From: a virus
Lineage: Duplodnaviria > Caudoviricetes
Virus record (IMG/VR): IMGVR_UViG_3300031665_000002
Span: 981-64,980 of that record
Reading direction: 5' to 3' (one strand)
Length of the DNA stretch: 64,000 nt
Part shown: positions 1 through 64,000 of the stretch, one piece after another
Layout: the number at the start of each line of letters is the position of its first letter
How positions within the stretch are numbered: the stretch's first letter is position 1
The notes under the pieces: model-generated
Seen by the model: the letters and a program-made list of their open reading frames with translations, nothing else
Told to the model about the DNA's origin: nothing
Databases searched by the model: none
Translations under genes and position numbers: made by a program

Positions 1-1083
1 GCCTGCGCGCATCTTAAAGAGCGACATTAATTCGCTCTCAGAAACGCCCGCCTTTTTCAAGCGCTCCAAAATCTCAACGGCCCCATGAATACCTGGCTGA
101 ATATTTTTAACGTCAACATGCAACGCCTTAAGCTGCTTCCTAAATTCCTTCGTCGGCCCCGAGAGTCTGGAGAATATCGACCGCATGGACGTTCCAGCCA
201 TAGACGCCTCAAGGCCGTTTGAAGCCAGCACGGCTGACAACGCCGCCGTTTCTTCGAGTGAGACATTGAACCCGGCCATGATCGGCGCAACGTATTTGAA
301 CACCTCACCCAAGTTGTTGACGTTCGTTGTTGAAATGTTTGCAGCCTTAACCAGAACATCGGTAACGCGCGTAAGGTCTTTCACTTCAAGGTTCATGGCG
401 CGCATGACCTTTGACGTGATTTCCGACGCGCGCCCCACATCAAGGTTTGCGGCCTGGGCAAGATTCATTGTCGGAATGATGGACTCATAAACTTCGTTAA
501 CGTTGAGACCGGCTTTTGCCAGCTCAACCATTCCTAGCGCGACCTCTTGCGCCATAAAGCGCCCGGACGCGGCCACGTCTTGCGCCCGCTTGCGTAACTT
601 GGCCATCTGGGCGTCTGTCGCATGTGTGACACCCAGAACCGTACTCATGTTTTGCTCAAAGTCTGCAAGCCCGGTCACGGCGAAAAACGCCCCGGCAATA
701 CCGAGAAAGGCCGTAAGCTGGGCGAGCAACGCTTTCATGTTTGATTGCACGTTCGCAATCACGGTTGCCCATAGCCCGGTTGCCACTGCCGCCGTTTTTA
801 CAACCCGCCCCGTTGTAGCCGCAGCAACATTCATGCGCTCAATAGCGACAGCGGCGGCGTTCGCCTCAGCCGTTAGCTTGGTAAACGCGCTTGCGCCTAT
901 GCCGGAGAATTGCCGCATCATTGCGGTTAGGCGGCGAAGCTCGCGGAGCATGGCCGCGAGCGTCTTGTTGATGGAAAGCGCCCCCTTATCAACGCGGCCA
1001 AGCCCGGAACGCATGCGCTTTGTTCCGGCGTCGGCCTCGCTCGTATCCATGCGAATACGGATGTTATGCGTTGTTCCCGACAT
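1..1083 (-). CDS. Tail tape measure protein, N-terminal part (runs off window start)
   Basis: Manual translation from ATG at 1083 (MSGTTHNIRIRMDTSEADAG...) with no stop seen to base 1. Contains TP901-type TMP core (ADFEQNMSTVLGVT...ELAKAGLNVNEV...LAQAANLDVGRASEI) and follows the tail chaperones. Confidence 0.88.
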   Translation of the reverse strand, partial: MSGTTHNIRIRMDTSEADAGTKRMRSGLGRVDKGALSINKTLAAMLRELRRLTAMMRQFSGIGASAFTKLTAEANAAAVAIERMNVAAATTGRVVKTAAVATGLWATVIANVQSNMKALLAQLTAFLGIAGAFFAVTGLADFEQNMSTVLGVTHATDAQMAKLRKRAQDVAASGRFMAQEVALGMVELAKAGLNVNEVYESIIPTMNLAQAANLDVGRASEITSKVMRAMNLEVKDLTRVTDVLVKAANISTTNVNNLGEVFKYVAPIMAGFNVSLEETAALSAVLASNGLEASMAGTSMRSIFSRLSGPTKEFRKQLKALHVDVKNIQPGIHGAVEILERLKKAGVSESELMSLFKMRAG

Positions 1084-1143
1084 TGGGCGAAACCTCAAGG
1101 TGAGATTTAAAGGGGACGCAACGCAACAGAACTTTACATGAAC

Positions 1144-1524
1144 TTACCCAGATTTTGACGGTGCGCCAGTGCTTTGTTTGGATAGGCGCGCCGTTCTATC
1201 CATTTCGCGCGATGTGTCTTCCAAATACACCGCATCAAGCCTGCGCATGATATCGACAAACGGCCCTAACATCCCACTGTCAAGCTGCTTGTAACGGGCG
1301 TATTCAACAATTGCCGTCCAAGGTATCGGCCCAGGTGACATGCCAATTGCGCGGCAAGTGCTTAAATCCCAGAACGACTGTAAGTAAAACTCATCACCAG
1401 GAAACAAAGGCGGCTCGTCTTCGTACCAGTCAGGGAGCGGCTTGCGCTTTGCAATAGCGGCTTCAATCTGCCAACCATCACGCGACAAGCGCAACTCCCA
1501 GACAAGCCGCTCTTCTAGTTTCCC
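1144..1524 (-). CDS. Tail assembly chaperone, C-terminal (gpT-like) frame reached by -1 frameshift
   Basis: ORF 1144..1494 extends without a stop back to the slippery heptamer (GKLEERLVWELRLSRDGW...). Lies between the chaperone and TMP; has a PIPWTAIVEYA motif. Confidence 0.8.
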   Translation of the reverse strand, partial: GKLEERLVWELRLSRDGWQIEAAIAKRKPLPDWYEDEPPLFPGDEFYLQSFWDLSTCRAIGMSPGPIPWTAIVEYARYKQLDSGMLGPFVDIMRRLDAVYLEDTSREMDRTARLSKQSTGAPSKSG

Positions 1525-1967
1525 GCGACTTCCTCAGTGTTAACGCGCGGCTCATCCTCATCAAGGAAGCTGTCTTCGCTTTCGAAAAAGTCGCGCATGT
1601 CATCGAACATGTATTCCGGTATCTTTGCGCAGAACTGTTCACCGTTTTCAACGCTGAACGGGACTTCAGAACCGGCAACATCTGGCATGTTTTCCCAACC
1701 AACAAACACAAACTTAGGGAAAAGCCTCTTCAATACTCTGCGTTGCGCGGACATAAGTTCCGGCGTCAAGCGCCCCTTGCGCATTGTGCGGCTTCGTGAG
1801 CCCATTTCTTTCATGTACGCGTTAAAGAACGGCTTGTTATCCTGCGTCGCCGGACGCCCGATAATCACAACGGGCTTCTTCGGGTCAACCCCTTCAACTC
1901 GATCAACTTCATAACGCGCCGTCTTTTCAGCAACAGCGAGCTTATCAAGATTGGAAAAATCAGCCAT
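1515..1967 (-). CDS. Tail assembly chaperone (gpG-like)
   Basis: 150 aa between tail tube and TMP; ends in GCG GGA AAC TAG. Confidence 0.8.
   Translation of the reverse strand: MADFSNLDKLAVAEKTARYEVDRVEGVDPKKPVVIIGRPATQDNKPFFNAYMKEMGSRSRTMRKGRLTPELMSAQRRVLKRLFPKFVFVGWENMPDVAGSEVPFSVENGEQFCAKIPEYMFDDMRDFFESEDSFLDEDEPRVNTEEVAGN
1518..1524 (-). other. -1 programmed ribosomal frameshift heptamer GGGAAAC
   Basis: X XXY YYZ heptamer immediately before the stop; the -1 frame is continuous with the downstream ORF. Confidence 0.85.
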
Positions 1968-2025
1968 TGATACCCCTTAGCGTGGTTGCGGGCGACACAA
2001 CGCCGCCCGCTTGTCGTGGCCTGGA

Positions 2026-3603
2026 TTAAGTTGTGGTGGGCGCTGGCGCTGCCGGGAACAGCGACACGCTAAGGGAAGTCCCCAGCGTGCTATCCATATG
2101 AGCCATCCCCTTTAACTTAATCCCGACTGATTTATCTTTTTCCAGATTCTGGCTACCGTCGCCAAGTGTCATGGACGGGATATCAACGCCTATAGCGCCG
2201 TCGGTTTCCTCATACAGGACAAAGGCCAATCCACAAGTTGTTGAATTTCGAATGGCTGGCATCACATCGGAATTCGTGAACAGCGCTTCAAAATCAAGCT
2301 CAACGCCAAAGTTACCCGTATTCAGATACTTTGCGCCAAGCGTGCCCAGCACTTTTTCGGGCGAAACCCGGTTCATAATCTTGACGGTAAGATTCCGGAA
2401 ATCCGTTGTTAGACCGGATTCATCAACACCAAGAACGGTGAGCCGCGCAATATCTGCCGACGTGCTGAATTCAGACACTTTCAGCGGCTCAATTGCGCTT
2501 GACGCCCCGGTTTTCCGCGTTGTTGTTGGGTCTTGCGTGTCCGTCCCGATAAAGCCCATTGTCATTGTTGCTTTATCGGCGAGCGGCAAATCAAACGTCC
2601 ATTCGTCAGCGTAGTTGCCGCGCGCATAGCTGTACATCGTTGATCCGCCGCTATCCAAATTCGGCTTTGCTTGCTCAACGTGATATGACGCTTCAAGGTA
2701 AGCGCTATCGTCAACGGCGACGCTGCGAATGTACCGGCCAAACAACAAATCGGTTGCAACCAGGTTCCCCGAGTTGCCGTCGTCTGTGCCATCGGACGCC
2801 ACAAGAGTTGATTCCATGCGATTTAACGTCAGCGACGCCGCCGCAATGGCCATTACACGCGCATAGCCATAAGAGCGCGTGCCGTCACCGGCAGCCGTTG
2901 AGCCAAAACGGTAGGTGTCAGACAGCCCGCCAACGTGGATAAGCTGGCCGACAGTAAGCCCTAACGTGGTAAAATCGATGTTGTTTGAGGCGGAATTGTT
3001 ACCGCTTGATAGCGTGCCCGTTGTGCCAGACACGGCAAGCGCCAAGTCGCCAGCCTCGGCGCGAATGCCGCACAACTCAACCAGGGCGTTAGTTGGCGCG
3101 GTCTCCGCCGCATTGCCTGCAACGGCAAGCGTTGTGTCAGTCAATGCCAGATCGGCGGAAAGCGGCTTAATCCCATTATTTGCGCTTGTCGCGTAGCCGC
3201 GCGCCTTCACAAGAGAGATAGGCCCGCCAGCGGTATACTGGAATTTTTCCGCCTGGTCAGCGGTTGCCGCTGAAATCGTGTAACCGCTTGTTGTAGCGTT
3301 GACGCCCTCAAAGCGGGTGTCGTTGTTCGTGGCCGTAGCCATTACGAACGTTTCAACCATGTCTTCGAAGTGCGACATCACCAAATCAACCTTGATTTCC
3401 ACGCCGGAATCAAGGTCGGTGACCTTGCCCTTACGGGCTTGGCGGTTTTTCGAAATTGGATTCCGAGCCACCGACTTAAACTCGTTACCAAACTTCGAAA
3501 CTTCGTCCGGCTCCATAGTGCGCCAACCGGTTGTTGCTGGCGTTTTAAGTGCTGTCTCACGCACAAACGCGTAAGAAGTGTTGTTAGTCAAAACGCGGCC
3601 CAT
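2026..3603 (-). CDS. Major tail tube protein
   Basis: 525 aa, Thr/Ala/Gly-rich. N-terminus (RETALKTP...ARNPISKNRQARKGKVTDLD) is typical of siphovirus tube proteins; synteny agrees. Confidence 0.8.
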   Translation of the reverse strand: MGRVLTNNTSYAFVRETALKTPATTGWRTMEPDEVSKFGNEFKSVARNPISKNRQARKGKVTDLDSGVEIKVDLVMSHFEDMVETFVMATATNNDTRFEGVNATTSGYTISAATADQAEKFQYTAGGPISLVKARGYATSANNGIKPLSADLALTDTTLAVAGNAAETAPTNALVELCGIRAEAGDLALAVSGTTGTLSSGNNSASNNIDFTTLGLTVGQLIHVGGLSDTYRFGSTAAGDGTRSYGYARVMAIAAASLTLNRMESTLVASDGTDDGNSGNLVATDLLFGRYIRSVAVDDSAYLEASYHVEQAKPNLDSGGSTMYSYARGNYADEWTFDLPLADKATMTMGFIGTDTQDPTTTRKTGASSAIEPLKVSEFSTSADIARLTVLGVDESGLTTDFRNLTVKIMNRVSPEKVLGTLGAKYLNTGNFGVELDFEALFTNSDVMPAIRNSTTCGLAFVLYEETDGAIGVDIPSMTLGDGSQNLEKDKSVGIKLKGMAHMDSTLGTSLSVSLFPAAPAPTTT

Positions 3604-3612
3604 GGCATTACC

Positions 3613-4035
3613 TCACTTCGTTTCATAGAATTTAATTTCAGCGAAGGCGTTCACCCGATACCATAGGCCCTCGTTACCGCTTTCGATTACTTGGCAGTTG
3701 AAACAATATACCCCCGAAAACTTTTCACCCTCGAAAGCATCTCTAAATATTCGCGCAAGTTCATCTGCGCGTTGCTCGCCCCTGTCTGGTAACGCGTAAA
3801 TCATTAGAATGATTTGCCCAATTCGTTCATATTTGCGCGAGCCTTTTTTACCTAATGTCTCTTGTCCGCCGCCTGGAATTTCCCTAACCAGAAGCCGCAC
3901 CCAGGATGCAGCCGAAGCGCCCGTTGCTTCCGGCGGCGTGAACTCTTCATTGCCAAACACATAAGCGGTCTCACTGCCCCACTCAGTGATAAAGCGCGAG
4001 TAAATCGCCTCTTTTGCTTCATTGGGCGTCGTCAT
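3613..4035 (-). CDS. Tail terminator protein
   Basis: 140 aa directly upstream of the tail tube; SWVRL...GQ.TLG...R.YER.G motif. Confidence 0.65.
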   Translation of the reverse strand: MTTPNEAKEAIYSRFITEWGSETAYVFGNEEFTPPEATGASAASWVRLLVREIPGGGQETLGKKGSRKYERIGQIILMIYALPDRGEQRADELARIFRDAFEGEKFSGVYCFNCQVIESGNEGLWYRVNAFAEIKFYETK

Positions 4036-4433
4036 GCCGCCCCCACGCCAGCCTTGCCGGTCACGCTCTCAACTCCGCGCCGAATGGATTCTTCTACCCA
4101 GCCTTCAGGCGCTTGCGGCGAATGCCCCTCGTTCAGCGCCTGGATGTAGGGGACGTTATTCGAGATCCATACATCTCCCTTTTTCACGTCGTAAACCAGC
4201 AGACGACCAATCCCTAAAGACTGCTCTAACGTGCTTACGTTCTCGCGCGCTCCGGAAACGCCCTCATGTGGCGCGCCAATCGAAACAATCCAGTTTGCCC
4301 GGCTCCACCCGGTCGCTACCGGGTTTTGCATGACAAGTTCGCCGTGAACCGCAAAGGCAACGCGCTTTACCGTGTCGGATATAACCCTTCGCAGCTTCGC
4401 AACCGTCTTGTCAGCTTCGCTTGTCGCGGCCAT
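4032..4433 (-). CDS. Tail completion/neck protein (HK97 gp10-like)
   Basis: NPVATGWSRANW and WISNNVPYIQALNEGHSPQAPEGWV motifs. Confidence 0.75.
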   Translation of the reverse strand: MAATSEADKTVAKLRRVISDTVKRVAFAVHGELVMQNPVATGWSRANWIVSIGAPHEGVSGARENVSTLEQSLGIGRLLVYDVKKGDVWISNNVPYIQALNEGHSPQAPEGWVEESIRRGVESVTGKAGVGAA

Positions 4434-4452
4434 TGGTTTCCTACCTATCGCG

Positions 4453-4962
4453 CTAAGCGGTCAGCTCAGCCCAATGCATGGCGATACCCACCGGCTGGGC
4501 ACCCGCGTTTAAATTCGTCGCCCTTATCAAATAGTCGCCAGCGTCAAGAATAAAGCTACCTTGCGGCATTGCACCGGCAACGCTCGCCAGATCATCAGAT
4601 AGCAGCGTTCCGGCGGCGCTTACCGTCGGCCCGGAGAAGGCCGCACAATTGGCCGTTTCCGTTGATGCCCGGTTTTTATTAATCTCCGCAAGCGCCGCAC
4701 CGTCTGCCGAGGTTGTCGGCCCGTCATAAACGCGCAACCGCGCCTCAGCGATGCCGCCGAGACGCGGCGACACAATCGCAATGTAACCGCTGGCAACCCT
4801 AAAGAGCATATCCATATCAGTTGCCGCGCCAAGCGTGGCGTTAACCAGGGAAGCAACGAAGGCTACGCCCTTACTCATGTAAAAACGTTCTTCTGTCGTG
4901 ACGGCGAGCAAGCCCGTTGTCTCGTCCATGCTCTTTTTTACAAAAACGCTGCTTCCGCTCAT
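4453..4962 (-). CDS. Hypothetical protein, probably virion-associated
   Basis: 169 aa, beta-rich composition, within the morphogenesis operon. Confidence 0.55.
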   Translation of the reverse strand: MSGSSVFVKKSMDETTGLLAVTTEERFYMSKGVAFVASLVNATLGAATDMDMLFRVASGYIAIVSPRLGGIAEARLRVYDGPTTSADGAALAEINKNRASTETANCAAFSGPTVSAAGTLLSDDLASVAGAMPQGSFILDAGDYLIRATNLNAGAQPVGIAMHWAELTA

Positions 4963-4977
4963 GTCATCACCTGTTGG

Positions 4978-5574
4978 TTAGACGGTTTCTGTCTCTTTGG
5001 CGTTCGCCGGTTCGTCGTATTCGTCCAGCTCATCCGGCGAAGCATCATTCAACTGCGCGCCCACCGGCTCATCATCGCCGGACTCTGCCGCGTCAAGCGC
5101 CACACCTAGCACGGGGTCAGGATTGGTTGACGCGGCGCTTTCCGGCACATCTTGTAGTGTGTCAGATAACGGCAATTCATCGCCCGTTGTCGAGGTGCTT
5201 TCGCCGCGCAATTCGGCGAGCAACGCATTTGCAGCAGCTTCACCGCGCACGTTGCGAATAAGCTTTCCGCCATGCCACACGGCGAACCAACCCTTAGCTT
5301 TTGGCACAAGGCCGCCCGCCGGATCGGTAATGGTTTCTTCTTCTTTGCCGCTGTTTTCAGCGCTTGGCGCGCTTGGCGCGGCGTTATCCGGCGCGCTTGG
5401 CGCGACATCATACGGAGGAACAATCTTGCGGCGCGCAAACATTTGGTGATAGTCGCGCTCATCCACGCCCGCGCGCGGCACCGGCTCGCCTTGCTTGTAT
5501 TCTTTGCCTGCCACAGTGATGTGGCGACGGGCGACATAAACCACTCGCGGGTCATAAACGGCTGGTAAGGCCAT
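4978..5574 (-). CDS. Hypothetical protein after major capsid gene (acidic C-terminus)
   Basis: Start reassigned to MALPAVYDP at 5574; about 198 aa. Confidence 0.55.
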   Translation of the reverse strand: MALPAVYDPRVVYVARRHITVAGKEYKQGEPVPRAGVDERDYHQMFARRKIVPPYDVAPSAPDNAAPSAPSAENSGKEEETITDPAGGLVPKAKGWFAVWHGGKLIRNVRGEAAANALLAELRGESTSTTGDELPLSDTLQDVPESAASTNPDPVLGVALDAAESGDDEPVGAQLNDASPDELDEYDEPANAKETETV

Positions 5575-5697
5575 GTGTGTCTGTCTCCTATTGGCTGGAC
5601 CGCGAAGCGGCGCCGGTGGCCAAACCGGCGCCAGACCACGCGGGGGTTTAACGCAATACAAAAAACGCAATACTTAAACGCACACAACAAAACTCAA

Positions 5698-6789
5698 TTA
5701 CGCAACAGCGGTGGCCATGTACAAACCAAGGTCAGCCATAACAACTTTATGAACAAACGCAGACTCCATTTCGATACGGTCGGAGTGAATGCCGTCCATG
5801 CGATATTTAAGCATGCGTGAACCTTGACGGCTCGCCCCTGTGTACCCGGACCAATTAAACGTATAACCAGCAGTCGGCGTTAGGGTGCTTGGGGTTGGCG
5901 TTGAGTAGCACAGCAGCGCCCCCTTGCCAGCAATGAAGCTGTAGGCCGCCGTCTGGCCTTCCGCCGCCGTATTCTGGATGGCGTTTGCAACAAGCACTTC
6001 CTCGACCTCGAAAAGCTGGGCAAGAATGCGCAAGTTAGTAATTGCCGGATTGCCCGTCGTAGAGCCACCCTTTACGCGGTCTACAATGTCCGGATGGTCA
6101 ACCAGATAATCGTATGTCGCACGGCCAAGCACCAGCTTATTAGGCTCAATGCCGGTAAGCTCAGCAATGGTGCGCTTGTACTCGCGAATGTCCTCAATCG
6201 GCGTTGAGGCCGCGTTGTTCCATTGCAGAAACTGATTTGCGCCAGGCGCGGCGGCAACGCCCGTGCGGTCATTGGTCCACACGCCCGTTGTGAAGTAGGT
6301 TGAAACGAACAGAATTTCGCGCTTAAGCAAGTCTTGATGCGTCAACAGCAGGGTTGCGTCACGATCTGGGGAAATTACCGTATCGGCATTTGCTCGCGTC
6401 TGATCGTCGATATCATGGTGGATAGCGTAAACCGGGCAATAGTATGTGTTGGTCATATCGACCGCATAGCCGATGCCCGCCGATTCCGTGCTTGGCGCAC
6501 GAACTTGCATTTCAGAGCGCGTAAAGAAGTCGCGCCCGTATGATGCATACACATCAGATTGTTTCGTTACCGGAATTCCGGGAAACACCCGGCCAGCAAC
6601 AAACCGGCTTGCATCCTGAACACAAGCAACGCTGATGTTTGTCAACAGGGAGTTAACGTGCACATCCGATGATGTCGGCTGCGCTTTGAGAACGGCGACC
6701 GTCTGGCCGTCCGCGAGCTTCACAAGCTGGAACGCGTCATTGACGGGGAACCCCATCCCGAACGCGCTTTTAGAAACGATAGCATTCAT
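5698..6789 (-). CDS. Major capsid protein (HK97 fold, phage capsid E-like)
   Basis: 363 aa; LLTNISVA...FVAGRVFP.IPV.KQSD.Y motif; follows protease, scaffold and decoration genes. Confidence 0.88.
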   Translation of the reverse strand: MNAIVSKSAFGMGFPVNDAFQLVKLADGQTVAVLKAQPTSSDVHVNSLLTNISVACVQDASRFVAGRVFPGIPVTKQSDVYASYGRDFFTRSEMQVRAPSTESAGIGYAVDMTNTYYCPVYAIHHDIDDQTRANADTVISPDRDATLLLTHQDLLKREILFVSTYFTTGVWTNDRTGVAAAPGANQFLQWNNAASTPIEDIREYKRTIAELTGIEPNKLVLGRATYDYLVDHPDIVDRVKGGSTTGNPAITNLRILAQLFEVEEVLVANAIQNTAAEGQTAAYSFIAGKGALLCYSTPTPSTLTPTAGYTFNWSGYTGASRQGSRMLKYRMDGIHSDRIEMESAFVHKVVMADLGLYMATAVA

Positions 6790-6855
6790 GTTTACTTTTC
6801 CTCTAGCTTCCGGTGTCGAAACGCCGGGATGAACGTTTTAGGCCGTCGAACGCGG

Positions 6856-7224
6856 TTAGCCTGCAACCATGCCGTGAGTAATCATTACGCGCGCATAGTC
6901 GCCTGATGCCGCAGTATCAAGTGCAACACCAAGTATGTAGTTTGTGTCGGTTGTCGTGGCGATCACCGCACCGCCCGTGGTGGCCGTGACTTTATCGTTT
7001 TGCGTGATGGCTCCACCGGCCAACACTTTGACGATACCGCCATAAGCAACGGTTGCCGTCTGGCCGCTTTCCGGGTTGTTCTGGAGCACCCCAAGAATAG
7101 GCGCGGTTGCCGCAGCGGCAGAAACTACGGTGTTAACGCCCGTCATTTTCACACACGTGAATTGCAGCGCCGACAGATCGGCACCCGCAACAAAGCTTTC
7201 ACATACTAAGTTTGACTGTCTCAT
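6856..7224 (-). CDS. Capsid cement/decoration protein (DUF2190-like)
   Basis: 122 aa; ILGVLQNNPESGQTATVAYGGIVKV.AGGAI motif directly upstream of the MCP. Confidence 0.75.
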   Translation of the reverse strand: MRQSNLVCESFVAGADLSALQFTCVKMTGVNTVVSAAAATAPILGVLQNNPESGQTATVAYGGIVKVLAGGAITQNDKVTATTGGAVIATTTDTNYILGVALDTAASGDYARVMITHGMVAG

Positions 7225-7315
7225 GTGATGAATTCCCTATGGTTCACCGTTTAACATTTGCGCTTGGCGCGCTTGGCGCGCTTGAGATGCGCGCCAAGCG
7301 TGACACCGGAAGGCT

Positions 7316-8662
7316 TTAGTGATGGTGCTGTGACGGGTTAGCCTCTTCGTAAAGCTTGGCACCGAGCGGAGTCATCAGAACATCAGCCATTGCCTTTTCG
7401 TAGGTAACGCCGGTTTCTGCTTTCTCCAGCCGCGAGTTGACAAGCTTGTTCAGCTCTTCATGCGCGGTCATCGCCGAACTTCCAACGGCTGGCACACCGG
7501 CGAATTTGCGCACGGCGGCGAATTGCTCCGCTCCGACCATCAGCGCGTCAAGCGCGGTTTTCCTGGCCTCGCCGTCAAGCTTCATGATGGCTTGTACCAT
7601 GACGCGCTTTTCTTCAACCGGCTTGCCGATATGGGCGAGCTTGGCAACAACGCGCTCGACTTCCTCGGCATCAGATGTGGCCTTCGTTGTTTCGAGCACG
7701 GTTTTAAGCGTGGCGTTTTCTTTGGCGATGTCATCAAGACGCTTTGCAAGAGCAATGGCGGCTGTGCCATCGGACTTGCGCAGCTCCAGACCGTCGCTTG
7801 TCGTATAGACCACGGGATCATCACCGCGCGATTTCTCGATGATTGCATTGCGCCCCGAGGCGTCAGCTTTAATAAAAACCTCGCGGGCATCGCCGGAAAG
7901 CTTGGCAAGATGCGCCTTTTGCGTGTCTGTCATCTCTGCAATGGCGGTCATCTCCGCCAGTTTCTTTTCAAGTTCAGCGTTCGCCATGTCTTCATGCTCC
8001 TGGTTGGCGGTTTCAGACTTCTTTGCGCCGCCGAGAATATCGGCAAGCACGCCGTCGGACGGCAGCGCGTCCAATGCTCCAAGCGCGCAAGCGCGCGCCC
8101 GAATATGCAGGGCGCTTGCGCGTTTGTTCTTTGGCGCTTGCCCAAATGCTTTAATCGCGTCGTCTAGATCGTCAGTGTTGCGGATCGGATAAGAGCCATC
8201 CGGAAGGGCGACGCCACGCCGCGCAAGGTTGCGGCGCTCCTGGCTAGATAGCTTTGCGACCTCAAGCCCAAGCTCTTCAACTGTCTCGCCCATCGCCGCC
8301 AGTTCATGAGTATGACCAGCGGCCGCGCCAATGGTGACGTTGCCGTCACCATCGACAACGTAAGGGTGCGAATGGTGCGGCCAAAACGGCCCGTTAGGCC
8401 CTTCCCGCTCTACTGGCGCGGATTGCGTTTCGCCCCCGCCCTTCACCCGGCTGTAGTCATCCAGGCTTATAAGGTGCGCATGCCCGGCAACATCCGTTGT
8501 CAAGAGCATATCGCCGCCCTTTTCGATGCCGTCCAATATGTCCGGCGCGCCATCGTCACGCTTCATAATCAGCATACGCGCGCCCTTCTGGGCGGGTTTG
8601 GTAACGGCGGAAATCTCATTGATCGAGAATTGCCGCATGATGCGCTTTTCATTCTTTGCCAT
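7316..8662 (-). CDS. Prohead scaffold / protease-like fusion protein
   Basis: 448 aa. N-terminus resembles a prohead protease fragment (INEISAVTKPAQKGARMLIMKR), followed by His-rich repeats, an ALPDGSYPIRN..DL..AI module and a coiled-coil C-terminus. Confidence 0.65.
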   Translation of the reverse strand: MAKNEKRIMRQFSINEISAVTKPAQKGARMLIMKRDDGAPDILDGIEKGGDMLLTTDVAGHAHLISLDDYSRVKGGGETQSAPVEREGPNGPFWPHHSHPYVVDGDGNVTIGAAAGHTHELAAMGETVEELGLEVAKLSSQERRNLARRGVALPDGSYPIRNTDDLDDAIKAFGQAPKNKRASALHIRARACALGALDALPSDGVLADILGGAKKSETANQEHEDMANAELEKKLAEMTAIAEMTDTQKAHLAKLSGDAREVFIKADASGRNAIIEKSRGDDPVVYTTSDGLELRKSDGTAAIALAKRLDDIAKENATLKTVLETTKATSDAEEVERVVAKLAHIGKPVEEKRVMVQAIMKLDGEARKTALDALMVGAEQFAAVRKFAGVPAVGSSAMTAHEELNKLVNSRLEKAETGVTYEKAMADVLMTPLGAKLYEEANPSQHHH

Positions 8663-9072
8663 TATGCGGCCTCATCGATTTCACGCCGACCGCCGATGGA
8701 AAAGCCCGTGTAAGTGCCATCGCTGAACTTCTCCAGCGTGGACTTGCGCAAGGGCTTTACCCCAATCATAAGGCCGGTTGTTTTCGTGGTGATGCCAAAC
8801 GCCTTGGCAACATCGGCAGTCATCGGGAAGGCGAACACGATAGAGCCGCCCTCGTCGCTTTCGTGCATATCGCCCAACGTCCGACTATGTTCCATGAAGT
8901 CGGCGGACGCCTTCAGCATGGCATCTTCCGGAATGTGGTCCCCTTGCGTGTCGAAGTAGTCTTCGCCATCGACTTTCGAGACCATCGCCCAGCCGAAGAC
9001 AATCCCAAGGCTTGCATCAACCTTGATTACCTCGGCGCGCGATTCCCACGTTTCTATTTTCTCAGTCATCAT
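8662..9072 (-). CDS. XkdF-like putative prohead serine protease
   Basis: LGIVFGWAMV...YFDTQGDHI...GDMH...YTGFSIGG motifs. Confidence 0.8.
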   Translation of the reverse strand: MMTEKIETWESRAEVIKVDASLGIVFGWAMVSKVDGEDYFDTQGDHIPEDAMLKASADFMEHSRTLGDMHESDEGGSIVFAFPMTADVAKAFGITTKTTGLMIGVKPLRKSTLEKFSDGTYTGFSIGGRREIDEAA

Positions 9073-9134
9073 TGCCCCTTATGGCCTAACAACTTGTGGT
9101 GCGGCAGGGGAACGCCCCTGCCGATAGGCGCGCC

Positions 9135-9677
9135 TTAAGACACTTCGCCGAGATCGTAATAGAACATCGTTACCCCGCCGCTGGTGAAGGTCAGCGTTGC
9201 GGCTGGCGTCGTGGTGATAGCAGCGTTGACAAATAGCTTGTTCGTGCTGGCGGCATCCTTGAACACCAAAGCAGGCGTTGTGTTATCGAAGGAATGCCCC
9301 TTAATAGTCGCAGTCTGGGCGGCCCCGGTAGCTGCAACCGCTTCCATGTAATCAATGGCCGTTGTCGCCAATGGTGTTGCGGCAGCGGTTGCCGAACCCA
9401 GGCCAACGGTAAGATTTGTCGCAACCAGCGTTCCAGATAGGGTTGCGACAGCATCAATCATGAAGCCCGCAATAAGCATGTTGGTATCGGGGAAAGTGGC
9501 GATTTGCAGGCCGCCAAAATCGTCAGCCGCCGCAATGTCAACCACCAGACCAGAGAGACCAAGCACCGCCTTTTGCAACGGAAGCGCGTATTTTGTCAGC
9601 ACGGAGCTATTAGCAACTGCGACCGGCAAACCATCAAGCATGGTTGATGCGCCGACCAGAAGGCGAGCTTTAGACAT
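9135..9677 (-). CDS. Hypothetical virion protein
   Basis: Start reassigned to MSKARLL at 9677; Ala/Thr-rich; in the head operon. Confidence 0.55.
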   Translation of the reverse strand: MSKARLLVGASTMLDGLPVAVANSSVLTKYALPLQKAVLGLSGLVVDIAAADDFGGLQIATFPDTNMLIAGFMIDAVATLSGTLVATNLTVGLGSATAAATPLATTAIDYMEAVAATGAAQTATIKGHSFDNTTPALVFKDAASTNKLFVNAAITTTPAATLTFTSGGVTMFYYDLGEVS

Positions 9678-11817
9678 CGGAATTCCTTTCGTTCTCTTTG
9701 CCGAAGCGAATAAACACGCGCGGCGATGGTTCACTTTTTTTGATGCTGATAAGCGTTACGCGCTCAGCGTTCGTAAGCGCGACACCCTCTTTCATCGCGC
9801 GCCGAAGGGCGGCGACGACGGCCTTATATTTGGCCTTCGGCACGTCCCAATCATTAAACGGCAGATAGCCGAACTGTGAGGCGTAATCAGCGGACAAATC
9901 GCCGACAACAAGAGATTGTTCGCTTGTCAGATCACCGCCAATATTCGCACCTTCAGTTCGCGCAGCGCGGCGACTCGACCTAGCCCCCATTGATCGGGGC
10001 GTAAGAGACGACGTTCTCTCAGGCGCTTGTACCTCTTGCACAGCGCCCCTGGCTTGCTGTGCAATCTCATCAGCGGTTAGAGGTTCCTCGACCAGCGCGG
10101 CGCGTTGCGCCTCGGCGATCTGGCCAGCATCAACAACGGGGATCTTACCGCGCGTGCGAGAACGCGCCCCCATGGATTCGGCAAGTTGCGCCCTGGCCGC
10201 GCTCGACCGCTCGCCCACGTTTGGCGCGAAAAGCCGCAAGAATTCCTCGCGCTGTTCTGCTGGTACAGCCACAGGGATATAGCGCTGGCCGGATATATCG
10301 CGCACATAAACGACGCGGTGGCGACCGTCCGTAAACGCAATCGCCCCATCAGCATCAAGCGCAACTTCCGGCACCGGCACCGGAAAGCCACCCTCAGCGG
10401 CAGCCTGGATGTTAGGCACCTTGCCGACCGTTCCAGGCGGCAGGTAATAGTCAGGCGGCCCGCGCCGCCAAGCCGCGTCAAGCGCTTTAACATCAACCTC
10501 AACAATAGCCGCCTCAGCGTCTATCGCGTAGCCGCTACCAACGCGGGAAAGATCAAAGGTAAGCGGCGCACCGGCTGGAGCGCCAATCTCAGCGGGCGGC
10601 GTAACGGTATTCCCTCGACCGCCAAGGCTAGCTTGTGGTATCGGGCGAACGTCAACCGGCTTGCGCGCAGGCTCGCGGCGCACTTTCGCCGGTTTGAGCG
10701 TGCGAATAAGCACGCAACGACAGTTTACCGTTTCTTCTGGAGGTGCCTTGCGGTCCCCAGGATAGCGCAACGACACCGCGCGCCCGGTTGTGAACGGTTT
10801 CCCCCACGCCCGAGTTTGCCCCATCATCGAAGCGTGAGAATGTCTAACTTTTTCATCGCGCGCCGTCACCCAGCGTTGAACAACCTGTTCTGCCTGGATA
10901 TCACCGCGCCTAATTGCGGTTTCCCATACAGCCGCTTCTCCCTGATGCGTTGAACGCAGCGCTTCCGTGCGGGCAATTGTCTTTGCGCGGTAATGCACGT
11001 AGTTGGCCCGGTAGCGGTCAACCATGCTGTTGATTTGTCCGTTTGACAACGCCTTGCCGGATTGCCTCGCGGCCTTTACCGACCTATCCGACCTTGCGTC
11101 ACGCAAACCACGGTTAAGCGCATTGGCAGCGCTGCGCACGTCGCTATGTGCATTCTCAAGCGCATAGCGATAGCGGTTAACCGCGTTCATCTGAAATTCT
11201 GTGAGAGACACAGAGCTTTTTATCTGCCGGGCAACATCTAGCGGATTGAGACCACGGCTAACGCCATCGCGCAAAGCCTGAAACACAATTTTTCGTTGAT
11301 TGAGCGTAAATTGCTCAATCAAATTCAGGCTTTCAAGCGTTATCTGCGACAACGCTCTATCGTTTACGACCTTGTAATCCAAAAGAATATCCTTGGTAAC
11401 CAGTCCGGCTGTTACCAAGTAGTTGGTGCGGGGTTGCGCTCTGCCCTTTTCAGTGGCCCGAACACTGCGCAAAAGTGCGTTGAATCTTTCTGTTTCTCGC
11501 TCCGCCGCCAGTGCGGTTTCGCGCGTCAACGCCGATAGAATGCCATCGCTAAGCGCGTTAACCATTGCATCAAGCGCCTGTGCAATGGTGTGGAATTCAT
11601 AGCCGCCGCTGGGCGGCGCCTTGAGATGCGCATGTGGAGCAATCAAATACGCAAGATTGTCCATTGTCACGCGATCACGGCTCGCCTTAATAGCGGCGGC
11701 AACTCCACGCAACAAACGCTTCTCAGCTTCATCAATCTTGCGCCATTGATGCAGAGCTTCTGTGTCAACATCGCGGCGCTTAGATAAAAAGTTTCGTGCT
11801 GGGGCGAATATCGTCAT
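9670..11817 (-). CDS. MuF/SPP1 gp7-like head morphogenesis protein with long C-terminal extension (ParB/Srx-like domain)
   Basis: ARTEALRS...WVTARDEKVRHSH...ETVNCRC MuF motifs; later PEVAL...FTDGRHRV motif. Start at MTIF gives an ATGA overlap. Confidence 0.82.
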   Translation of the reverse strand: MTIFAPARNFLSKRRDVDTEALHQWRKIDEAEKRLLRGVAAAIKASRDRVTMDNLAYLIAPHAHLKAPPSGGYEFHTIAQALDAMVNALSDGILSALTRETALAAERETERFNALLRSVRATEKGRAQPRTNYLVTAGLVTKDILLDYKVVNDRALSQITLESLNLIEQFTLNQRKIVFQALRDGVSRGLNPLDVARQIKSSVSLTEFQMNAVNRYRYALENAHSDVRSAANALNRGLRDARSDRSVKAARQSGKALSNGQINSMVDRYRANYVHYRAKTIARTEALRSTHQGEAAVWETAIRRGDIQAEQVVQRWVTARDEKVRHSHASMMGQTRAWGKPFTTGRAVSLRYPGDRKAPPEETVNCRCVLIRTLKPAKVRREPARKPVDVRPIPQASLGGRGNTVTPPAEIGAPAGAPLTFDLSRVGSGYAIDAEAAIVEVDVKALDAAWRRGPPDYYLPPGTVGKVPNIQAAAEGGFPVPVPEVALDADGAIAFTDGRHRVVYVRDISGQRYIPVAVPAEQREEFLRLFAPNVGERSSAARAQLAESMGARSRTRGKIPVVDAGQIAEAQRAALVEEPLTADEIAQQARGAVQEVQAPERTSSLTPRSMGARSSRRAARTEGANIGGDLTSEQSLVVGDLSADYASQFGYLPFNDWDVPKAKYKAVVAALRRAMKEGVALTNAERVTLISIKKSEPSPRVFIRFGKENERNSDV

Positions 11818-12224
11818 AGCCGCCCCACACATTCAAACGTCGCGCCCGCAGGGTCGCGAAACACATCTAAAATGTACCAGTCTTTCCCCTCAATCGTGAT
11901 CACATCGCCCGTTTTTGGGTCGATATCATCCGGCAATGAGCCGCCAAGAATTGTTATCATGCGCTTATTGGCCTCAATAAGCGAGCCGTAAACCGCTGGA
12001 CCGCCGCCCTTGCCGTTTTGGATTTTCGAAGCGTCGAAATCGTCAGTAAATCCCTTGCAAGAATATGTTCCTTCCGACGCGCCAACCGTTTGCCCTGCGG
12101 TTAGCGCGCCCGCGCCACGCGTGCCAGCCGTCTTGCGCGTAAGCGTGGCGGCCAAGACCTTTGGCCCAAGCGCTTTATTAAGCTTCTTCGCAACCTTCGC
12201 CTTAAAAATGTCTGGGCGCGCCAT
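11814..12224 (-). CDS. Head closure / head-tail joining protein
   Basis: 136 aa; PKTGDVITIEGKDWYILDVFRDPAGATF motif; synteny. Confidence 0.6.
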   Translation of the reverse strand: MARPDIFKAKVAKKLNKALGPKVLAATLTRKTAGTRGAGALTAGQTVGASEGTYSCKGFTDDFDASKIQNGKGGGPAVYGSLIEANKRMITILGGSLPDDIDPKTGDVITIEGKDWYILDVFRDPAGATFECVGRL

Positions 12225-12229
12225 GGCGG

Positions 12230-12667
12230 TTAATCCAATGCGATTTGTGATGCCGCCTGAATCTCAGGGGGCACACCAACGGCAACAGTAATTGGCGCGC
12301 TTAGCGCGCCGTGAAATGCGAAATTTGTTGCCCCGCTTGCGGCTATGCCGATTGAAGCATGCGTTAAAGACGCGCCAGCGCCTGAAGTTGGGGTAGGAAA
12401 AACAACGTTTGAAACGAACGTGAGAACACCGCTTGCGATGGTGAATCCCCCAGACGTGCGAGCAACAGCAACACGCGCATAAGAGCCATAGCTTGCCTCA
12501 TTCGTCGATTGATCGGAGCCAGCCTCACCGGCGCTAGCCGTATGCAGCGCCACATACCAGTTTGTAATAGGCGACGACGCCGCATTATCGGCAATGTTCG
12601 CAATCGCAGTTGCGTTAAATAGCAACGCCAATATTGCGCTTTCCATCCAGTCGGTAAATGCGGTCAT
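12230..12667 (-). CDS. Virion structural protein (fiber-like beta protein)
   Basis: 145 aa; WYVALHTA...EASYGSYARVAVAR motif common in phage structural proteins. Confidence 0.6.
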   Translation of the reverse strand: MTAFTDWMESAILALLFNATAIANIADNAASSPITNWYVALHTASAGEAGSDQSTNEASYGSYARVAVARTSGGFTIASGVLTFVSNVVFPTPTSGAGASLTHASIGIAASGATNFAFHGALSAPITVAVGVPPEIQAASQIALD

Positions 12668-12676
12668 GCTTACACC

Positions 12677-13177
12677 CTAAGTGTATTGCGTCGTGTAATC
12701 CGTTGAGCCTAAAGAGCTTTCTTCGTCCGTGCCATAGGCCGCTTGCGCCAGCGCAAGCACATAGCCGCCAGCATCAAGCCAGTTGTTTAGGAGAACCTGT
12801 ACTGTTACGGGGAATTTGCCGCCACGCGTACCACGGAAATATTCGACCTCCGCAGAACCGGCTTTCAGGCGCTTTTCCGTCGTTGAAGTATTGGCCACGC
12901 TCAGCAAGTCGTTATCTTGCGTCAACTCATAGGCCAGTTCATAGTTTGCCTGCTGAATCTCTTCATCAACGCTTTCTGCCGGGTCAAGCTCAACGTCGAA
13001 CTTGACCAGCCATTGACGAATTGCCCGCGTAGCTGACACAAGCGCTTGTGCTTTTGTCGTCGCTGTTTCGGCGGCCCAATTGGCGGCAGCGCCTATGCGC
13101 GCGGCCAAATAAGCATCAGCGCCGGTATCCGTGCCGTAAATATCATAATCGACCGTGCCAATAGTAACGGAGCCCAT
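12677..13177 (-). CDS. Head-tail adaptor (DnaT-like ssDNA-binding family)
   Basis: 166 aa; ADAYLAAR...W...KAQALVSATR...QANYELA...KRLKAGSAEVEY. Confidence 0.65.
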   Translation of the reverse strand: MGSVTIGTVDYDIYGTDTGADAYLAARIGAAANWAAETATTKAQALVSATRAIRQWLVKFDVELDPAESVDEEIQQANYELAYELTQDNDLLSVANTSTTEKRLKAGSAEVEYFRGTRGGKFPVTVQVLLNNWLDAGGYVLALAQAAYGTDEESSLGSTDYTTQYT

Positions 13178-13403
13178 GGGCTACCCCATACACCAACGCC
13201 CGCATAAGCGGGATTTTCGCATAATGATTGTGTGGGATGCGCCCCTATCCATCGGCCTTTTAGGGTGGGCGGGCGAACTGTTACGCTGAACGCGTCACGA
13301 CTTGATAACGCAATGCTGCATCAGACGTTATAAACAACGCAAGCACTTTTTTGCATTATCTAACATTTTTGTTTTCGTGTTGTTCTGGTGTGGCGCAAAT
13401 AAC

Positions 13404-13438
13404 AAAAAAATGGCCGCCTGTGCCTTGGCGGCCATTTT
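13404..13438. terminator. Intrinsic terminator (possibly bidirectional)
   Basis: AAAATGGCCGCC-8nt-GGCGGCCATTTT, a perfect 12-bp inverted repeat with A/T tracts, downstream of the portal gene. Confidence 0.65.
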
Positions 13439-13575
13439 CATTTCATTGCATCATACGAGGATATGCGTCCGTATCTCAGCTTTTCCATAGCATAAAGCGC
13501 GCCGTTGGAAGGGATTACAAAGCGGCCCGGTAAAAGCTGGCCATTTATCTACTAAGATTCATTGGCCGATGCAAG

Positions 13576-13747
13576 TTAAATCCCTTGAAGCAAGCTTTCA
13601 GGAATCCACGCCTCAACATAGTTCCCGTCAGCATCAGCATAGCGCACGAGGTAGCGCCTTTCGTCGTTCACGTACTCGGCGCGCCCCCCAAACCTCCCCA
13701 ACACCTCGCCCGATAGTAAGGCTCACATTTTGCTTTAACGAAAACAT
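13576..13747 (-). pseudogene. Frameshifted small phage protein (..GRAEYVNDERRYLVRYADADGNYVEAWIPES..)
   Basis: N-terminus (MFSLKQNVSL) and the conserved-looking C-terminus are in different frames; 172 bp. Confidence 0.4.
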
Positions 13748-13774
13748 AAAGCCACCCATATCATCCCCCAATCT

Positions 13775-15307
13775 TTAAGCGGCAACACATTGTTCAAGTT
13801 CGGCTAGGGAGCCCTTGAGCTTCCCGAGTGCCTCGGCGAAAGAGTCGTTGCCATTAGCGCCCCCACCGTTGCCTTGCTTTACGTCCCCTATATCATCGCC
13901 ATTGTTGCCGTTGCCAGACTGTAGCAGGGCGTCAAGCTCCATTGCCGTTGCCTCGACGCGCGAAAGCCCGAGCATGTCTCGCACTTCGTTAACCGCCGGA
14001 TCGTCCGGCATGATTGGCGCGCCCGCTTGTGCCATCTTCGCCAAGCTGTCAACGACATCGCCTACCTTGCGCTTTTCAACCTTGGCAGGCGCGGCAACCG
14101 GCCTAATAGCGCGGGGAATGTTGTTCAAATCGCAAATTCTGGCAATCAATTGTGATGTTTGCGCATGCCCCATCTCTTTGCGCGTAGAATTCACCATGTG
14201 ATAGATGCGTTCCTTCGCCTCGTCGGCAAGGGCGAGCGAGCCCGAGCCATCCTCGCCGAGCAACAGAAACTCAGCGCCGAGAAGGCGCGCAATCTCAAAC
14301 GTTTTGCGGCGAATGGCCTTGCCAATGCTCTCATGAGACACGCCACCGGCTTTGAGAAGCTCAACATCCCATTGACGCACCGCCGAAGGCGTTTGCTTAT
14401 CGTCTTCCGTGGTGTACGTGGCGCTATCCAGCATAAGCCCAGTCTTAGGCCCGCGAACGTGGTTTTCTATAAATCCGCGCAGAACCTCACGCGCCGCCGC
14501 CGCCTCAGCGGCTGTTATCACCCCATCCTCTACCATTCTGGCAAGCTCGCCGAGTGGCGCGCGCCCGACCGGCACGCCGCGCAGATCGGTTTCAAAGCCG
14601 TAATGTTCGAGGTCTTCAAAGCGCCGTATGCCATCGGCACCGCGCGCAATATGCCGGTAAAGCCCGACGCCTTCCGGGGAAGCTTCTAGCGTATCATCCA
14701 CTAGATACAGGATTTTATTGCGCGGCAAGTAAAGCATTTTGCCGTTGGCGGGGTCTCGTTGCCATGCCCCCACAACAGTACTGCGGCTGTCAAGGTGCCA
14801 TTCTTCAATTGTATGCTGCGGGCGATTCTCAATCTCTGAGAATCCGATTCTCCCGTCCTCACGCGAACACACGGCCCATTCAGCGATTGAAAACCCGTGA
14901 AACCGGAACGTGGCCGCCCGCTTCATGACGGTTGAAAACGGCGTTTCTTCCAGATCGTCGAACACGTTTTGCACGAACTCGGCAGCATCGACCGCCGCCG
15001 CGTCGCCTTCATCGGCTGGTGCAACGGCCCATTCAGCACCATTTCCCGCCAAATCCAAGAAGTAACGCACCGCCGCCCCGACAATGGCGACGTTGAGAAG
15101 GTTGTTGTTAAACGTCTCGAAACGTCGCAGGCCGCGCAACGTGCTGTCGCGCTCGCGGCTTTGAACAATGCCGCCAGCCAACATAAAACCAGGAACGCCA
15201 GCCATTTGTGTAGGGCGAGCCGTCTTTGTCGGCTGTGGCCCATTCATTTCATTGCTGTTGTCAGCTTTTTCAGTTGTAGATTCCGTGTGGGTTATCGCGT
15301 CAGACAT
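13775..15307 (-). CDS. Portal protein
   Basis: 510 aa directly downstream of TerL; EASPEGVGLYRH and EIARLLGAEFLLLG..GS.ALA motifs. Confidence 0.85.
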   Translation of the reverse strand: MSDAITHTESTTEKADNSNEMNGPQPTKTARPTQMAGVPGFMLAGGIVQSRERDSTLRGLRRFETFNNNLLNVAIVGAAVRYFLDLAGNGAEWAVAPADEGDAAAVDAAEFVQNVFDDLEETPFSTVMKRAATFRFHGFSIAEWAVCSREDGRIGFSEIENRPQHTIEEWHLDSRSTVVGAWQRDPANGKMLYLPRNKILYLVDDTLEASPEGVGLYRHIARGADGIRRFEDLEHYGFETDLRGVPVGRAPLGELARMVEDGVITAAEAAAAREVLRGFIENHVRGPKTGLMLDSATYTTEDDKQTPSAVRQWDVELLKAGGVSHESIGKAIRRKTFEIARLLGAEFLLLGEDGSGSLALADEAKERIYHMVNSTRKEMGHAQTSQLIARICDLNNIPRAIRPVAAPAKVEKRKVGDVVDSLAKMAQAGAPIMPDDPAVNEVRDMLGLSRVEATAMELDALLQSGNGNNGDDIGDVKQGNGGGANGNDSFAEALGKLKGSLAELEQCVAA

Positions 15308-15323
15308 CGCAAAAAATCCTTAA

Positions 15324-16664
15324 TTACATGCTCACCGCTTCAGGAGCGCCAGCAGGAGCGCGGCGCTTACCCCGGACAAACAATCGACGCAACGCCCACA
15401 CCATGGCGTCGATTCTGTCGGGTGATTCCATGCCTGACTCAGGTTCCCATGTTACCATTTGATCCTCAAGCATGGCGAACGCCCCGACCATGTGCATTCT
15501 GCCAGCTTCCCACAAGTTCGCAATGGGCTCAGCCCGCGCTTGTTTGGATTGGCGAGCATGAACAATCACAACCGGCACATTTTCATCACACTGGCGGATA
15601 ACTTCGCGAACCATTTCGCCGCCCTGGTTGCCCTCAGCAACAACAAGCGAAGCGCCTAGGCTATGATAAAGGGCGCATGTCTTTTGCCCCCAATCCTGCG
15701 GACTATAGCGCCCGGTTGCATCAGCCAACACATAGCCGTGACCATCCATTCCCTTACCCGCAGCAACAATGCCCGTCATGTTGCGCTTCATGGCCGTTGC
15801 CGGGTCAACGCCTATGTTGATTTCGCGCATTTCCGGCTCTTTATCAACGCGGGTGTTTTCGATTGTTTCGCGCGTCCATAGCGCGCCGTCCGACGCGTCC
15901 AAGTAGTCGGCGTAAAGCTCCTGACGACCAAGCGACGTTTGCGCGAAGGTATCCATCATATCTGAAAGGAAGTCTTCGGAAAGGTTAGCTTCGTTCTCAA
16001 ACGTTGAGCCGCGCGTTACCACGGTTCGCGGGTGCGCCTCGATTTCTCGCAAGATCGGGATTGCGCGCGGCGTTGTCGTGATGCACACGCGAACATCTGT
16101 TCCGGCCGTGCGCAGCGCAAACTTAAGCTGCTTCCATACTTCCGGTGCATAGCGATACTTCGCCAGCTCATCAACCCAGGCCGCGCCGAAGTTACCGCCG
16201 CGCAATTGGTCCGGCTTGTCGCCCGAATATAGCGTTGCATAAGCGCCGTTTTTCCATGTCAAACGCCGCATTGATGGCGTGTGTTCCGGCCTATCCCATG
16301 GCGGCGAGCAAGCCATGATGCCGGATTCACCATCAATGAGATAGTCGCGCACGTCGGCGGCGGTCTCGCCTATGATGGCGATACGCCCGACGCGATCTTT
16401 CATGGTGCGCACCCATTCACTACCCAGGCGCGTTTTGCCAAATCCGCGCCCGGCGCGGGCGAGCCAGTGCATCCAGTTTCCAGGTGGCTCTAACTGATTG
16501 TCACGCGCCCAGAACGGCCAATGGTAAACAAGCGCCGCCTTTTCCTCAATCGTCAGGCTTTGTAGAAAACTTTGAATTTGTGACGCGCTTAAGGAGTTCA
16601 AAGACTTTGCCGTCAAGCGCTCCGGCAGTTTCACGGATGGCGTCTGCAAGGTCGCTATTGTCAT
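15324..16664 (-). CDS. terL: Terminase large subunit
   Basis: Walker A AGRGFGKT, Walker B AWVDELA, nuclease IGVDPA, and SPDRIDAMVWA. Confidence 0.95.
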   Translation of the reverse strand: MTIATLQTPSVKLPERLTAKSLNSLSASQIQSFLQSLTIEEKAALVYHWPFWARDNQLEPPGNWMHWLARAGRGFGKTRLGSEWVRTMKDRVGRIAIIGETAADVRDYLIDGESGIMACSPPWDRPEHTPSMRRLTWKNGAYATLYSGDKPDQLRGGNFGAAWVDELAKYRYAPEVWKQLKFALRTAGTDVRVCITTTPRAIPILREIEAHPRTVVTRGSTFENEANLSEDFLSDMMDTFAQTSLGRQELYADYLDASDGALWTRETIENTRVDKEPEMREINIGVDPATAMKRNMTGIVAAGKGMDGHGYVLADATGRYSPQDWGQKTCALYHSLGASLVVAEGNQGGEMVREVIRQCDENVPVVIVHARQSKQARAEPIANLWEAGRMHMVGAFAMLEDQMVTWEPESGMESPDRIDAMVWALRRLFVRGKRRAPAGAPEAVSM

Positions 16665-17388
16665 TTTTAAACGTGTCCGATTGCCCCAGCATATTTTTTC
16701 CTAGGAATATAGCCGTTTGTGGGTGTTCGACAGCGTGCCGCCACTGGATGCGGCGCAGGGATATTTTGCCCATTTGCTGGCCGTCTTCCCAGGCTTCGCG
16801 CGCAACGAGGTTTTCAGCGAAAAACTTCTCAAGGGTGCGAATGGACACCAACAAATAGCCCGCAGCTTCTTCCTGCGTGCAGCCCATAGCGGCAAGCCGC
16901 TTGATGCGTCCAAGAGTAACATCATTCAGAACCAATGACGGGCGGCGACCGGCACCGGCACGCCTGCCCCCGCGCTCGCGTTTCCACTCAATCGGGACTT
17001 GTGGCGGAAACTCGCTCCCCTCAATGTCCCCGTCATCAAGATCAAGCTCAAGGTTGACGCCGTGCGGGATGCTGTCGCCAGCGTCCGGCACGGCGCGTTC
17101 CGTTTCCTCGCCGTCGCTTTCATCGTCTTGAATAGCCACCTCAACGCCGCCCTCGATAGCGGCGCCGCTCAACGGCTCAGCAAGCCGCGTTGCCGGTGCG
17201 GGCTTGCTGAAAGCTGGCTTTTGACCTCGACCAGGCCGCAACCAGGCCCCGCTCTTGGCGTGGCGGCGAATAGTTGCCGCGCCTATCTTGTGATGTGCCG
17301 CAATGTCCTCGATGCGCTCGCCCGCTTCATACGCGGCGCGCACCGCTTGCCAGTCAGCCTTTGCCGGTTTAACCATCGCCGCCACCAT
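16546..17388 (-). CDS. terS: Terminase small subunit (two HTH modules)
   Basis: Immediately upstream of TerL; HTHs (DWQAVRAAYEAG; LAAMGCTQEEAA..LLVSIRTL) and GKISLRR.QW...IFLGKNMLGQSD. Confidence 0.75.
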   Translation of the reverse strand: MVAAMVKPAKADWQAVRAAYEAGERIEDIAAHHKIGAATIRRHAKSGAWLRPGRGQKPAFSKPAPATRLAEPLSGAAIEGGVEVAIQDDESDGEETERAVPDAGDSIPHGVNLELDLDDGDIEGSEFPPQVPIEWKRERGGRRAGAGRRPSLVLNDVTLGRIKRLAAMGCTQEEAAGYLLVSIRTLEKFFAENLVAREAWEDGQQMGKISLRRIQWRHAVEHPQTAIFLGKNMLGQSDTFKNDNSDLADAIRETAGALDGKVFELLKRVTNSKFSTKPDD

Positions 17389-18067
17389 TTGCTAACCACG
17401 GATTGCGACGAAACGGCCTTTTAACGCTTGTCGCGCCAAGCAGCCCAGCGAACACCGCCTCAGATTGCGAACGGTTGTCGCGGTTTACCTTTTCCCATAT
17501 GCGGTTTACCAAACCTTCGAAAAAGGTTGTCATTTCATCGCTGGCCGACAAATCGAAGCTTTCAATGCGCCGGTTTTCGTTGAGGTTCATTGACGTTCTG
17601 ATCGTTACGGCGAGCGCCGCGCCGCGTATCGTCGTGAATTTTGCGTGAGAGTTGACCGCCCGGAAGGCGTCAGCGCCGAACCCCTTCACGAGCACCGAGG
17701 CCAATTCGGCCCGCCGCGTAAACATCGATGGATCAAGAATGAACCTAATGCTTTTTATCCGCTGATTCTCAACGAATTTATACGCCTTTTCAGCGTCATA
17801 AATTCCCATTGTCCACGTTGACACGGCAACGTCAGAAGGCCCGGTTTGCGTCAACACATGCTCAATCACATCAACAAGCGAAAACTGGCCGTTCGTGATC
17901 CCGCAAATTTCGTCACCGTCGGCAACGTCGCCAATCATGGCGGCGGCGCTATCGATGCCGCTTTCCCGAAACAAGCGCCGCTGCGTCTTGCGGCGAAAGA
18001 CGTGCTCGCCCTCAAGGGTGACGTTAAAGCTTGCCTGTTCGCTTTTACCAGACATTGCGCGAGTCAT
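17369..18067 (-). CDS. Phospholipase D-superfamily (HKD-like) putative nuclease
   Basis: SHAKF...TSMNLNEN.RIE: HxK plus SxN motif; the canonical HKD Asp is not evident. Confidence 0.6.
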   Translation of the reverse strand: MTRAMSGKSEQASFNVTLEGEHVFRRKTQRRLFRESGIDSAAAMIGDVADGDEICGITNGQFSLVDVIEHVLTQTGPSDVAVSTWTMGIYDAEKAYKFVENQRIKSIRFILDPSMFTRRAELASVLVKGFGADAFRAVNSHAKFTTIRGAALAVTIRTSMNLNENRRIESFDLSASDEMTTFFEGLVNRIWEKVNRDNRSQSEAVFAGLLGATSVKRPFRRNPWLANGGGDG

Positions 18068-18341
18068 CTATTTTCAAGGTTTTCGCAAGCTGGGCAATGG
18101 TTACGCTTTCCTTCGCTCGCATACCCAGCACTTTTTGATAGTTCGGCAAATCAAAATCAGGCTCTTGTTGCATCGCGCGGATAAGCACTTGCAGCCGTTC
18201 CGCTTCCTCGACGTGACGGCAGTACTGAACAAGCACCGCGTGACACTCGCGCGGGAAAAAGTCTGCGGGCATGCGCTCGACAATGGCGCGCCACTCCATG
18301 GCCTCGCCATCACTTAGACATTCTGGCGGTTCTGGTTTCAT
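18045..18341 (-). CDS. P27-family terminase-small-subunit-like protein
   Basis: PEPPECLS...EWRAIV.RMP.DFF......LVQYCRH motif. Confidence 0.6.
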   Translation of the reverse strand: MKPEPPECLSDGEAMEWRAIVERMPADFFPRECHAVLVQYCRHVEEAERLQVLIRAMQQEPDFDLPNYQKVLGMRAKESVTIAQLAKTLKIDDSRNVW

Positions 18342-18444
18342 GGCCCACCGACGCAAAAAAAAGCGGGGTTAGCTCTTACGCCAAACCCGCTTTAAAGGAA
18401 CCTAAATATGAGTCTGAATACATTCAAAGAAAAAAAGCCCCACG

Positions 18445-18819
18445 TCAAGAGACTTTAGGCCCTTCGTCGTCTTTGTTTTCCGCCGCTCGATACCCGGCCC
18501 AATACCCGACTTCGTGCGCATCGCTCATGGCGTCAAAAATGCGGCGCTTTAGCCTGGATACAACAGCCCGCGCCATGTCAGTTGCTTGTTCTGGCTCGCC
18601 CCTCATCTCCAAACAATTAGTAAACCCGGAAACGGTTTCGTTGGCGATCTCAGCCGCAACAAGCGTTGCGAAACGCGCATCAATCGGCCTTGACGCAGGA
18701 GTTAGAGCGCAACGGCAGTTAACATGTCTATTGTCCGCTGGACCGCGATCACGTGACGACACACCGCCGCCAATCTCCTGCTTAGCCCTATATTCTGCCA
18801 AATCCACAAAATCAGCCAT
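18445..18819 (-). CDS. Hypothetical protein
   Basis: 124 aa ORF in operon orientation; contains HVNCRC. Confidence 0.5.
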   Translation of the reverse strand: MADFVDLAEYRAKQEIGGGVSSRDRGPADNRHVNCRCALTPASRPIDARFATLVAAEIANETVSGFTNCLEMRGEPEQATDMARAVVSRLKRRIFDAMSDAHEVGYWAGYRAAENKDDEGPKVS

Positions 18820-18833
18820 CGCGCCACCCCCAA

Positions 18834-19238
18834 CTAAACTGTTCTGCTTTCGCCGACAACGTACACCTCATGAAGAAAGGCAACAATACTTTCAATAAGC
18901 ATTAGCCTTGCCCCGTAGATATTTGCGGGCATGCATGACATAAACGCGTCAACAAGGCACATGAGCCGATGCAGCCTATATGCATAGCTCATGTAGCCTT
19001 GCCCACATCTTGAAGGGGGCGGGGAAATGTCGTGTGCGTATTTAATCAAATGATCTGTAAGACACATCGTCATCAAGTGCACGGGGCTGGCGGGCTGGCC
19101 GCTTTTACCCGTGCTTTGGTCAAGTACCGACTGAAGCGCCACATCAACGTAAAACTCGACATTGCGCCTTACTTCTTCGTATCTCCACCACTTACGCGGG
19201 GAAGTACCCCAGCCAACGCCCATTTGATCACGCAACAT
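18834..19238 (-). CDS. Hypothetical protein
   Basis: 134 aa ORF in operon orientation. Confidence 0.45.
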   Translation of the reverse strand: MLRDQMGVGWGTSPRKWWRYEEVRRNVEFYVDVALQSVLDQSTGKSGQPASPVHLMTMCLTDHLIKYAHDISPPPSRCGQGYMSYAYRLHRLMCLVDAFMSCMPANIYGARLMLIESIVAFLHEVYVVGESRTV

Positions 19239-19273
19239 TCAAAACCCCCTATTTTTCCCGAATCAATCAATGT

Positions 19274-19465
19274 TTATTCGTCCGGATAGACGTTCTTCAA
19301 AGCACCTGACACAGCCCGGCCAAGACTTACAGCGTCTTCCCTAAGACTCGCCTTCTGGTCATTGTCGCCTGTGTTTATCGCCTTTCGAATGTTTGCTTCT
19401 ATTTCTGGCGCACGCCTGCTAACGTTTCTTAAAAACGCCCGTCCTTCACTTTCTTTATTGCTCAT
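19274..19465 (-). CDS. Hypothetical protein
   Basis: Start at MSNKES; about 63 aa. Confidence 0.4.
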   Translation of the reverse strand: MSNKESEGRAFLRNVSRRAPEIEANIRKAINTGDNDQKASLREDAVSLGRAVSGALKNVYPDE

Positions 19466-19728
19466 TTTGTCCGGTTTCCTTCCTCGTTCTCTCTGCTTCA
19501 ATTTTATCAAGTGTGCGGTTTACACGGGCTCGCGCATTGTTCCTTTCAGCAATGCGCCTTGCTTGGGCGTGCAGCAATGCACGCGATTTTGAATCTTCAC
19601 TCATGTTACTAAGTCCCGCTAAAGGTTGGTGGAGTGCTGGGGGCGCAGTAGCACGCTACCCCGAAGGACGGCCCGTAGGCATCGCCCAGCCGTTTTTATA
19701 CTGTATGAGCACCCCATAACGCCGGAAG

Positions 19729-19974
19729 CTATCCGGCCACGATTGGTTGAGATTTCAAGAATTCTTCCCCTTTCCTTTTAGCTTCGCTTCGTATGAAAAC
19801 GGCCATGTACACCAAGTCGGGGCGCGTCAGCCTGTAGCCGGACTCCCCGCCCTCGATGCCCTGTATTCGCCGCTTGCCGCAGTCCAACAGCTCCGCCGCC
19901 GCCCCTTGGGATATGCCCAACGCATCGCGCCACTCTCTAAGTGTTCCGCTCCATATTGGCAGCTCGCTAGTCAT
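19729..19974 (-). CDS. XRE/Cro-family HTH transcriptional regulator
   Basis: LREWRDALGISQGAAAELLDCGKRRIQGIEGG; divergent from the early promoter. Confidence 0.85.
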   Translation of the reverse strand: MTSELPIWSGTLREWRDALGISQGAAAELLDCGKRRIQGIEGGESGYRLTRPDLVYMAVFIRSEAKRKGEEFLKSQPIVAG

Positions 19975-20054
19975 AGTAGCCCCTTTCGTCTGTTGTTATG
20001 CCGCAACAATCTGTTTATCTCACGCGAAAATCGCTAACGCAACAAAAAAAAGTA

Positions 20055-20093
20055 GCGATTTCCGCACTTTTTTATTGACGGCGCGGAAATCGC
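20055..20093. promoter_or_regulatory. Putative operator: 11-bp inverted repeat bracketing the -35 box
   Basis: GCGATTTCCGC (20055-65) and GCGGAAATCGC (20083-93), 17 bp apart; related half-site GCGAAAATCGC near 20024-34. Confidence 0.6.
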
Positions 20094-20103
20094 GGTTTAT
20101 ATT
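20075..20103 (+). promoter_or_regulatory. Strong sigma70-type early promoter
   Basis: TTGACG-N17-TATATT with upstream A/T tracts (UP-element-like). Confidence 0.8.
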
Positions 20104-20210
20104 AAAATCATAGACAGGGCGGAGAGAGGCGCGGGGCAGGAGCCCACAAATCGAACCGGGAAGCCCAGGGAACCGGGAAGGCCAACAGGCCCCGGCCAAA
20201 AAATAACCAA

Positions 20211-20408
20211 GTCTTACTTGGCGAGCGCTCTTATCCGCAACTTGGCGAAGCACTCGCAACCACCTCTCAGATGCTGGAAACAGATAACGAACGCGGAACA
20301 CAGCTCAGCGGACACGATCCGCAATCCTGGCAACCCGAATGCGGAACCTGAAGTGAAAAGAACGCTACCACCGGCCAACAGGCTATGGGAGCGCTCACCA
20401 AGTAAGAC
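20211..20408 (+). ncRNA. Candidate structured leader/ncRNA closed by a 20-bp stem
   Basis: 20211-30 GTCTTACTTGGCGAGCGCTC is complementary at 19/20 positions to 20389-408; no credible ORF between promoter and 20432. Confidence 0.5.
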
Positions 20409-20431
20409 GACTGAAACAGAAGGGAAAGACA

Positions 20432-20671
20432 ATGCAACTGAACACCTCAGACCTACCCCCAGTAACTCAACTAGCACTCGCTGAAGTGCACCTCGAAAAG
20501 CTGGAAAAAGCAATGAAAGCTGATCGACAAGACGCGGGCGCTATTCAGCAGGTTACCGACCGCATTTTGCAAGTGAGAGCGTGGCGTGGCGCTGAAGTCA
20601 TTCATGACTTCATGCTTGAAGGCGCTCGCGAATGGAGCGCTTGGTATACAAGCAGCAGGTACGCCAAATAA
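20432..20671 (+). CDS. Early hypothetical protein (cassette 1)
   Basis: 79 aa; SD GAAGGGA. Confidence 0.7.
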   Translation: MQLNTSDLPPVTQLALAEVHLEKLEKAMKADRQDAGAIQQVTDRILQVRAWRGAEVIHDFMLEGAREWSAWYTSSRYAK

Positions 20672-20672
20672 A

Positions 20673-20733
20673 TAACCGCCTCTCTCAGCCGCCCCGTGAT
20701 AGGGCGGCCTTGACGGGCAGTTAACCCGAAAAC
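20673..20733 (+). repeat. Structured intergenic repeat copy 1
   Basis: TAACCGCCTCTCTCAGCCGCCC-loop-GGGCGGCCTTGACGGGCAGTTAACCCGAAAAC. Confidence 0.92.
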
Positions 20734-20747
20734 AGAAAGGCCAAACA

Positions 20748-20942
20748 ATGGAAGTATTCAGCACACCGGCATTGCCCGCACATTGGGTTGTGAGAGATGA
20801 TAACGGGGAACAGTGGATTGTTCCGGCACACAACAGCGGGTGGAGCAAAAAGCGCCCATATCGCGGAAATTACACCCTCGAAACGGCGCTATCTTACATG
20901 CCACCAGCAATTCGCAAACAACTGTACGGCATTCCAGCCTAA
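20748..20942 (+). CDS. Early hypothetical protein (cassette 2)
   Basis: 64 aa, Trp/Pro-rich; stop codon is the TAA of repeat 2. Confidence 0.75.
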   Translation: MEVFSTPALPAHWVVRDDNGEQWIVPAHNSGWSKKRPYRGNYTLETALSYMPPAIRKQLYGIPA

Positions 20943-20997
20943 CCGCCTTTTTTAGCCGCCCTTCGGGGCGGCCTTGACGGGCAGTTAAAATCTGAAA
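20940..20997 (+). repeat. Structured intergenic repeat copy 2
   Basis: P1 has a C-TTCG-G loop; P2 arm is TCTG instead of CCCG. Confidence 0.92.
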
Positions 20998-21012
20998 GGG
21001 AAGGGCAGAACA

Positions 21013-21123
21013 ATGAAACACATGCACAACGCACTTGAAATCACCTTTTGCATCGCCATTGCAGCCGCCGCCGCAAGGTGGGGAATTTACGCCGTCGCAT
21101 ATTTGGGGTTTGCAACCCTTTAA
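21013..21123 (+). CDS. 36-aa hydrophobic (membrane) peptide (cassette 3)
   Basis: MKHMHNALEITFCIAIAAAAARWGIYAVAYLGFATL; exactly fills the space between repeats 2 and 3; good SD. Confidence 0.65.
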   Translation: MKHMHNALEITFCIAIAAAAARWGIYAVAYLGFATL

Positions 21124-21180
21124 CCGCCTCTCTTAGCCGCCCCTCACGGGGCGGCCTTGACGGGCGATTGGACCCGAAAC
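21121..21180 (+). repeat. Structured intergenic repeat copy 3
   Basis: TAACCGCCTCTCTTAGCCGCCCC-TCAC-GGGGCGGCCTTGACGGGCGATTGGACCCGAAAC. Confidence 0.92.
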
Positions 21181-21203
21181 CCGACGCACGCGGAGATACA
21201 ACC

Positions 21204-21404
21204 ATGAAAGCATCTTTTGAAATTCTACCAGGAATTCGTATTCCTTATGTTGTCGAAAAAATCAACGATAACAGACACCTCGAAATCAGTTTTTTTGATG
21301 GGAAATGTTGGGCGTCAACCACCATCGAAAACACCGGCGTTATAACGTCAGAGCTAGTTCAAACGACTGTTTTAAATTGGATAGCAAACAATCCGCTAAA
21401 TTAA
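21204..21404 (+). CDS. Early hypothetical protein (cassette 4)
   Basis: 66 aa from MKASFEIL; SD GGAG. Confidence 0.7.
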   Translation: MKASFEILPGIRIPYVVEKINDNRHLEISFFDGKCWASTTIENTGVITSELVQTTVLNWIANNPLN

Positions 21405-21463
21405 ACCGCCTCGCTTAGCTGCCCTTTGTGAGGGCAGCCTTGCCGGGCAGTTAGCCCGAAAAC
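21402..21463 (+). repeat. Structured intergenic repeat copy 4
   Basis: P1 GCTGCCC/GGGCAGC, a compensatory change. Confidence 0.9.
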
Positions 21464-21478
21464 GGAAAGGGCAGAACA

Positions 21479-21688
21479 ATGAAGCGTAACGGCTCATACT
21501 GGAATGGTGTTGCACTTGTCCGGCACATGATTTTCGACACTGAAGAAGAAGCAACACAAGCGCTAAGCCTGATCAAACCCGAAAAAGACGACCCCGACTA
21601 CTACGCCGTAACGGCGTACAACAGCGGGGATGGCTACGTGATAGAAGCCCGCGAAAAAGACGGCAATCATTTTGTTGGACTTCTCTAA
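21479..21688 (+). CDS. Early hypothetical protein (cassette 5)
   Basis: 69 aa, acidic. Confidence 0.75.
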   Translation: MKRNGSYWNGVALVRHMIFDTEEEATQALSLIKPEKDDPDYYAVTAYNSGDGYVIEAREKDGNHFVGLL

Positions 21689-21745
21689 ACCGCCTCTTTT
21701 AGCCGCGCCCTTGGGCGCGGCCTTGACGGGCGATTACCCGAAAAC
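21686..21745 (+). repeat. Structured intergenic repeat copy 5
   Basis: P1 GCCGCGCC/GGCGCGGC, a compensatory insertion. Confidence 0.9.
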
Positions 21746-21761
21746 CTGGAAGGAAACGAAT

Positions 21762-21980
21762 ATGATTACACTACACCTAATAACAGACACGTTGTCAGAC
21801 GGTAGCAAAGCTTATGGCGTGAAACTCTGTAACGGGACAGAGGCCAGCGTCGAGCTTGATTGCGTCGATGGCCCTGCCGCTTGCGTGCTAATGAGTGCTT
21901 TACACGACGCATTAAACGAGGCTGAACAACCCGCAAGCATCGGCAACGATGTGACAAAAACCGCTGGATGGACTGACTAA
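21762..21980 (+). CDS. Early hypothetical protein (cassette 6)
   Basis: 72 aa from MITLHLITD; SD GGAAGG. Confidence 0.7.
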   Translation: MITLHLITDTLSDGSKAYGVKLCNGTEASVELDCVDGPAACVLMSALHDALNEAEQPASIGNDVTKTAGWTD

Positions 21981-22035
21981 CCGCCTCTTTTAGCCGCCCT
22001 TCGGGGCGGCCTTGACGGGCGATTGGACCCGAAAC
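21978..22035 (+). repeat. Structured intergenic repeat copy 6
   Basis: P1 has a C-TTCG-G loop; P2 is CGGG-CGATTGGA-CCCG, then AAAC. Confidence 0.92.
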
Positions 22036-22050
22036 AAGGGGTAACGACAC

Positions 22051-22245
22051 ATGCAGTACTTTAAAGACGCAAGCCGCAATCAACAAGTCGAGGAAGCCGC
22101 GCGATTGGTTGCGGCGGCCAGCAAGGAATATAAAACCGAAAAAGACCCAGAAGCCAAAAGGCTTGCGGGCGTTGCTTACCAACAAGCAAGTAGTGACTTC
22201 AACGATCTTTTCGCGCGCTTGATGCGCGAAGAAGCCGCCGAATAA
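22051..22245 (+). CDS. Early hypothetical protein (cassette 7)
   Basis: 64 aa, helical. Confidence 0.7.
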   Translation: MQYFKDASRNQQVEEAARLVAAASKEYKTEKDPEAKRLAGVAYQQASSDFNDLFARLMREEAAE

Positions 22246-22257
22246 GGGGGGACAAAA

Positions 22258-22659
22258 ATGCAAAACTTTGCACTTGCCCCACCACAAGACCATGAAGTTG
22301 AAGGCGGCGCGGAACCACAACGCCTTGATGTTAAGGTGTTAAAAGATGGCAGCATCGTTGATGCCAGTTCAGGGCGGCGGTTGAGACTCACCGAGACCGG
22401 AATTGAAGACCGGGACGGCAGAGAATATGAATTGCGCCCAGCGGCTCACGCAGCCTTAAGACGCGCAGTAGAACGCGCTCAAGCCAAGAGCGCGCGCGTA
22501 ACAATGTTAGAGTACGCCGGATTGTTTCCTGAAAAAGTGCTTGGCGTAGTCGTGCTGTGCACAGTAAGCACAGTCGCTTTTCTGGAAACAGACAACATTG
22601 TTATTCCTGCTGTAATATCTATTCTGGCGGGAATAATTGCATTGAAACACAGTCGATAA
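22258..22659 (+). CDS. Hypothetical protein with two C-terminal TM helices
   Basis: 133 aa; hydrophobic C-terminus. Confidence 0.65.
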   Translation: MQNFALAPPQDHEVEGGAEPQRLDVKVLKDGSIVDASSGRRLRLTETGIEDRDGREYELRPAAHAALRRAVERAQAKSARVTMLEYAGLFPEKVLGVVVLCTVSTVAFLETDNIVIPAVISILAGIIALKHSR

Positions 22660-22685
22660 AAAAACAAGTCGTCGGAGAATCTATC

Positions 22686-23120
22686 ATGACAATTTACACA
22701 CGCGAGAAACAACTTGCGCGCCTAGTCGGCCTATGGCCAAAACAAACAGCCGACAGGCGGCCCCGCCGCATTGCGGCAAACATAGTTCTACTTCGTCAGG
22801 CCGTGCGCCATATGGCCAGCCTTGCGAAAGGCCCCCACGCATGGACGTATGACGTCAACCGGCATATGGCGTTAAGTGAGGCGCTGCGCGAGGAACTTAG
22901 ACTTCTGCGCAAGCCTCGCGTATCGCACGAAGTCGTTTATCTACAAGATGCAGCGAAAGCCCGCCTCGCGCTTCAGCGTGGCAGCGCATATCCTGGCCGG
23001 TGGGATCGGCGCTTTACACGCGCCGAGCTTTTTGAGGCTCACCGGCGAGCAATCGCCGGAGCGCGCCAAGAACGTGAATTCAGACTTCGCGAGCGCAAGC
23101 TTGCGGAAAAGGCGGCGTAA
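22686..23120 (+). CDS. Hypothetical basic protein
   Basis: Start MTIYTREKQ; HAWTYDVNRHMAL motif, recalled from alphaproteobacterial hypothetical proteins. Confidence 0.6.
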   Translation: MTIYTREKQLARLVGLWPKQTADRRPRRIAANIVLLRQAVRHMASLAKGPHAWTYDVNRHMALSEALREELRLLRKPRVSHEVVYLQDAAKARLALQRGSAYPGRWDRRFTRAELFEAHRRAIAGARQEREFRLRERKLAEKAA

Positions 23121-23178
23121 CGCTTCCTTCAAGCCACAGCGCAAGTTGTGGCCTGGGGCGAGCGCTAAGGCTCGAAAC
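23118..23178 (+). repeat. Divergent copy 7 of the structured repeat
   Basis: TAAC-pyrimidine tract-GCCACAGC-GCAA-GTTGTGGC-CTGGGG-CGAGC-loop-GCTCG-AAAC: same architecture, different sequence. Confidence 0.65.
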
Positions 23179-23201
23179 TGAGAAAACCAGAGAACTTAAA
23201 C

Positions 23202-23384
23202 ATGTACACACGAGAACAGCTTGAGGCCATGACGCGAAATGCACTTTACCAACTCGCCAAGAGCGAAAACGTGCTCGTTTATGGCAATTACACTAAATCA
23301 CGCCTCATTGACTGCATTCTAGCCAAGCAATCAAGGCCGCTTGTCCCAGAGTCAATGAGTGCACGCAGCAAAGCCCAAAGGTGA
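23202..23384 (+). CDS. Rho N-terminal-domain-like (HeH) small protein
   Basis: YTREQLEAMT...LYQLAK...V......KSRLID.IL. Confidence 0.6.
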   Translation: MYTREQLEAMTRNALYQLAKSENVLVYGNYTKSRLIDCILAKQSRPLVPESMSARSKAQR

Positions 23385-23388
23385 AGCC

Positions 23389-23580
23389 ATGGAATACGAG
23401 GAAGATAATACACCGGCGGACGTCGCAAGAAGAATAATGACAAAGAAACTAACAACAAAGGTTAGGAACGGTGAAGTAAGCATCGAAGAACTGGTTGACA
23501 ATTACATGAGAGTGTATGAACTTAAGCTAGCGTATAGAAGACACACAATAAACGCGTGCCGAAATATAGTAAGGCCGTGA
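23389..23580 (+). CDS. Hypothetical protein
   Basis: 63 aa from MEYEED. Confidence 0.5.
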   Translation: MEYEEDNTPADVARRIMTKKLTTKVRNGEVSIEELVDNYMRVYELKLAYRRHTINACRNIVRP

Positions 23581-23657
23581 AGCTATAACGAAAAATGGCG
23601 GGCAATTTGCCCGCCAGTGTAACCCCATCTTCCAAAAAACCTGTGAAAGGATGAATC

Positions 23658-24722
23658 ATGGATAGCAAAGCGAGCGCATGGGCGCAAGCCATAACTGGCT
23701 TTATCATAGCCGGGCTTGTCGCCGCCTGCGTATACAACGACATTATGAACAACGTCGAATACGGGCAAAACATCTCAACAGAGATGGCGCTAGCCCTTGG
23801 CGTATTCGGCGCGGCTATCGGGATAATCCCGTTTGCGTCCGGCTTCGTCGGATGGAACCGCGTTTTTACCGCGGCGTTTGCCGTATGTGTTGCAATCACC
23901 GTCTACGCATCAGCGACAGCCTACCTTAACAAGCAGGGCGAAAACATCGTGCACGCCGCCGACAAGGCGACGGCGCATAAAAGCGCCCTGGCCGACGCCA
24001 GCGCCGCACGCGCCGAGTTGTCGAATATCCGCGAAAAGGGCGACGTTGCAGCCCTAACCGCTGCCCTCAAACTGGCGCAAAACCGCGCCCGCACCGAGGA
24101 AGCAAACGGCGGCTGCGGCGAACGATGCCGCACCGCTTACGCAAGCGCTGCAAGCTTGCTTGAGCGTATCGCCAACGCGAAAGCCCGTGACGCCGCTCAA
24201 AAACGCTTAATCGTCGCCAAGGCCGACGTCGCCAAAGGCGGCGCAATGGTGGACGCCGGGGCGGAGCTTATCGCCCGGCAGATTGGCGGAGAACCTGCCA
24301 ATATTGCGCAGACTCTCTCAGCGATCATGGCCGGGCTGGTCATTATCGCAACGCAACTTGTGGCCGCGTGCGGCCACCAAGCGGCGCGGCTGATTTCCAG
24401 CGGACTTGGCGCTATTTTTACAGCCAGCAAAAAGCCAAAGGCTAAGGCGCAAACCTCCCCGCCCCTTCAGAAGGGCAAAGGCGGACGCAAAGCGAATATC
24501 ACGCGCGAGCAAGCGCTTGAGATCCTGCGCAAACAGGCCGAGGCAGCAGGCGGGCAAATTATCGCCAGCGGCGCGGCAATCGCCCAATCGCTGGGCGTTG
24601 GTCGCTCGACCGTGTGCGACCCAAAGAAAGGCTGGCTTGCCTACTGGCAAAAAACCGGCTTGATAACAGTTGAAAGTAAGGGGCGCAAAACCGCGCTCAC
24701 AATCACGGCGAAAGCCGCTTAA
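23658..24722 (+). CDS. Membrane protein with coiled coil and C-terminal HTH
   Basis: Three N-terminal TM segments, coiled coil, TM at about 215-240, then SGAAIAQSLGVGRSTV HTH. Confidence 0.7.
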   Translation: MDSKASAWAQAITGFIIAGLVAACVYNDIMNNVEYGQNISTEMALALGVFGAAIGIIPFASGFVGWNRVFTAAFAVCVAITVYASATAYLNKQGENIVHAADKATAHKSALADASAARAELSNIREKGDVAALTAALKLAQNRARTEEANGGCGERCRTAYASAASLLERIANAKARDAAQKRLIVAKADVAKGGAMVDAGAELIARQIGGEPANIAQTLSAIMAGLVIIATQLVAACGHQAARLISSGLGAIFTASKKPKAKAQTSPPLQKGKGGRKANITREQALEILRKQAEAAGGQIIASGAAIAQSLGVGRSTVCDPKKGWLAYWQKTGLITVESKGRKTALTITAKAA

Positions 24723-24737
24723 CGGAGTGTAAAAACT

Positions 24738-24872
24738 ATGGAACGCGATGATTTTGAAGTTCTGAAAATCACCTTCGCGGAGCCAAAAGAGCAACGCAAG
24801 AGCCGCGTCATCGATAAAGTGATGGCGTGGCTCGCTAAGCTTGGCCTTAGAATAGCGCAGCAACGAGGCTAA
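24738..24872 (+). CDS. Small hypothetical protein (44 aa)
   Basis: Manual ORF MERDDFEVLKITF...; SD GGAG. Confidence 0.4.
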   Translation: MERDDFEVLKITFAEPKEQRKSRVIDKVMAWLAKLGLRIAQQRG

Positions 24873-24941
24873 ACGCCAGCCGACCAAGAAGCAAGGCGAC
24901 GCCCAATATACCACCCCACCACACCACACTGGCGAAACGTT

Positions 24942-25208
24942 TCATATTCCAATTTTTGCCATTACTATTTGGCCAAGGATGGAAACTATCGCCAGAAGCC
25001 CCCCAACCACTAGCTTCTTCATGTCGGAATCCATTGACTCCATCGACCGGGAAACGTTCATGTGCAATGTCGTCAGCGTCAAAAGGCGTGCTTCCAGGGA
25101 GTGGACACGACGCGCCAGCCCTGGAACTTCTTCCAGGTTGCGCGCTATATGCGCCTGACGTTCTTCTAGGACCGTCAACCGCCGTTCCATCTCCAAATCG
25201 TGCAACAC
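24942..25208 (-). CDS. XhlA/holin-like coiled-coil protein with C-terminal TM
   Basis: ERRLTVLEERQ...coiled coil plus LVVGGLLAIVSILGQIV. Confidence 0.5.
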   Translation of the reverse strand: MLHDLEMERRLTVLEERQAHIARNLEEVPGLARRVHSLEARLLTLTTLHMNVSRSMESMDSDMKKLVVGGLLAIVSILGQIVMAKIGI

Positions 25209-25265
25209 GTTCAGTATTCCACATTAGTTTTGCGTTTGTAATTAAACTCATAACCATGTCCCCCA

Positions 25266-25886
25266 CTATCGCGAGTTGCCGTTTTTGGCAAGCACATGGC
25301 CATCAATGGCCCCCGCAACGGCGAGCGTCCGTGATGCGCGAGCATCAGCCGCGCTAGCTGTTTTTCCGGCCCGCAATGCGGCTTGCCGTTGTTTATGAAT
25401 TTCTGAATAGATTTCGTATTCCCGCAGAAGTACCCACGCAAGCGCGCGAGTTGAACCGACAGCCGCACCGTAAGCTATCAGCGGATCATCGCTATTAGAA
25501 ACCAGCGCCCCCCAATCAACGAAACTATGTTCAGTTTCGCCGCTTTCCATGCGGGCAAAATACTCCGCCTGATCGGCGACCCCGCCGCGCATGTATCGCT
25601 TGATTATCCAGCGATAGGCGGAAACCTCAAAATTCATATAGGTTTCAAAGGGAACCCCCCGAAGGGCAAACGCCGCATAACGTCCGCGAGGAACGCCGGA
25701 ATGAAAGGAAACGACGCGGTTTCCAGATGCAAGCTGCTGAGCTTCATACCATCTAGTTAGAATATCACGCTCTTGTTGAGTGCAAGAGCCTTTCATGTAC
25801 TCCATCGGGCTTGCTGGCGGCCCATCATCCGGACTTAACGGCAGTATTTCGCCACCTACTACCACCCCACAAAGCGCTTGAGTCAT
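25266..25886 (-). CDS. Hypothetical protein
   Basis: 206 aa downstream of the initiator. Confidence 0.6.
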   Translation of the reverse strand: MTQALCGVVVGGEILPLSPDDGPPASPMEYMKGSCTQQERDILTRWYEAQQLASGNRVVSFHSGVPRGRYAAFALRGVPFETYMNFEVSAYRWIIKRYMRGGVADQAEYFARMESGETEHSFVDWGALVSNSDDPLIAYGAAVGSTRALAWVLLREYEIYSEIHKQRQAALRAGKTASAADARASRTLAVAGAIDGHVLAKNGNSR

Positions 25887-25895
25887 ATGTCGCCC

Positions 25896-27275
25896 CTATT
25901 CCGCAACAAGATTAACTGATTCCCCTCGGGAATCATCCCCTGTAAGCCCAAACTCGCGCAGAATCTCCCCAGGAACAAGACACTTTTCTGTACCAATTTG
26001 GGCCCCCCATTCACTCGGCCAATGTTTCTTGCCGCCATCCTTCCACGCTTTGACGCGAAACCGCCACCGCGTCAGCTCAAGCGAAAAAATGTCAGCTTCG
26101 AATTCAGCCAGAATGTCACCCGGAACCATGCAACCAGTTTTCCCAGGTTCTGGCCCCCATTCCGACGCGTTCCAAGCGAGATATTGCCCCGTGGCGGGAT
26201 TGTGGCGCTCATGCTCAGACAGCGCCATGTATTTGCGGTAATGCTCCATGCGAAAGCGCCACAGCTTAACGGCGCTATCCGCCTTTTGCACATCTTGTGG
26301 TGGGTCAAACTGACCTTCAAGCAACGCGTTAAACGTACTTTCCATGATCACCGCTTCAAGCGTTTTCGGATGCCATCCTGATCGTGTAGGAAAAACCGCA
26401 GACGCCAGCTTTTCAAGCCCGGCGCGCCATTCGGCAGGCTCGCGCTTAAACAAACCGTCAAGCAGCTTCGCACGCCTGACGGTGATCGTGCGGGCTCTAA
26501 GCATCCCGCAGCGCCCCGCGTGCTTGTTGTACAGCGCAACGGCCTCTTCGCGGCGACTGACGATAGACGCTTCTTTTCTGGCCTGCGCGGTTTGGGCTGG
26601 AGTCTGGGGCGTATCGACACCTAACCGCCCTTGCTTGCTACCCCGTGCCGCCTTTTCTTTTTCTGCCTGTTTGGCTTCATTATTTTTTTGCTGCTGCTGC
26701 CGCTGCAAGTGATCCGATTTAGGATCGCTTGTAGCAGCTTCAAAGGGGGACGTTCCAAGGGGAACGTTAAGTTGAGACTCTGGAGTCTCAACCGTTGAGA
26801 CTCTGGAGTCCCAACCGTTGGGACTCTGGAGTCTCAACGAGGATTCAGCCGTTTTTTCTGGATTCTCGTCGATTTCGTCGTCAAGTTGCGCGTCAATAAC
26901 GGCTTGTGACGGCTCGCCCCTTGCATCAAGTAAGACGCGGTAAACACAGATTGAGCGCATCCCCTTCTTTCTGCGTCCAGCATCAACCGCCGCCTGGTTG
27001 ATATCGCGCTTCTCAAGATATCCGCGCTTTTCGAGATTCCCTATGGAGCGATTAACGGAACGGCGAGCAACGCCCAGCTCCTCAGCCATTCGCGCTTGAT
27101 TGCGGAAACACCAGCCGTTTTGATCGGTATGACAGCCCAAAAGCGCCAATATGCGCAGATCAAGTGTTGTAAGGCTGGCGTCACAGACGGCCACAGCCGG
27201 AATAATAGAAAACCTCGGCCCCACAGCTACCCCCATTTTTCGGTTGCCATCGCCAAAGAAATCAACTAAACACAA
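25896..27275 (-). CDS. Replication initiator (lambda O-like, N-terminal winged HTH); start may be 27236
   Basis: RILALLGCHTDQNGWCFRNQARMAEELGVARRSVNRSIGNLEKRGYL; adjacent to dnaB; contains iterons. Confidence 0.8.
   Translation of the reverse strand: MCLVDFFGDGNRKMGVAVGPRFSIIPAVAVCDASLTTLDLRILALLGCHTDQNGWCFRNQARMAEELGVARRSVNRSIGNLEKRGYLEKRDINQAAVDAGRRKKGMRSICVYRVLLDARGEPSQAVIDAQLDDEIDENPEKTAESSLRLQSPNGWDSRVSTVETPESQLNVPLGTSPFEAATSDPKSDHLQRQQQQKNNEAKQAEKEKAARGSKQGRLGVDTPQTPAQTAQARKEASIVSRREEAVALYNKHAGRCGMLRARTITVRRAKLLDGLFKREPAEWRAGLEKLASAVFPTRSGWHPKTLEAVIMESTFNALLEGQFDPPQDVQKADSAVKLWRFRMEHYRKYMALSEHERHNPATGQYLAWNASEWGPEPGKTGCMVPGDILAEFEADIFSLELTRWRFRVKAWKDGGKKHWPSEWGAQIGTEKCLVPGEILREFGLTGDDSRGESVNLVAE
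26771..26838. repeat. Three tandem 22-bp palindromic iterons (putative replication origin)
   Basis: GTTGAGACTC-TG-GAGTCTCAAC x3 with a 23-bp period; one substitution each in units 2 and 3. Confidence 0.85.
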
Positions 27276-27332
27276 ATCTTCTTCGACGACTCAGCGGCGG
27301 CGTGCGCACCATGGCACGCCGCCTTTCCTTTT

Positions 27333-28784
27333 TTAGAACACCCTACCCGGCGCAAGATCACAAAACGAAGTTCGCGCGCCGTCGAAGCTCATCTTTACGG
27401 CACCAATTCCAGCATGGCGGTGCTTCGCTAAAATGACTTCAGCTACCCCGGTAACCTCAGCCATACGCACCGACCACGCTTGATATTTTTCAACGTCAGA
27501 CGGCGACGGTTCCGCCCGCTGAAGGTAATATTCCTCGCGGAAAACGAACATCACAACGTCTGCGTCTTGCTCAATCGCGCCGGACTCGCGCAAGTCGGAA
27601 AGCAGCGGGCGCTTATCCTCGCGCGATTCTACCTGCCGGGAAAGTTGGGAAAGCGCAATCACGGGGATTTTCAGTTCTTTGGCCAGCGCCTTCAATGCCA
27701 TGGATATTTCGCTAACTTCCGTAACCCGGTTTTCTCGCCGCTTTTGGCCGGTGATCATCAATTGCAGATAATCAACGACAATAAGCCGCGTATCAAAAAG
27801 GCGCTTGCGCCTTCTGGCGCGCGCCATTAGCTGGCCGATACTCAGCGAGCCGGTGCTGTCAATATGAAAGGGAAGCTTCGCGACCGTGCGCCCGGCTTCC
27901 ACCAATTGCCGGAACCCCTCTTCGCGAACATCTCCGCGACGCTGCCAATCAACAGGAATTCCCGTTTCAGCGGCAAGCTGGCGCTGCATCAATTGTTCGG
28001 CCGACATCTCCAGCGAATAGAACGAGACCTCACCCATTTTGCCAGCCTCGCCCTGCGCGCGCATCTTGTGGATGCCGAGCAAGCGCTTGGCGACAGAAAA
28101 GGCAATGTTCGCCGCAAGCGCAGATTTTCCCATGGATGGCCTACCGGCTATAATGTACAGATTTTCCGGTGATAAGCCGCCTAAAGCTTTATCAAGATCG
28201 GCAAAGCCGCTCGATAATCCGGCCAATTTTCCGTCATGGCGATATGCTGCATCTAGCTGCGCAATCGCCGCCTCGACCGCTTCGGGCGCTGTCATTTCAT
28301 GGGACGCATTCGCGCCATTGCCGCCAAGCGCAAACAGTTGGGTTTCAATGACATCAAGCAACTCTGCCGACGAGATCCCGCCAACGTCGCACGCCATTTC
28401 CGACGCCTCAGAAATCACGGTCAAAAGCTCGCGGCGCACCCACAAATCACGGATCGTTTGCGCGTAATCCCGAGCGTTTATTATGCTTGTTGCGTGAGAA
28501 ACCAAACGCCCCAGGTATTGAGCAACTGTGATGTTGCCAACGCTCTCGCCCTCGAATTGACTCTTTAGCGTCACCGGCGTTGATCGCGTACCGGCTACGA
28601 CATCGGCATATATGGCGGAAAATATGCGAGCGTGCAGCGGATCGTAAAAATGCTCCGCGCTAAGCGCGCCGCAACGGTCTAAGGCGTCGTTATTTATCAA
28701 GATCGCGCCAAGCAACGCTTGCTCAGCTTCGATGTTATGAGGATAAACCCGCGCTTCACGACTGGCCGCGACATCTGACATCAT
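27333..28784 (-). CDS. dnaB: Replicative DNA helicase DnaB
   Basis: PHNIEAEQALLG, IAGRPSMGKS, IVVDYLQLM, LSQLSRQVESREDKRP.LSDLRESGAIEQDAD. Confidence 0.97.
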   Translation of the reverse strand: MMSDVAASREARVYPHNIEAEQALLGAILINNDALDRCGALSAEHFYDPLHARIFSAIYADVVAGTRSTPVTLKSQFEGESVGNITVAQYLGRLVSHATSIINARDYAQTIRDLWVRRELLTVISEASEMACDVGGISSAELLDVIETQLFALGGNGANASHEMTAPEAVEAAIAQLDAAYRHDGKLAGLSSGFADLDKALGGLSPENLYIIAGRPSMGKSALAANIAFSVAKRLLGIHKMRAQGEAGKMGEVSFYSLEMSAEQLMQRQLAAETGIPVDWQRRGDVREEGFRQLVEAGRTVAKLPFHIDSTGSLSIGQLMARARRRKRLFDTRLIVVDYLQLMITGQKRRENRVTEVSEISMALKALAKELKIPVIALSQLSRQVESREDKRPLLSDLRESGAIEQDADVVMFVFREEYYLQRAEPSPSDVEKYQAWSVRMAEVTGVAEVILAKHRHAGIGAVKMSFDGARTSFCDLAPGRVF

Positions 28785-28868
28785 TTTTCCCCTTGCAAAG
28801 ACTCCGCAGAGCCATTATTACAAGGGGGCGACACAAGTTACCCCCTTGTTCGGCACAGACTCAGAGAT

Positions 28869-28893
28869 CAATGGCCAGCCCCCTGCTGGCCAT
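28869..28893. terminator. Hairpin, possible terminator
   Basis: AATGGCCAGC-CCCCT-GCTGGCCATT. Confidence 0.4.
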
Positions 28894-28900
28894 TACTGCT

Positions 28901-30328
28901 TTAAGACCCTATCGCAACCGTTTCTTTGGTCGAAACTGGAACATCAATAGAGCGCTGACGCTCTAGGCGATGTACAGCGCGATTGCGAAGGCGAACACCT
29001 GTAAAAACGTGAGTGCTAGGCCCACCATTAAAGCGCTTGCGGGTTTTCTGCCCCTTATAAGGGGCTTCAGCAACAAACACATTCAAAAGTGCCCCGAACG
29101 TTGTTCTATCAACGCCGCTTAGCTCATTATCTTGCGTCCATACCAAAAAAGCGCTCCATAGCGTTGCGGACGCTTCAAACGCGTCACTTTCCGGCGACAA
29201 ACACTCGCGCATAAAACGCCTAACTTGGCCCTCAGCGTCTTTCGCATAATCGGCCCCGCCCGGAATGCCAGAAATGCGCGCTGGTTCTGGTTCTCGTTTA
29301 GATGGAACCGCCACAACTTTCTGAGGCGCTTCGTTTTCACGGCTTTTCCGGGCAATCTCCGCCCTCATTTCCTCTTGAACCTCAGCTTCTAACATAGCGT
29401 TAATTTCATCATCACTAAGCGCTAAGGGTTCGTCACCATCTGACACGCGCTCCAACGCTGCCACATCGTCGCTAGTGGCGTATTCCGTGGGCTGGCGCAT
29501 CTCAACCCCACGAAACGAAGTCCGGGGATTGCGGGGCGTCCTATGGCCTTCTGATCGCTCGCCCCTGCCGTCCCACATGGTGAACGGCGCAACCGCCCGA
29601 CAGAAGAACAGAAACGCAATCACGCCAAGGCCGACGATCATTCGCGCCGTTTGTTGGGATGTGCCAAAAAGCTTGGAAATGTAAAGCGCGCGCGCGTCAG
29701 CCGCGCCAACATCGCCCAAAGGCTTAATTTGCACCGTGATTTCGCGTATGCGTGCTTGCGCGCCCTGCGTAGCCACCGCCTGCCCACGCTCCGCCACCGC
29801 CTCGGCGTAGCGCTCGCAAAGCTCCCGCGAAAGCTTCGCCGTGATCCATTCCGGCGTACATCCATGCGTTGACGCCCAGCGGGGATGTAGTTTTATCCCC
29901 GTTATATCGGAATCAATCGCCGCCAGCCCGCGCACGGCCCCGCCTTTCGTAATAGAGCTTTGCAAGCTTGCGCGTTCTGCCATCAGCGCCGCGCGGGCCT
30001 CAATCGTAATTTCGTTCTTGGCGGCGATACCCTCAAGAGTACCCGCCAGAAAGGCCAGCTCAAAAAGCAAAATCGTAACGGTGCTCGCCAAAACCAGGCC
30101 CGCCACATTCATCAAAAACGCCAAGCGGCGACGCTCGCGCCACAGATGCGCGCACCGATGCCACCCAATCATTTCCCAAGTAACGGCAGCCGCCCCCATG
30201 GCCGCCCAGATGCCAGCCTTCCACGCAGCGTCTGAAAATTGCAATCCCTGATAAATCGAAATCCCAAAAGAGGCCACCACACCAACAACAACAATCAGGA
30301 TTCCAAACGGGTTTATATTCCGCATCAC
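28901..30328 (-). CDS. Membrane protein with C-terminal D5/primase-type winged-helix-like domain
   Basis: Three N-terminal TM, coiled coil, TM at about 230-250, then FMRECL...LWSAFLVW..DN....DRTTFG.LL...F.GVRL. Confidence 0.65.
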   Translation of the reverse strand: MMRNINPFGILIVVVGVVASFGISIYQGLQFSDAAWKAGIWAAMGAAAVTWEMIGWHRCAHLWRERRRLAFLMNVAGLVLASTVTILLFELAFLAGTLEGIAAKNEITIEARAALMAERASLQSSITKGGAVRGLAAIDSDITGIKLHPRWASTHGCTPEWITAKLSRELCERYAEAVAERGQAVATQGAQARIREITVQIKPLGDVGAADARALYISKLFGTSQQTARMIVGLGVIAFLFFCRAVAPFTMWDGRGERSEGHRTPRNPRTSFRGVEMRQPTEYATSDDVAALERVSDGDEPLALSDDEINAMLEAEVQEEMRAEIARKSRENEAPQKVVAVPSKREPEPARISGIPGGADYAKDAEGQVRRFMRECLSPESDAFEASATLWSAFLVWTQDNELSGVDRTTFGALLNVFVAEAPYKGQKTRKRFNGGPSTHVFTGVRLRNRAVHRLERQRSIDVPVSTKETVAIGS

Positions 30329-30567
30329 CTGCCCTCTAAAAAAGCCGCCCCCGCCTCTTTTACCTCAACGCGCCAGCAGCGCGCCGCATCGTCGCGCCAT
30401 GGCTTAAGAAAAAAACCGGCATTACATGCCGCCCGATGCATCATCGGCCAAAGGCGGCGGCAATCAACCATTGAGATGCGCGCCAAGTCAAAATCCGTAA
30501 AAACAAGCACGTCTCCAACTTGGACCCGCGAGAAGTCAAATCCGCCATTCTTTATAAGCTCCGACAC
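30325..30567 (-). CDS. Hypothetical protein
   Basis: 80 aa; 4-nt overlap with the next gene. Confidence 0.55.
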   Translation of the reverse strand: MSELIKNGGFDFSRVQVGDVLVFTDFDLARISMVDCRRLWPMMHRAACNAGFFLKPWRDDAARCWRVEVKEAGAAFLEGR

Positions 30568-30677
30568 CAGACATTACCCCTAAAACGCGCCGCCAGAAAG
30601 GCGACAATAGCCGATTCGTCACGAAAAAGGCTCGACAGACGCCGAGCCCTTCCGCGACAGTGACGAATGCACAGGCG

Positions 30678-31532
30678 TTACCTGCCGATATTAACAACCT
30701 TTCCAACAAGCGGCGTTAATTCCGTTGCTTTGCCGATGGACTCAACTGCGGCAATAAAACGCTCTTTCTCCAGGGTCTCACGATCACGTATCTTGATGGC
30801 AAAACGCAATCCGTCAGTCTTACTAACGCGAAACCGAAGAAACACTTCAATCATTGATGGTTCTTCCCCGAAGAACACAGGGACATTCAAACGAAATACT
30901 TTCGGCACTTCGCCGCCCTGTTTCGTCGTCGCTTTTCCGGTTTCGACATATTGCAATGATACCATGCCGTTCTGCACGTTCGTCTTGGATTTGAATTCAA
31001 GACCTGAAGACATTTCAAGGTCGCTGGCAATCTCCATCATTGTTGCCGGTGCTGGCTCTGCAATATCGGTGTAAAATTCCTCTATAAACTCTGCAAACTC
31101 AGCTTGCGACATCGCCTTTTCATCAATGGCGCGCCAGCGCAGATACTGTTCGCTATAAACCGGAACATATTCCGCTCTATGTGTGCACATCCTTGGCGAG
31201 TCTGCGACGCCATCACTCGCCGGGTTGTGATAATCCAAAATGCAGCTAACGGACATCCCCCCTTTAACGCCCTGGCCAACAACATCAGCCAGCAAAAGCG
31301 GAGTCCCATCCACGCCCTTATACGCGTTAACGTACTCGCAAAATGACGCGACATCGCTAAAGCACACGGAGCCGCGAACATAGGGCGGGTAAGGCTCACC
31401 AAACGTATGAATCCTGTACCCATCAGGGACAAGCACAAAGCTGCTTCCATCTCCTAAAGAAGTTCGAGTCGTCGCCGCCGTCGCCGCATCTTTTGCAGCT
31501 TCAAATAAAGCGTCCAAACCTTCATCAGACAT
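30678..31532 (-). CDS. DUF2303 (YfdQ-like) phage protein
   Basis: ILDYH...HRAEY......W......MSQAEFAEFIE...DI..P...M.EIA..LE...F.S...NG...L.Y. Confidence 0.8.
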   Translation of the reverse strand: MSDEGLDALFEAAKDAATAATTRTSLGDGSSFVLVPDGYRIHTFGEPYPPYVRGSVCFSDVASFCEYVNAYKGVDGTPLLLADVVGQGVKGGMSVSCILDYHNPASDGVADSPRMCTHRAEYVPVYSEQYLRWRAIDEKAMSQAEFAEFIEEFYTDIAEPAPATMMEIASDLEMSSGLEFKSKTNVQNGMVSLQYVETGKATTKQGGEVPKVFRLNVPVFFGEEPSMIEVFLRFRVSKTDGLRFAIKIRDRETLEKERFIAAVESIGKATELTPLVGKVVNIGR

Positions 31533-31602
31533 TTTTCAAATTCCCTCGAATTGTTAATTGTTAATTGTTACCTGATGCCTACGCTACGCTACGCTTACAC
31601 CA

Positions 31603-31929
31603 TTAATCGCCGTTCGTATGTGCCAGACGCGGCGAACTGCCACCGGCGAACATGTCGCCCTGTTTTGGGTTTCGAAGCGACAATGAGCCGTCGTCGTCGC
31701 CGAACATCAACGCATTGCCAAGAGCGGGGCGAGGCGTTTTCACATCGCATACCATGCCGATTTCAAGGGCTCCATCGTCGCCCTTTTGTTCAATAGTCAG
31801 CTTCATAGTAAGCGCGCCCTTGCCGCCTGTGTCCTGAACGGCCTTCACGACCTCGGCAAGTGCTTCTGTCAGGGCGAGGCTGTAGCGCCCCCCGCGTAAA
31901 TCAACGATCACTTCATGAAATGGCCTCAT
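31603..31929 (-). CDS. YfdP-like partner of DUF2303
   Basis: LTEALAEVVKAV..TG.KG.LT.KLTI...LSLRNPKQ.DMF. Confidence 0.7.
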   Translation of the reverse strand: MRPFHEVIVDLRGGRYSLALTEALAEVVKAVQDTGGKGALTMKLTIEQKGDDGALEIGMVCDVKTPRPALGNALMFGDDDGSLSLRNPKQGDMFAGGSSPRLAHTNGD

Positions 31930-32294
31930 AATACCGTTCCTTTCAAAGCCAGCAAGATAACGCCAGCGCCACCCATTGACGCCAACAGACTACACCCCAG
32001 GAGAAACCTACTCCCCCAACCGTCCGTTGCGATTGCAGCCGAAAACAGCGCCAGCGCTACGGCAAATAGAACCGCGACAACCTGTAATTTTTCAGCCGTC
32101 GCCCTTGTGTAATTCCTCAATACTCCCATACGATCAATCACCGACGATTGCCCCTTAAGCTCAAGCGTCATGATTTTTAAATCAAGACGCGAGGCCCTGT
32201 TGTCATAGTCGTTTTGCACCATGAGAACAATTGCGAACGCACACGCAATCACCGCCCCATAGATCGCCCAAATATTCCGTGATTTCGCTTCCAT
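31926..32294 (-). CDS. Membrane hypothetical protein
   Basis: Three hydrophobic segments. Confidence 0.55.
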   Translation of the reverse strand: MEAKSRNIWAIYGAVIACAFAIVLMVQNDYDNRASRLDLKIMTLELKGQSSVIDRMGVLRNYTRATAEKLQVVAVLFAVALALFSAAIATDGWGSRFLLGCSLLASMGGAGVILLALKGTVL

Positions 32295-32315
32295 GATTAC
32301 CCCCGAATCTAGCCA

Positions 32316-32888
32316 TTATGGCGCATAAACTATCGTTGGTCGCCCGTTCTGTTTGTGGTCCCAGATATACCAACAATGATTTTCAGAAGGCCCGTTTCCG
32401 CTTGTGGATTCGAACCACACAATACGGCGCAATAAGACAATTTTTTTCGACCACGCCCGGCAATCGCGAAACAAGTGTGTTCGCCCGCTCGCCGAGTCAA
32501 AATCAGGCTTCAGCAACATAGCCACCCGGCCAAACCGGGGCTGCGTCAACTTAAGCGCGCGCTCGACAAACGCCACGGCCAAACGGCCTTGTATTCCATA
32601 CGGTGGATTAGTGACAATGGCGTCAAAACCAATATCGCCCGCTATGCATTCGTCGCCGCAAATGAAATCATAGGTGAAGGCGTCGTCAATCAATGGTTGT
32701 ACGTCGGACATAAATACTTTATGGCCAGCATCCGCGAGCGCGGCCCCCATCATCCCCTCACCGCAAGCCGGTTCCCAGATCGTTGACGGCCCGTTGTCAA
32801 AGTGCTGTATGAGCGCCTGCGTCACCCATGGCGGCGTAGGGTAGTGCTCGCGCTCGCGGCGCTCATATCCTGAAAATCTTTGTGCCAT
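32316..32888 (-). CDS. Putative N6-adenine DNA methyltransferase
   Basis: HYPTP, WEPACGEG (SAM-binding) and IVTNPPY (catalytic) motifs. Confidence 0.8.
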   Translation of the reverse strand: MAQRFSGYERREREHYPTPPWVTQALIQHFDNGPSTIWEPACGEGMMGAALADAGHKVFMSDVQPLIDDAFTYDFICGDECIAGDIGFDAIVTNPPYGIQGRLAVAFVERALKLTQPRFGRVAMLLKPDFDSASGRTHLFRDCRAWSKKIVLLRRIVWFESTSGNGPSENHCWYIWDHKQNGRPTIVYAP

Positions 32889-32911
32889 ATCCGTTACCCC
32901 CATTCTTTCGG

Positions 32912-33217
32912 CTAAACCAGTTTCACCGGCAACCCTAGCGTTTCTTGCGCAAGAGCTTGTTGCGAATCTCTTTCTGTTTCCATATGCGCCGCCAATTTCT
33001 CATGCAACTCAACCTCAGTTATAACCCCCTTCTCAATCAATAGAGCGCACAACGCCCCGAGGTCAGACATTGCGACATTAATTCCAACGCGCAAGTGCTT
33101 GGGTTTTTGATCGTCGGCACCCGGACGCAGCGCCACGCCGGTTTGCATGCCGTGTGCGGCGGCGTGATAACGCGCGGATGCCGCAGCAATTCTTGCCGCG
33201 TTTTCTTCATCGGTCAT
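32912..33217 (-). CDS. Hypothetical protein
   Basis: Start MTDEENA; HLRVGINVAMSD..AL..LLIEKGVIT. Confidence 0.6.
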   Translation of the reverse strand: MTDEENAARIAAASARYHAAAHGMQTGVALRPGADDQKPKHLRVGINVAMSDLGALCALLIEKGVITEVELHEKLAAHMETERDSQQALAQETLGLPVKLV

Positions 33218-33656
33218 CAGCGTTACCCCTAACCCCCATCGCATGCAGAACATCAGCACGCCCAAGCTTCACAAGAACCTTGGGCGTCGGCCAGAGCAAA
33301 GGCCGCCAGCAAACCGGATGGCTCCACAAGCTTTCGCCGTCCTTAGCAAAAACCCACTGGTGAGGATCGCGCCAGACATCGAAAAGCATAATTGCTAGCC
33401 AACCATCACCGGGCTTCACCCCCCTACCCGCCGAGGCTGGCGGATTGATGGCATGAACCCCAAACCCATGAACCGGCGAGCCATCTTGTGGTGCACACTC
33501 CATTGTCTGCCAGTCTTCATGGTCAAGCAGTGTGTAAAGCGTCTCTATGTCGGATTGCATTTGCTCAATAATTTTGCGAGCTTGAGCCGTGTCGCCGCTC
33601 GCAATGACGCTTGCTCGCAGCCTCTTCCAATCCCCCCGCGTTTTCTTCATCATCAT
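33207..33656 (-). CDS. DUF551-like protein
   Basis: WQTMECAPQDGS...HPVCWRPL. Confidence 0.6.
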   Translation of the reverse strand: MMMKKTRGDWKRLRASVIASGDTAQARKIIEQMQSDIETLYTLLDHEDWQTMECAPQDGSPVHGFGVHAINPPASAGRGVKPGDGWLAIMLFDVWRDPHQWVFAKDGESLWSHPVCWRPLLWPTPKVLVKLGRADVLHAMGVRGNADDR

Positions 33657-33658
33657 CG

Positions 33659-34774
33659 TTAAACCCTCATCGGCATAAGAACATAAAGCACACCATCATC
33701 ACCAGAATCTCTGATAACGGCGGGCGCTGAAGGTCCAGACATTGAAAACGTCACAAACTCCCCGCCAATCTGGGCGAGCAGATCGGCGATGTACCGCGCG
33801 TTAAACCCTATCTCAAGCGCTCCGCCTTCATAGGTAACCGGCAGACCTTCCACCGCGTCGGCGTTCGTGCCGCTTGCCCGTATCGTCAACTCATCATTCG
33901 ACACGCAAAACTTGACGGGAACACCCGAGGCGTCAGACACAACGGCTATGCGTCCAACGGCCTGCGAAAGCAACTCGCAATTAGCTTGCATGGGGTGGCC
34001 ATCTTCAGTCGGGATTACGCGCATGTAATCCGGGAAGGTTCCGTCAATGAGCTTTGACACAATGCAGATGTCGCCAAACGCAAGCCTTACCTTGTTTGGC
34101 GACATCTGCACGAGGATTTCACCGCGAACCCCGGTCAACAATTTAATGGCCTCGCGGACCATTTTTCGCGGAAGAATTACGCCGGGCATCTCTTGCGCGC
34201 CTTCTGGCAAGGGCACATCTTGGCGCGCAAGGCGGTGGCCATCTGTCGCGACGCCGCGCAGGCGCCAGCCGTTGTCCGTATCGGCGGCGTGCAAATAGAT
34301 GCCGTTAAGATAATAGCGGGTTTCGTCGGTTGACATTGCGACTTGAGCGCAATTGAAAACTGCCAGCAACTCAGAAACCGGCAATCTAAACCTATGCGGC
34401 ATGATGCCTAGACTCACGTCCGGAAAGTCTGTAACCGGCAAATAGAATAAATTGAACCTCGACCGGCCAGACTTGACGGAAACTCGCATTGCCTCCGGAT
34501 CATCGGCAAATGCTACCGTACCGCCGCCAGAAAACCGCCCAACAATCTCACGCAATGTGAATGCATGAAGCGTTACGGCCCCTGACTCTTCAACCTCACA
34601 CTCAACAAGCTCTGAGATTTCCATGTCAAGGTCAGTGGCTTTCAGCCTCAAGCCGTCGTCGCTGGCGTCAAGTACAACATTAGCCAAAATCGGAATGGTG
34701 TTGCGCTTTTCAACAACGCTGGTAACGCGCTGCAATGCCTTGAACAAGACATCTTTTTCAATCGTAAATTTCAT
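33659..34774 (-). CDS. dnaN: DNA polymerase III beta sliding clamp
   Basis: 371 aa; VEKRNTIPILANV, ATDLDMEI, STDETRYYLNGI, VATDGHRLA, SKLIDGTFPDY.RVIP, YVLMPMRV. Confidence 0.97.
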   Translation of the reverse strand: MKFTIEKDVLFKALQRVTSVVEKRNTIPILANVVLDASDDGLRLKATDLDMEISELVECEVEESGAVTLHAFTLREIVGRFSGGGTVAFADDPEAMRVSVKSGRSRFNLFYLPVTDFPDVSLGIMPHRFRLPVSELLAVFNCAQVAMSTDETRYYLNGIYLHAADTDNGWRLRGVATDGHRLARQDVPLPEGAQEMPGVILPRKMVREAIKLLTGVRGEILVQMSPNKVRLAFGDICIVSKLIDGTFPDYMRVIPTEDGHPMQANCELLSQAVGRIAVVSDASGVPVKFCVSNDELTIRASGTNADAVEGLPVTYEGGALEIGFNARYIADLLAQIGGEFVTFSMSGPSAPAVIRDSGDDGVLYVLMPMRV

Positions 34775-35409
34775 AGCTCACACGCCCTGCTTATTTTCAT
34801 GGAATCTTCGCCGCTAACGCTGCCAATGTACCGAAACACGGACGTTATGCTAGACAGCCCGAGCAATTCGCGCACAGCCTCAGCATTGCCGGTCTTTTGC
34901 ATAATATGCGCGGCGCGCGTGCGGCGTAGAGATTCTGTTCCGTAATCAGTTGGATCTAACCCAATCGCGGCGGCCCACTGCTTCACAAGGCGGCTGTATT
35001 GTCTGGGCGTAATGTTTGATTTGGTGGCGTGCCTGCCGGTGAAAATGTACTCTTTTCGCTTCTTATCCGTTAACGCTATCCACTCCGCCAGCGCACGCGC
35101 TGTATTGTCAGAGAGTGAACACTTTATAGAGCGCCCCAAGCTTGCCGATTTAACAGTTATGTTGTCAGCAACAACGCCCTTCACAAGAACATCTGAAACC
35201 CTCATAGAAAGCAAATCAGACGCATGAAGCATTGTATCAATTGCAGTGTTAAACAATGCTGCGTCTCTAATGTCTTTCCATTCATTCCCACCATAAAGAA
35301 ACGTTCTAATCTTAACTACTTGCTTATGAGTAAACGCCTTACGTTGACCAACGGTAACGCCCTTATTCCACGCAGACTTTTTAGCGTTTTTTGACGCTTT
35401 CTTTCTCAT
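34771..35409 (-). CDS. Tyrosine recombinase-family protein, catalytic residues degenerate
   Basis: WNKG..VGQ, RDAALFNTAID, RQYSR.VK.W...IGLDP..YGT.SLRRT, RY.G; R>H, H>E and H>L substitutions. Confidence 0.8.
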   Translation of the reverse strand: MRKKASKNAKKSAWNKGVTVGQRKAFTHKQVVKIRTFLYGGNEWKDIRDAALFNTAIDTMLHASDLLSMRVSDVLVKGVVADNITVKSASLGRSIKCSLSDNTARALAEWIALTDKKRKEYIFTGRHATKSNITPRQYSRLVKQWAAAIGLDPTDYGTESLRRTRAAHIMQKTGNAEAVRELLGLSSITSVFRYIGSVSGEDSMKISRACEL

Positions 35410-35457
35410 TTGATACCCCCTTGTTTGAGTCAATAGCTGACATATACGCCAAGTGTG

Positions 35458-35691
35458 TCAGCTAGTCAATTCGTGCTGTCTTACCCCAGATAAAACCCGG
35501 AACCGACTCAAGATCACCCGCCCAACAAGGATAACCCCATATCTGGCCAGCTCAACGGCCAGCCCGTTCTCTGCAACGGCCCTTGCGTCAAGGTCAATGC
35601 ACATTCCGTCTTCAAACTCATATGTGTTGGTTCCCGTGTCGCACCGGGATACTAAAACAAGTTTTGCAGATTCAACCCTCTTCACAGCCAC
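35458..35691 (-). CDS. Hypothetical protein
   Basis: 77 aa. Confidence 0.4.
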   Translation of the reverse strand: MAVKRVESAKLVLVSRCDTGTNTYEFEDGMCIDLDARAVAENGLAVELARYGVILVGRVILSRFRVLSGVRQHELTS

Positions 35692-35754
35692 AGCGCATCT
35701 CCCTTTCTATGCATCCACCTATCCAGCGCATGACCGGAACGGCCATGCTGTTGC

Positions 35755-36753
35755 CTAACGACTGCTTTGTAGCGTTTCAAGCTCGACGGCGGCAAACATG
35801 CCCGCATCGTCGGAAATCCGACGCTTAGCCATGTGCGCATAATCCGAATTTAGCTCGATAAGAACCGCGTTTCGCTTAAGCTTGTCGGCCACAAGCCCCG
35901 CCGTTCCAGCTCCGCCAAACGGATCAAGGACCGTCCCACCGGCTGGGCAACCCGCTCGAATACAAATCTCTGCAAGCGCCTGCGGGAACGTCGCAAAATG
36001 CGCCTCCGGAAATGCTTCCGTCGCAATCCTCCACACCGAATGCCGATTGCGACCGGGCTTTAGCTCCGCCTCTTGATATTTCGCCGAGGTGCGCCCGCTA
36101 CGGTGAATAGTCCCGTGTGCGCCTTCCCCGCAGTCGTAATTCCCCGGAACCTTTACGCGCTTGCTGGCCGCGCCCAATGGTGCGGCCTCATTGTCATTTT
36201 CGCGAATGGCGTCTTGATCGTAGTAATAGCGCTCAGATTTCGTAAAAAGAAAAATATGCTCATGGGCTTTCGTGCAGCGATCACGGCACGATTCCGGCGT
36301 AGGATTGGGCTTGTACCAGATGATTTCTTGCCGCAGCCACCAGCCAGACGCGCGCAAGGCAAAGGCGAGCATCCAGGGCGCGCCGATAAGATCCTTTGCC
36401 TTGATACCAGTAGACGCGCACGTTGAATTCCCTCGAAGGTTTGGCGCGGTAAATTCCCTATTGGCGCGTTGGCCGTTTTTCCCCTGCCAGCCAGCGCCGC
36501 CGCGCGACGCGTAGGAGTCGCCATAGTTAAGCCAAAGCGTCCCATCTGGGCAAAGAACGCGGCGCACCTCGCGGAACACACAAACGAGTTTGTCTATATG
36601 CACTTCCAATGTTTTTTCAGCGCCTATCTGGCCCTCAACGCCGTAATCACGCAGCCCCCAATATGGCGGACTGGTAACGACGCAATGCACGCTGTTGTCA
36701 GGCAGCGTTGCCAGCCCGGCCATAACATCAGCGTTGATAATGCGAACGGTCAT
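35755..36753 (-). CDS. DNA methyltransferase (N4-cytosine/N6-adenine, beta class)
   Basis: VVTSPPYWGLRDYG, HFATFP, VLDPFGGAGT; start MTVRII at 36753. Confidence 0.92.
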   Translation of the reverse strand: MTVRIINADVMAGLATLPDNSVHCVVTSPPYWGLRDYGVEGQIGAEKTLEVHIDKLVCVFREVRRVLCPDGTLWLNYGDSYASRGGAGWQGKNGQRANREFTAPNLRGNSTCASTGIKAKDLIGAPWMLAFALRASGWWLRQEIIWYKPNPTPESCRDRCTKAHEHIFLFTKSERYYYDQDAIRENDNEAAPLGAASKRVKVPGNYDCGEGAHGTIHRSGRTSAKYQEAELKPGRNRHSVWRIATEAFPEAHFATFPQALAEICIRAGCPAGGTVLDPFGGAGTAGLVADKLKRNAVLIELNSDYAHMAKRRISDDAGMFAAVELETLQSSR

Positions 36754-37096
36754 CTTCTGACAGCACCTTTGCGGCTTCCGTGTCGGCCCAATCCCTGATT
36801 TGATGCGCAAGCTCTGGATTTTCGCCTTCTATAAAATCAGCATATTTGCGCATCGCCGCCCTTGACGCCTTGGCGTAAGCGTCATTTCCGCCCGGCTTCA
36901 GCACAAAGTACTTCATCAACAATCCGGTTGATTCAACATCCGATTCCGCCAGCGCTTGCGAAGCTGCGCGCGCTGCATTTTCCCAGAAATCCCGGTCATC
37001 TTTAGAGAGGCGATCAAATGGGGGAATACAATCCCGTGGTAAGTCCGTGACCTTCTCATAGGTAAGTTGCCCGAGTGTTTTACGTTTATCGCTCAT
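36728..37096 (-). CDS. Hypothetical protein
   Basis: Start MSDKRKT; MKYFVLKP..ND.YA.ASR.AMR.YA. Confidence 0.6.
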   Translation of the reverse strand: MSDKRKTLGQLTYEKVTDLPRDCIPPFDRLSKDDRDFWENAARAASQALAESDVESTGLLMKYFVLKPGGNDAYAKASRAAMRKYADFIEGENPELAHQIRDWADTEAAKVLSEDDRSHYQR

Positions 37097-37110
37097 TCCT
37101 TGGACTCCGT

Positions 37111-38028
37111 TTAGCAACTGCGACGGCCCCACACCCCAACGGGCGCAGCGTCATATTTCCGAATACCCCACGCGATGGCGTAAAGGCACCAGATGAAATG
37201 AGTAGTCCATTCCGTGAAATCGACCTCTACAAAGTCTTCAAAGCGCAGCCCGTGGCTGTCGAAGTTATAGGCCGCTTCCATCGCCGCGTGTTCGTCGTCA
37301 CTGCACGAAAGCAAGTCGTTTTCAATGTCGGCGCGCAGTTCTTCGCATGCGGTGGGAATCCGGCTCATTTCCGCACGAACATGTTCTGCGTAACGCTCTC
37401 TAATGGCGCGCTCGAATTTGCCCTTATCCCACCGCTTCACGCTGTCGCCGCGCCTGCCGTAAGCTTGGGCCTCTAACTTCTCTGCCCAATACTCAATGTT
37501 GATGTACAGCTTATCGCCCGCGCCATCCCTGCGGAAAAATTGAAACATGTCATCAAGGCGCGAAAACACATAGCACCCCATATCGCCGGATATGCTCAAA
37601 GAGCCCGGCCACGTCACAATGTCGAACCAATGAATTGAAGTGTCAGGATTACGGAACCGCAAATGTCGGTAGATGCCATCATCGTGCATTACATACATTT
37701 TATGTTTCGCAACGTCCCTTAGAAATTCTTCTTCAGAACAGGCGGCAACGTCATCATCAATCTTCCCAGCGGCAACAAGCGCCGCGTGACAATCTGGGCA
37801 GAACTGGCTTTGATGCATCGCCGCCCCCTTGGGCCACACAGCAGAAACCATATGCTTTTCACAGAAATAACGATCACATGAAAACTCATCTTCCCCATGC
37901 ATGCCGCCGCACGCATAAGACAAACCCCTGTTTATCTTTGCGTTGCATCCTGGATAATCGCACGTTGCCTCATGAGCGTAGCCTATCGGCCTTCCCTGGC
38001 TATCCTCGCCGCAATTCGCCCAACCCAT
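37111..38028 (-). CDS. Hypothetical two-domain protein (Cys-rich N-terminus plus conserved phage domain)
   Basis: GYAHEATCD.PGC...INRGL.Y.CG and DDGIYRHLRF...WFDIVTWPGSL.ISGDMG. Confidence 0.7.
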   Translation of the reverse strand: MGWANCGEDSQGRPIGYAHEATCDYPGCNAKINRGLSYACGGMHGEDEFSCDRYFCEKHMVSAVWPKGAAMHQSQFCPDCHAALVAAGKIDDDVAACSEEEFLRDVAKHKMYVMHDDGIYRHLRFRNPDTSIHWFDIVTWPGSLSISGDMGCYVFSRLDDMFQFFRRDGAGDKLYINIEYWAEKLEAQAYGRRGDSVKRWDKGKFERAIRERYAEHVRAEMSRIPTACEELRADIENDLLSCSDDEHAAMEAAYNFDSHGLRFEDFVEVDFTEWTTHFIWCLYAIAWGIRKYDAAPVGVWGRRSC

Positions 38029-38110
38029 TGTTACCCCCTTTTCCTACAGCGCCAGCTATGCGCCGACTTGCCCGCATAACTGGCGTGTAGAGTTGTTTTT
38101 CCCCTTAGAT

Positions 38111-38428
38111 TCAATGATCGTTAGATTGCGCCGACTTGCGGCCGCCAATGTTAACAATCTTGTTAACCGAAGTTTCAAGAGAAACAACAAGATGCCGAGG
38201 CGCAAGACCTTCGTGAAAAGCGTTTACCTCAGTAACAAGCGTATGCCAGTTGACCTTTGTTTCACCAACGGGCAATAACGCCCTAATATCAAAGACAAGA
38301 CACGGTGCCCCCATGACAGCATCCAAAAAAATTTGAATACGCAAACCGACCTCCGAATGTTCACGCTCCAATCGTTCCCTAGCCTTTAATAGCTCTACAA
38401 CCGTTTCAGTGTCGAAAACATCAGCCAT
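38111..38428 (-). CDS. Hypothetical protein
   Basis: Start MADVFD. Confidence 0.5.
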   Translation of the reverse strand: MADVFDTETVVELLKARERLEREHSEVGLRIQIFLDAVMGAPCLVFDIRALLPVGETKVNWHTLVTEVNAFHEGLAPRHLVVSLETSVNKIVNIGGRKSAQSNDH

Positions 38429-38900
38429 TTTCTTGTTCCTCATCTTCGCCAAAATATTTTGACTTCGAAACCCAGCGGTTAGCCCGGATCAAAAAGCCAA
38501 GGTTAAACCCATCTAAAGCTTCATCCTGGACAACACGCACAATCGTTTCGTCTCCGCTATCGCTTGGGAATTGCGGGTAGAAATGCATGAAGGTGTAGAC
38601 CGCAGCCGTAAGGCGATCATCTGGGACAAAATAAATAGTTGTCGTACCTTCAACAGCTTCCGCAGCCTTGTTCCTTGCTTCAACCACGGCGACCGCCTCA
38701 AGCATTTCCCTGAGTGACATATCAACAAGCGTTGCAAAGTCGGCTGTGTGTCTGCCGTTTTCCTCTCGGCCCAGCTCAGTTTCAAAAGCAAAGCTGTTGA
38801 TTGCCTGCGCGATCAACAGCGCCGCCTTGAATTCTGGACTCTCATTTTCTGATTCTGTTTGCGGATTCTCAACTACAATTTTAGACTCATTAGCAGACAT
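38421..38900 (-). CDS. Hypothetical acidic protein
   Basis: 159 aa. Confidence 0.6.
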   Translation of the reverse strand: MSANESKIVVENPQTESENESPEFKAALLIAQAINSFAFETELGREENGRHTADFATLVDMSLREMLEAVAVVEARNKAAEAVEGTTTIYFVPDDRLTAAVYTFMHFYPQFPSDSGDETIVRVVQDEALDGFNLGFLIRANRWVSKSKYFGEDEEQENG

Positions 38901-38962
38901 AACTTTTCCCCTTTCAGCTTTTCGGAAATGGTCAAAATACCTTCGTTCCCGTTCCTTCCTTT

Positions 38963-40393
38963 TTACGCGTCTTCGTGCCGTCGTTCCTTCCGTCGATCGT
39001 CAAGTTTGACGACGTTCGATCGACGATCGACACCGCCGCCGCCGCGTTCCCACGCAATGCGGCTTGCCCCTATGCCATCAACCTCAACGCCTTCAATGCG
39101 AAAACGCAGCCGCAAATCATCGGCGGCAGCGTTGATGCCCGCACAGACAAGCAAGCGGCGCTTTTGTTCTGCATCGGCGGCGGCATTGTCTGCCGGATCG
39201 GGCATAACCACCCACGCCGCGCGCGCGGCGCGCCGGTAAGTGTCGGCCCCAGCGAATTGAGCTTCAAGATTGTTCCCCGGCCTTTTCGGTGGGTGCACGA
39301 TCCCCAACACAGCCGCCCCGGTATTTGCCGCCCACTCCAGCAGCGGGCGAAGGCGACGCCGGATTGTCGCGTCATCTGAAACGCCGGTTCCAAAGAAGGC
39401 AAGCAATGGCGACAGCACCAGCAGGCGCACCCCACCGACAGCGGCTAACTCACTGGCAACGCGCGGCATTTGTTCGGAAATGTCAAGTGCGCCGCCCTGT
39501 GCATCGCGAATTACAATGCGGCTAAGATCGGCACCAGCCGCAACCAATCGTGGAACGATTGACGACGCCCCCATGTCCTCAACTTCAAATATAGCTACGC
39601 CCCCAGTAGCGCACCTTTCACCCGTCGGCCAGCCAAGCCCGGCAGAAATACGCGCTGCGCAATCAAGTGAAACTTGCGTCTTACCAGCTTTCGGCTGGCC
39701 CGACAGCAGCGACAAGGCCCCAGCCGGAAACACATTCGGCCACAGCCAGTCTGTTGATTGTTGCGTAATGGTGGCCGCCGACGTGAACAGCGCCGCAGGA
39801 GCGTCCCCCCCCTTCTTTGTCGCAAGCGTAACTTGTGGTGTGGCAAAGTCGGTTAACACTGAAATCCTGTCCTTGTACAGGCATTCAAGGCGCGCCATTG
39901 CTCCCTGATACATCGTGCCAGCAACCGGGATAAAATGCCTAAGCCCCTTTCCCCCAAGCTGTTTTGCAACGCGATCTTCGACGGCCTCGACGGCCTCGAC
40001 TGGGCATTCGTTCATCAATCGCCACGCAACATAAACCCAATGGCCTATATTTATTCGCAGAAACGGCGCGGGCTTAAATTGATCAAGCTTGGCCACATGG
40101 CTCGCCAACAGCTTGACGCCAAAGTGGCGTGTGCCGCGCAAATGTCCGCGCACAAGCTTAACGCCCGTAACCGCACCGTGAGTTTCAGCCATAAGCAAGG
40201 CGACGTTTCGCCCCGCCTTCTGTGTTTTTCGAATCCAGTCCGAAGCGCCGCCATGCTGATGTGGTGCAAACGTTACCGGCAAAGCCTTGCTCGTGCCGAT
40301 AGGAGCAAGCACCCAAGGAAAGAGGCTGGTACGGAAATTCTCAATAAATGCCACAGATTGCCGCGTTTCTGGCGGCGCAAACAAGCTAAACAT
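38963..40393 (-). CDS. AAA (RepA/AAA_25-like) primase-helicase-type ATPase
   Basis: DWLWPNVFP.GALSLLSGQPKAGKT, FEVED, VLSPLL; N-terminus resembles a degenerate RepB primase domain. Confidence 0.8.
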   Translation of the reverse strand: MFSLFAPPETRQSVAFIENFRTSLFPWVLAPIGTSKALPVTFAPHQHGGASDWIRKTQKAGRNVALLMAETHGAVTGVKLVRGHLRGTRHFGVKLLASHVAKLDQFKPAPFLRINIGHWVYVAWRLMNECPVEAVEAVEDRVAKQLGGKGLRHFIPVAGTMYQGAMARLECLYKDRISVLTDFATPQVTLATKKGGDAPAALFTSAATITQQSTDWLWPNVFPAGALSLLSGQPKAGKTQVSLDCAARISAGLGWPTGERCATGGVAIFEVEDMGASSIVPRLVAAGADLSRIVIRDAQGGALDISEQMPRVASELAAVGGVRLLVLSPLLAFFGTGVSDDATIRRRLRPLLEWAANTGAAVLGIVHPPKRPGNNLEAQFAGADTYRRAARAAWVVMPDPADNAAADAEQKRRLLVCAGINAAADDLRLRFRIEGVEVDGIGASRIAWERGGGGVDRRSNVVKLDDRRKERRHEDA

Positions 40394-41199
40394 TATTCAC
40401 CTGCTGATTGATCGCCTAAAAGTGGTGCACCGTTCGCGCCAAGCTGCGTTAGCGTAATCCCTTCATAGTAGCGGCCCTGACTACGGCCAACCCTTCCACC
40501 GAGCGCTTGAACAGCGTCAGTCATGCGGCGGCCAAACGTCACCATAGGAAGCAGCGCCGTGACGTTGTTCATAGCCGCCCAATTCTCATAATGGGTGTAA
40601 GCATCCTTTGGCAAAACGCGTTGACCATTGGCCGCCGTTACACACGATTGGAACCACATGTTCCAGCCCATTTCCGGATTAACCTGCGCGAGCGGCGACG
40701 GTTCCAGGCTTTCTGCTGGCTCATCTTGTGGTGTCTCAACCGGCACCGCTTCAACTGGCGGCGCGAGGATCGCAGAAACCGACTTTCCCACGATCAACAA
40801 CGCGCCGACCGCGCCAAATTCGGCGAGCACGGCGAGAAACACCACGTTTCCGCGCCCCCACAAGCCAAGGCCGTTATCATCATTCGTCGCGTAAACAACG
40901 CCAGAAATGAAGCTGAACAGAAAGCAGCCCAGCCACAACAGAAAGGCAATCGTGCGGATTTCGGCCCGCAAATATTCCATCGCGACAGGAATTCCCGATA
41001 TCAGCACGGACACCGCAACCGCAATAACAGTGAGTTTCGCCGCGTCTTCCGGATCGCGCCCCAACTGGTCGGCAAACATCACGTTGAACATGATGCTTGC
41101 ACCAATTAAGACGATCCCCGGCAAGCCAACAAACACCATGATGGCCTTTAACCGCCATAGCGCCGCCGCTCGTTCTTCTGTCGTCAATCCCGCGCTCAT
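40393..41199 (-). CDS. Membrane protein with C-terminal D5/primase-type winged-helix-like domain
   Basis: Four TM segments, then WFQSCV...AYTHYENWA..N......TFGRRM...RYYEGITL. Confidence 0.65.
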   Translation of the reverse strand: MSAGLTTEERAAALWRLKAIMVFVGLPGIVLIGASIMFNVMFADQLGRDPEDAAKLTVIAVAVSVLISGIPVAMEYLRAEIRTIAFLLWLGCFLFSFISGVVYATNDDNGLGLWGRGNVVFLAVLAEFGAVGALLIVGKSVSAILAPPVEAVPVETPQDEPAESLEPSPLAQVNPEMGWNMWFQSCVTAANGQRVLPKDAYTHYENWAAMNNVTALLPMVTFGRRMTDAVQALGGRVGRSQGRYYEGITLTQLGANGAPLLGDQSAGE

Positions 41200-41564
41200 G
41201 GTCGGTAATTCTTTAAAAACTCAACGGCGCACGTCCGCATAAGGCTTGCCCCTTCAGCCGTCGCCGCGCTACTGCCCCCACGCAAGCGCATCTCTACTGC
41301 GTGAAGCTCAAGATTGAGCGCGAGCAAGAGTTGCTCGCGCTCAACCATCAAAACAGGGCTAGGCCCTGGCAGCTCTTGCGGCGGCGGCAACTCTTGCGGT
41401 GATAGCTTTATGCTAAACATCAGATAGAGCACTGCAAGAAGCGCTGGCGCGGCGACGATAAGCATATAAAAAGTGTCGCTGTGCATTATCACCCCCCAAA
41501 CCACCGCATTAACAATGAAGCAAGAAGGCACGATGCGCAGAACCAAATAAACCTTACGGCCCAC
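41196..41564 (-). CDS. Membrane hypothetical protein
   Basis: Two TM segments. Confidence 0.5.
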   Translation of the reverse strand: MGRKVYLVLRIVPSCFIVNAVVWGVIMHSDTFYMLIVAAPALLAVLYLMFSIKLSPQELPPPQELPGPSPVLMVEREQLLLALNLELHAVEMRLRGGSSAATAEGASLMRTCAVEFLKNYRP

Positions 41565-41614
41565 ATGGCAGCAACCGCATGCTCTGCTTCTGTTTCAAGT
41601 CCGAATGTCATGTT

Positions 41615-42442
41615 TCACCATAGATCAGTTGCCCTGCTCTTGAGGACATCAACCAACGTTCTCAAAGATACAGGATCGCTGCTGCTGCAATTGTAGTAAC
41701 CAAGTACGACGACTTGTTGCGTTTTTTGATGAACGCCGTAAATGATCGGATCGTATTGAACCCTACGCGCGGCGGCCTGTTTCCACCGCTCGACCTTTGG
41801 CAGCCTTATTGCCGTTGCTGGAACGGCAACATGTAAATGGAGCCCAGCCAGCCCCGCCCTGTGCAATGTCGGCAAAAGCGCTTGCGGTGGGCGTGGAAAC
41901 ACAATTTCAATTGACGTATCGCCGCCTTCTACCGCCTCCCCGTTCGGAAATAGGGTGCGAATTAAATCTATATGGCCGGTATCGGCCATGTTTTTCCAAA
42001 GCATCGTGAGAACCGGCTTTTTTCCGCTGTGCCAATACCAGTCATCCGCATAAGCGGCGTCGTGGTCCGCTTGCGCCATGAGCCCCCGCGTTTCGCACGG
42101 GATGTTTCCGGAAAGCGGAAGGCGGTATAAAAACGCCGCTCTACACGTGGCGGCCCACGCGTCACCGTCAAAAACGCCGTATATTCTTCTGACGCCATTT
42201 CGGCGAAGGGCGGCAAGCAGCCCGTTATCTCCTGGAGACGCCGTTCCAAACCCCGTAAACGTTGCCCCGCTCGCGCCTCCGGTATCAGGCGCACGTGTCG
42301 CCACGGCAACCCCACCGCTTTCAACCGGAAAGGCTTTAACAGCGCGCGACACGGGAACAACGGTCAGCGCCATGGAGTTCCTGCCGCCCCCCGATGGTTT
42401 AAGCGCCCTTAACATATCCCTAAGTGCAAACAAGGATTTCAT
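41615..42442 (-). CDS. Hypothetical protein
   Basis: Start MKSLFALRD (ATGA overlap). Confidence 0.55.
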   Translation of the reverse strand: MKSLFALRDMLRALKPSGGGRNSMALTVVPVSRAVKAFPVESGGVAVATRAPDTGGASGATFTGFGTASPGDNGLLAALRRNGVRRIYGVFDGDAWAATCRAAFLYRLPLSGNIPCETRGLMAQADHDAAYADDWYWHSGKKPVLTMLWKNMADTGHIDLIRTLFPNGEAVEGGDTSIEIVFPRPPQALLPTLHRAGLAGLHLHVAVPATAIRLPKVERWKQAAARRVQYDPIIYGVHQKTQQVVVLGYYNCSSSDPVSLRTLVDVLKSRATDLW

Positions 42443-42966
42443 GCTCCCCCCCTTTCGGCGCAAAGCATCCAGTGCGTTGCGTAATCATAGCCCCAGTTTT
42501 CGCCCGGCTTTTCGCCGTAGCGCCAGTTGGCACCATCCCACCAACCAACGATGATTTGATGCCACGGCGATATAAGATAGATTCTCGTTCCATCTTTGGG
42601 GGCGGTTTCAATTGGCTGAATGTCGCCTTTCGGCTCTTTTGGCGCTGGCAACCAGTGCGTAACCACGATGCAGTCAGAAAACCAGTTCAACACATCGCAC
42701 AAAGGCACCCCCAAACCGTGAAGCCATCCTTCGTCATGGGAATAATACACATCAACAACGCGCATTCCCGCAGACTGGCGCAATTCGTCACTGTCACGGC
42801 TCACGCGCTCAAGCGACCACACCCAGACATCAACAACGGTTCCGTCTTTCGGCGCGGTTACAATTGGTTGCCAGCCTTCCTGAATTACCATGGTTCGCCC
42901 CTCATCCTCGGCGCATGCGACGCAAGCGCCGCCGTCACAATCGTTGTGCAATCTAGTGTCAGTCAT
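42439..42966 (-). CDS. Tandem DUF551-like protein
   Basis: WQPI.TAPKDGT...THW repeated twice. Confidence 0.75.
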   Translation of the reverse strand: MTDTRLHNDCDGGACVACAEDEGRTMVIQEGWQPIVTAPKDGTVVDVWVWSLERVSRDSDELRQSAGMRVVDVYYSHDEGWLHGLGVPLCDVLNWFSDCIVVTHWLPAPKEPKGDIQPIETAPKDGTRIYLISPWHQIIVGWWDGANWRYGEKPGENWGYDYATHWMLCAERGGA

Positions 42967-43208
42967 TGAACAGTATCCATAGGCGGCAACGGTTCATTCC
43001 TGCGGCTCACAAGAACATCAGCCAGCTCGTCTAAATAATCGTCGCCGTATTCCCCTCGCGCGTAGTCAGCTAACACCGCAATTGCAATGCACAAGACAAC
43101 ATCAAGGCGCATGCCCGTAGAGATAAAGCCGCAAATTTGCGCCGAAAACACCTCGGCAACTTCTGTAGCTTCAGGCCCTGAAACAATTTCCGTTTCGACA
43201 TCAGACAT
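42963..43208 (-). CDS. Hypothetical protein
   Basis: 81 aa; overlaps both neighbours. Confidence 0.55.
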   Translation of the reverse strand: MSDVETEIVSGPEATEVAEVFSAQICGFISTGMRLDVVLCIAIAVLADYARGEYGDDYLDELADVLVSRRNEPLPPMDTVQ

Positions 43209-43525
43209 TAACTTCCCCTTTTCTGGCGCTCATCATCTAGCGTCACAACGTTTTCACGGCCCGGCCCTTCTTCAGGCGCACCAGCCGGTAGCGTTAACGG
43301 CCCACATGTCGGCTTGAAGAAGGCCCCAATAAACCCAAGGGTTGCGCCAATCTCCCAAAGCTCAAGGCCAGACGTCTTGACGCCAAAGGCCGCAAGCGTG
43401 GTCAAAACCGTTTCATTGAGAATCAGGCTTACAGCCCACCCGGACGCCGCCCCGGCCACAGAGCCGAACATGATAACGACGAAGAACCCTATAAGCGTTC
43501 GAATGATATCTTCCAACTTGGTCAT
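43208..43525 (-). CDS. Membrane hypothetical protein
   Basis: Two to three TM segments. Confidence 0.6.
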   Translation of the reverse strand: MTKLEDIIRTLIGFFVVIMFGSVAGAASGWAVSLILNETVLTTLAAFGVKTSGLELWEIGATLGFIGAFFKPTCGPLTLPAGAPEEGPGRENVVTLDDERQKRGS

Positions 43526-43779
43526 GACGCCCCCTTCTCATTCGATGGATTCGACAACGTTAAATCGCTCGACCTTATCCCGACCGGATACCGCGCCATA
43601 ACTTCATAGAGCTTGTCGGCGGTAAACAATGTCACCGTCCTACCTTCTCGCAGATTGCGAATCAGCCGACAGTTGCCAGTGGCAGCGCGCCCTAATGTAG
43701 TTGGAGCCGTGCCCGTCCTCTCAAGGTAAGAGTTCACGTCGGCAAGCAACGTTGCGCTTGGCTTTTGTGTTTTCTTCAT
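43522..43779 (-). CDS. Cro-like HTH regulator (alphaproteobacterial type)
   Basis: LLADVNSYLERTGTAPTTLGRAATGN..LI.NLREGRTVTL.TADKL; first gene of the operon. Confidence 0.75.
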   Translation of the reverse strand: MKKTQKPSATLLADVNSYLERTGTAPTTLGRAATGNCRLIRNLREGRTVTLFTADKLYEVMARYPVGIRSSDLTLSNPSNEKGAS

Positions 43780-43906
43780 GGTTCCATTTTCGCTGTTATG
43801 TGTGCAATGAGATACTATTCGCAATCATATTGCAAGCATAATTATTAGGCTTGACATATGATGCTAATTGCCCTCATGGTTGAGGCGTTAAGCAAGGAGG
43901 TTCAAC
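43780..43906. promoter_or_regulatory. Divergent promoter/operator region
   Basis: AT-rich; TTGACA at 43851-56; GCAAT-CAT-ATTGC palindrome and related GCA(A)TCATAT half-sites; -10 boxes weak. Confidence 0.55.
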
Positions 43907-44110
43907 GTGCGAGCGAACAAAAACAAGCAAATAGCTGAAGCGGAAAGGGCTTTATGGGCAGCAGCAAACAAGCTCACGCTGCACGCGTCACGCGAACACG
44001 TGACATTCGTTATGAACAACCTCCGAAACTATCTCAGAACAAGCGGGCACTGGCTCGACGGCCAGGCAACAAAAATTCGCCCGCAAGATCCATCACCAAA
44101 CCAGGAGTAA
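43907..44110 (+). CDS. Hypothetical protein
   Basis: 67 aa; GTG start with SD AAGGAGG. Confidence 0.65.
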   Translation: MRANKNKQIAEAERALWAAANKLTLHASREHVTFVMNNLRNYLRTSGHWLDGQATKIRPQDPSPNQE

Positions 44111-44117
44111 GGACCAA

Positions 44118-45095
44118 ATGACAAAGCAAACCACCACAAAGAAGCCTAGCGCACCACGCAAGCGCGCAAGGGCCAGTTTTGGCCTTCAGTCAACCGAAAT
44201 AGACGCCCGCAAATCCAGCATAGGCGCAAGCGATGTGCGTATCATCTGCAATGGGACAGACGAACAGATTGAAAGACTCTGGCGAGAAAAGACGGGGAAG
44301 GCCGCGCCCGACGATCTGTCGGACAACATTCACGCGCAATTCGGGCACTTTATCGAAACCTTTCATCGGATGTGGTTCGAAGGCCGCGCCAACAACACTA
44401 TTATCAAGGTCAACAACCGCGTTGAAGGCGAAGGCGAGCTTTACGGCTCACACGTCACCCTCGACGGCTTCATAAACAAGCTGGAGCCGTTCGACACCGG
44501 CGCGGAAGATTTCGAATTGATGTGGACATGCCCGAAGCCAGCGCGCGCGGTGCCAGCCGTGTTCGAGATGAAATGGCGGAACGGCCATCAATTTAGCCCG
44601 GACAACCAGACGGCAACATTTTTGCCCCAGATCCACCATGCAATGGCGCTTACCGGCACGGATTACGCGGTGCTTTCAACGTTCACGAGCAATCTAAAAA
44701 TCATAGCCCGCGTGGTGAAGTTCAATGATGATTATTGGACAAAGGTTCGCGCGCGCGTTGACGCATTCGTTGCAAGCGTAAGGGCGGAAACCATGCCCCA
44801 AAGTTTTCCCCCACTGAACGCCAACGCGGCCACGCAAAAGACAATCTTGCAAACCGTCGATATGATGCAAACCACCGCCGCGAATATTTGGACGTTCTAT
44901 GCTGGTGAACTCATCGGCAACCAGCCCACGCCAGATGAAAAGCTTAAATTAACCGCGATTGAGAAGGCCAAGAAAGAACTAAAGGCCGTCATCGGAAAGG
45001 ATGTTGGCAAAGCGCACGGCGGCGGCATTTACACCAAGCGAGACGGGCGCGGAGCTATTTCTTTCTACAACGACAAAACCGACGAACGCCTATAA
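44118..45095 (+). CDS. YqaJ-like viral recombinase exonuclease
   Basis: RKSSIGASD...LWREKTG...G...E, TLDG, EMK, PQIHHAM motifs. Confidence 0.85.
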   Translation: MTKQTTTKKPSAPRKRARASFGLQSTEIDARKSSIGASDVRIICNGTDEQIERLWREKTGKAAPDDLSDNIHAQFGHFIETFHRMWFEGRANNTIIKVNNRVEGEGELYGSHVTLDGFINKLEPFDTGAEDFELMWTCPKPARAVPAVFEMKWRNGHQFSPDNQTATFLPQIHHAMALTGTDYAVLSTFTSNLKIIARVVKFNDDYWTKVRARVDAFVASVRAETMPQSFPPLNANAATQKTILQTVDMMQTTAANIWTFYAGELIGNQPTPDEKLKLTAIEKAKKELKAVIGKDVGKAHGGGIYTKRDGRGAISFYNDKTDERL

Positions 45096-45105
45096 GGGGG
45101 AAACG

Positions 45106-45831
45106 ATGGATAACGCAAACGCAATGCCGCCAGCAATCGCGGCGGCAATATGCAGCATAATGCAAAAAAAGCTCACCGCAGAACGCGGCGAGCAAGACAC
45201 CCGCGACGGGCGCGCCTATAGCTGGGCGTCCGTTGATGATATTTACGAAGCAGTAAGCGCGGAGATGGCCGCAGCCGGGCTTATCTCTGAAATGATCGCA
45301 TGCGGAAAGCCGGAATGGATAACGATCAACGACGCGGCGCAAGGCGGCGAACGGCAGGCGCTCAGCCTGACATACCGATTTCAGATCACAAACAGAGACG
45401 GCGAGCGCTACGCCGACCCCGACAACTTGTGGCCTATCGTGGCGTGGTTTGAAGGGGCGACGACGACCGCCGCCGCTCGAAGCCTTGCGCATAAACAAGC
45501 CCTGCGCGACCTATTCAAAATCAGAACGGTTGACCCAACGCTTACCATGAACGGAAAGGCCGAACAACCAGCCGCCACAGCCGCGCCAGCGGCAACAAGG
45601 GTGTTAAAGCCAAAACAACCACAAGAGCGATTAATGCTTTCCGAAGAAGACAGCGCCGCAAGGCGCGATGAAATCATAGAAAAGTTGAAAGCAGCAGCGG
45701 GAAGGAAGAAGGGCGATGCGCGCGCAACTGCGCTTAAAAACGCTTTTAGAGCTAACGCTGGCGGCATAGGCCGACTTACTCAGGCCGATAGCTCCGCCAT
45801 AACTACCGCCTATAGCGAGCTATTGGGATGA
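45106..45831 (+). CDS. ERF-family single-strand annealing protein
   Basis: YSWASVDDIYEAV...MAAAGL...A.S.A.KQALRDLF.I.T; follows YqaJ. Confidence 0.7.
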   Translation: MDNANAMPPAIAAAICSIMQKKLTAERGEQDTRDGRAYSWASVDDIYEAVSAEMAAAGLISEMIACGKPEWITINDAAQGGERQALSLTYRFQITNRDGERYADPDNLWPIVAWFEGATTTAAARSLAHKQALRDLFKIRTVDPTLTMNGKAEQPAATAAPAATRVLKPKQPQERLMLSEEDSAARRDEIIEKLKAAAGRKKGDARATALKNAFRANAGGIGRLTQADSSAITTAYSELLG

Positions 45832-46424
45832 AGCTTAGCGAACAAGCCCTTGCAACGAACAACGGCGGGCGCAAAAAGCCCGCCGCCAAGCGTTCGCGGC
45901 GCAAGACGGGCGAACCGCTTTCTTGCCCGTCTTGCGGTGCACTGGTGGACGCCACACCCGACGACGGCGGCCCACACGCAAGGAATACGGCGCATCACCG
46001 CAAGTTTTTTGCCGAAGTTGCCGCCGTAACGGACAATTGGAAAAACACAGAAATATTCGACCCAGCAGGGGACTACAACGCCATGCGCGGCTGGCTACTC
46101 ACGGAAGCCGGGCACTGTGATATCGCGGACGTGCGGCTGTCCGTCGAAGATGCGCGCAATCCCGACCGCCTCACGGAATTTATGAGCGCCGCCATGGCAG
46201 CCATTGTGCAATCAAAGCTCTACGGGCGCATTGCCGAGAGAAGCGGGTTTTTCTGCGTTCTGATCGCGCGATCTATCGCATATCAGAATTGCGGGGAAGT
46301 TGAGTTTCGCCGCATTCATGCTCGCGTTCAAGACGTGCTAGAACGCGAAGGATTCGACATTGAGGCCCTGGAGCGCGAGGCGCGCGCGGCGTCGGTCAGG
46401 AGAAAAGAACGATGCGGAGAATAA
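45828..46424 (+). CDS. NinB/DUF1367-like protein
   Basis: RN..HHRKFFA...SIAY.N..E.EF motif. Confidence 0.6.
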   Translation: MKLSEQALATNNGGRKKPAAKRSRRKTGEPLSCPSCGALVDATPDDGGPHARNTAHHRKFFAEVAAVTDNWKNTEIFDPAGDYNAMRGWLLTEAGHCDIADVRLSVEDARNPDRLTEFMSAAMAAIVQSKLYGRIAERSGFFCVLIARSIAYQNCGEVEFRRIHARVQDVLEREGFDIEALEREARAASVRRKERCGE

Positions 46425-46636
46425 GCGTTGCGCGCCATTGGCGCAAAAATCTTGAGGTTTCAACAGCAACAGCCCTTATGGGGCTGGCCGGAATCGTTGC
46501 AACCGCTATCTTCTTTCCGTGCGTGTTCGCCCTCATGATTGCGTTCGCGTGTGGCTGGGGGGTTGGACTTTTCCACGGAGTCAAAAGTGAAATTGATAGG
46601 AAATTCAATGAGCCGCAAAACCCCGACTCTTTCTGA
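46412..46636 (+). CDS. Membrane hypothetical protein
   Basis: 74 aa, hydrophobic core. Confidence 0.5.
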   Translation: MRRISVARHWRKNLEVSTATALMGLAGIVATAIFFPCVFALMIAFACGWGVGLFHGVKSEIDRKFNEPQNPDSF

Positions 46637-47228
46637 AAAGCTCGCCGCCGCCCTCCTGGAGTTGCAGCGCCTACGCGGCGACCCCATCGACCGCGAGCAT
46701 GCAAAGCTCATGAGCGCCGAACAGATTTGCAGCTTGTTTCAGTACGATCACGCCGCAGGTTACGCTTGCCACGGGGCAGACAACCACCCAACGAAGCTAA
46801 CGCCCCTGCTGATCGCCGATCACCGCGAGAAAACAAGGGCGGATATACCCGCCATCGCAAAGGGAAAGCGCATCAGAAAACGGCACGCTGCTTTCGAGGC
46901 GCGTATGAGGGTTAAAGAATTTGGAATTTCAGCCGAAACGCTAGCAGAGAACATACGGCGCTTTGCAGCGGCAGGCGTAACCGCCGATGAATTCGAAAGA
47001 AACATTAGACAAGCTTCCGAAGCGGCAACAATCACCGGCGAAGAATTCAAGGCACATATCGCCGCATTTAAACGCAAATGCATGGCGAACGGCGGCAACG
47101 GCACGCCAGCCAACAAAGGAAACTGGCCGCAAAGGCGGAAAATTCCTAGCAGCCCATTTCCGAAGGGACACCGCCCCTTGCGGTCAAGATCAACGTTCGA
47201 AAAACGGAGGAAAACCGTTGAGCATTGA
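46608..47228 (+). CDS. HNH-like endonuclease (degenerate)
   Basis: YDH......G.DNHP.KL.PL...DHREKT..D...IAK.KR. Confidence 0.55.
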   Translation: MSRKTPTLSEKLAAALLELQRLRGDPIDREHAKLMSAEQICSLFQYDHAAGYACHGADNHPTKLTPLLIADHREKTRADIPAIAKGKRIRKRHAAFEARMRVKEFGISAETLAENIRRFAAAGVTADEFERNIRQASEAATITGEEFKAHIAAFKRKCMANGGNGTPANKGNWPQRRKIPSSPFPKGHRPLRSRSTFEKRRKTVEH

Positions 47229-47436
47229 GAGAATCGAAGAAACAGACAGGAACGCAAACAAAGGTAATTACCTGATCACTTGCGACACTGTGCATTGCAA
47301 GGCCAGCCTCGACGCCATGAACATGACGTTTATTGAGGCCGTTGCGCTCGCGAAGTCGAAAGGATGGAGCGTTAAGCGCGTTTACAGCACATGGCGGCAT
47401 GATTGCCCACAATGCGCCGCTCGAAGGGAGGGGTGA
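47218..47436 (+). CDS. Small Cys/Zn-binding hypothetical protein
   Basis: TTG start with SD GGAGG; CD..HC...GW......HDCPQC. Confidence 0.55.
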   Translation: MSIERIEETDRNANKGNYLITCDTVHCKASLDAMNMTFIEAVALAKSKGWSVKRVYSTWRHDCPQCAARREG

Positions 47437-47735
47437 TGGACGTTCCAGGAGGAAGCCCGACGATAACCGCAGCGGCAAAGGCTGCGTTTTCGCAATGGGT
47501 GAACCGCAGCAAAAAGGCGGGAACCCCCGCTCCAAATTGGGAAGACATCTCACCAGAAACGCGCGCGTCATGGATTGACGCACAATGGCTCGCCGCCGAA
47601 ATTGTAACGCTAGCGCTCATAACCGATCTGGCGTTATGGGCAGACGAGCAAGGCGACCTTGGCGCGGCCCTCGCCCGCGCTGCATGGCGTTATGCAAGCG
47701 AGGAACTCAACTACGAACCACCAAGCATGGAGTGA
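47436..47735 (+). CDS. Hypothetical protein
   Basis: Start MDVPGG (TGATG overlap). Confidence 0.55.
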   Translation: MDVPGGSPTITAAAKAAFSQWVNRSKKAGTPAPNWEDISPETRASWIDAQWLAAEIVTLALITDLALWADEQGDLGAALARAAWRYASEELNYEPPSME

Positions 47736-47742
47736 CAAACAA

Positions 47743-48207
47743 ATGGCAATTCAACTGTTAGGAAAACCACAAGGCGAAATTCCGCAGCGCCTTCTAAACG
47801 CGTGCATGGAGATTCACATGGGCACGCCAGCAGAAAAAGCGGCAAACGCGGCCTATATGGCCGATGCCCTAGCCAAAGCGCTGACGCGCCACGGCCTAAC
47901 ACTGGCCGTGACAACGGACATTCGCACTGTTTCGCAAGGCTTTGTTTTGCCCGACATCGTACAAGACGAAGGGGGAGCGAACAACAATCAAACCGAAGCG
48001 CAGAGAATTGGCGCGGCGGTATCGCAATTTATGGCGACGGCATCAGAACGAATTGCGGCAGACGGTCTCGTTCTTATGCAGAAGAAGCGCAGACCGGCAA
48101 TCAGCCAAACCCCAGGCGTTGACTTGACGCTTGCACTTTCCGTTTACGCCCCAGGGCTAACGCAACAGCAAGCGATTACTCAGACCAAGGGCAAGGCGAA
48201 GAACTAA
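47743..48207 (+). CDS. Hypothetical protein
   Basis: Start MAIQLL. Confidence 0.55.
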   Translation: MAIQLLGKPQGEIPQRLLNACMEIHMGTPAEKAANAAYMADALAKALTRHGLTLAVTTDIRTVSQGFVLPDIVQDEGGANNNQTEAQRIGAAVSQFMATASERIAADGLVLMQKKRRPAISQTPGVDLTLALSVYAPGLTQQQAITQTKGKAKN

Positions 48208-48241
48208 CCGAAAAACACGGGGTAACTCATGTGGGGTAAAC

Positions 48242-48568
48242 ATGGACATAGACCGCGCGCGAGAAATAGCGCCAACATTTTTTGCCATCATCGACGCCGC
48301 CGCGCACATCCAGAAAGAGTTAGAGCAAAGGAATTGCGCATCAGGAGTGCGCATTGCAGTCTCTGAGGCAACGTTTGCCCTGCTTATCCGGCAAATGGCA
48401 AACGTTGATAGCGTCATATTAAAAGCCTACACACCAGGAATCATAAGCAGGGCCGAGGGATCTCTTAGAGAGATTCCAATTCTCGGGAATTGCCAAATTT
48501 TTTGCAGATCAAGGGAAACCCATGTCTATGACTTCCGAGACAACTTGAAGGGGAAAAAGAATGTCTGA
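48242..48568 (+). CDS. Hypothetical protein
   Basis: 108 aa. Confidence 0.5.
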   Translation: MDIDRAREIAPTFFAIIDAAAHIQKELEQRNCASGVRIAVSEATFALLIRQMANVDSVILKAYTPGIISRAEGSLREIPILGNCQIFCRSRETHVYDFRDNLKGKKNV

Positions 48569-48764
48569 ATTTAACAACCTGACGCCAGAACAGAAAACCG
48601 CAGTCGGAACCGCAATCAGGGCGGCAAAGGAGAGGCAAGAAAGGGTTTCCGTTACCACAACAAGCGGTGATGAAGTGTATGCATCCCCTAACGCGGGGAA
48701 ATATGCATGGGGCGTCAATTCTGGCGAAACTGGATGCAACATTGCGCGCGGGATATCACCTTAA
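48561..48764 (+). CDS. Hypothetical protein
   Basis: 67 aa. Confidence 0.55.
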   Translation: MSEFNNLTPEQKTAVGTAIRAAKERQERVSVTTTSGDEVYASPNAGKYAWGVNSGETGCNIARGISP

Positions 48765-48878
48765 GTAAAGGCGTTATTAACACGTCAAAGATAGCCCTTG
48801 CTAGGCCACATGTTATTGATAGCCTCGGAAACAGCGCTGACGATTCGGCGCTGTTTCAACATTTGAGGGAACAACATT

Positions 48879-49508
48879 ATGAAAGCTTTAGCACGTAGCG
48901 CCACGGCGCTTGCCTTTCTGCTGGTGACGCTGCTTTTAGGCGCAAGCGCGCTGACTTCTAAAGCCGTCAATGCCGCAGATATCCTAAACCGCATCGACAA
49001 CGCAGGAACGCTGCAACTCAGCTCCGCGCCAAAATCGCTTGGCGCTGGCCCATATGTCGGGCTGGGCATCGGAACCGATATCCACGCCGTTGATGCTGGC
49101 GTTGAGGTTGATGCAAGCATTGACGGGGCAATGTTCACAGGCCGTCTGGGCTATGACATCGCCTTGCGCAAGCATCTCCTGCTTGGCGCTTTTGGCGACG
49201 TGAATTATTCAACGGCTGGCGCTGGCGACGTTGACGCCGATTACTCATACCAGCTTGGCGGGCGCGCTGGATTGCGTCTTGGCGGCACCTTGCTCTATGG
49301 CATGGGCGGCTATGCCTGGAACGATTTTAGCGGCGTTGACTACCAGCCAACCGGATACTTTGCTGGCGGTGGCTTGCAAACCGATTTGGGCGACGGCTTT
49401 TCGCTGGCAATCGAAGGCCAGCGCGAATGGTCAGAAGACGGTGTAGGAGGCGAGGACGTTGAACAGACCGCCGACCGTATCCGGCTCATGCTTCTGAAAA
49501 AGATGTAA
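48879..49508 (+). CDS. Outer-membrane beta-barrel protein (Omp25/RopB/Ail-like)
   Basis: Signal peptide; alternating Gly/aromatic strands (GPYVGLGIG, GRLGYD, GGRAGLRLG.TLLYGMGGYAW, GYFAGGGLQ). Confidence 0.8.
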   Translation: MKALARSATALAFLLVTLLLGASALTSKAVNAADILNRIDNAGTLQLSSAPKSLGAGPYVGLGIGTDIHAVDAGVEVDASIDGAMFTGRLGYDIALRKHLLLGAFGDVNYSTAGAGDVDADYSYQLGGRAGLRLGGTLLYGMGGYAWNDFSGVDYQPTGYFAGGGLQTDLGDGFSLAIEGQREWSEDGVGGEDVEQTADRIRLMLLKKM

Positions 49509-49533
49509 GCCGCACAAGTTAACCGAAAACACA

Positions 49534-49565
49534 GAAAGGCCGCAGTAGTGATACTGCGGCCTTTC
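49534..49565 (+). terminator. Strong hairpin/terminator after the OMP gene
   Basis: GAAAGGCCGCAGTA-GTGA-TACTGCGGCCTTTC, a 14-bp perfect stem. Confidence 0.65.
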
Positions 49566-49729
49566 ATGTTGGCTAATGGCGCAAAACCCCGCTCGCCATC
49601 TTGTGACCCCGCGCCAACCGGAAGACATTAGCAGCGCTTGCGAAAAATGTCTGCGTCATCTTGGCAACAAGCATCTGGATAACGTCAATTAATACGGCTT
49701 GGCTGCAACGAATCTGGCATTTTTGCGAG

Positions 49730-50122
49730 ATGAAAAAGCAAACCGAAACAGACCCAGAAAACATGCTGCGCGTTCAGCTCCTAGACCTTAAGGAGAATAT
49801 GTGTCGCTGGCCGATTGGCGACCCGCAAAAAAAAGGTTTCTTTTTCTGCGGTCTAAAAAAGGCCGGTACTGGCCCGTATTGTGAACACCACGCGCGGATC
49901 GCTTTTCAGTATGTGCCACGGAGAAAAACAGCCTCATGTCAAAAGCAACAGACAACGACCCATACGAAACCTGCCCAGCATGCGGAGGAAACGCCGCCAC
50001 CTGCAAAACGTGCGGCGGAAACGGCTACACCAGAAAAGAAGAAACCGGCAAGCAGGGCGAAAACAAAAGCCAAAGCAAAGACAAAGCCAAGCGCTAAATC
50101 GAAACCAAAAAAGGCGGCTTAA
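49730..50122 (+). CDS. gcrA: GcrA-like protein (C-terminal Zn domain only, plus Lys-rich tail)
   Basis: LLDLKENMCRWPIGDP....FFFCG......PYCEHHARIAFQ; probable start MKKQTE at 49730. Confidence 0.8.
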   Translation: MKKQTETDPENMLRVQLLDLKENMCRWPIGDPQKKGFFFCGLKKAGTGPYCEHHARIAFQYVPRRKTASCQKQQTTTHTKPAQHAEETPPPAKRAAETATPEKKKPASRAKTKAKAKTKPSAKSKPKKAA

Positions 50123-50125
50123 GCA

Positions 50126-50326
50126 ATGACGTGCAAATGTTGCGGTGGCAAAGGTTATGTTGATGATGTTATGGGCGAGCCTCGCCCATGCAGCCGCTGT
50201 TCTGATCCCAGCGAGTTTTCCCGCTGGTACCAGGGAAAGCTTGTTGAACGCGACGTTGCAGACGCTGAACACAGAATGCAGAAGAAGGCTAAAGCGGCTT
50301 CCGACAAGCGGCGTAAGCGTCGATAA
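50126..50326 (+). CDS. Small Zn-finger protein (DnaJ-type CxxCxGxG)
   Basis: CKCCGGKG...CSRC. Confidence 0.6.
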   Translation: MTCKCCGGKGYVDDVMGEPRPCSRCSDPSEFSRWYQGKLVERDVADAEHRMQKKAKAASDKRRKRR

Positions 50327-50582
50327 CGCGACGCCCGGCAGACCTTTTGCGCTCTGAATCAATGCGTAAATCATCAATCCATTTTGCCGCTTGCGAACGA
50401 CGCACAGGCGGTTTAGGCGAAGGAACGCGCCGACGCAATGCAGCAATGGCCGATCTCGACAACGGCGGACACTTCAGCGCCGCAAGATCACTGGCCGGGC
50501 TTGGCGTCGTAACTTCCCCGCAGCCACTCAGCCCAATCATTGCCAAAAACAATAAAGTCATCACTACCTTTAGCCGCGACAT
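50289..50582 (-). CDS. o-spanin (Rz1-like lipoprotein)
   Basis: Lipobox IGLSGC; Pro-rich; overlaps the i-spanin 3' end. Confidence 0.75.
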   Translation of the reverse strand: MSRLKVVMTLLFLAMIGLSGCGEVTTPSPASDLAALKCPPLSRSAIAALRRRVPSPKPPVRRSQAAKWIDDLRIDSERKRSAGRRVIDAYAACRKPL

Positions 50583-50829
50583 CGCGCACCCCCGCAAGTT
50601 TTTGCTCCAAGGCGGTAACCTCAGCTTCCGCCTGTTCCGCCCGATCCGTAAGTTCCTGCTGTGTCTTGGCCGCGCGCCGTGCCGCCGCCTCAACGGCGAT
50701 GCGCCTTTGCGCTTCGACCCTCACCGCAACCTCAGCGGCGCCAATCCCTTTAACTCCCTGGAAAACCCCCCAGAGGACGCCCAAAAGCACGATTGCAGAT
50801 AACCCCCAGAAAATAACCCTCATCATCAT
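50488..50829 (-). CDS. i-spanin (Rz-like)
   Basis: N-terminal TM plus coiled coil. Confidence 0.75.
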   Translation of the reverse strand: MMMRVIFWGLSAIVLLGVLWGVFQGVKGIGAAEVAVRVEAQRRIAVEAAARRAAKTQQELTDRAEQAEAEVTALEQKLAGVRDVAAKGSDDFIVFGNDWAEWLRGSYDAKPGQ

Positions 50830-51013
50830 CTTAAAGCCCTCGTGTTGTGGTGGGGCGTATCCTTTCCCGCGCCGCGCTAGCATTCGGCATGGTCCGGCAG
50901 TGCACGTGCTAGGCTTTATGTCCCCGTTTCACCGCTGCTACTTTGGTTCTGTCTAGCCAATTGCTGTAAGCGTTTGCAAAGGCGCTTTCGCGCCGCCCCA
51001 TAACCTTTATTTT

Positions 51014-51223
51014 TCACCCCCCTATAACCGCCCGAACGGCGCAATCTTTCGCTTCTAAAAGCTTGCGCAGCGCAACCGTGCGCTCAGGATTGCGCGGCAG
51101 CGATGCAACAAGCGTGTGAGCCAAGGCGTGAAAAGGCGCGGCAACATCTTGCAGATGTTGAGGCAAATGCCCGTGTTCGAAAAACTGCAACAGCCATTCG
51201 CGCTGTGCATCATTCGCGGTCAT
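51014..51223 (-). CDS. Small conserved helical-hairpin phage protein (possible nucleotide-sponge family)
   Basis: LLQFFEHGHLPQHLQDVAAPF...LPRNPERTVALRKLLEAKDCAVRA. Confidence 0.65.
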   Translation of the reverse strand: MTANDAQREWLLQFFEHGHLPQHLQDVAAPFHALAHTLVASLPRNPERTVALRKLLEAKDCAVRAVIGG

Positions 51224-51758
51224 CTTCTCCGCTCTTTTCTGGCGCAATGATCGCCTCGTAAAAATTCGGGACATCGCGCGGCGCAACCTCACCGCTGATA
51301 ATGCCTTCAATCAAATCGCGCAGCTCTTTGTTTTCTTTTTCCGCTCTGTCGGCCAGCCCCTCAGCCGCCCGTGTTACCCCTTCAAGGTCCGCTTCAATCT
51401 GAGTGTCGGCGACAACTTGAGCGATGGCATAACCAACAATCGCCACGCGCGCCGGTTCGAACGGCTCGCCCTGGCGTTTCTTCATCGTCTTTGCAATAAC
51501 TGCAATCGCCTGCTGCGTAGTCTGTAACGCGCATTGCTCCAATATGTCTTGATCGTGCCCGGCGTCCTTCCCCCGGATAATCCACCACGCCGCCGTTGCT
51601 GCAATAAGTGCAAAGAGCCTATCCGTATGAGGTTTGTTTTCCGCCACCCACGCGTTATATGCTTCGCGCTTTTCACGCGGCGTTAAACTGACATCCCAAC
51701 ACCGCCGAACATCGCAAAGCATGCTCTCAAGCTCAATTCCCGGCTCTTCTGTCATCAT
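51210..51758 (-). CDS. Hypothetical protein
   Basis: 182 aa within the lysis module. Confidence 0.6.
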   Translation of the reverse strand: MMTEEPGIELESMLCDVRRCWDVSLTPREKREAYNAWVAENKPHTDRLFALIAATAAWWIIRGKDAGHDQDILEQCALQTTQQAIAVIAKTMKKRQGEPFEPARVAIVGYAIAQVVADTQIEADLEGVTRAAEGLADRAEKENKELRDLIEGIISGEVAPRDVPNFYEAIIAPEKSGEDDRE

Positions 51759-53053
51759 TCCCCCTTCGGCCTAGACCATGTTTCAACGCGCCGCCTGATC
51801 GTATTTCCGTAGCGCAACCACAGCAACAGGCCAACCCCGACCAGCAGAAGCGGGAACATGTTTTCAATGCAGAAATTCGCCACCCCAAGCAGTGACTTAA
51901 ACGCCGTCTGCATAATGCTGGCGTCCTTGCTTAGTTTCGCCGTGGATTCAAAAAGCCCCGCGTCATGCGCAGCTTTTACAACCCCGCCAGCGGCAAGCGC
52001 CGTTGCTGCCACCTTGTCAGTATCAGCCGCCTTGATTTCCGGGTCTCCGTTCTTGCGAAGCCCCGCGACCCCCTCGACCGCCTCGGCGGGCACCGGCCAC
52101 GACTTGGCCTTTGGCGACATCAACAGCGCCAGCGTTTCAGGCAACAGTGCGCCGGTAACTTCAAGGCCGTTCTCTGTCTCGAAATCCTGCACGGCAGAGC
52201 GCATACGCGGACCGTATAGCCCATCTTCAACAAGCCGCTTGTCAGCGTACCCAAGCGCATTTAAACGCACCTGTGCGCCCTTCACAACGTCGCTGTATGG
52301 CATGCCTACGCGATACGTTACCCCGAGCCCCCCCGTATCGTCCGCCACATCGTCGGGCATGTGCGCCAAAGCACGCTTCCACGCCGCAAACCAGGCCCGG
52401 CGGTCATCCCAGCCCACGGGCTTAATGCGGCTGTAAGGCGAGCCGCAATTGATGCCAGCGCAACACCCCCTAAAATTCCCGCTATCAGCAAACGGGTTGA
52501 GGTTTCCCGCGTTTGGATGGCGACACCAAGTCAGCGCCGCAACCGTAACCCAATACTCCGGAACCTCGATAAGATCCGGATTTCTGGCGAACGGAACCCC
52601 CGTTTCGCGCTCAAGGTAGCGATAGTTGTCTTTTCCCGTCGCCTGAAGCGGCCCGCCGCCCCGGTAATTGTAGCCGTCGTCGTCGTTCGTGCCATCATCC
52701 TCATTGCCGAGGCGGTCACCATATGCACCCCTACCGATGCCGACGCGCCAAGCCTGCGTTCCGTATTGCAACCCATTGACGGCAGAGAGCACCTTACCGG
52801 CGCGCACCCTCGACCATACCGCGCGAATGCGTGAAGGCCGGTAATTCATATTTTCGCGGACAATCGTTAAGCCGCCGGTCTCATGGCAGACGTTCGCCAT
52901 AAAGGCGGCGAGCCGTGCCTTGGTGTCGATCCCCCAGGCGGCAAGCTCTTTATTCCCAGCCTCAGACGAAAAAGCCAGCACATAAGCCCTTTTTGGCGTG
53001 CTGTTTGGATTGATAGAGCGGCAAACGCTGTAAATCAGCTCTTCTGTCAGCAT
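51755..53053 (-). CDS. Endolysin: GH19 chitinase-like domain, peptidoglycan-binding domain and C-terminal TM segments
   Basis: RLAAFMANVCHETGG, YNYRGGGPLQATGKDNY, DGLYGP.MRSAV.DF....GL.VTG; start MLTEEL at 53053. Confidence 0.9.
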   Translation of the reverse strand: MLTEELIYSVCRSINPNSTPKRAYVLAFSSEAGNKELAAWGIDTKARLAAFMANVCHETGGLTIVRENMNYRPSRIRAVWSRVRAGKVLSAVNGLQYGTQAWRVGIGRGAYGDRLGNEDDGTNDDDGYNYRGGGPLQATGKDNYRYLERETGVPFARNPDLIEVPEYWVTVAALTWCRHPNAGNLNPFADSGNFRGCCAGINCGSPYSRIKPVGWDDRRAWFAAWKRALAHMPDDVADDTGGLGVTYRVGMPYSDVVKGAQVRLNALGYADKRLVEDGLYGPRMRSAVQDFETENGLEVTGALLPETLALLMSPKAKSWPVPAEAVEGVAGLRKNGDPEIKAADTDKVAATALAAGGVVKAAHDAGLFESTAKLSKDASIMQTAFKSLLGVANFCIENMFPLLLVGVGLLLWLRYGNTIRRRVETWSRPKGE

Positions 53054-53294
53054 GTACAAAACCCCTTTTGGAAGGGCACGCACAACAAAAAAGCCCGAAA
53101 AACACGAAGGCCGTGCAAAGCTAGGCGGGCAGATTGCTTGCGCATGGGGACGCATGGAAAGCAACGCCGCCGCCTAGCTCGCGGGCACTAGAGAGGGTAA
53201 GCTTGCCCCACCCACCGCGAAGCAAGCAGAATCACATTAGGCTGATTCTGTTTGCAAGATCGCTAAAAAATATTCAGATTCTATGTTGCGCAGC

Positions 53295-53444
53295 TTACTG
53301 AACACCGGTAAAATGAACTGGCGCGGCTAGGCTGATCCCCGAACGCCGGAACTCGCCCCGGTTGCCGCGCATCCATTCCTCTGCGAGACGCCAGAGAAGG
53401 CGCAAAAAACACCTCTCAAGATCCCGACAACTTTTTTTTGCCAT
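53295..53444 (-). CDS. Possible small hypothetical protein (49 aa)
   Basis: ATG overlaps the stop of the tail gene (TAATG). Confidence 0.3.
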   Translation of the reverse strand: MAKKSCRDLERCFLRLLWRLAEEWMRGNRGEFRRSGISLAAPVHFTGVQ

Positions 53445-55879
53445 TACGGTATGTTCCAAGTCGGCGTCATGTTCGCACAAACGCGCGACAGCAGCCCGCC
53501 AAGCTCCGCATAAATCCTCACTTCGCCATCACCAGACGTGCCCGCGTCAAGCGTTACCGTGGTTGATGTTCCAGAAACGCCAGTTTGGCGCTTGCCGGTA
53601 AGCTCAGCGCCATTATTCCAAAATTCAACGCGGTAAGTCTGGCCAGACTCCGGCGTTGTCGTGGAGTCGTCTTCAAACTCGATTGTTGCCGAGGTGCGAT
53701 TGCGCTCATACCAAGCGACCGTGTGCGGCCCCGTTGTCGTGATCGTGCCAGGCGAATTCGAGCCGTTAAACGTCGGATAATCGGGCGGCGCTGGCCTATC
53801 GTAGCGCTGATCGAAGGTAAACGTTATCGGAGTGTCGCCCGACGCGTCGTACTCGCCCTTATCCGTGAACGAAACGAACTTGCCGTAAATGGTATCCGTG
53901 CCCGCAAATGTGGTTGCGCCAATGCCGTTTCCACTGGTGAGAAAGAACACGCTATCATTAACGCTGTGGTCTTCGAATTCCGTATCAAGCAACGCCCGGC
54001 GACAAGCCAGCGTGTATGTGTCGTCGCCGTGGTCCGTAACCGTGGTGTAGGCAAACAGCTCATCGTTGATAAGCAGCAGGCTATCACCGGCGCGCTGTTC
54101 TGCCGTGGTTTTCGTCGTCGGAATGAAATCTTCAGGATCAAGCACTTTGACCCGAACGTTGACTTGCCCGTTGCTTCGCCCGTCCGTGTTGGCGATGGCC
54201 GTGTGTAGCGCCCCACTATCGGAATAAGGCACCCGGTAAACATCGGCGGATGGATCACCAAAGCCGCTATCAGTGTCAACGTAAACCGAATAGCCCTGTT
54301 GTGTGCCGCTGGAATTGCGCGCCAAGCCCAGATGCCAAGCACCGCCCGCGCTTGGCACGGTCTCGATAACGGTTTGCACCCCCATGAGGAAATAAGGAAT
54401 TTCGCGCCAAGCGCGAACACCGCTTTCTATTTCCGCCGGATCGCGCCCAAGGTCCACCGCGTCGCCCGATGGCGTGGCGGCGAATACCACGGTTGACGCG
54501 CCGAACGCATCTTGCACAGCCTCGACGACCACCCGACCATCTGCCAGCGCGCCAAGGTCCAAGCGCTGAACGCGCATAACCGCTTGCTCTATTCCGTAAT
54601 CATTCCACGCCAGCACGAACACATCACCAGGGCGAAGCGAATTTGCCTCGCGATTCAGCTCAAGCCGCGCCTTGAACAGCGGAACGGACATTTGCCCAAG
54701 TTCGCGCGCGGCAAGCGTTGACGCTAGCGCCGCCGTTGTACATCCGGGGAAAGACACTGTTTGCGAGCGCACGCGGTCTTGCGCGTTGATGTTCGCCATG
54801 TTTTGCGCGAGCGCCGTTGCTGTGGCGTATTTCGTTGAGCGGTCAGTAAACGTGACGCGAACTTCGTTTGCGGTCTCGCTCCAGGCCGTCCGCGTAAATT
54901 CTGTCAGACTAATCACATTGCTTTCGTCGAAAACGGGAAGGTCTCCAACGTTGTAATCAGCGCGGATAAGCTTTAACACAAGTTTGCCGGTTTCCGGGTC
55001 TTGGTAAAGCGTGCCGTCAGCTTGGCGCAAGCATTCCTTCACAGCGTTTGCGGCGTTATCCTGGCTGGAAACAAGAAGCGAAATCCCGTTCCCCTCATCG
55101 TAAAGCGTCTGTGCCGCAGCGGCGAATGACGTTTGATCGACATGTGAAACCGATAGCCCGGCCCCGGCCCAATCATAGGTTAGAATCCGGTAAATAGCCT
55201 CAGCCGGGTTTTGATCGTCGCCAATTTGCTCAAGTCCACTACCTAGCCCTAGCTGGTTAGTGATCGATTGCAGCTCGAACGAAATCGCCCGAAGCTGGGC
55301 AGAATTGCCGATATAGGGGCGTTCAAACACCACATGGCAAAAGCCCCTATACGCCGGGACATCGGTTTCTTGCGTTTGCAGATAAGCATTTTGTGGTTGC
55401 GTGGAAAAGTCGCCCCCGTAAAAGCGCGCAGTACCGACGAACCCGCCCCCGGATTCATTGCCGCCAAACAGTGACGGCTTGTTGATCGAAATAGCCGTTT
55501 CTGCCGAACCAGCAGAACCGCTCCAAACCTCATCTTTATCAATCCAGATTTTCGAGCACACCACGCCCGGCCCGACACCAAGCCCAAGCTGGAAACCAAC
55601 ATAATACTTGAAACCAATCTGTTGTTTGGTGCTGGAGAAGAAACCCGTTTTCACTTTTTTGATAATCGGCGACGACTTGAAGTTTCCGTACCAAAGGGTG
55701 TTAGGCCCCTTCTGGCGAACGGTGCCAATGATCAACGGCACAGGTGAACCGTCCGTTGCATGCGGAAAGTTTATGTCGTCAAGATCGCTTGGCCGCTGCT
55801 TTTCCGTTTTCGGTTTTGGAGCCAGGAGCGAAAGCCCGATGAACGACACCAGGACAAGCAGGAGGTTCAACCAGATCAT
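53444..55879 (-). CDS. Tail tip / host-specificity protein (Phage-tail_3-like)
   Basis: 811 aa; PHATDGSPVPLIIGT, VPAYRG, NPAEAIY.ILT...G.G, LRPGDVF motifs. Confidence 0.8.
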   Translation of the reverse strand: MIWLNLLLVLVSFIGLSLLAPKPKTEKQRPSDLDDINFPHATDGSPVPLIIGTVRQKGPNTLWYGNFKSSPIIKKVKTGFFSSTKQQIGFKYYVGFQLGLGVGPGVVCSKIWIDKDEVWSGSAGSAETAISINKPSLFGGNESGGGFVGTARFYGGDFSTQPQNAYLQTQETDVPAYRGFCHVVFERPYIGNSAQLRAISFELQSITNQLGLGSGLEQIGDDQNPAEAIYRILTYDWAGAGLSVSHVDQTSFAAAAQTLYDEGNGISLLVSSQDNAANAVKECLRQADGTLYQDPETGKLVLKLIRADYNVGDLPVFDESNVISLTEFTRTAWSETANEVRVTFTDRSTKYATATALAQNMANINAQDRVRSQTVSFPGCTTAALASTLAARELGQMSVPLFKARLELNREANSLRPGDVFVLAWNDYGIEQAVMRVQRLDLGALADGRVVVEAVQDAFGASTVVFAATPSGDAVDLGRDPAEIESGVRAWREIPYFLMGVQTVIETVPSAGGAWHLGLARNSSGTQQGYSVYVDTDSGFGDPSADVYRVPYSDSGALHTAIANTDGRSNGQVNVRVKVLDPEDFIPTTKTTAEQRAGDSLLLINDELFAYTTVTDHGDDTYTLACRRALLDTEFEDHSVNDSVFFLTSGNGIGATTFAGTDTIYGKFVSFTDKGEYDASGDTPITFTFDQRYDRPAPPDYPTFNGSNSPGTITTTGPHTVAWYERNRTSATIEFEDDSTTTPESGQTYRVEFWNNGAELTGKRQTGVSGTSTTVTLDAGTSGDGEVRIYAELGGLLSRVCANMTPTWNIP

Positions 55880-56685
55880 AGTTCCCCCTCGAAAGGATTG
55901 TCAGCCGGAATGTACGGGAATCCGCCAAAGTTGATTTCATTGGAAAACTTTGACTTGCACACAGCAAAGCTGTGATCGCACCCGGCCCGTAACGTCACCT
56001 CGTCGCCGGTTTCCAGATCGTGGAACGGGAAGTTTACAGTGATCAAGTTCGCGACGTTCGCCATGATCAAGCGCCGCTCGCCCGAGCGCGTCGTGATCAT
56101 CTCACCCGCAATCAGGTAATCATCGGCGAACCCGTCATCATCAACGTGAATGTCTACCCCGTCGAAGGTTCCGACCGTTGCCGTTACCTTGTAGGATGTA
56201 TCGGCGAGTGTGCACCGCGCATCGAAAAGCACGTGGTTGCACGGCTTTTGCCAAAAGCGAGGCGGCACAGGCGAAGCGAGCGCCGCAGAAAACACCGACG
56301 TTGCGCGCAATTTTGCCCTTTGCCCGTCAACCGAGAACGACACAACAGGCCCATTGAATACGCACACGGCATCAGACGCAAAATTCATCCCCCAATGTAT
56401 CCGGTAAATTTGAAGGTCTAAATCTGGGGGCGACGACGCAAACGCGTAATCTTGCACAACATCGAGGTTGAACGGCATTTCAATATCAAGCGTCAATTGC
56501 TCATCGTCTTGCGTCGTCGCGCGCATCGCTTCGCGCCTTATTGGCTGCGCCGTGTAAAGCTCACCGCCTATCGTGACATCCATGTCTGTTGATGTGTAAA
56601 GGTAGTTATCAGTTGTGCCGACAAATTTATAAGCTTCGACCGGACGCGCCGACGCTTGCGACTCTTCGTAGTCTTCATAAGCCAT
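55876..56685 (-). CDS. DUF2163 / BR0599-family tail assembly protein
   Basis: CNHVLFD..C and AGCDHSF..C..KF.N..NFGGFPYIP. Confidence 0.88.
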   Translation of the reverse strand: MAYEDYEESQASARPVEAYKFVGTTDNYLYTSTDMDVTIGGELYTAQPIRREAMRATTQDDEQLTLDIEMPFNLDVVQDYAFASSPPDLDLQIYRIHWGMNFASDAVCVFNGPVVSFSVDGQRAKLRATSVFSAALASPVPPRFWQKPCNHVLFDARCTLADTSYKVTATVGTFDGVDIHVDDDGFADDYLIAGEMITTRSGERRLIMANVANLITVNFPFHDLETGDEVTLRAGCDHSFAVCKSKFSNEINFGGFPYIPADNPFEGEL

Positions 56686-56884
56686 CGTCGTAATCTTCCC
56701 CGCCGTCGATGTTTCCGGATTCTAAGTGCGCTTCAATCAGGGTAATCATGGTGGATGCGGCGAGATGGTCTTTTAAATCATGCCAGCGCTTAACTGCCGG
56801 ATGCCCGTACTCGTCATCTTCCATCACTTCAAGAAATTCGTGCGCCGCTGCCAGCAGCTTTTCCAGATATTCGCGTTCGGTCAT
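56675..56884 (-). CDS. Small acidic hypothetical protein inserted in the tail module
   Basis: 69 aa. Confidence 0.5.
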   Translation of the reverse strand: MTEREYLEKLLAAAHEFLEVMEDDEYGHPAVKRWHDLKDHLAASTMITLIEAHLESGNIDGGEDYDDGL

Positions 56885-56893
56885 CGCCCCCCC

Positions 56894-58783
56894 CTATCCG
56901 TCAACGGTCATAAACTTGAGTTCTAAATAACTCCTATCCTGCTGATGTGTGAATTTAACCGAGTCTTCCCCAAGGCGAACGAGATTCAGAAACGACACAC
57001 GGTAAACCGCTTGTTCGTCAGCCGTTGCACCGTAGGGCGAGTCAAGGAAAAGAGTTGCGGTTCCGTCGCCGTTTGCAACAGCGCTCGACACAGCCCGATA
57101 GGCCACGCCAGCATCAGAGAAAATCGCTAAGCGCTTATAGGTCTCATACGGGAACAGCTCTGCAACGTACTCATCATCCGCGAGCACCAGTTGATTGGAG
57201 CCGTCCGGCATAGATTCAAGCTCCAAGTCCTCAAGCCATGTTGGCATGAGAAAAACGCCTTGCCGTCCGAGTCTGGCGTCCAGAAAGTCGCGCCAATAAT
57301 CCATTATTCCGCCTTCTGTCTCGCGGGCAACGCGGAACTGCCGAACGCCAGAAACGGAAGGATGAAGCCAAGCTTGGTCAATATCCGTTACGCCCGTTTC
57401 GCCGTCGAAAATTTCGTAATTCACATTGAATTCTTCATCGCTATCGCCCGGCGCGACCGGCTCAACGTCCAACACGTCGTAGCCGTCAAACGTCGTGATG
57501 CTGGCGGCTGAACCAGGCCGCGCGAACGGCACACGCGGCGTAAGCGTTTCAACCTTGTATGTAACGGCGCCTGTGACGTGTTTCATTGCAAGGCCAGTTC
57601 TATCAATCATTCGGCAATCAAAACCAGGTGCGACGAAATCACCTTCCGCCGCGTCCGCAGTTAACGGGCTATTGAGCGTAGCGCCGTCAACTTCGATTGT
57701 CGTTGCTGTGACAAGCTGGCCTTCATAGGTCATCGGATTGGCAATGATTAAATAGTCACCGTCGCGCAAGTCCGTTGTATCGGGATCAAAGTATATGCGC
57801 GTAGCACCCGACGAAGCGTCAGCCGTGAGCCGCGCCGCGTACCAGTAAAACGGCACCACAAGCCGGTTGCCTATGGAGCGATGCCAGCGGCGATATTGGG
57901 TGCGGCGCTCCGCTTGATCGATAATGAATGAAAACTCAACATTTCGGCGCGGCGCGGTCCGTAGCGCTACGCGCTGTTCCGTCCCGTCAAAACCCACCAT
58001 TATATCCGTTTTCCACGAGAGCGTTTCAACAACTGGATCATCGGGGAACATCACGACGAAATCAGAGACGGTTGCCACAAAATGCAACTCGCCCTCGCCG
58101 TCCGTAAACGTGAAGGTGAATGTGGCGTCAATCTCATTAGGGGCAGTAGCGCCAATCTGTAGATTCACCGGATGGATCTCCAGCGATCCGAAGACCTCAG
58201 ACGCGGAAATGTCGAGCGTAAGCCCCGTTGCCCCAGATGTGCCAATGGTGTTGAGCGTGTTTGAATGCTCGTAAGCATTCATGATCGAGAACGGAATGTC
58301 AGTATTCCGGCGCGGGTTTAATGGGGTTAGCTCGCCGGGAATAACCCATATTCGATTATACCAGAAATCCCACGGAGTCGGCATATACCCGGCATCAATG
58401 CCCGAAGGCGTGACAAGACTTGGAAGCGCTGTTGAACCCGCCACAGCCGCCCCAAGCATTGTTTCAAGCGGCGTTATGGTGGCCGGAAAAGCGACATCAT
58501 ACGGCGCTTCGTGGCGGCTAATGCTACCTACCAAATACTCCGGGATTTCTGGCGGCTCTGCCGGTTCAAAGTACGCCGTCGCCGAGGCCGACCACGAAAA
58601 CGACGTTGTTTGAACCGGCAGAAAAGTTGCAGCCGCCGAAGCCGACCACGAAAACGAAGTTTCGCCAGATGGCGCGCCGCCGCCTTCCAGCGGAAACGGA
58701 TAAGTGCTTGAATAGCCATCAAGCCTCGTTGGCCACTGTAAGGCGGCGGCCCCTATTATCCTTGCGCCAATCGCAAACAACAT
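56894..58783 (-). CDS. Virion tail structural protein (distal-tail-like)
   Basis: 629 aa; ETLSWKTDI....DGTEQRVALR..PRR and LGRQG.F.MPTW motifs. Confidence 0.7.
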   Translation of the reverse strand: MLFAIGARIIGAAALQWPTRLDGYSSTYPFPLEGGGAPSGETSFSWSASAAATFLPVQTTSFSWSASATAYFEPAEPPEIPEYLVGSISRHEAPYDVAFPATITPLETMLGAAVAGSTALPSLVTPSGIDAGYMPTPWDFWYNRIWVIPGELTPLNPRRNTDIPFSIMNAYEHSNTLNTIGTSGATGLTLDISASEVFGSLEIHPVNLQIGATAPNEIDATFTFTFTDGEGELHFVATVSDFVVMFPDDPVVETLSWKTDIMVGFDGTEQRVALRTAPRRNVEFSFIIDQAERRTQYRRWHRSIGNRLVVPFYWYAARLTADASSGATRIYFDPDTTDLRDGDYLIIANPMTYEGQLVTATTIEVDGATLNSPLTADAAEGDFVAPGFDCRMIDRTGLAMKHVTGAVTYKVETLTPRVPFARPGSAASITTFDGYDVLDVEPVAPGDSDEEFNVNYEIFDGETGVTDIDQAWLHPSVSGVRQFRVARETEGGIMDYWRDFLDARLGRQGVFLMPTWLEDLELESMPDGSNQLVLADDEYVAELFPYETYKRLAIFSDAGVAYRAVSSAVANGDGTATLFLDSPYGATADEQAVYRVSFLNLVRLGEDSVKFTHQQDRSYLELKFMTVDG

Positions 58784-58798
58784 CCCGCCAGCCCCAAA

Positions 58799-59929
58799 TT
58801 AACCAGACACAATTTGAATATGCCCGTCCCAATTCCCCGCAACTGCATTTTGAATTGCTGGCTCGATGAAAGCCAAACACGCATCATCGAATATGCGAGT
58901 GAGCATGAACGCGGTATTGATCCCATCGACACCGCAAACAATCGCAGAGCGCAACGTTGTTATCCAGGCGATTGGATGCCCGATCACGAAATCAACACCG
59001 CCGGACACACTCGCATCACATTGCATTTGCGTGAGCGCCTTAACGCCGGTATCGCCAGCAGCAAGTGGAAAAAACCATTGTTCACCGAGGTTAAAACCTA
59101 AGCGGTCATCACTCGACGCGCTGCGCCCCGCACAAGAAGGAAGTGTTACGCCCGTATTCCCGTCTTGATCTGTGTAAAGGCAAGTATCCCAATTATGACC
59201 AGTGGTACTTAAGTTGCTGGTAACTTCAGGAAACATGAAGTTCCCCGCTGCGTAATCATCATCTCCTGGAGTTGTACTTTGATAACGCGTAGGAACCCCC
59301 GTAACTGCTTCTGTGGCAGTCGAAGACATCGTTTTTGCTACTTGAAATATTCTGTCGTATAACAAAACCTGCCTGCTGGTGTAGGAGTTACTAACCCTAT
59401 AGCCAACCATGTGAGTCTGATCGCCGCTAGGCGGATTTTGGAAAGCCAGCGCCCCGGTTGTCGCAGACGTTGGCGCGTCACCGCCCGGCGCGGCGCTTGC
59501 CGGTGAACCGGCTTCGGGACACCAAGCTCTCCCCCAATACGAAGAACCCAACCCAGACGTATTTGCGTTTTCCGCCTGCTTTTTGAAAAAAAGGTCTTGG
59601 CGCTTTCCGCCCGTCATTCCTTCCGCTATCAAATCTGCCAAATCTGAGAAGCCAGCCCCCGCGCAAAGCGCGCGCATGCGCGGATCAAGCGCAAACCGAA
59701 ACCCGCGCTTGACGCGGCGCTGCAAGTCGCGGAAGCGATCAAGTGCGCTCATTTCCCATCCCGCGCGGCATTCGCCGACGAAATCCCCGTCGCCGGTTGC
59801 GTAAACAGCCCCAGGAACGCCAGCGAGCGCGATAGGCGGACCGTACCAACCGCGCATAGACTGCGACAACCGCGCGGCCTCATCTGCGCCAAGCCAGCGC
59901 TCCAGCCTGCTTGAGTGAGTTGATTTCAT
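58799..59929 (-). CDS. Virion protein, paralog A of tandem pair
   Basis: Start MKSTHSS at 59929; 376 aa. Confidence 0.75.
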   Translation of the reverse strand: MKSTHSSRLERWLGADEAARLSQSMRGWYGPPIALAGVPGAVYATGDGDFVGECRAGWEMSALDRFRDLQRRVKRGFRFALDPRMRALCAGAGFSDLADLIAEGMTGGKRQDLFFKKQAENANTSGLGSSYWGRAWCPEAGSPASAAPGGDAPTSATTGALAFQNPPSGDQTHMVGYRVSNSYTSRQVLLYDRIFQVAKTMSSTATEAVTGVPTRYQSTTPGDDDYAAGNFMFPEVTSNLSTTGHNWDTCLYTDQDGNTGVTLPSCAGRSASSDDRLGFNLGEQWFFPLAAGDTGVKALTQMQCDASVSGGVDFVIGHPIAWITTLRSAIVCGVDGINTAFMLTRIFDDACLAFIEPAIQNAVAGNWDGHIQIVSG

Positions 59930-59931
59930 CG

Positions 59932-61062
59932 TTACCCCGACACCAAAGTTATTGACCCCGTATAGCGCGTATAAGATGTAATGGGCTTGCAAATATCCAG
60001 AAACGCCAAACACGCATCATCGAATATGCGAGTCAGGTTGAACGCGGTATTGATCCCATCAGTGATTGAAATCTGGCTTGCGATTGGGCAAGGCATAAAA
60101 GCGATTGGATGCCCGATCACGAAATCAACACCGCCGGACACACTCGCATCACATTGCATTTGCGTGAGCGCCTTAACGCCGGTATCGCCAGCAGCAAGTG
60201 GAAAAAACCATCGGCTATTGTTGATATAACATAGATTCGTAAAATCAACAGCATAACCGCCACAAGAAGGAAGTGTTACGCCCGTATTCCCGTCTTGATC
60301 TGTGTAAAGGCAAGTGTCCCAATTATACGCACCCGCACCAAGATCACTTGTACATTCAGGAAACATAAAGTTCCCCCCTGCGTAATCGTCATCTCCTGGA
60401 GTTGTACTTTGATAACGCGTAGGAACCCCCGTAACTGCTTCTGTGGCAGTCGAAGACATCGTTTTTGCTACTTGAAATATTCTGTCGTATAAAAGCAGCG
60501 TGTGATTTTCAAGTCGCGAAAGAACGTTTGCCGCCACAAAATGCAACGTGTCCGTGCCACTTGCATTTACAAACCCGAGCGCCCCGGTTGTCGCAGACGT
60601 TGGCGCGTCACCGCCCGGCGCGGCGCTTGCCGATGAACCGGGGTACGGCTGCCCATCCATTTGCCAAAGTGACAATGAGCACCCGACAAAATCCCCCCCC
60701 TCACCATTTTTGTAAAAAAGCAACTCCTGCCGCTTCCCCCCTGCCGTTGCCTCAGAGATCAAATCAGAAAGAGAAGAAAACCCCGTTCCAAGCGTTGACA
60801 TACGCCGCGCCGGGCTTGTCGCGGCGCGAAAGCCACGCTTGACGCGCTTTAGAATATCAAAGAGGCGGTCTCCTGTAGTCGCCTCCCATCCCGCGCGGCA
60901 TTCGCCGACGAAATCCCCGTCGCCGGTTGCGTAAACAGCCCCAGGAACGCCCGCAAGCGCGATAGGCGGACCGTACCAACCGCGCATAGCGTCAGATACG
61001 CTCGCAACCTTTTCCTCTCCAAGCCAGCGCGCCAAGCGCGCAGAATGCGTTGATTTCATCAC
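59932..61062 (-). CDS. Virion protein, paralog B of tandem pair
   Basis: 376 aa; shares near-identical DNA blocks with paralog A. Confidence 0.78.
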   Translation of the reverse strand: MMKSTHSARLARWLGEEKVASVSDAMRGWYGPPIALAGVPGAVYATGDGDFVGECRAGWEATTGDRLFDILKRVKRGFRAATSPARRMSTLGTGFSSLSDLISEATAGGKRQELLFYKNGEGGDFVGCSLSLWQMDGQPYPGSSASAAPGGDAPTSATTGALGFVNASGTDTLHFVAANVLSRLENHTLLLYDRIFQVAKTMSSTATEAVTGVPTRYQSTTPGDDDYAGGNFMFPECTSDLGAGAYNWDTCLYTDQDGNTGVTLPSCGGYAVDFTNLCYINNSRWFFPLAAGDTGVKALTQMQCDASVSGGVDFVIGHPIAFMPCPIASQISITDGINTAFNLTRIFDDACLAFLDICKPITSYTRYTGSITLVSG

Positions 61063-61063
61063 C

Positions 61064-62116
61064 TTACGTAATCCTCTTAATCGCCAGCGCGTAAAACTCT
61101 GAATTTACATCTGGCTCAGGGATTGCCCCATAATTCGCATGTTCACTTTGCCCAAAGGCTTTGAACGGGAAGATTTGCCAATCATCCGAACCGTAGGTCA
61201 CAACCTCACCAGGATAGAATCCCGTCATATTCACAAAACAAATATCCGGAAAAACCCCAAGAACGCACGCCAGCCCATCGCCTGGGCCAAAGTAGCCAGA
61301 CGGCAAAGGCCACAACGGCGCACCGCCCGTTGTGCTGTCGTTACTCACCAAATTACAATGATCTAAGGGACACCCCGAAGCGCTTGAAAAAGCTTGCTCC
61401 CTATCGAAATTTTTTAGTAACCACGGCTCATTGCTACCGCCAATAATCTGCAATCCTGACGGAAAACCAAAAGCCGTATCAAGTACACCCGATGGAATAT
61501 GCAAATGTGCGCAGGTTTTATCCCCAAACAATCCAATTCCGTGATATGGGCACCCAAAGTAATTAGGCCCAAAAATATGATTGTCTGAATAATCCGTGTT
61601 ATTATTCCACCACACATAATACTCACCAGCTACATAACCGATATCATCATGCGACATTCCCATATTATCAAGATTACCTATACTAAAATGCGTGTATCTC
61701 GATGTTGACGACTGAACAACGCAGTGAATATACCGAGACGAAACAGCGGAATCTGTGAACAAATAAATGTTTGAAAACGGCCCGGTGAGATCATTTATAT
61801 ATACGGTGTCGGCGTCGGTGTCGTAAGTGCAAAGAGAGTCAGGGTGTCCGTAAAAATGATGATTAGACGTTGTGATTGAACTTGATATAGCGGCTTTAAG
61901 CCTGCCATCATCAACCGTTCCGCCGTTAATAACATCCGTTTTAGCAGAAACTCCGCCGTCACTTACAGCGAAATTACAGTTTAGCTGTGAAAGAGCTAAC
62001 TCACCATTAGCCGTAATATCGTCATACTCGACCGTCCACCCGTTCGTTGACGCGAAGTCCTTAAGCGCCGTCAACAAATCCTTGCGCGTTGTTCCGCTGG
62101 TTACTTGATAGGGCAT
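61064..62116 (-). CDS. Virion structural protein (minor tail)
   Basis: 350 aa; paralog-like to the next gene (MPY..., ...LGVF/LDG...GF.....IT.G...W/F.VF). Confidence 0.7.
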   Translation of the reverse strand: MPYQVTSGTTRKDLLTALKDFASTNGWTVEYDDITANGELALSQLNCNFAVSDGGVSAKTDVINGGTVDDGRLKAAISSSITTSNHHFYGHPDSLCTYDTDADTVYINDLTGPFSNIYLFTDSAVSSRYIHCVVQSSTSRYTHFSIGNLDNMGMSHDDIGYVAGEYYVWWNNNTDYSDNHIFGPNYFGCPYHGIGLFGDKTCAHLHIPSGVLDTAFGFPSGLQIIGGSNEPWLLKNFDREQAFSSASGCPLDHCNLVSNDSTTGGAPLWPLPSGYFGPGDGLACVLGVFPDICFVNMTGFYPGEVVTYGSDDWQIFPFKAFGQSEHANYGAIPEPDVNSEFYALAIKRIT

Positions 62117-63072
62117 TATGAAACCTCTTCAATAGCCATGAAATCGCGCCGGGTTGAACGATTGAGATTCTGAAAAACAACGAAACTGCGCGAACCAAGC
62201 GTGATCGCCTGTGTTGTCGTAAGACCAAAACCAGGCACCGAGTAACACCCATCGAGAGCGCCGACAGCAATTCCGCTATCTGTATCAATGATGTTTGGAC
62301 GCCATATAACATGCTCACCGTCAGCGTTAGGCCGCATGATATCCCATCCGCCGCGCGACCAATCATAGCTGCTCACTGAATACGACGTGCTAGCCGCGCG
62401 CCGCGATCTGTGCGGCCACATGATAATTTTTTCGGAGTTGGCACCGTCCCATGAAATAGACTGCCCCGCATCATTATTGTTATTGTAAACTTTCACCCAC
62501 TCCAAGGGCGAGCGCTTGAAGTAGTAGGCCGCACCATACCCCGGATCGACAAAAAACCTATTTCCGGAGTAGTCCCACGCAGCAGGGCGCGGATATGAGT
62601 ACATCCCACCAATGAAAAGCGGTTGAGGGTACTCATCCGGAGTCGCGTAAGGGAGGAACATTCCAGCGTATAGCGAACAATAAATAGCGGCATCGACCGC
62701 TGAGACCACAACGAAGCGGCGATCATTGGCAAAAAACCAGTAATCTTGCGACGATGCGTTAAGGTTGAGGTACACCGACGGAGAAACGCCGGGCTGTGTT
62801 TCCCAATCGCGCGCCGCGTCGTAATCCGTCATGGCGCGAACTTCCCACGACCACGCCGGATACGTCGCATCATAGCTGGTGCGGATGCCTATATAAGTGC
62901 GCATGCCAGCCCCCGCCCCTGGCCCTTCAAGGTACAATTCCGAAGCATCGGCAGGCGTTGCCCCCGCAGAATACGCTAGGCTTGTCCATGGCGATGATAG
63001 CCCGGTTAACCACGTGCGCAAATCGTCGAGCAAGTCGTTATGGTCCGTTGCGGTCCCCGTCGTATACGGCAT
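62116..63072 (-). CDS. Virion structural protein (minor tail)
   Basis: 318 aa immediately downstream of TMP; FLPYATPDEYPQPLFIGG motif. Confidence 0.72.
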   Translation of the reverse strand: MPYTTGTATDHNDLLDDLRTWLTGLSSPWTSLAYSAGATPADASELYLEGPGAGAGMRTYIGIRTSYDATYPAWSWEVRAMTDYDAARDWETQPGVSPSVYLNLNASSQDYWFFANDRRFVVVSAVDAAIYCSLYAGMFLPYATPDEYPQPLFIGGMYSYPRPAAWDYSGNRFFVDPGYGAAYYFKRSPLEWVKVYNNNNDAGQSISWDGANSEKIIMWPHRSRRAASTSYSVSSYDWSRGGWDIMRPNADGEHVIWRPNIIDTDSGIAVGALDGCYSVPGFGLTTTQAITLGSRSFVVFQNLNRSTRRDFMAIEEVS

Positions 63073-64000
63073 CAGGCAACCCCTAAAATTTTGCGGAACG
63101 TCTGCGGATTCCGTTGAATCATATTGATGATAACGCGCTCGCCCGCAGCCGTAGCCATGGCGTCAAGAGAGGCGCGGGGATCTGTTGAGTTAACCACCCG
63201 AACATTAACTTGTGGTGGGGCGACGTGCACCGGGCGATTGTCGGATTCTGCGCGCTGTTGCGCTGGCGTGCGAACGGATAGGCGTTCGCCCGGCGTAGCC
63301 ATGAAGCCAACAAGCTGCGAATCCGTGCCCCCGGAACCACCCACGATAGCATCGCCGCCAGTAGCAAAGCCAAACAGCCCCCCAAGCAACCCGCCACCGC
63401 CACCGCCGCCGCCGCCGATGCCACCGCCAAGACCGCCAAGCAACCCGTGTGCAAGCTGCCCCCAAAGGGCGTTAAGAGACAAGCGCAAGAGGTCTTCAAG
63501 GATGCTGTCAATCAGCTTCTTAAAGTCAAACTTGCCGGTTTTGGCGAACTCCACAATGGCGTCAGTTGCCTTCTGGAAGGCCCCGGATACGAACTTTCCT
63601 ACATGCTCGCCAAGGCGAGTAAACCCGCCTGCAACTTCGTTCAACCCGCGCATGATGCCACCAAAGAAGGTTTGGTCTTGGCTCAACATCGTTTCGCGCA
63701 AACGCTGAAGATAGTCGTTGTACTGCGACAAGCTGATTTTTCCGGATTCATAGAGGGAATTAAGCGCCTGTATGTTCGCCTTCGCCTCAATCGCTGGCCC
63801 GTTTATTTGTTCGAGTAACTTTTTCTGCCGGTCAAGTTGCGTGGTAAGCTTCTTTGTCTTGCCCGCCGCGCCATCCTGCTCCATGCCGAGCCTATTTGTC
63901 TCGCTGCCAAGCCCCTTGCTGGCCTCGGCAAGCGCATCGAGTATGGCTTTCTGTTGAGCGGCGGCCTTGGTCTCAGCCGCAATACGCTTTTGCGCGCGCG
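63072..64000 (-). CDS. Tail tape measure protein, C-terminal part (runs off window end)
   Basis: ORF open to the window edge; DAIVEFAKTGKFDFK.L..SILEDL and FATGG..IVGGSGGTDSQLV.F.ATPGERLSV motifs. Confidence 0.88.
   Translation of the reverse strand, partial: RAQKRIAAETKAAAQQKAILDALAEASKGLGSETNRLGMEQDGAAGKTKKLTTQLDRQKKLLEQINGPAIEAKANIQALNSLYESGKISLSQYNDYLQRLRETMLSQDQTFFGGIMRGLNEVAGGFTRLGEHVGKFVSGAFQKATDAIVEFAKTGKFDFKKLIDSILEDLLRLSLNALWGQLAHGLLGGLGGGIGGGGGGGGGLLGGLFGFATGGDAIVGGSGGTDSQLVGFMATPGERLSVRTPAQQRAESDNRPVHVAPPQVNVRVVNSTDPRASLDAMATAAGERVIINMIQRNPQTFRKILGVA

Follow-up and report, generated by a model that had tools for sequence, protein, structure and literature searches.

A repeated RNA hairpin between the small early genes of an uncultured phage: a candidate mRNA processing and stability element resembling those of T7

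The genome of an uncultured phage, complete at 64,980 bp, holds an array of small early ORFs separated by a repeat, which we analysed here in a 64,000-nt window (positions 981 to 64,980 of IMG/VR record IMGVR_UViG_3300031665_000002). The repeat had been proposed in an earlier note to be a genuine structured element, and our results support this, as compensatory changes indicate that its pairing has been kept by selection. By analogy with phage T7, we see about an even chance that it is an intercistronic element of the early mRNA that acts as an RNase III-type processing and stability signal.

The earlier note listed seven copies of the repeat, six of them close and one divergent. We confirmed this count for an element of ~65 nt whose copies all occupy the + strand, interspersed with small ORFs, from 20669 to 23181; the positions given for the six close copies are all correct:

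20669-20736, + strand: repeat copy 1 (hairpin and tail); 79.8 bits; fold -26.2 kcal/mol, z -3.6
20936-21000, + strand: repeat copy 2; 71.7 bits; UUCG loop; without the CCCGAAAAC tail
21117-21183, + strand: repeat copy 3; 83.4 bits; fold -31.2 kcal/mol, z -4.5
21399-21466, + strand: repeat copy 4; 81.3 bits; compensatory changes in the upper stem and the 2-bp mini helix (pair table)
21683-21749, + strand: repeat copy 5; 78.6 bits; C-G replaced by G-C in the upper stem; CUUG loop
21974-22038, + strand: repeat copy 6; 80.8 bits; mosaic table
23113-23181, + strand: repeat copy 7, divergent; 25.1 bits; architecture as in the others, stem sequences differ

The 16-nt 3' arm motif has six matches with at most two mismatches, all on the + strand, and one extra match at 39980, outside the array, when three mismatches are allowed; the mean in shuffled sequence is 1.4 matches. 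For the 21-nt 5' arm motif there are six matches against none expected. A covariance model built from the six close copies scores them at 72-83 bits and also recovers the divergent copy 7 (E about 6e-5). On both strands this model finds nothing beyond the seven copies except the copies' own mirror images, and no further copy was found in the whole 64,980-bp genome. The repeat pattern was likewise not found in other viral, genome or metagenome contigs, nor was any copy present in 185,579 species genomes. Sequence identity among the close copies reaches 97% over 32 nt, which is more than the structure alone needs and points to gene conversion, a recent spread or recognition of the sequence itself.

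The fold of every copy is an interrupted hairpin of 19 pairs, and in six of the seven the foot of the hairpin is the TAA stop of the upstream ORF, as had been noted for copies 2-7; at copy 1, the actual stop of the first ORF (o1) lies 4 nt upstream of the hairpin-foot TAA. From foot to tip, a lower stem with one constant mismatch is followed by a conserved internal loop, which contains a 2-bp mini helix, and then by a GC-rich upper stem. On its 3' side the internal loop reads CUUGAC without change in five of the six close copies. UUCG or CUUG loops cap the upper stem in three copies (cUUCGg in two and cCUUGg in one, read on the + strand), and loop length ranges from 4 to 7 nt across copies. 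A single-stranded conserved tail (CCCGAAAAC) lies 3' of the hairpin and is followed by the next SD/ATG. Folding energies are -26 to -31 kcal/mol per copy, with z-scores of -2.7 to -4.5. Among the six close copies, 92% of the cells in the pair table are paired and four pairs change on both sides, a number equalled in 0 of 500 shuffles; copy 7 contributes four more covarying pairs, so that 8 of the 19 pairs show compensatory changes overall. If the - strand is folded as RNA instead, five of six copies gain 3-9 kcal/mol in stability, and the constant C.A mismatch of the + strand becomes a G.U pair there. The choice of the + strand therefore rests on a U.G wobble that is conserved in all seven copies on this strand only, on the loops and on the gene context.

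The ORFs of the array, all on the + strand, are:

20432-20671, + strand: o1, 79-aa orphan ORF; best-in-frame coding score and SD; only self-match in the homologue search
20748-20942, + strand: o2, 64-aa orphan ORF; coding score, SD
21013-21123, + strand: o3, 36-aa hydrophobic ORF; coding score, SD
21204-21404, + strand: o4, 66-aa orphan ORF, 37% GC; coding score, SD
21479-21688, + strand: o5, 69-aa orphan ORF; only self-match; weak DUF7336 match; Atlas search gives unnamed clusters only
21762-21980, + strand: o6, 72-aa orphan ORF; coding score, SD
22051-22245, + strand: o7, early ORF in the repeat-free stretch o7-o9
22258-22659, + strand: o8, early ORF in the same repeat-free stretch
22686-23120, + strand: o9, early ORF in the same repeat-free stretch
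23202-23384, + strand: o10; coding score; weak Rho_N/SAP-like match
23389-23580, + strand: o11; coding score; with o10, the last small ORFs of the operon

In the repeat-bounded part these ORFs are 36-79 aa long and have no mutual similarity, in agreement with the earlier description of a small, unrelated cargo. They look coding, with their own frame scoring best on the codon usage of the phage's long genes, and an SD-like motif is present for each; their GC content is lower than that of the core genes. No homologues of the array ORFs were found, which leaves them as orphans of unassigned function, and none is identifiable as an RNA-binding protein. The SD/ATG does follow soon after each repeat, although the ATG, at 21-31 nt past the hairpin, is slightly farther away than the 15-25 nt given in the earlier note.

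Judging from its sequence, a single sigma70-type promoter is the driver of the array. It lies between a divergent regulatory gene and a structured leader:

19729-19974, - strand: Cro/CI-like HTH gene, 81 aa; HTH match; divergent from the early operon
20075-20103, + strand: early promoter; TTGACG, 17-nt spacer, TATATT; 10/12 in a consensus scan
20104-20431, + strand: non-coding leader; inverted repeat 95% complementary, ~20-bp long-range stem

Homologues of the Cro/CI-like gene (49-62% identity) occupy the equivalent position in relatives, and the promoter spacer holds an operator-like palindrome which, together with both hexamers, is conserved in two of them (L180 and L184). In the leader, 20211-20230 pairs with 20389-20408, enclosing a domain of ~160 nt, and the MFE and centroid folds agree on this stem; between the end of its 3' arm and the first ATG lie 24 nt, which begin with GAAAC and an SD, resembling the repeats. 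With its repeat-like geometry, this ~20-bp duplex is a plausible substrate for a dsRNA nuclease. At the repeats themselves, a scan called no promoter-like or terminator-like sites: no copy has a -10 hexamer 16-18 nt past TTGACG, and no U tract follows the stem, unlike the phage's clear terminator at 23596-23616, which has a T run.

In its architecture, the closest analogue of the repeat is the set of RNase III processing hairpins between the T7 early genes. The T7 early intergenic regions fold similarly, with a lower stem, an internal loop and an upper stem; the T7 sites resemble each other in sequence and their stems covary. Both families are ~50-60-nt irregular hairpins with a conserved internal loop that recur between the cistrons of a single early polycistronic transcript made by host polymerase, with the upstream stop at or near the hairpin foot and the next RBS shortly downstream; in T7, the gene 0.4 stop codon begins the lower stem, and the gene 0.7 stop codon precedes the stem by 5 nt. 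The T7 early precursor carries five RNase III signals, and 3' hairpins act as determinants of stability (review PMC3867540). The positions reported for R0.3, R0.5, R1, R1.1 and R1.3 (Dunn and Studier 1983) agree with the gaps between genes in the T7 record. The repeat nevertheless has no sequence similarity to the T7 sites, its stems are far more GC-rich and its internal loop is split by the 2-bp helix. This phage probably infects an alphaproteobacterium, its array carries seven to eleven tiny orphan genes where T7 mixes large and small known genes, and cleavage of the repeat is a prediction. Hairpins are also intercistronic stabilisers in the REP sequences of E. coli malEFG and in the Rhodobacter capsulatus puf operon, where they block 3' exonucleases and set different levels for segments of one transcript. 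The repeat shares with these a stable hairpin between cistrons without a U tract, but REP sequences are genome-wide host families, whereas the repeat is confined to one phage operon and has a conserved tail and RBS.

On this model, the host-type promoter at 20075 would give one long transcript, with the structured leader and eleven small cistrons, that would fold into the 19-pair hairpin after six of the cistrons and, in addition, 4 nt past the stop of o1. RNase III-type cleavage at or close to the conserved internal loop would provide the upstream message with a protective 3' hairpin cap, which might stabilise it, and would give all downstream cistrons an identical short 5' leader, so that the expression of each small gene would be insulated from that of its neighbours. 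RNase III has no strong sequence signature, and another enzyme, an exonuclease block or a protein-binding site is therefore possible.

A less likely alternative is that the hairpin, rather than being a cleavage site, controls expression through translation or through a bound protein, coupling or tuning successive cistrons. A ribosome at the TAA, a stop codon that sits within the hairpin foot, might melt the lower stem and free the 3' arm CGGGC to pair with GCCCG of the tail in a small hairpin near the next RBS. This 4-5-bp hairpin, CGGG(C)/(G)CCCG, can form in five of the six close copies, and copies 1 and 4 folded with their first 20 nt open show the upper stem and a small second hairpin; however, copy 2 lacks the tail, SD/AUG accessibility shows no consistent change between the two fold states, and only one covarying example backs the second hairpin (CGAGC with GCTCG at the equivalent place in copy 7, both sides changed). 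Alternatively, a phage or host protein might bind the internal loop, for which the near-invariant CUUGAC speaks, although the orphan ORFs offer no identifiable RNA-binding protein. We regard it as very improbable that the repeat acts as double-stranded DNA, whether as an operator present in several copies for a DNA-binding protein of phage or host, or as a small mobile palindromic element spread between genes. The high identity between copies, the palindromic outer arms and a 15-nt partial inverted copy of the 5' arm in the leader (20116-20133) would suit such a role, but the compensatory changes alter the sequence yet preserve pairing, the loop varies in length, and the internal loop, though conserved on both sides, is not symmetric between them. 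Moreover, the conserved unit runs from stop codon to RBS without bounding terminal repeats, and no copy lies elsewhere in the phage or among the species genomes.

Two kinds of cassette were also weighed. PeSL (promoter-early stem-loop) cassettes occur in T4-type phages (PMC2839356, PMC4122927), and the earlier note, which named them, took the repeat for an expression unit; in the PeSL sense it would stop and restart transcription, with the 3'-arm TTGACG as -35 and the copies as homology for shuffling. The stem-loop is indeed followed by TTGACG, identical to the -35 hexamer of the early promoter at 20075, and, as with PeSLs, the copies lie between orphan genes in a hyperplastic region (one ORF at the corresponding place in L180 vs eleven here) and may recombine with one another; the copies are mosaic, and the array ORFs have a lower GC content than the core genes. 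The hallmarks of PeSLs, however, are effective terminators and strong sigma70-like promoters that have both hexamers (PMC2839356), whereas the repeat, with neither -10 hexamer nor U tract, offers no more than a -35 look-alike that is part of the fold: the A of TTGAC is paired in the mini helix and in copy 4 becomes C along with its partner. We thus consider this reading improbable. It is quite improbable that the repeat is an integron-type recombination site of folded DNA, attC-like or a non-canonical site for an Xer-like recombinase acting in trans, with the ORFs as mobile cassettes. Phage attC sites and integrase-less attC clusters (CALIN) are known (Qi et al. 2023, PMC9892861), and like them the repeat is an imperfect hairpin of about 50 nt after each small ORF, inside the size range of validated short phage sites and often with the stop codon within the first box. 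The bottom (-) strand folds better, and the nearest neighbour of a copy's 5' part differs from that of its 3' part across an invariant core. The TAAC...GTTA ends, reported for copies 1, 2 and 4 and present in these only, resemble validated short phage attC cores (PMC9892861 Table S3), but the GTT that is invariant in attC sites is replaced by ATT in copies 3, 5 and 6, RYYYAAC occurs in one of six copies and GTTRRRY in none; the claimed consensus match of copy 2 breaks down at the last position of its 3' heptamer, GTTAAAA. The attC-like geometry does not hold either. The 5 nt adjoining AAC/GTT form 3-4 Watson-Crick pairs and a wobble, where this spacer, expected to be unpaired, has 0-2 pairs in the 15 true attC sites examined from Vibrio phage MK672802; extrahelical bases are lacking, the upper stem being perfect in all six copies and the mismatches all symmetric; and conservation runs 3' past the supposed crossover point and the hairpin, into the tail and RBS. 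The pattern is also absent from other viral, genome and metagenome contigs. The window encodes no IntI, as had been observed, although it has a sole, Xer-like recombinase 12 kb away in the replication operon, which carries three catalytic substitutions (first catalytic Arg to His, His-II to Glu, His-III to Leu) and scores far under the Xer and IntI cut-offs. As an attC site, the repeat fails on every feature tested, from GTT, spacer and bulges to 3' conservation and recombinase.

34771-35433: Xer-like tyrosine recombinase, 220 aa; truncated, without the N-terminal domain

If the repeat serves to process and stabilise the early mRNA, a by-product would be seven near-identical 50-60-nt stretches of DNA, well suited as substrates for the homologous recombination enzymes that the phage itself encodes, an exonuclease and an ERF-family annealase (ERF match 21.2 bits, under the Pfam curated cut-off of 25). 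These enzymes could act on the repeats, which would account for the mosaicism of the copies as well as for the varying gene content of this part of the genome.

23658-24722, + strand: 354-aa membrane protein; closes the variable region; BLASTP 25% identity, E 2e-12, to the L180 homologue
44118-45831, + strand: YqaJ-like exonuclease and ERF-family annealase; Pfam

The proposal of an exchangeable accessory array thus survives in part: within the early operon the region is accessory and hypervariable, and its copies are mosaic, while the attC-type site and the PeSL-type expression unit are not borne out. By gene order, the L180 homologue of the membrane protein lies directly 3' of the single ORF. 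The sequences of the copies bear signs of recombination with one another, as their 5' and 3' halves differ in nearest neighbours (mosaic table); in copy 6, the 5' part is near-identical to copy 2 and the 3' part matches copy 3.

The structured repeat that the earlier note had described between small early genes is real. Its six close copies lie on the + strand between 20669 and 22038 at spacings of 183–289 nt, far above chance expectation, and occur nowhere else in the genome. A covariance model built from these six scored them at 72–83 bits and also recovered the divergent seventh copy at 23113–23181 (25 bits, E about 6e-5); on both strands, its only other hits were mirror images of known copies. 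All seven copies belong to a single operon and share a single orientation, and their GC content is 56–68%. Rfam gave no match at the gathering threshold across the whole window, and its E-value mode on 20000–23700 returned only noise. The repeat did not turn up in other DNA: hits to a specific gapped pattern (none in viruses, 2 in genomes and 3 in metagenomes) were mostly intragenic and all lacked the hairpin, and searching IMG/VR with a 15-mer of the 3' arm yielded more than 100 matches, each single and due to chance. A mobile palindrome of the REP or MITE type, which is recognized by many dispersed copies with terminal inverted repeats, was rejected with seven copies in one operon.

Each unit begins at its 5' end with TAA, and in copies 2–7 this codon terminates the preceding ORF. 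The hairpin consists of a lower stem in which AACCGCCU pairs with GGGC(A/G)(G/A)UU, an internal loop of conserved sequence divided by a 2-bp helix, and an upper stem of 7–9 pairs (GCCGCCC with GGGCGGC) capped by a terminal loop of 4–7 nt, giving 19 pairs in total (9, then 2, then 8). All interruptions in the close copies are symmetric (1x1, 1x1 and 3x3). The tail CCCGAAAAC follows the hairpin in every close copy except copy 2, with the variant CUCGAAAC in copy 7; a Shine-Dalgarno (SD) sequence and ATG come 21–31 nt after the hairpin, and ribosome-binding site blocks downstream of it are common to several copies. When the six close copies are aligned, 92% of cells are paired and four pairs are altered on both sides, more than in any of 500 shuffles. 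With copy 7 added, 8 of the 19 pairs are altered on both sides in the model alignment, which is fitted to the structure and therefore biased towards it. The pairing is kept by selection. In copy 4 the U-A pair of the mini helix is changed to G-C, and therefore the A of TTGAC is a paired position, not merely part of a –35 box. The evidence as to which strand folds is mixed. The + strand is favoured by a U.G wobble retained in all seven copies, by three copies having cUUCGg or cCUUGg loops, by all ORFs being in sense orientation and by the stop-codon and ribosome-binding context. In favour of the – strand, the lower-stem mismatch that is constant on the + strand (C.A or A.C) turns into G.U, and as RNA this strand folds better, by 3–9 kcal/mol, in all but one of the six close copies.

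Two transcription signals flank the array:

20075–20103, + strand: sigma70-type promoter (TTGACG, 17 nt, TATATT), facing away from the Cro/CI-like gene
23596–23616, – strand only: strong T-tailed terminator between the small-gene array and the gene for the 354-aa membrane protein

Two contigs of related phages found via the Cro/CI-like HTH protein, L180 and L184, conserve the promoter hexamers, the palindrome between them and an A-rich stretch upstream. The conserved spots in these three lineages (window 20040–20110; L180 1700–1760, – strand; L184 80–160, – strand) have in common TTGAC, an operator-like spacer palindrome of the form CGCGGAAWTCGCG and a –10 of the form TTAYAY. Inside the array a consensus promoter scan found no promoter-like site, and in no copy does a –10 hexamer lie 16–18 nt after the TTGACG of the repeat, where hexamers are of the CAGAAA, AGGGAA and CCCGAC type. 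Likewise, no copy has a U tract after the hairpin and a terminator scan called nothing at the repeats, all weak + strand terminator-like calls being within ORFs. Because the repeats are without a –10-like hexamer and without a U tract, the array reads, on its sequence, as one operon. An intrinsic terminator was rejected as an identity for the repeat, since CUUGAC follows the upper stem and ACCCGAAAAC the whole hairpin, with no U tract. The gene adjoining the 23596–23616 terminator is on the + strand; the terminator itself would shield the array from leftward transcription, and such a stop before the array makes an antisense RNA role unlikely.

The 330-nt leader (20104–20431) folds into a long-range stem of ~20 bp (20211–20230 with 20389–20408) closing a domain of ~160 nt, and this stem is present in MFE and centroid folds alike. 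A distance of 24 nt separates the end of its 3' arm from the first ATG, and GAAAC and an SD sequence come after the arm, as in the repeats. Given this shared geometry, the small ORFs o1 to o7 and o10 each begin a fixed short distance after a duplex. We found no credible ORF and no Rfam match in the leader. The L180 leader is only about 90 nt and has no such long-range-stem domain.

RNase III cuts the early precursor of phage T7 at five signals; after one cut at such a signal, the upstream message keeps a stabilizing 3' hairpin (PMC3867540). Our repeat resembles these signals in being intercistronic in a polycistronic early transcript with a single conserved upstream promoter and, by the criteria of PMC3867540, in being an irregular hairpin of about two helical turns with stems around an internal loop. 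Folded here, the T7 early intergenic regions gave lower and upper stems around an internal loop, with about 9–13 pairs in the upper stem. The T7 site positions, as reported by Dunn and Studier 1983, are consistent with the intergenic gaps in the T7 record. The stop codon of T7 gene 0.4 forms the first bases of a lower stem, the gene 0.7 stop precedes its stem by 5 nt, and the T7 sites, too, share sequence blocks with each other. As modelled, the repeat geometry is that of the T7 early RNase III regions. Because of this T7-like geometry, and because a single cut would leave a stabilizing 3' hairpin, we rank first a role as an mRNA processing and stability element, to which we give by analogy about an even chance, and cleavage of the repeat is predicted.

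We rank second a translational or protein-binding element, which we consider unlikely; the position of the stop codon in the hairpin would suit it, as would an alternative small hairpin that the 3' arm can form with the tail and for which copy 7 gives the one case of covariation. A switch acting by SD sequestration was rejected, its effect not being consistent. That the repeat acts as duplex DNA is very unlikely, and we rank this role last, after a PeSL-like and an attC-like one. CRISPR, tandem antitoxin RNAs, a partition site and replication iterons were ruled out by spacing, coding content and covariation. The earlier note had seen in the repeat the geometry of integron attC sites, and integrase-less attC clusters are documented in phages, where short sites of 50–60 nt recombine with IntI1 (PMC9892861). 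We compared the repeat by features with seven attC sites from Table S3 of PMC9892861 and 15 from the integron on Vibrio phage MK672802; a covariance model of the Vibrio phage sites was dropped, as one long attC type would be unfair to short sites. AAC and GTT, which in attC sites are invariant and pair with each other, are both present in 15/15 and 7/7 of the MK672802 and Table S3 sites, respectively, whereas in the repeat AAC is constant (6/6 close copies) but GTT is confined to copies 1, 2 and 4, with ATT in copies 3, 5 and 6. The strict heptamers, scored on the repeat only and not on the reference sites, occur in 1/6 (RYYYAAC) and 0/6 (GTTRRRY) copies. The spacer between the R and L boxes of an attC site is unpaired; the 5 nt inside AAC/GTT form 3–4 Watson-Crick pairs plus a U.G in the repeat, compared to 0–2 pairs in the MK672802 sites (n=15). 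Furthermore, real attC sites have bulged bases in the next helix (the L box), by which the recombining strand is marked, whereas the upper stem of the repeat is perfect in 6/6 copies, and their conservation ends at the 3' core, since what lies past it is part of the following cassette, whereas that of the repeat continues through the tail and ribosome-binding site. With an inconstant GTT, a paired spacer, no bulges and conservation past the 3' core, the attC-like geometry did not hold; an attC site is ruled out on the features compared, and we regard an attC-like site as very unlikely. A whole integron has an IntI-type integrase, together with attI and Pc, beside its array. In agreement with the statement that the window encodes no IntI, its sole tyrosine recombinase is a 220-aa protein 12 kb from the array:

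34771–35433, – strand: Xer-like tyrosine recombinase, 220 aa, without an N-terminal domain, overlapping the start of dnaN (beta clamp)

Among NCBIfam models it scores highest, at 56 bits, against one for archaeal XerA / integron integrases, which has a cut-off of 220. Aligned to XerA (4a8e), it retains the Tyr but has His for Arg-I, Glu for His-II of HxxR and Leu for His-III, and is probably not active as a recombinase.

The virus record of 64,980 bp has terminal repeats and is rated complete; the window is nearly all of it. The gene inventory includes:

Mu-type head genes
15324–16664: large terminase
Tail protein with Phage-tail_3 and Rcc01698_C domains
DnaB, beta clamp, N6 methylase, YqaJ-like exonuclease, ERF-like annealase

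By terminase the nearest cultured phages are 41–45% identical, and because they include phages of Roseobacter, Brevundimonas and Dinoroseobacter, the host is probably an alphaproteobacterium. Searches with the membrane protein and the initiator found no relatives in IMG/VR. Terminase searches found IMG/VR and GenBank phages at no more than 47% identity, none with such an array; a large protein collection contained terminases at 87%, 79% and 68% identity. The 79% identical one comes from a 24-kb contig of run ERR13166144, whose end lies 176 nt past the HTH gene. Two contigs fetched via the terminase, L178 and L179 (59% and 61%), have no repeat copy, and in the six found via the HTH protein (L180–L185) the promoter is shared but the repeat is absent.

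The earlier note had also drawn a parallel with PeSL elements, which combine a strong sigma70-like promoter with a transcription-terminating stem-loop and mediate indels through homologous recombination (PMC2839356, PMC4122927). The promoter of PeSL has a –35 and a –10, whereas the repeat has TTGACG but no –10 hexamer. The PeSL stem-loop terminates transcription; that of the repeat is a stable stem that lacks a U tract and goes uncalled by the terminator scan. A reading as a promoter-bearing, PeSL-like expression unit thus fails for want of a –10-like hexamer and of any promoter call in the scan, and we judge a PeSL-like element improbable. The region is variable: in L180, whose HTH protein is 62% identical and whose promoter is the same, a single ORF of 93 aa separates the promoter from the gene homologous to that of the 354-aa membrane protein (25% identity, E 2e-12), compared to eleven ORFs here; L180 is without the repeat. 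In the relative with the 68% identical terminase, an 8-kb contig of JGI metagenome 3300075153 carries a divergent small-gene array with different gene sizes. Four independent metagenome assemblies of relatives break off where the variable early region starts, 50–200 nt upstream of the HTH gene; these breaks fit strain heterogeneity or repeats, which is circumstantial evidence. The copies are mosaic: copy 6 shares 97% identity with copy 2 in its 5' part, and its 3' part matches copy 3 over the first 15 nt; for copy 1 the nearest neighbour is copy 3 on the 5' side and copy 4 on the 3' side. In addition, the phage itself encodes an exonuclease and an annealase. The recombination and indel aspect of PeSL has in these observations indirect support, which would fit homologous and site-specific recombination alike; exchange at the repeat boundaries themselves is hypothetical. 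It is conceivable, but a long shot, that the repeat is an undescribed kind of recombination site of Alphaproteobacteria phages, folded or duplex, with crossover in the invariant core CCTTGACGGGC, and also an RNA junction of the operon. A cassette would then run from the 3' part of one repeat through an ORF into the 5' part of the next, and an in-trans recombinase or the phage ERF system would move cassettes from phage to phage.

As the earlier note had described, the cargo is one ORF per interval, and the ORFs are unrelated to each other. Eleven small ORFs lie at 20432–23580; for each its own frame is best by the codon usage of the long phage genes, and each has an SD-like motif. No homologues were found in PHROGs, Pfam or 1.7 Mb of fetched loci, nor, for o1 and o5, in a collection of 5.8 billion proteins; an Atlas search with o5 gave unnamed clusters only. 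Origin by duplication was ruled out (best z score 2.5), as was stop-codon read-through or fusion, the stop-to-start distances being 73–83 nt and none divisible by 3. The small ORFs have a GC content of 49% and a GC3 of 0.50, compared to 55% and 0.585 for core genes. One of them, o4 (21204–21404), has only 37% GC and a GC3 of 0.34 in a genome of 54.5% GC, a composition that suggests a recent foreign origin. Another, o10 (23202–23384, 60 aa), shows a weak match to a Rho N-terminal (SAP-like) domain (E 0.003, under the Pfam cut-off).

The motif has no counterpart in Rfam or in any other sequence searched, whereas its kind, a structured junction repeat among small early genes, has precedents in T7 and PeSL; seven copies in one orphan genome make a clean but modest case. 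If the repeat is indeed an mRNA processing and stability element, the phage would standardize the junctions of a small accessory-gene operon with a connector that combines a stop codon, a hairpin for insulation or processing, and a uniform leader that includes the ribosome-binding site, and any small gene placed between two connectors would be expressed. This would join mRNA processing sites, as in T7, with recombination-prone junction repeats, as in PeSL, which are usually treated apart, and would extend both ideas to a phage lineage without a cultured relative. The repeat is of use to RNA biology as a compact covarying motif, absent from Rfam, whose internal loop is conserved, and to phage genomics as a marker of a likely spot of accessory-gene gain and loss.

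The start of the leader (20116–20133) contains an inverted partial copy of the repeat 5' arm (GGGCGG, a 3-nt gap and AGAGAGGCG). At the matching place the relatives have GACGGGCAGG, with 9 nt in common with the repeat 3' arm. The partial copy in the leader could be due to chance, or be a pairing partner or a shared binding site.

Follow-up and report, generated by a model that had tools for sequence, protein, structure and literature searches.

One operon in the genome of this uncultured phage carries a repeat motif that is genuine and uncatalogued. Its seven copies, all on the + strand, lie at 20673-23178 and are absent from the rest of the 64,980-bp record; the window analysed here is a stretch of 64,000 nucleotides of that record. 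The best explanation of these units, held tentatively and at somewhat less than an even chance, is that they form a new RNA structure family, placed between the cistrons of a siphovirus early polycistronic mRNA and involved in the processing of that mRNA. The phage probably infects an alphaproteobacterium. A structured sense-strand element of a polycistronic early operon, kept through compensatory changes, had been suggested from a first reading of the sequence, and the results below support that suggestion.

Units of the early operon

The units belong to an array of ten small genes, each with its own SD and ATG. In the list below S1 and S2 are the two strands of a lower stem, P1 is the GC-rich helix that they enclose and P2 is a small alternative hairpin.

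19729-19974, - strand: HTH gene (HTH_31), divergent from the operon promoter
20075-20103, + strand: sigma-70-like promoter of the unit-bearing operon, TTGACG-17-TATATT, which agrees with the consensus at 10 of 12 positions and is bordered by the palindrome GCGATTTCCGC/GCGGAAATCGC; the sole + strand promoter-like site within 19000-26000
20432-23384, + strand: array of ten ORFs of 36-144 aa without PHROG family (20432-20671, 20748-20942, 21013-21123, 21204-21404, 21479-21688, 21762-21980, 22051-22245, 22258-22659, 22686-23120 and 23202-23384)
20673-20733, + strand: copy 1, between ORFs 20432-20671 and 20748-20942; S1 UAACCGCCUCUCUCA, 7-bp P1, loop of 7 nt, S2 CUUGACGGGCAGUUA, P2 CGGG/CCCG followed by AAAAC; 77.8 bits
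20940-20997, + strand: copy 2, from the TAA stop; 7-bp P1 closed by a c(UUCG)g loop, P2 degenerate; 73 bits
21121-21180, + strand: copy 3, from the TAA stop; P1 of 8 bp with a UCAC loop; 83.1 bits
21402-21464, + strand: copy 4; P1 with a C-G to U-A change, P2 of 5 bp; 79.1 bits
21686-21746, + strand: copy 5; P1 extended by a paired GC insertion, loop CUUG; 76.4 bits
21978-22035, + strand: copy 6, the reference unit; S1 21978-21992, P1 21993-22010, S2 22011-22021, alternative P2 22016-22031; SD AAGGGG at 22036-22041 and ATG at 22051 downstream; 79.4 bits
23117-23178, + strand: copy 7, a diverged subfamily; S1 CGCUU-C-CUUCA with UGGGG-C-GAGCG, P1 GCCACAGC/GUUGUGGC with a GCAA loop, P2 CGAGC/GCUCG; 24 bits, E 2e-4

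The core GCCTTGMCGGGC is found in six near-identical units (at 20707, 20971, 21154, 21437, 21720 and 22009), and a search of the whole 64,980-bp record, - strand included, gave no further match. Among these six copies P1 is common to copies 2 and 6, the 3' part to copies 3 and 6, and CAGTTA to copies 1, 2 and 4, i.e. they are mosaic. A covariance model trained on copies 1-6 recovered the diverged copy 7, which was missed by a sequence-only model, and matched nothing else on the + strand of the window. Six of the seven units have their 5' end exactly at the TAA with which the upstream ORF terminates; the exception is copy 1, where the TAA of the repeat lies one codon beyond the true stop. Two junctions of the array, 22245/22258 and 22659/22686, have no unit.

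Relatives were obtained through protein searches only. One contig, L054, contains the array with five further units (u1-u5, where u5 is the orthologue of copy 7), while the array is absent from four others that were checked (L055, L056, L062 and L063). Homologues of the small ORFs are otherwise almost absent; the bacterial loci L057-L060 carry a homologue of the 144-aa ORF.

The novelty claimed with respect to Rfam stands: a scan of the 64-kb window gave no match at the gathering threshold, and a permissive scan gave ilvH alone, on the - strand, at E 1.5 and 19.8 bits against a gathering score of 55.1. No true copy came back when IMG/VR was searched with four DNA patterns of the repeat, and JGI metagenomes and GTDB genomes with one pattern each; the matches were single GC-rich coding stretches without hairpin, none of them backed by the structure model R1. 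Further, blastn against phage records gave no match, and a search for related loci with two neighbouring proteins was empty.

Predicted fold

The main predicted fold is one irregular hairpin of 18-23 stacked layers, consisting of the lower stem, an internal loop and P1. In the lower stem the pyrimidine tract that follows the TAA (S1, CGCCU-C-UU) is paired with a purine tract 3' of P1 (S2, GA-C-GGGCG). The 5' UAACCG had been thought to pair alternatively with the loop region of P2; a UAAC/GUUA pairing is real, but it forms the outer end of the lower stem, which the first reading had missed. The internal loop is predicted to vary from 3x3 to 1x1 across units, with 1x1 mismatches also present, and it is smaller in the relatives, where 3x3 becomes 2x2 or 1x1.

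In 10 of the 12 units the extended hairpin is the RNAfold prediction, and RNAalifold, run on copies 1-6, independently predicts the lower stem and P1, which argues against the three-way junction or pseudoknot originally proposed as the main fold. In copy 1 and u4, S1 is instead paired with the SD region and a three-way junction results; copy 1 returns to the hairpin once the folded stretch includes 15 nt of the coding sequence that follows. With P1 enforced, the folding energy from the stop codon to S2 is -18 to -33 kcal/mol, and 11 of the 12 units form the lower stem; the exception is u5, where P1 reaches 14 bp and P2 forms in place of the lower stem.

P2 is weak (4-6 bp) and missing in copy 2 and u2. 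Its proposed pairings CGGG/CCCG and, in copy 7, CGAGC/GCUCG hold, but for copy 2 the proposed CGGG/UCUG has no predicted fold. P2 competes with the lower stem for the same GGG of S2, and the two are thus mutually exclusive.

It should be kept in mind that, by minimum free energy, the RNA of the - strand equals that of the + strand in stability for most units. The strand is thus not fixed by energy alone, which also leaves room for a hairpin in the DNA.

Conservation of the pairing

P1 is fully paired in all 12 units despite about ten different sequences, and its loops are 3-8 nt long. The variants first noticed by eye are present in the sequence: GCTGCCC/GGGCAGC in copy 4, the paired insertion in copy 5 and GCCACAGC/GTTGTGGC in copy 7, as are the c(UUCG)g tetraloops of copies 2 and 6 and the GCAA of copy 7. 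In the lower stem of copy 4, UU/GA has become GC/GC, the change of TTGAC to TTGCC being offset by a T to G change in S1.

In copies 1-6, 92% of the cells are paired, both-sided changes occur at 4 pairs and the covariation score is matched by 4 of 500 shuffles, while for the lower stem of all 12 units 90.5% of the cells are paired, against 42-62% in slid controls, and 1 of 500 shuffles is as high; the base of this comparison is 12 paralogous or orthologous units from two genomes, and the shuffle statistics overstate independence because many of the units are recent copies of one another. Copy 7 and u5 share linked changes (G to A in S2, C to U in S1 and C to U in S3) through which both the lower stem and P2 are retained.

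For held-out units the structure model R1, trained on copies 1-6, is ahead of the sequence-only model R2 by 11-21 bits: u3 scores 30.7 bits against 10.5, u1 19.4 against 7.8 and u4 15.7 against 4.5, while copy 7 scores 24.0 and is not found by R2. The energies of cognate S1/S2 pairs are not clearly better than those of non-cognate pairs and the matrix is not diagonal, since every pyrimidine tract is able to pair with every purine tract.

Two observations bear on the strand. Copy 7 and u5 differ by three substitutions in one arm of P1, and all eight pairs are kept through G.U on the + strand only; read on the - strand the same substitutions give one to two mismatches. Further, all copies are sense-oriented in one operon, 3' of its single promoter-like site.

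Gene differences at the units

The window and L054 differ by whole genes, and these differences are bounded by units at three junctions. ORF 21762-21980 with its unit is present in the window and missing in L054. An insertion of 217 nt in L054 consists of a unit and a 46-aa gene and is flanked by the 12-nt direct repeat TAACGCTTCCTT. At the third junction the slot of ORF 22258-22659 is occupied in L054 by unit u3. As shown by this comparison of sequences, related phages gain, lose and exchange genes at the units, because unit-bearing junctions carry the same 12-60 nt. Two regions outside the array code for predicted recombination proteins:

34771-35433, other strand: tyrosine recombinase of 220 aa, the only one of the phage, in the replication operon 12 kb from the array
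44118-45831, + strand: recombination module with a YqaJ-like exonuclease (PF09588, 27.2 bits, cut-off 22) and a weak match to an ERF-like annealing protein (PF04404, 21.2 bits, below the Pfam cut-off of 25)

If real, the YqaJ/ERF-like machinery could recombine repeats of 40-60 nt such as the units.

Possible role of the units

The units probably mark gene boundaries in the mRNA. We further infer, with less than even confidence, that they are intercistronic processing and stabilising hairpins like the RNase III sites of T7, and also recombination joints. Each unit begins at the UAA with which one small gene stops and ends shortly before the next SD, and its predicted hairpin of about two helical turns combines the S1/S2 stem, the internal loop and a P1 of free sequence. 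As a processing and stability signal in the style of the T7 early region, it would be cut at the internal loop or close to it. A protective 3' hairpin would then stay on the upstream cistron, while the 5' end of the downstream cistron could fold into P2: when S1 is unavailable, S2 can switch to a short stretch downstream of it and form this small hairpin directly before the A-rich leader and SD. In this manner each small gene could be expressed as a separate unit regardless of its neighbours, and the service of the units as joints for gene gain, loss and exchange may be a second role or a side effect.

Typical RNase III substrates have two helical turns, and internal loops can limit the enzyme to one strand so that protective 3' hairpins are left (PMC1540722). 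The T7 sites R0.3, R0.5, R1, R1.1 and R1.3 are, like the units, related hairpins between genes of one early polycistronic mRNA; they too have about two helical turns broken by an internal loop, and their 3' hairpin would likewise remain on the upstream cistron (PMC1540722). An alphaproteobacterial RNase III is reported to cleave T7 R1.1 (PMC6121014). The RNase III-like role named in the original prediction agrees with this as far as predicted geometry goes: the seven units are intercistronic and 3' of one promoter-like site, and their predicted helix is quasi-continuous, of about two turns and with an internal loop. The units differ from the T7 sites in that there is no sequence similarity and their cleavage is putative, in the probably alphaproteobacterial host, in a hairpin that begins at the stop codon itself, in one lower-stem strand that can also form a second small hairpin, and in marking gene indels between relatives.

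To our knowledge no such signal has been described in this alphaproteobacterial phage lineage. The expression of long series of very small early genes by phages, and the ease with which these genes are exchanged, are little understood. The element is a concrete, testable RNA motif at exchangeable junctions that ties mRNA processing, stability and insulation to genome plasticity; if it is an RNase III-type site, the T7 paradigm would reach a distant phage and host.

Alternative explanations

The units could instead be ribosome-gated RNA switches, an unlikely reading that refines the coupling to upstream termination suggested originally. Here the terminating ribosome would melt the lower stem and S2 would turn to P2, altering initiation or stability of the next cistron; if true, this would be a new regulatory principle. 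S1 lies at most about 13 nt from the stop codon, within reach of the terminating ribosome, and the stop, which abuts S1, is TAA at all 12 units against 53% in the remaining genome. The competition for the GGG of S2 points the same way, and so do the linked changes in copy 7 and u5 that keep both helices (the P2 position series is G-C, G.U, A-U). Masking S1 makes P2 the minimum-energy fold in copies 1 and 7, but in these two of the seven window units alone, and P2 is short and in two units missing. Nor does masking shift the accessibility of the start site in a consistent direction: the probability of an unpaired SD is 0.44-0.70 unmasked and 0.30-0.73 masked. The same values do not support the earlier idea that the SD is sequestered and then released by the terminating ribosome.

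Rather unlikely, in our view, is a ribosome-operated connector switch at each junction that decides on cleavage, protection or initiation of the next cistron; with such a connector, early genes could be swapped with their expression retained. Just as unlikely, the units would alternatively be the RNA face of a phage cassette system that has no need of an integron integrase.

It is quite unlikely that the units act in the DNA, as attC-like or other site-specific recombination sites or as MITE- or REP-like mobile palindromes, with an incidental RNA fold. Single genes are gained and lost exactly at units in a cassette-like manner, one insertion is bordered by a direct repeat, and hairpin core and gene share the slot between TAA and AAAACAAGTCG. 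Integron attC arrays likewise consist of promoterless small genes in one orientation with an imperfect palindrome at each joint, at which single genes are gained or lost; the UAAC...GUUA ends of copies 1, 2 and 4 resemble attC R''/R', the phage encodes a tyrosine recombinase, and the - strand folds as well as the + strand. However, the cores GTTRRRY (R') and RYYYAAC (R'') are not conserved: GTT, not conserved in L054, is found in only 3 of 12 units (elsewhere ATT, CTA, GAG or GCG) and the RRRY part is not kept. There is no IntI-sized integrase and no attI, the tyrosine recombinase is distant from the array and no recombinase adjoins it, and the near-identical elements are private to one phage lineage, with no copies outside the operon, on the opposite strand or in the three databases searched. 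Homologous recombination, of which the YqaJ-like exonuclease and the sub-cut-off ERF-like match could be capable, would be expected to give indels between identical repeats of 12-60 nt. REP and Correia-type repeats are, like the units, transcribed intergenic palindromes of bacterial operons, and can stabilise upstream mRNA segments or undergo RNase III cutting; they are dispersed genome-wide in both orientations, whereas the units occupy one operon in one orientation, anchored at stop codons.

We find it improbable that the units are protein-binding sites on RNA or DNA, be it a nut-like boxA with hairpin, a stoperator-like repressor site or the site of a phage endoribonuclease. Across both phages S1 (CGCCUCUUU), GACGGGCG and CCCGAAAAC keep their sequence while that of P1 drifts freely, the orientation relative to transcription is uniform, and S1 has what we take to be a resemblance to boxA (CGCUCUUUA), with the hairpin next to it as in lambda nut. 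The conservation of S1, S2 and CCCGAAAAC exceeds what pairing needs, and a protein partner could be the cause. Against this, the conservation of S1 and S2 is accounted for by the pairing between them and by the second task of S2, and the changes in copies 4 and 7 are compensatory, which recognition of a half-site would not need. A boxB has a conserved loop, but loop length and sequence differ in nearly every unit (UUCG, UCAC, CUUG, GCAA or 6-8 nt), and seven nut sites in 2.5 kb are without known precedent.

A composite of terminator and early promoter for each small gene, as in the PeSLs of T4-type phages, with CTTGAC as the -35 box, is very improbable. PeSLs are, like the units, repeated intergenic stem-loop modules between small ORFan genes that are inserted, deleted or replaced between close relatives, as seen here at three junctions (PMC2839356, PMC4122927). 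The order of stop codon, stem-loop, CTTGAC, SD and ATG is the same, and TTGACG is also used by the promoter of the operon. However, a PeSL has a sigma-70 promoter (-35, N17, -10) after the stem-loop (PMC2839356, PMC4122927), while at 16-18 nt the units have an SD (CAGAAA, AGGGAA, CGGAAA and others) instead of a -10 box, and a promoter scan of the array found no promoter-like site. The -35-like TTGAC lies within a helix and is missing in 5 of 12 units; it is not kept in the relative, which has GCGAC, GCAAC, TTGAA or TGGGG in its place. P1 lacks a U-tract, being followed by CUUGAC, GCGAC or CUGGGG, and is therefore not an intrinsic terminator; no unit is among the terminator-like sites.

A self-cleaving ribozyme, also suggested originally, is hardly credible, as nothing beyond conserved structured RNA at gene boundaries speaks for it, while no Rfam ribozyme matches up to E 5, the fold is a simple hairpin whose conserved bases lie mostly in helices, and the internal loop shrinks in relatives. 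Iterons, parS, pac sites, CRISPR-like arrays, readthrough or frameshift stimulators and T4 gene 60-type bypass were dropped because of spacing, position or the separate SD and ATG of each gene.

There is also a formal resemblance to the extended start-associated sequences (ESAS/SAS) of Cluster K mycobacteriophages (PMC3203893). ESAS are inverted repeats, imperfect and about 17 bp long, with a spacer that varies; in a single orientation they directly precede the ribosome-binding region in some of the non-structural genes (PMC3203893). The units are unrelated to them in sequence and host and are without an invariant RBS box like the 13-bp SAS; the arms of ESAS hold their consensus, whereas P1 of the units drifts with compensation.

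Placement of the repeat units

The small early genes of the window are separated by a conserved bipartite hairpin that is anchored at a stop codon and has an alternative small hairpin, and the junctions where it lies double as indel breakpoints. There are seven units (copies 1-7, or c1-c7) at 20673-23178, on the + strand. A core, GCCTTGMCGGGC, is common to six units, all on the + strand, and has no copy elsewhere in the genome. Trained on copies 1-6, a covariance model recovered copy 7 (23117-23178, E 2e-4) and no further + strand site; its - strand matches are to the units' own hairpins, read in reverse. The upstream gene terminates at the repeat's own TAA in six of the seven window units, and the 3' end of every window unit falls a few bases before the Shine-Dalgarno sequence (SD) of the next gene.

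The fold and its alternative

A unit consists of S1, the tract after the TAA stop; P1, the GC-rich upper stem; and S2, the tract 3' of P1. One of the original suggestions, a three-way junction, is not the rule: by RNAfold a single extended hairpin is the minimum-energy fold in 10 of 12 units from two phages, the second being the relative represented by the Logan contig L054 (units u1-u5). Copy 1 and u4 depart from this, and in copy 1 the extended hairpin is restored by adding 15 nt of downstream coding sequence. The hairpin begins with a lower stem, in which S1 UAAC-C-GCCU-C-UU pairs with S2 GA-C-GGGC-R-GUUA, continues with a 3x3 internal loop (UUA/CUU) and ends in P1, reaching a predicted length of 18-23 stacked layers, internal loop included. 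RNAalifold, run on copies 1-6, predicted both the lower stem and P1 unprompted. The P1 details first described, as well as the UUCG and GCAA loops and the P2 of copy 7, were correct.

In copies 1-6, 92% of the cells are paired, compared with 34-50% when the partners are slid, and four pairs are altered on both sides. One such pair is in copy 4, where TTGAC becomes TTGCC (A-to-C), matched by a T-to-G in S1. The small hairpin P2 (CGGG/CCCG), found in 10 of the 12 units, is mutually exclusive with the lower stem, because both use the same GGG. At one P2 position most units have G-C, u1 has G.U, and c7 and u5 have A-U; in the latter two, S1 also carries a change that matches the one in S2, and therefore both helices seem to be conserved.

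Conservation in a related phage

The proteins of the 354-aa and 144-aa neighbour genes, used as queries, led to L054 (82-84% amino-acid identity), whose five units lie between its small genes. Its P1 stems (7-14 bp) each differ in sequence, and all are fully paired; kept are S1 (UAACGCCUCUUUC or UAACGCUUCC), GACGGGCG and CCCGAAAAC. In the lower stem, whose seven pairs were scored across the 12 units, pairing amounts to 90.5%, a value that one of 500 shuffles reaches; slid controls give 42-62%. As a cross-check, two models were trained on copies 1-6, one with structure and one with sequence only, and scored on held-out units.

Scores of held-out units
u3: structure model 30.7 bits; sequence-only model 10.5 bits
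c7: structure model 24.0 bits; sequence-only model, not found
u1: structure model 19.4 bits; sequence-only model 7.8 bits
u4: structure model 15.7 bits; sequence-only model 4.5 bits

The units are absent from the neighbourhood of the 354-aa gene homologue in a more distant relative, contig L056, where a TnpB/Cas12f-like (OrfB_IS605) gene lies at 3961-5397.

Gene exchange at the units

Genes and units follow one another as W5-c5-W6-c6-W7-W8-W9-c7-W10 in the window (W5-W10 being ORFs between 21479 and 23384) and W5h-u2-W7h-u3-W9h-u4-new gene-u5-W10h in L054, with h marking homologues. W6 plus one unit is missing from L054, which in turn has a 217-nt block of a unit plus a 46-aa gene that is absent from the window and has the direct repeat TAACGCTTCCTT on both sides. 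Further, copies 1-6 are mosaics of one another. The phage has a gene for a YqaJ-like exonuclease and a weak match, scoring below the Pfam cut-off, to an ERF-like annealing protein, so recombination between such short repeats is plausible.

In L054 the slot of W8 is filled by the u3 hairpin core. W8 (22258-22659; 133 aa, with a C-terminal hydrophobic segment) sits between the TAA and AAAACAAGTCG, exactly the hairpin-unit site at 722-806 of L054, and is the sole array gene joined without units.

Possible roles of the unit

In geometry, the predicted 18-23 layers and internal loop correspond to substrates of bacterial RNase III, in which internal loops confine the cut to a single strand, so that a 3' hairpin with a protective role remains (PMC1540722). 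We tentatively favour RNase III-like processing, which we rate at slightly below an even chance. An RNase III-type cut on the 3' side of the hairpin would leave such a protective 3' hairpin and free S2, so that P2 could form at the 5' end newly created on the next cistron; every conserved part of the unit would have a use in this one model.

The main rival, a ribosome-gated switch, appears unlikely. When the 14 nt that would lie under a terminating ribosome are masked, the predicted accessibility of the SD shows no consistent shift, and the sequestration and release of the SD first proposed thus found no backing. DNA-level recombination sites rank after the switch. Folding energy alone makes the - strand as stable as the + strand, and therefore leaves room for a DNA hairpin. 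However, every unit is in sense orientation, and between c7 and its orthologue u5 three substitutions in one P1 arm leave eight pairs that survive on the + strand only through G.U, while giving mismatches on the - strand. Protein-binding sites are likewise placed after the switch.

Several known identities can be dismissed. The unit has no family match in Rfam, the comparison originally recommended, and nothing points to the ribozyme once considered. An intrinsic terminator was rejected as no U-tract follows P1, and a PeSL-type promoter because there is no -10 box, the SD stands where one would be expected, and five units lack TTGAC. An attC site was rejected, with GTT in only three of the 12 units and no IntI. 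The sole tyrosine recombinase lies 12 kb from the array, inside the replication operon, with no attachment site or array beside it:

34771-35433, - strand: Phage_integrase-family protein, 220 aa, 63.6 bits
33659-34774: adjoining DNA polymerase III beta (dnaN-like) gene

Phage, host and operon

The phage is a siphovirus, and the window is nearly the whole of its 64,980-bp IMG/VR record, which has direct terminal repeats. Its portal shares about 41% identity with the portals of Roseobacter phage RDJL Phi 1, Rhizobium RHEph phages and Erythrobacter phages, and its DnaB shares 45% identity with the DnaB of Caulobacter phage DMCA. Together with a GcrA-like gene and a CcrM-type methylase, these similarities indicate that the host is very probably an alphaproteobacterium. 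Both latter products are cell-cycle-type regulators, typical of alphaproteobacteria phages:

49661-50122, + strand: GcrA-like protein, profile match limited to the C-terminal part
35755-36810, - strand: N6_N4 DNA methylase

The small genes form a + strand block (20.4-25.2 kb), flanked by structural and replication genes, both on the - strand. None of the ten small ORFs in the array has a PHROG family. Upstream of the block are:

20075-20103: strong sigma-70-like operon promoter, TTGACG-17-TATATT, divergent from the HTH gene and embedded in the palindrome
20056-20093: palindrome GCGATTTCCGC / GCGGAAATCGC, bracketing the -35 box of this promoter
19729-19974, - strand: divergent HTH_31 gene, 81 aa, adjoining the palindrome

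The palindrome is likely the operator of a Cro/CI-type switch. From the promoter to the first ATG runs a non-coding leader of about 330 nt (20104-20431), which could serve as a regulatory leader or give rise to a processed ncRNA; in it, the two arms of a 20-nt inverted repeat (20211-20230 and 20389-20408, 95% complementary) would enclose about 200 nt as one domain. Between c2 and c3 an ORF of 36 mostly hydrophobic residues (21013-21123) may encode a small membrane peptide.

Between the array and the 354-aa gene there is a GC-rich 9-bp hairpin (23596-23616), terminator-like on the - strand since A-runs precede it and T-runs come after; a similar hairpin is conserved in L054 at about 1767-1790. 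The 144-aa ORF (22686-23120) has homologues in bacterial loci (contigs L057-L060), with 42-53% identity over at least half its length, adjoining an HTH_3 regulator, DUF6456 and a Bac_DnaA_C protein; this early gene thus has cellular relatives.
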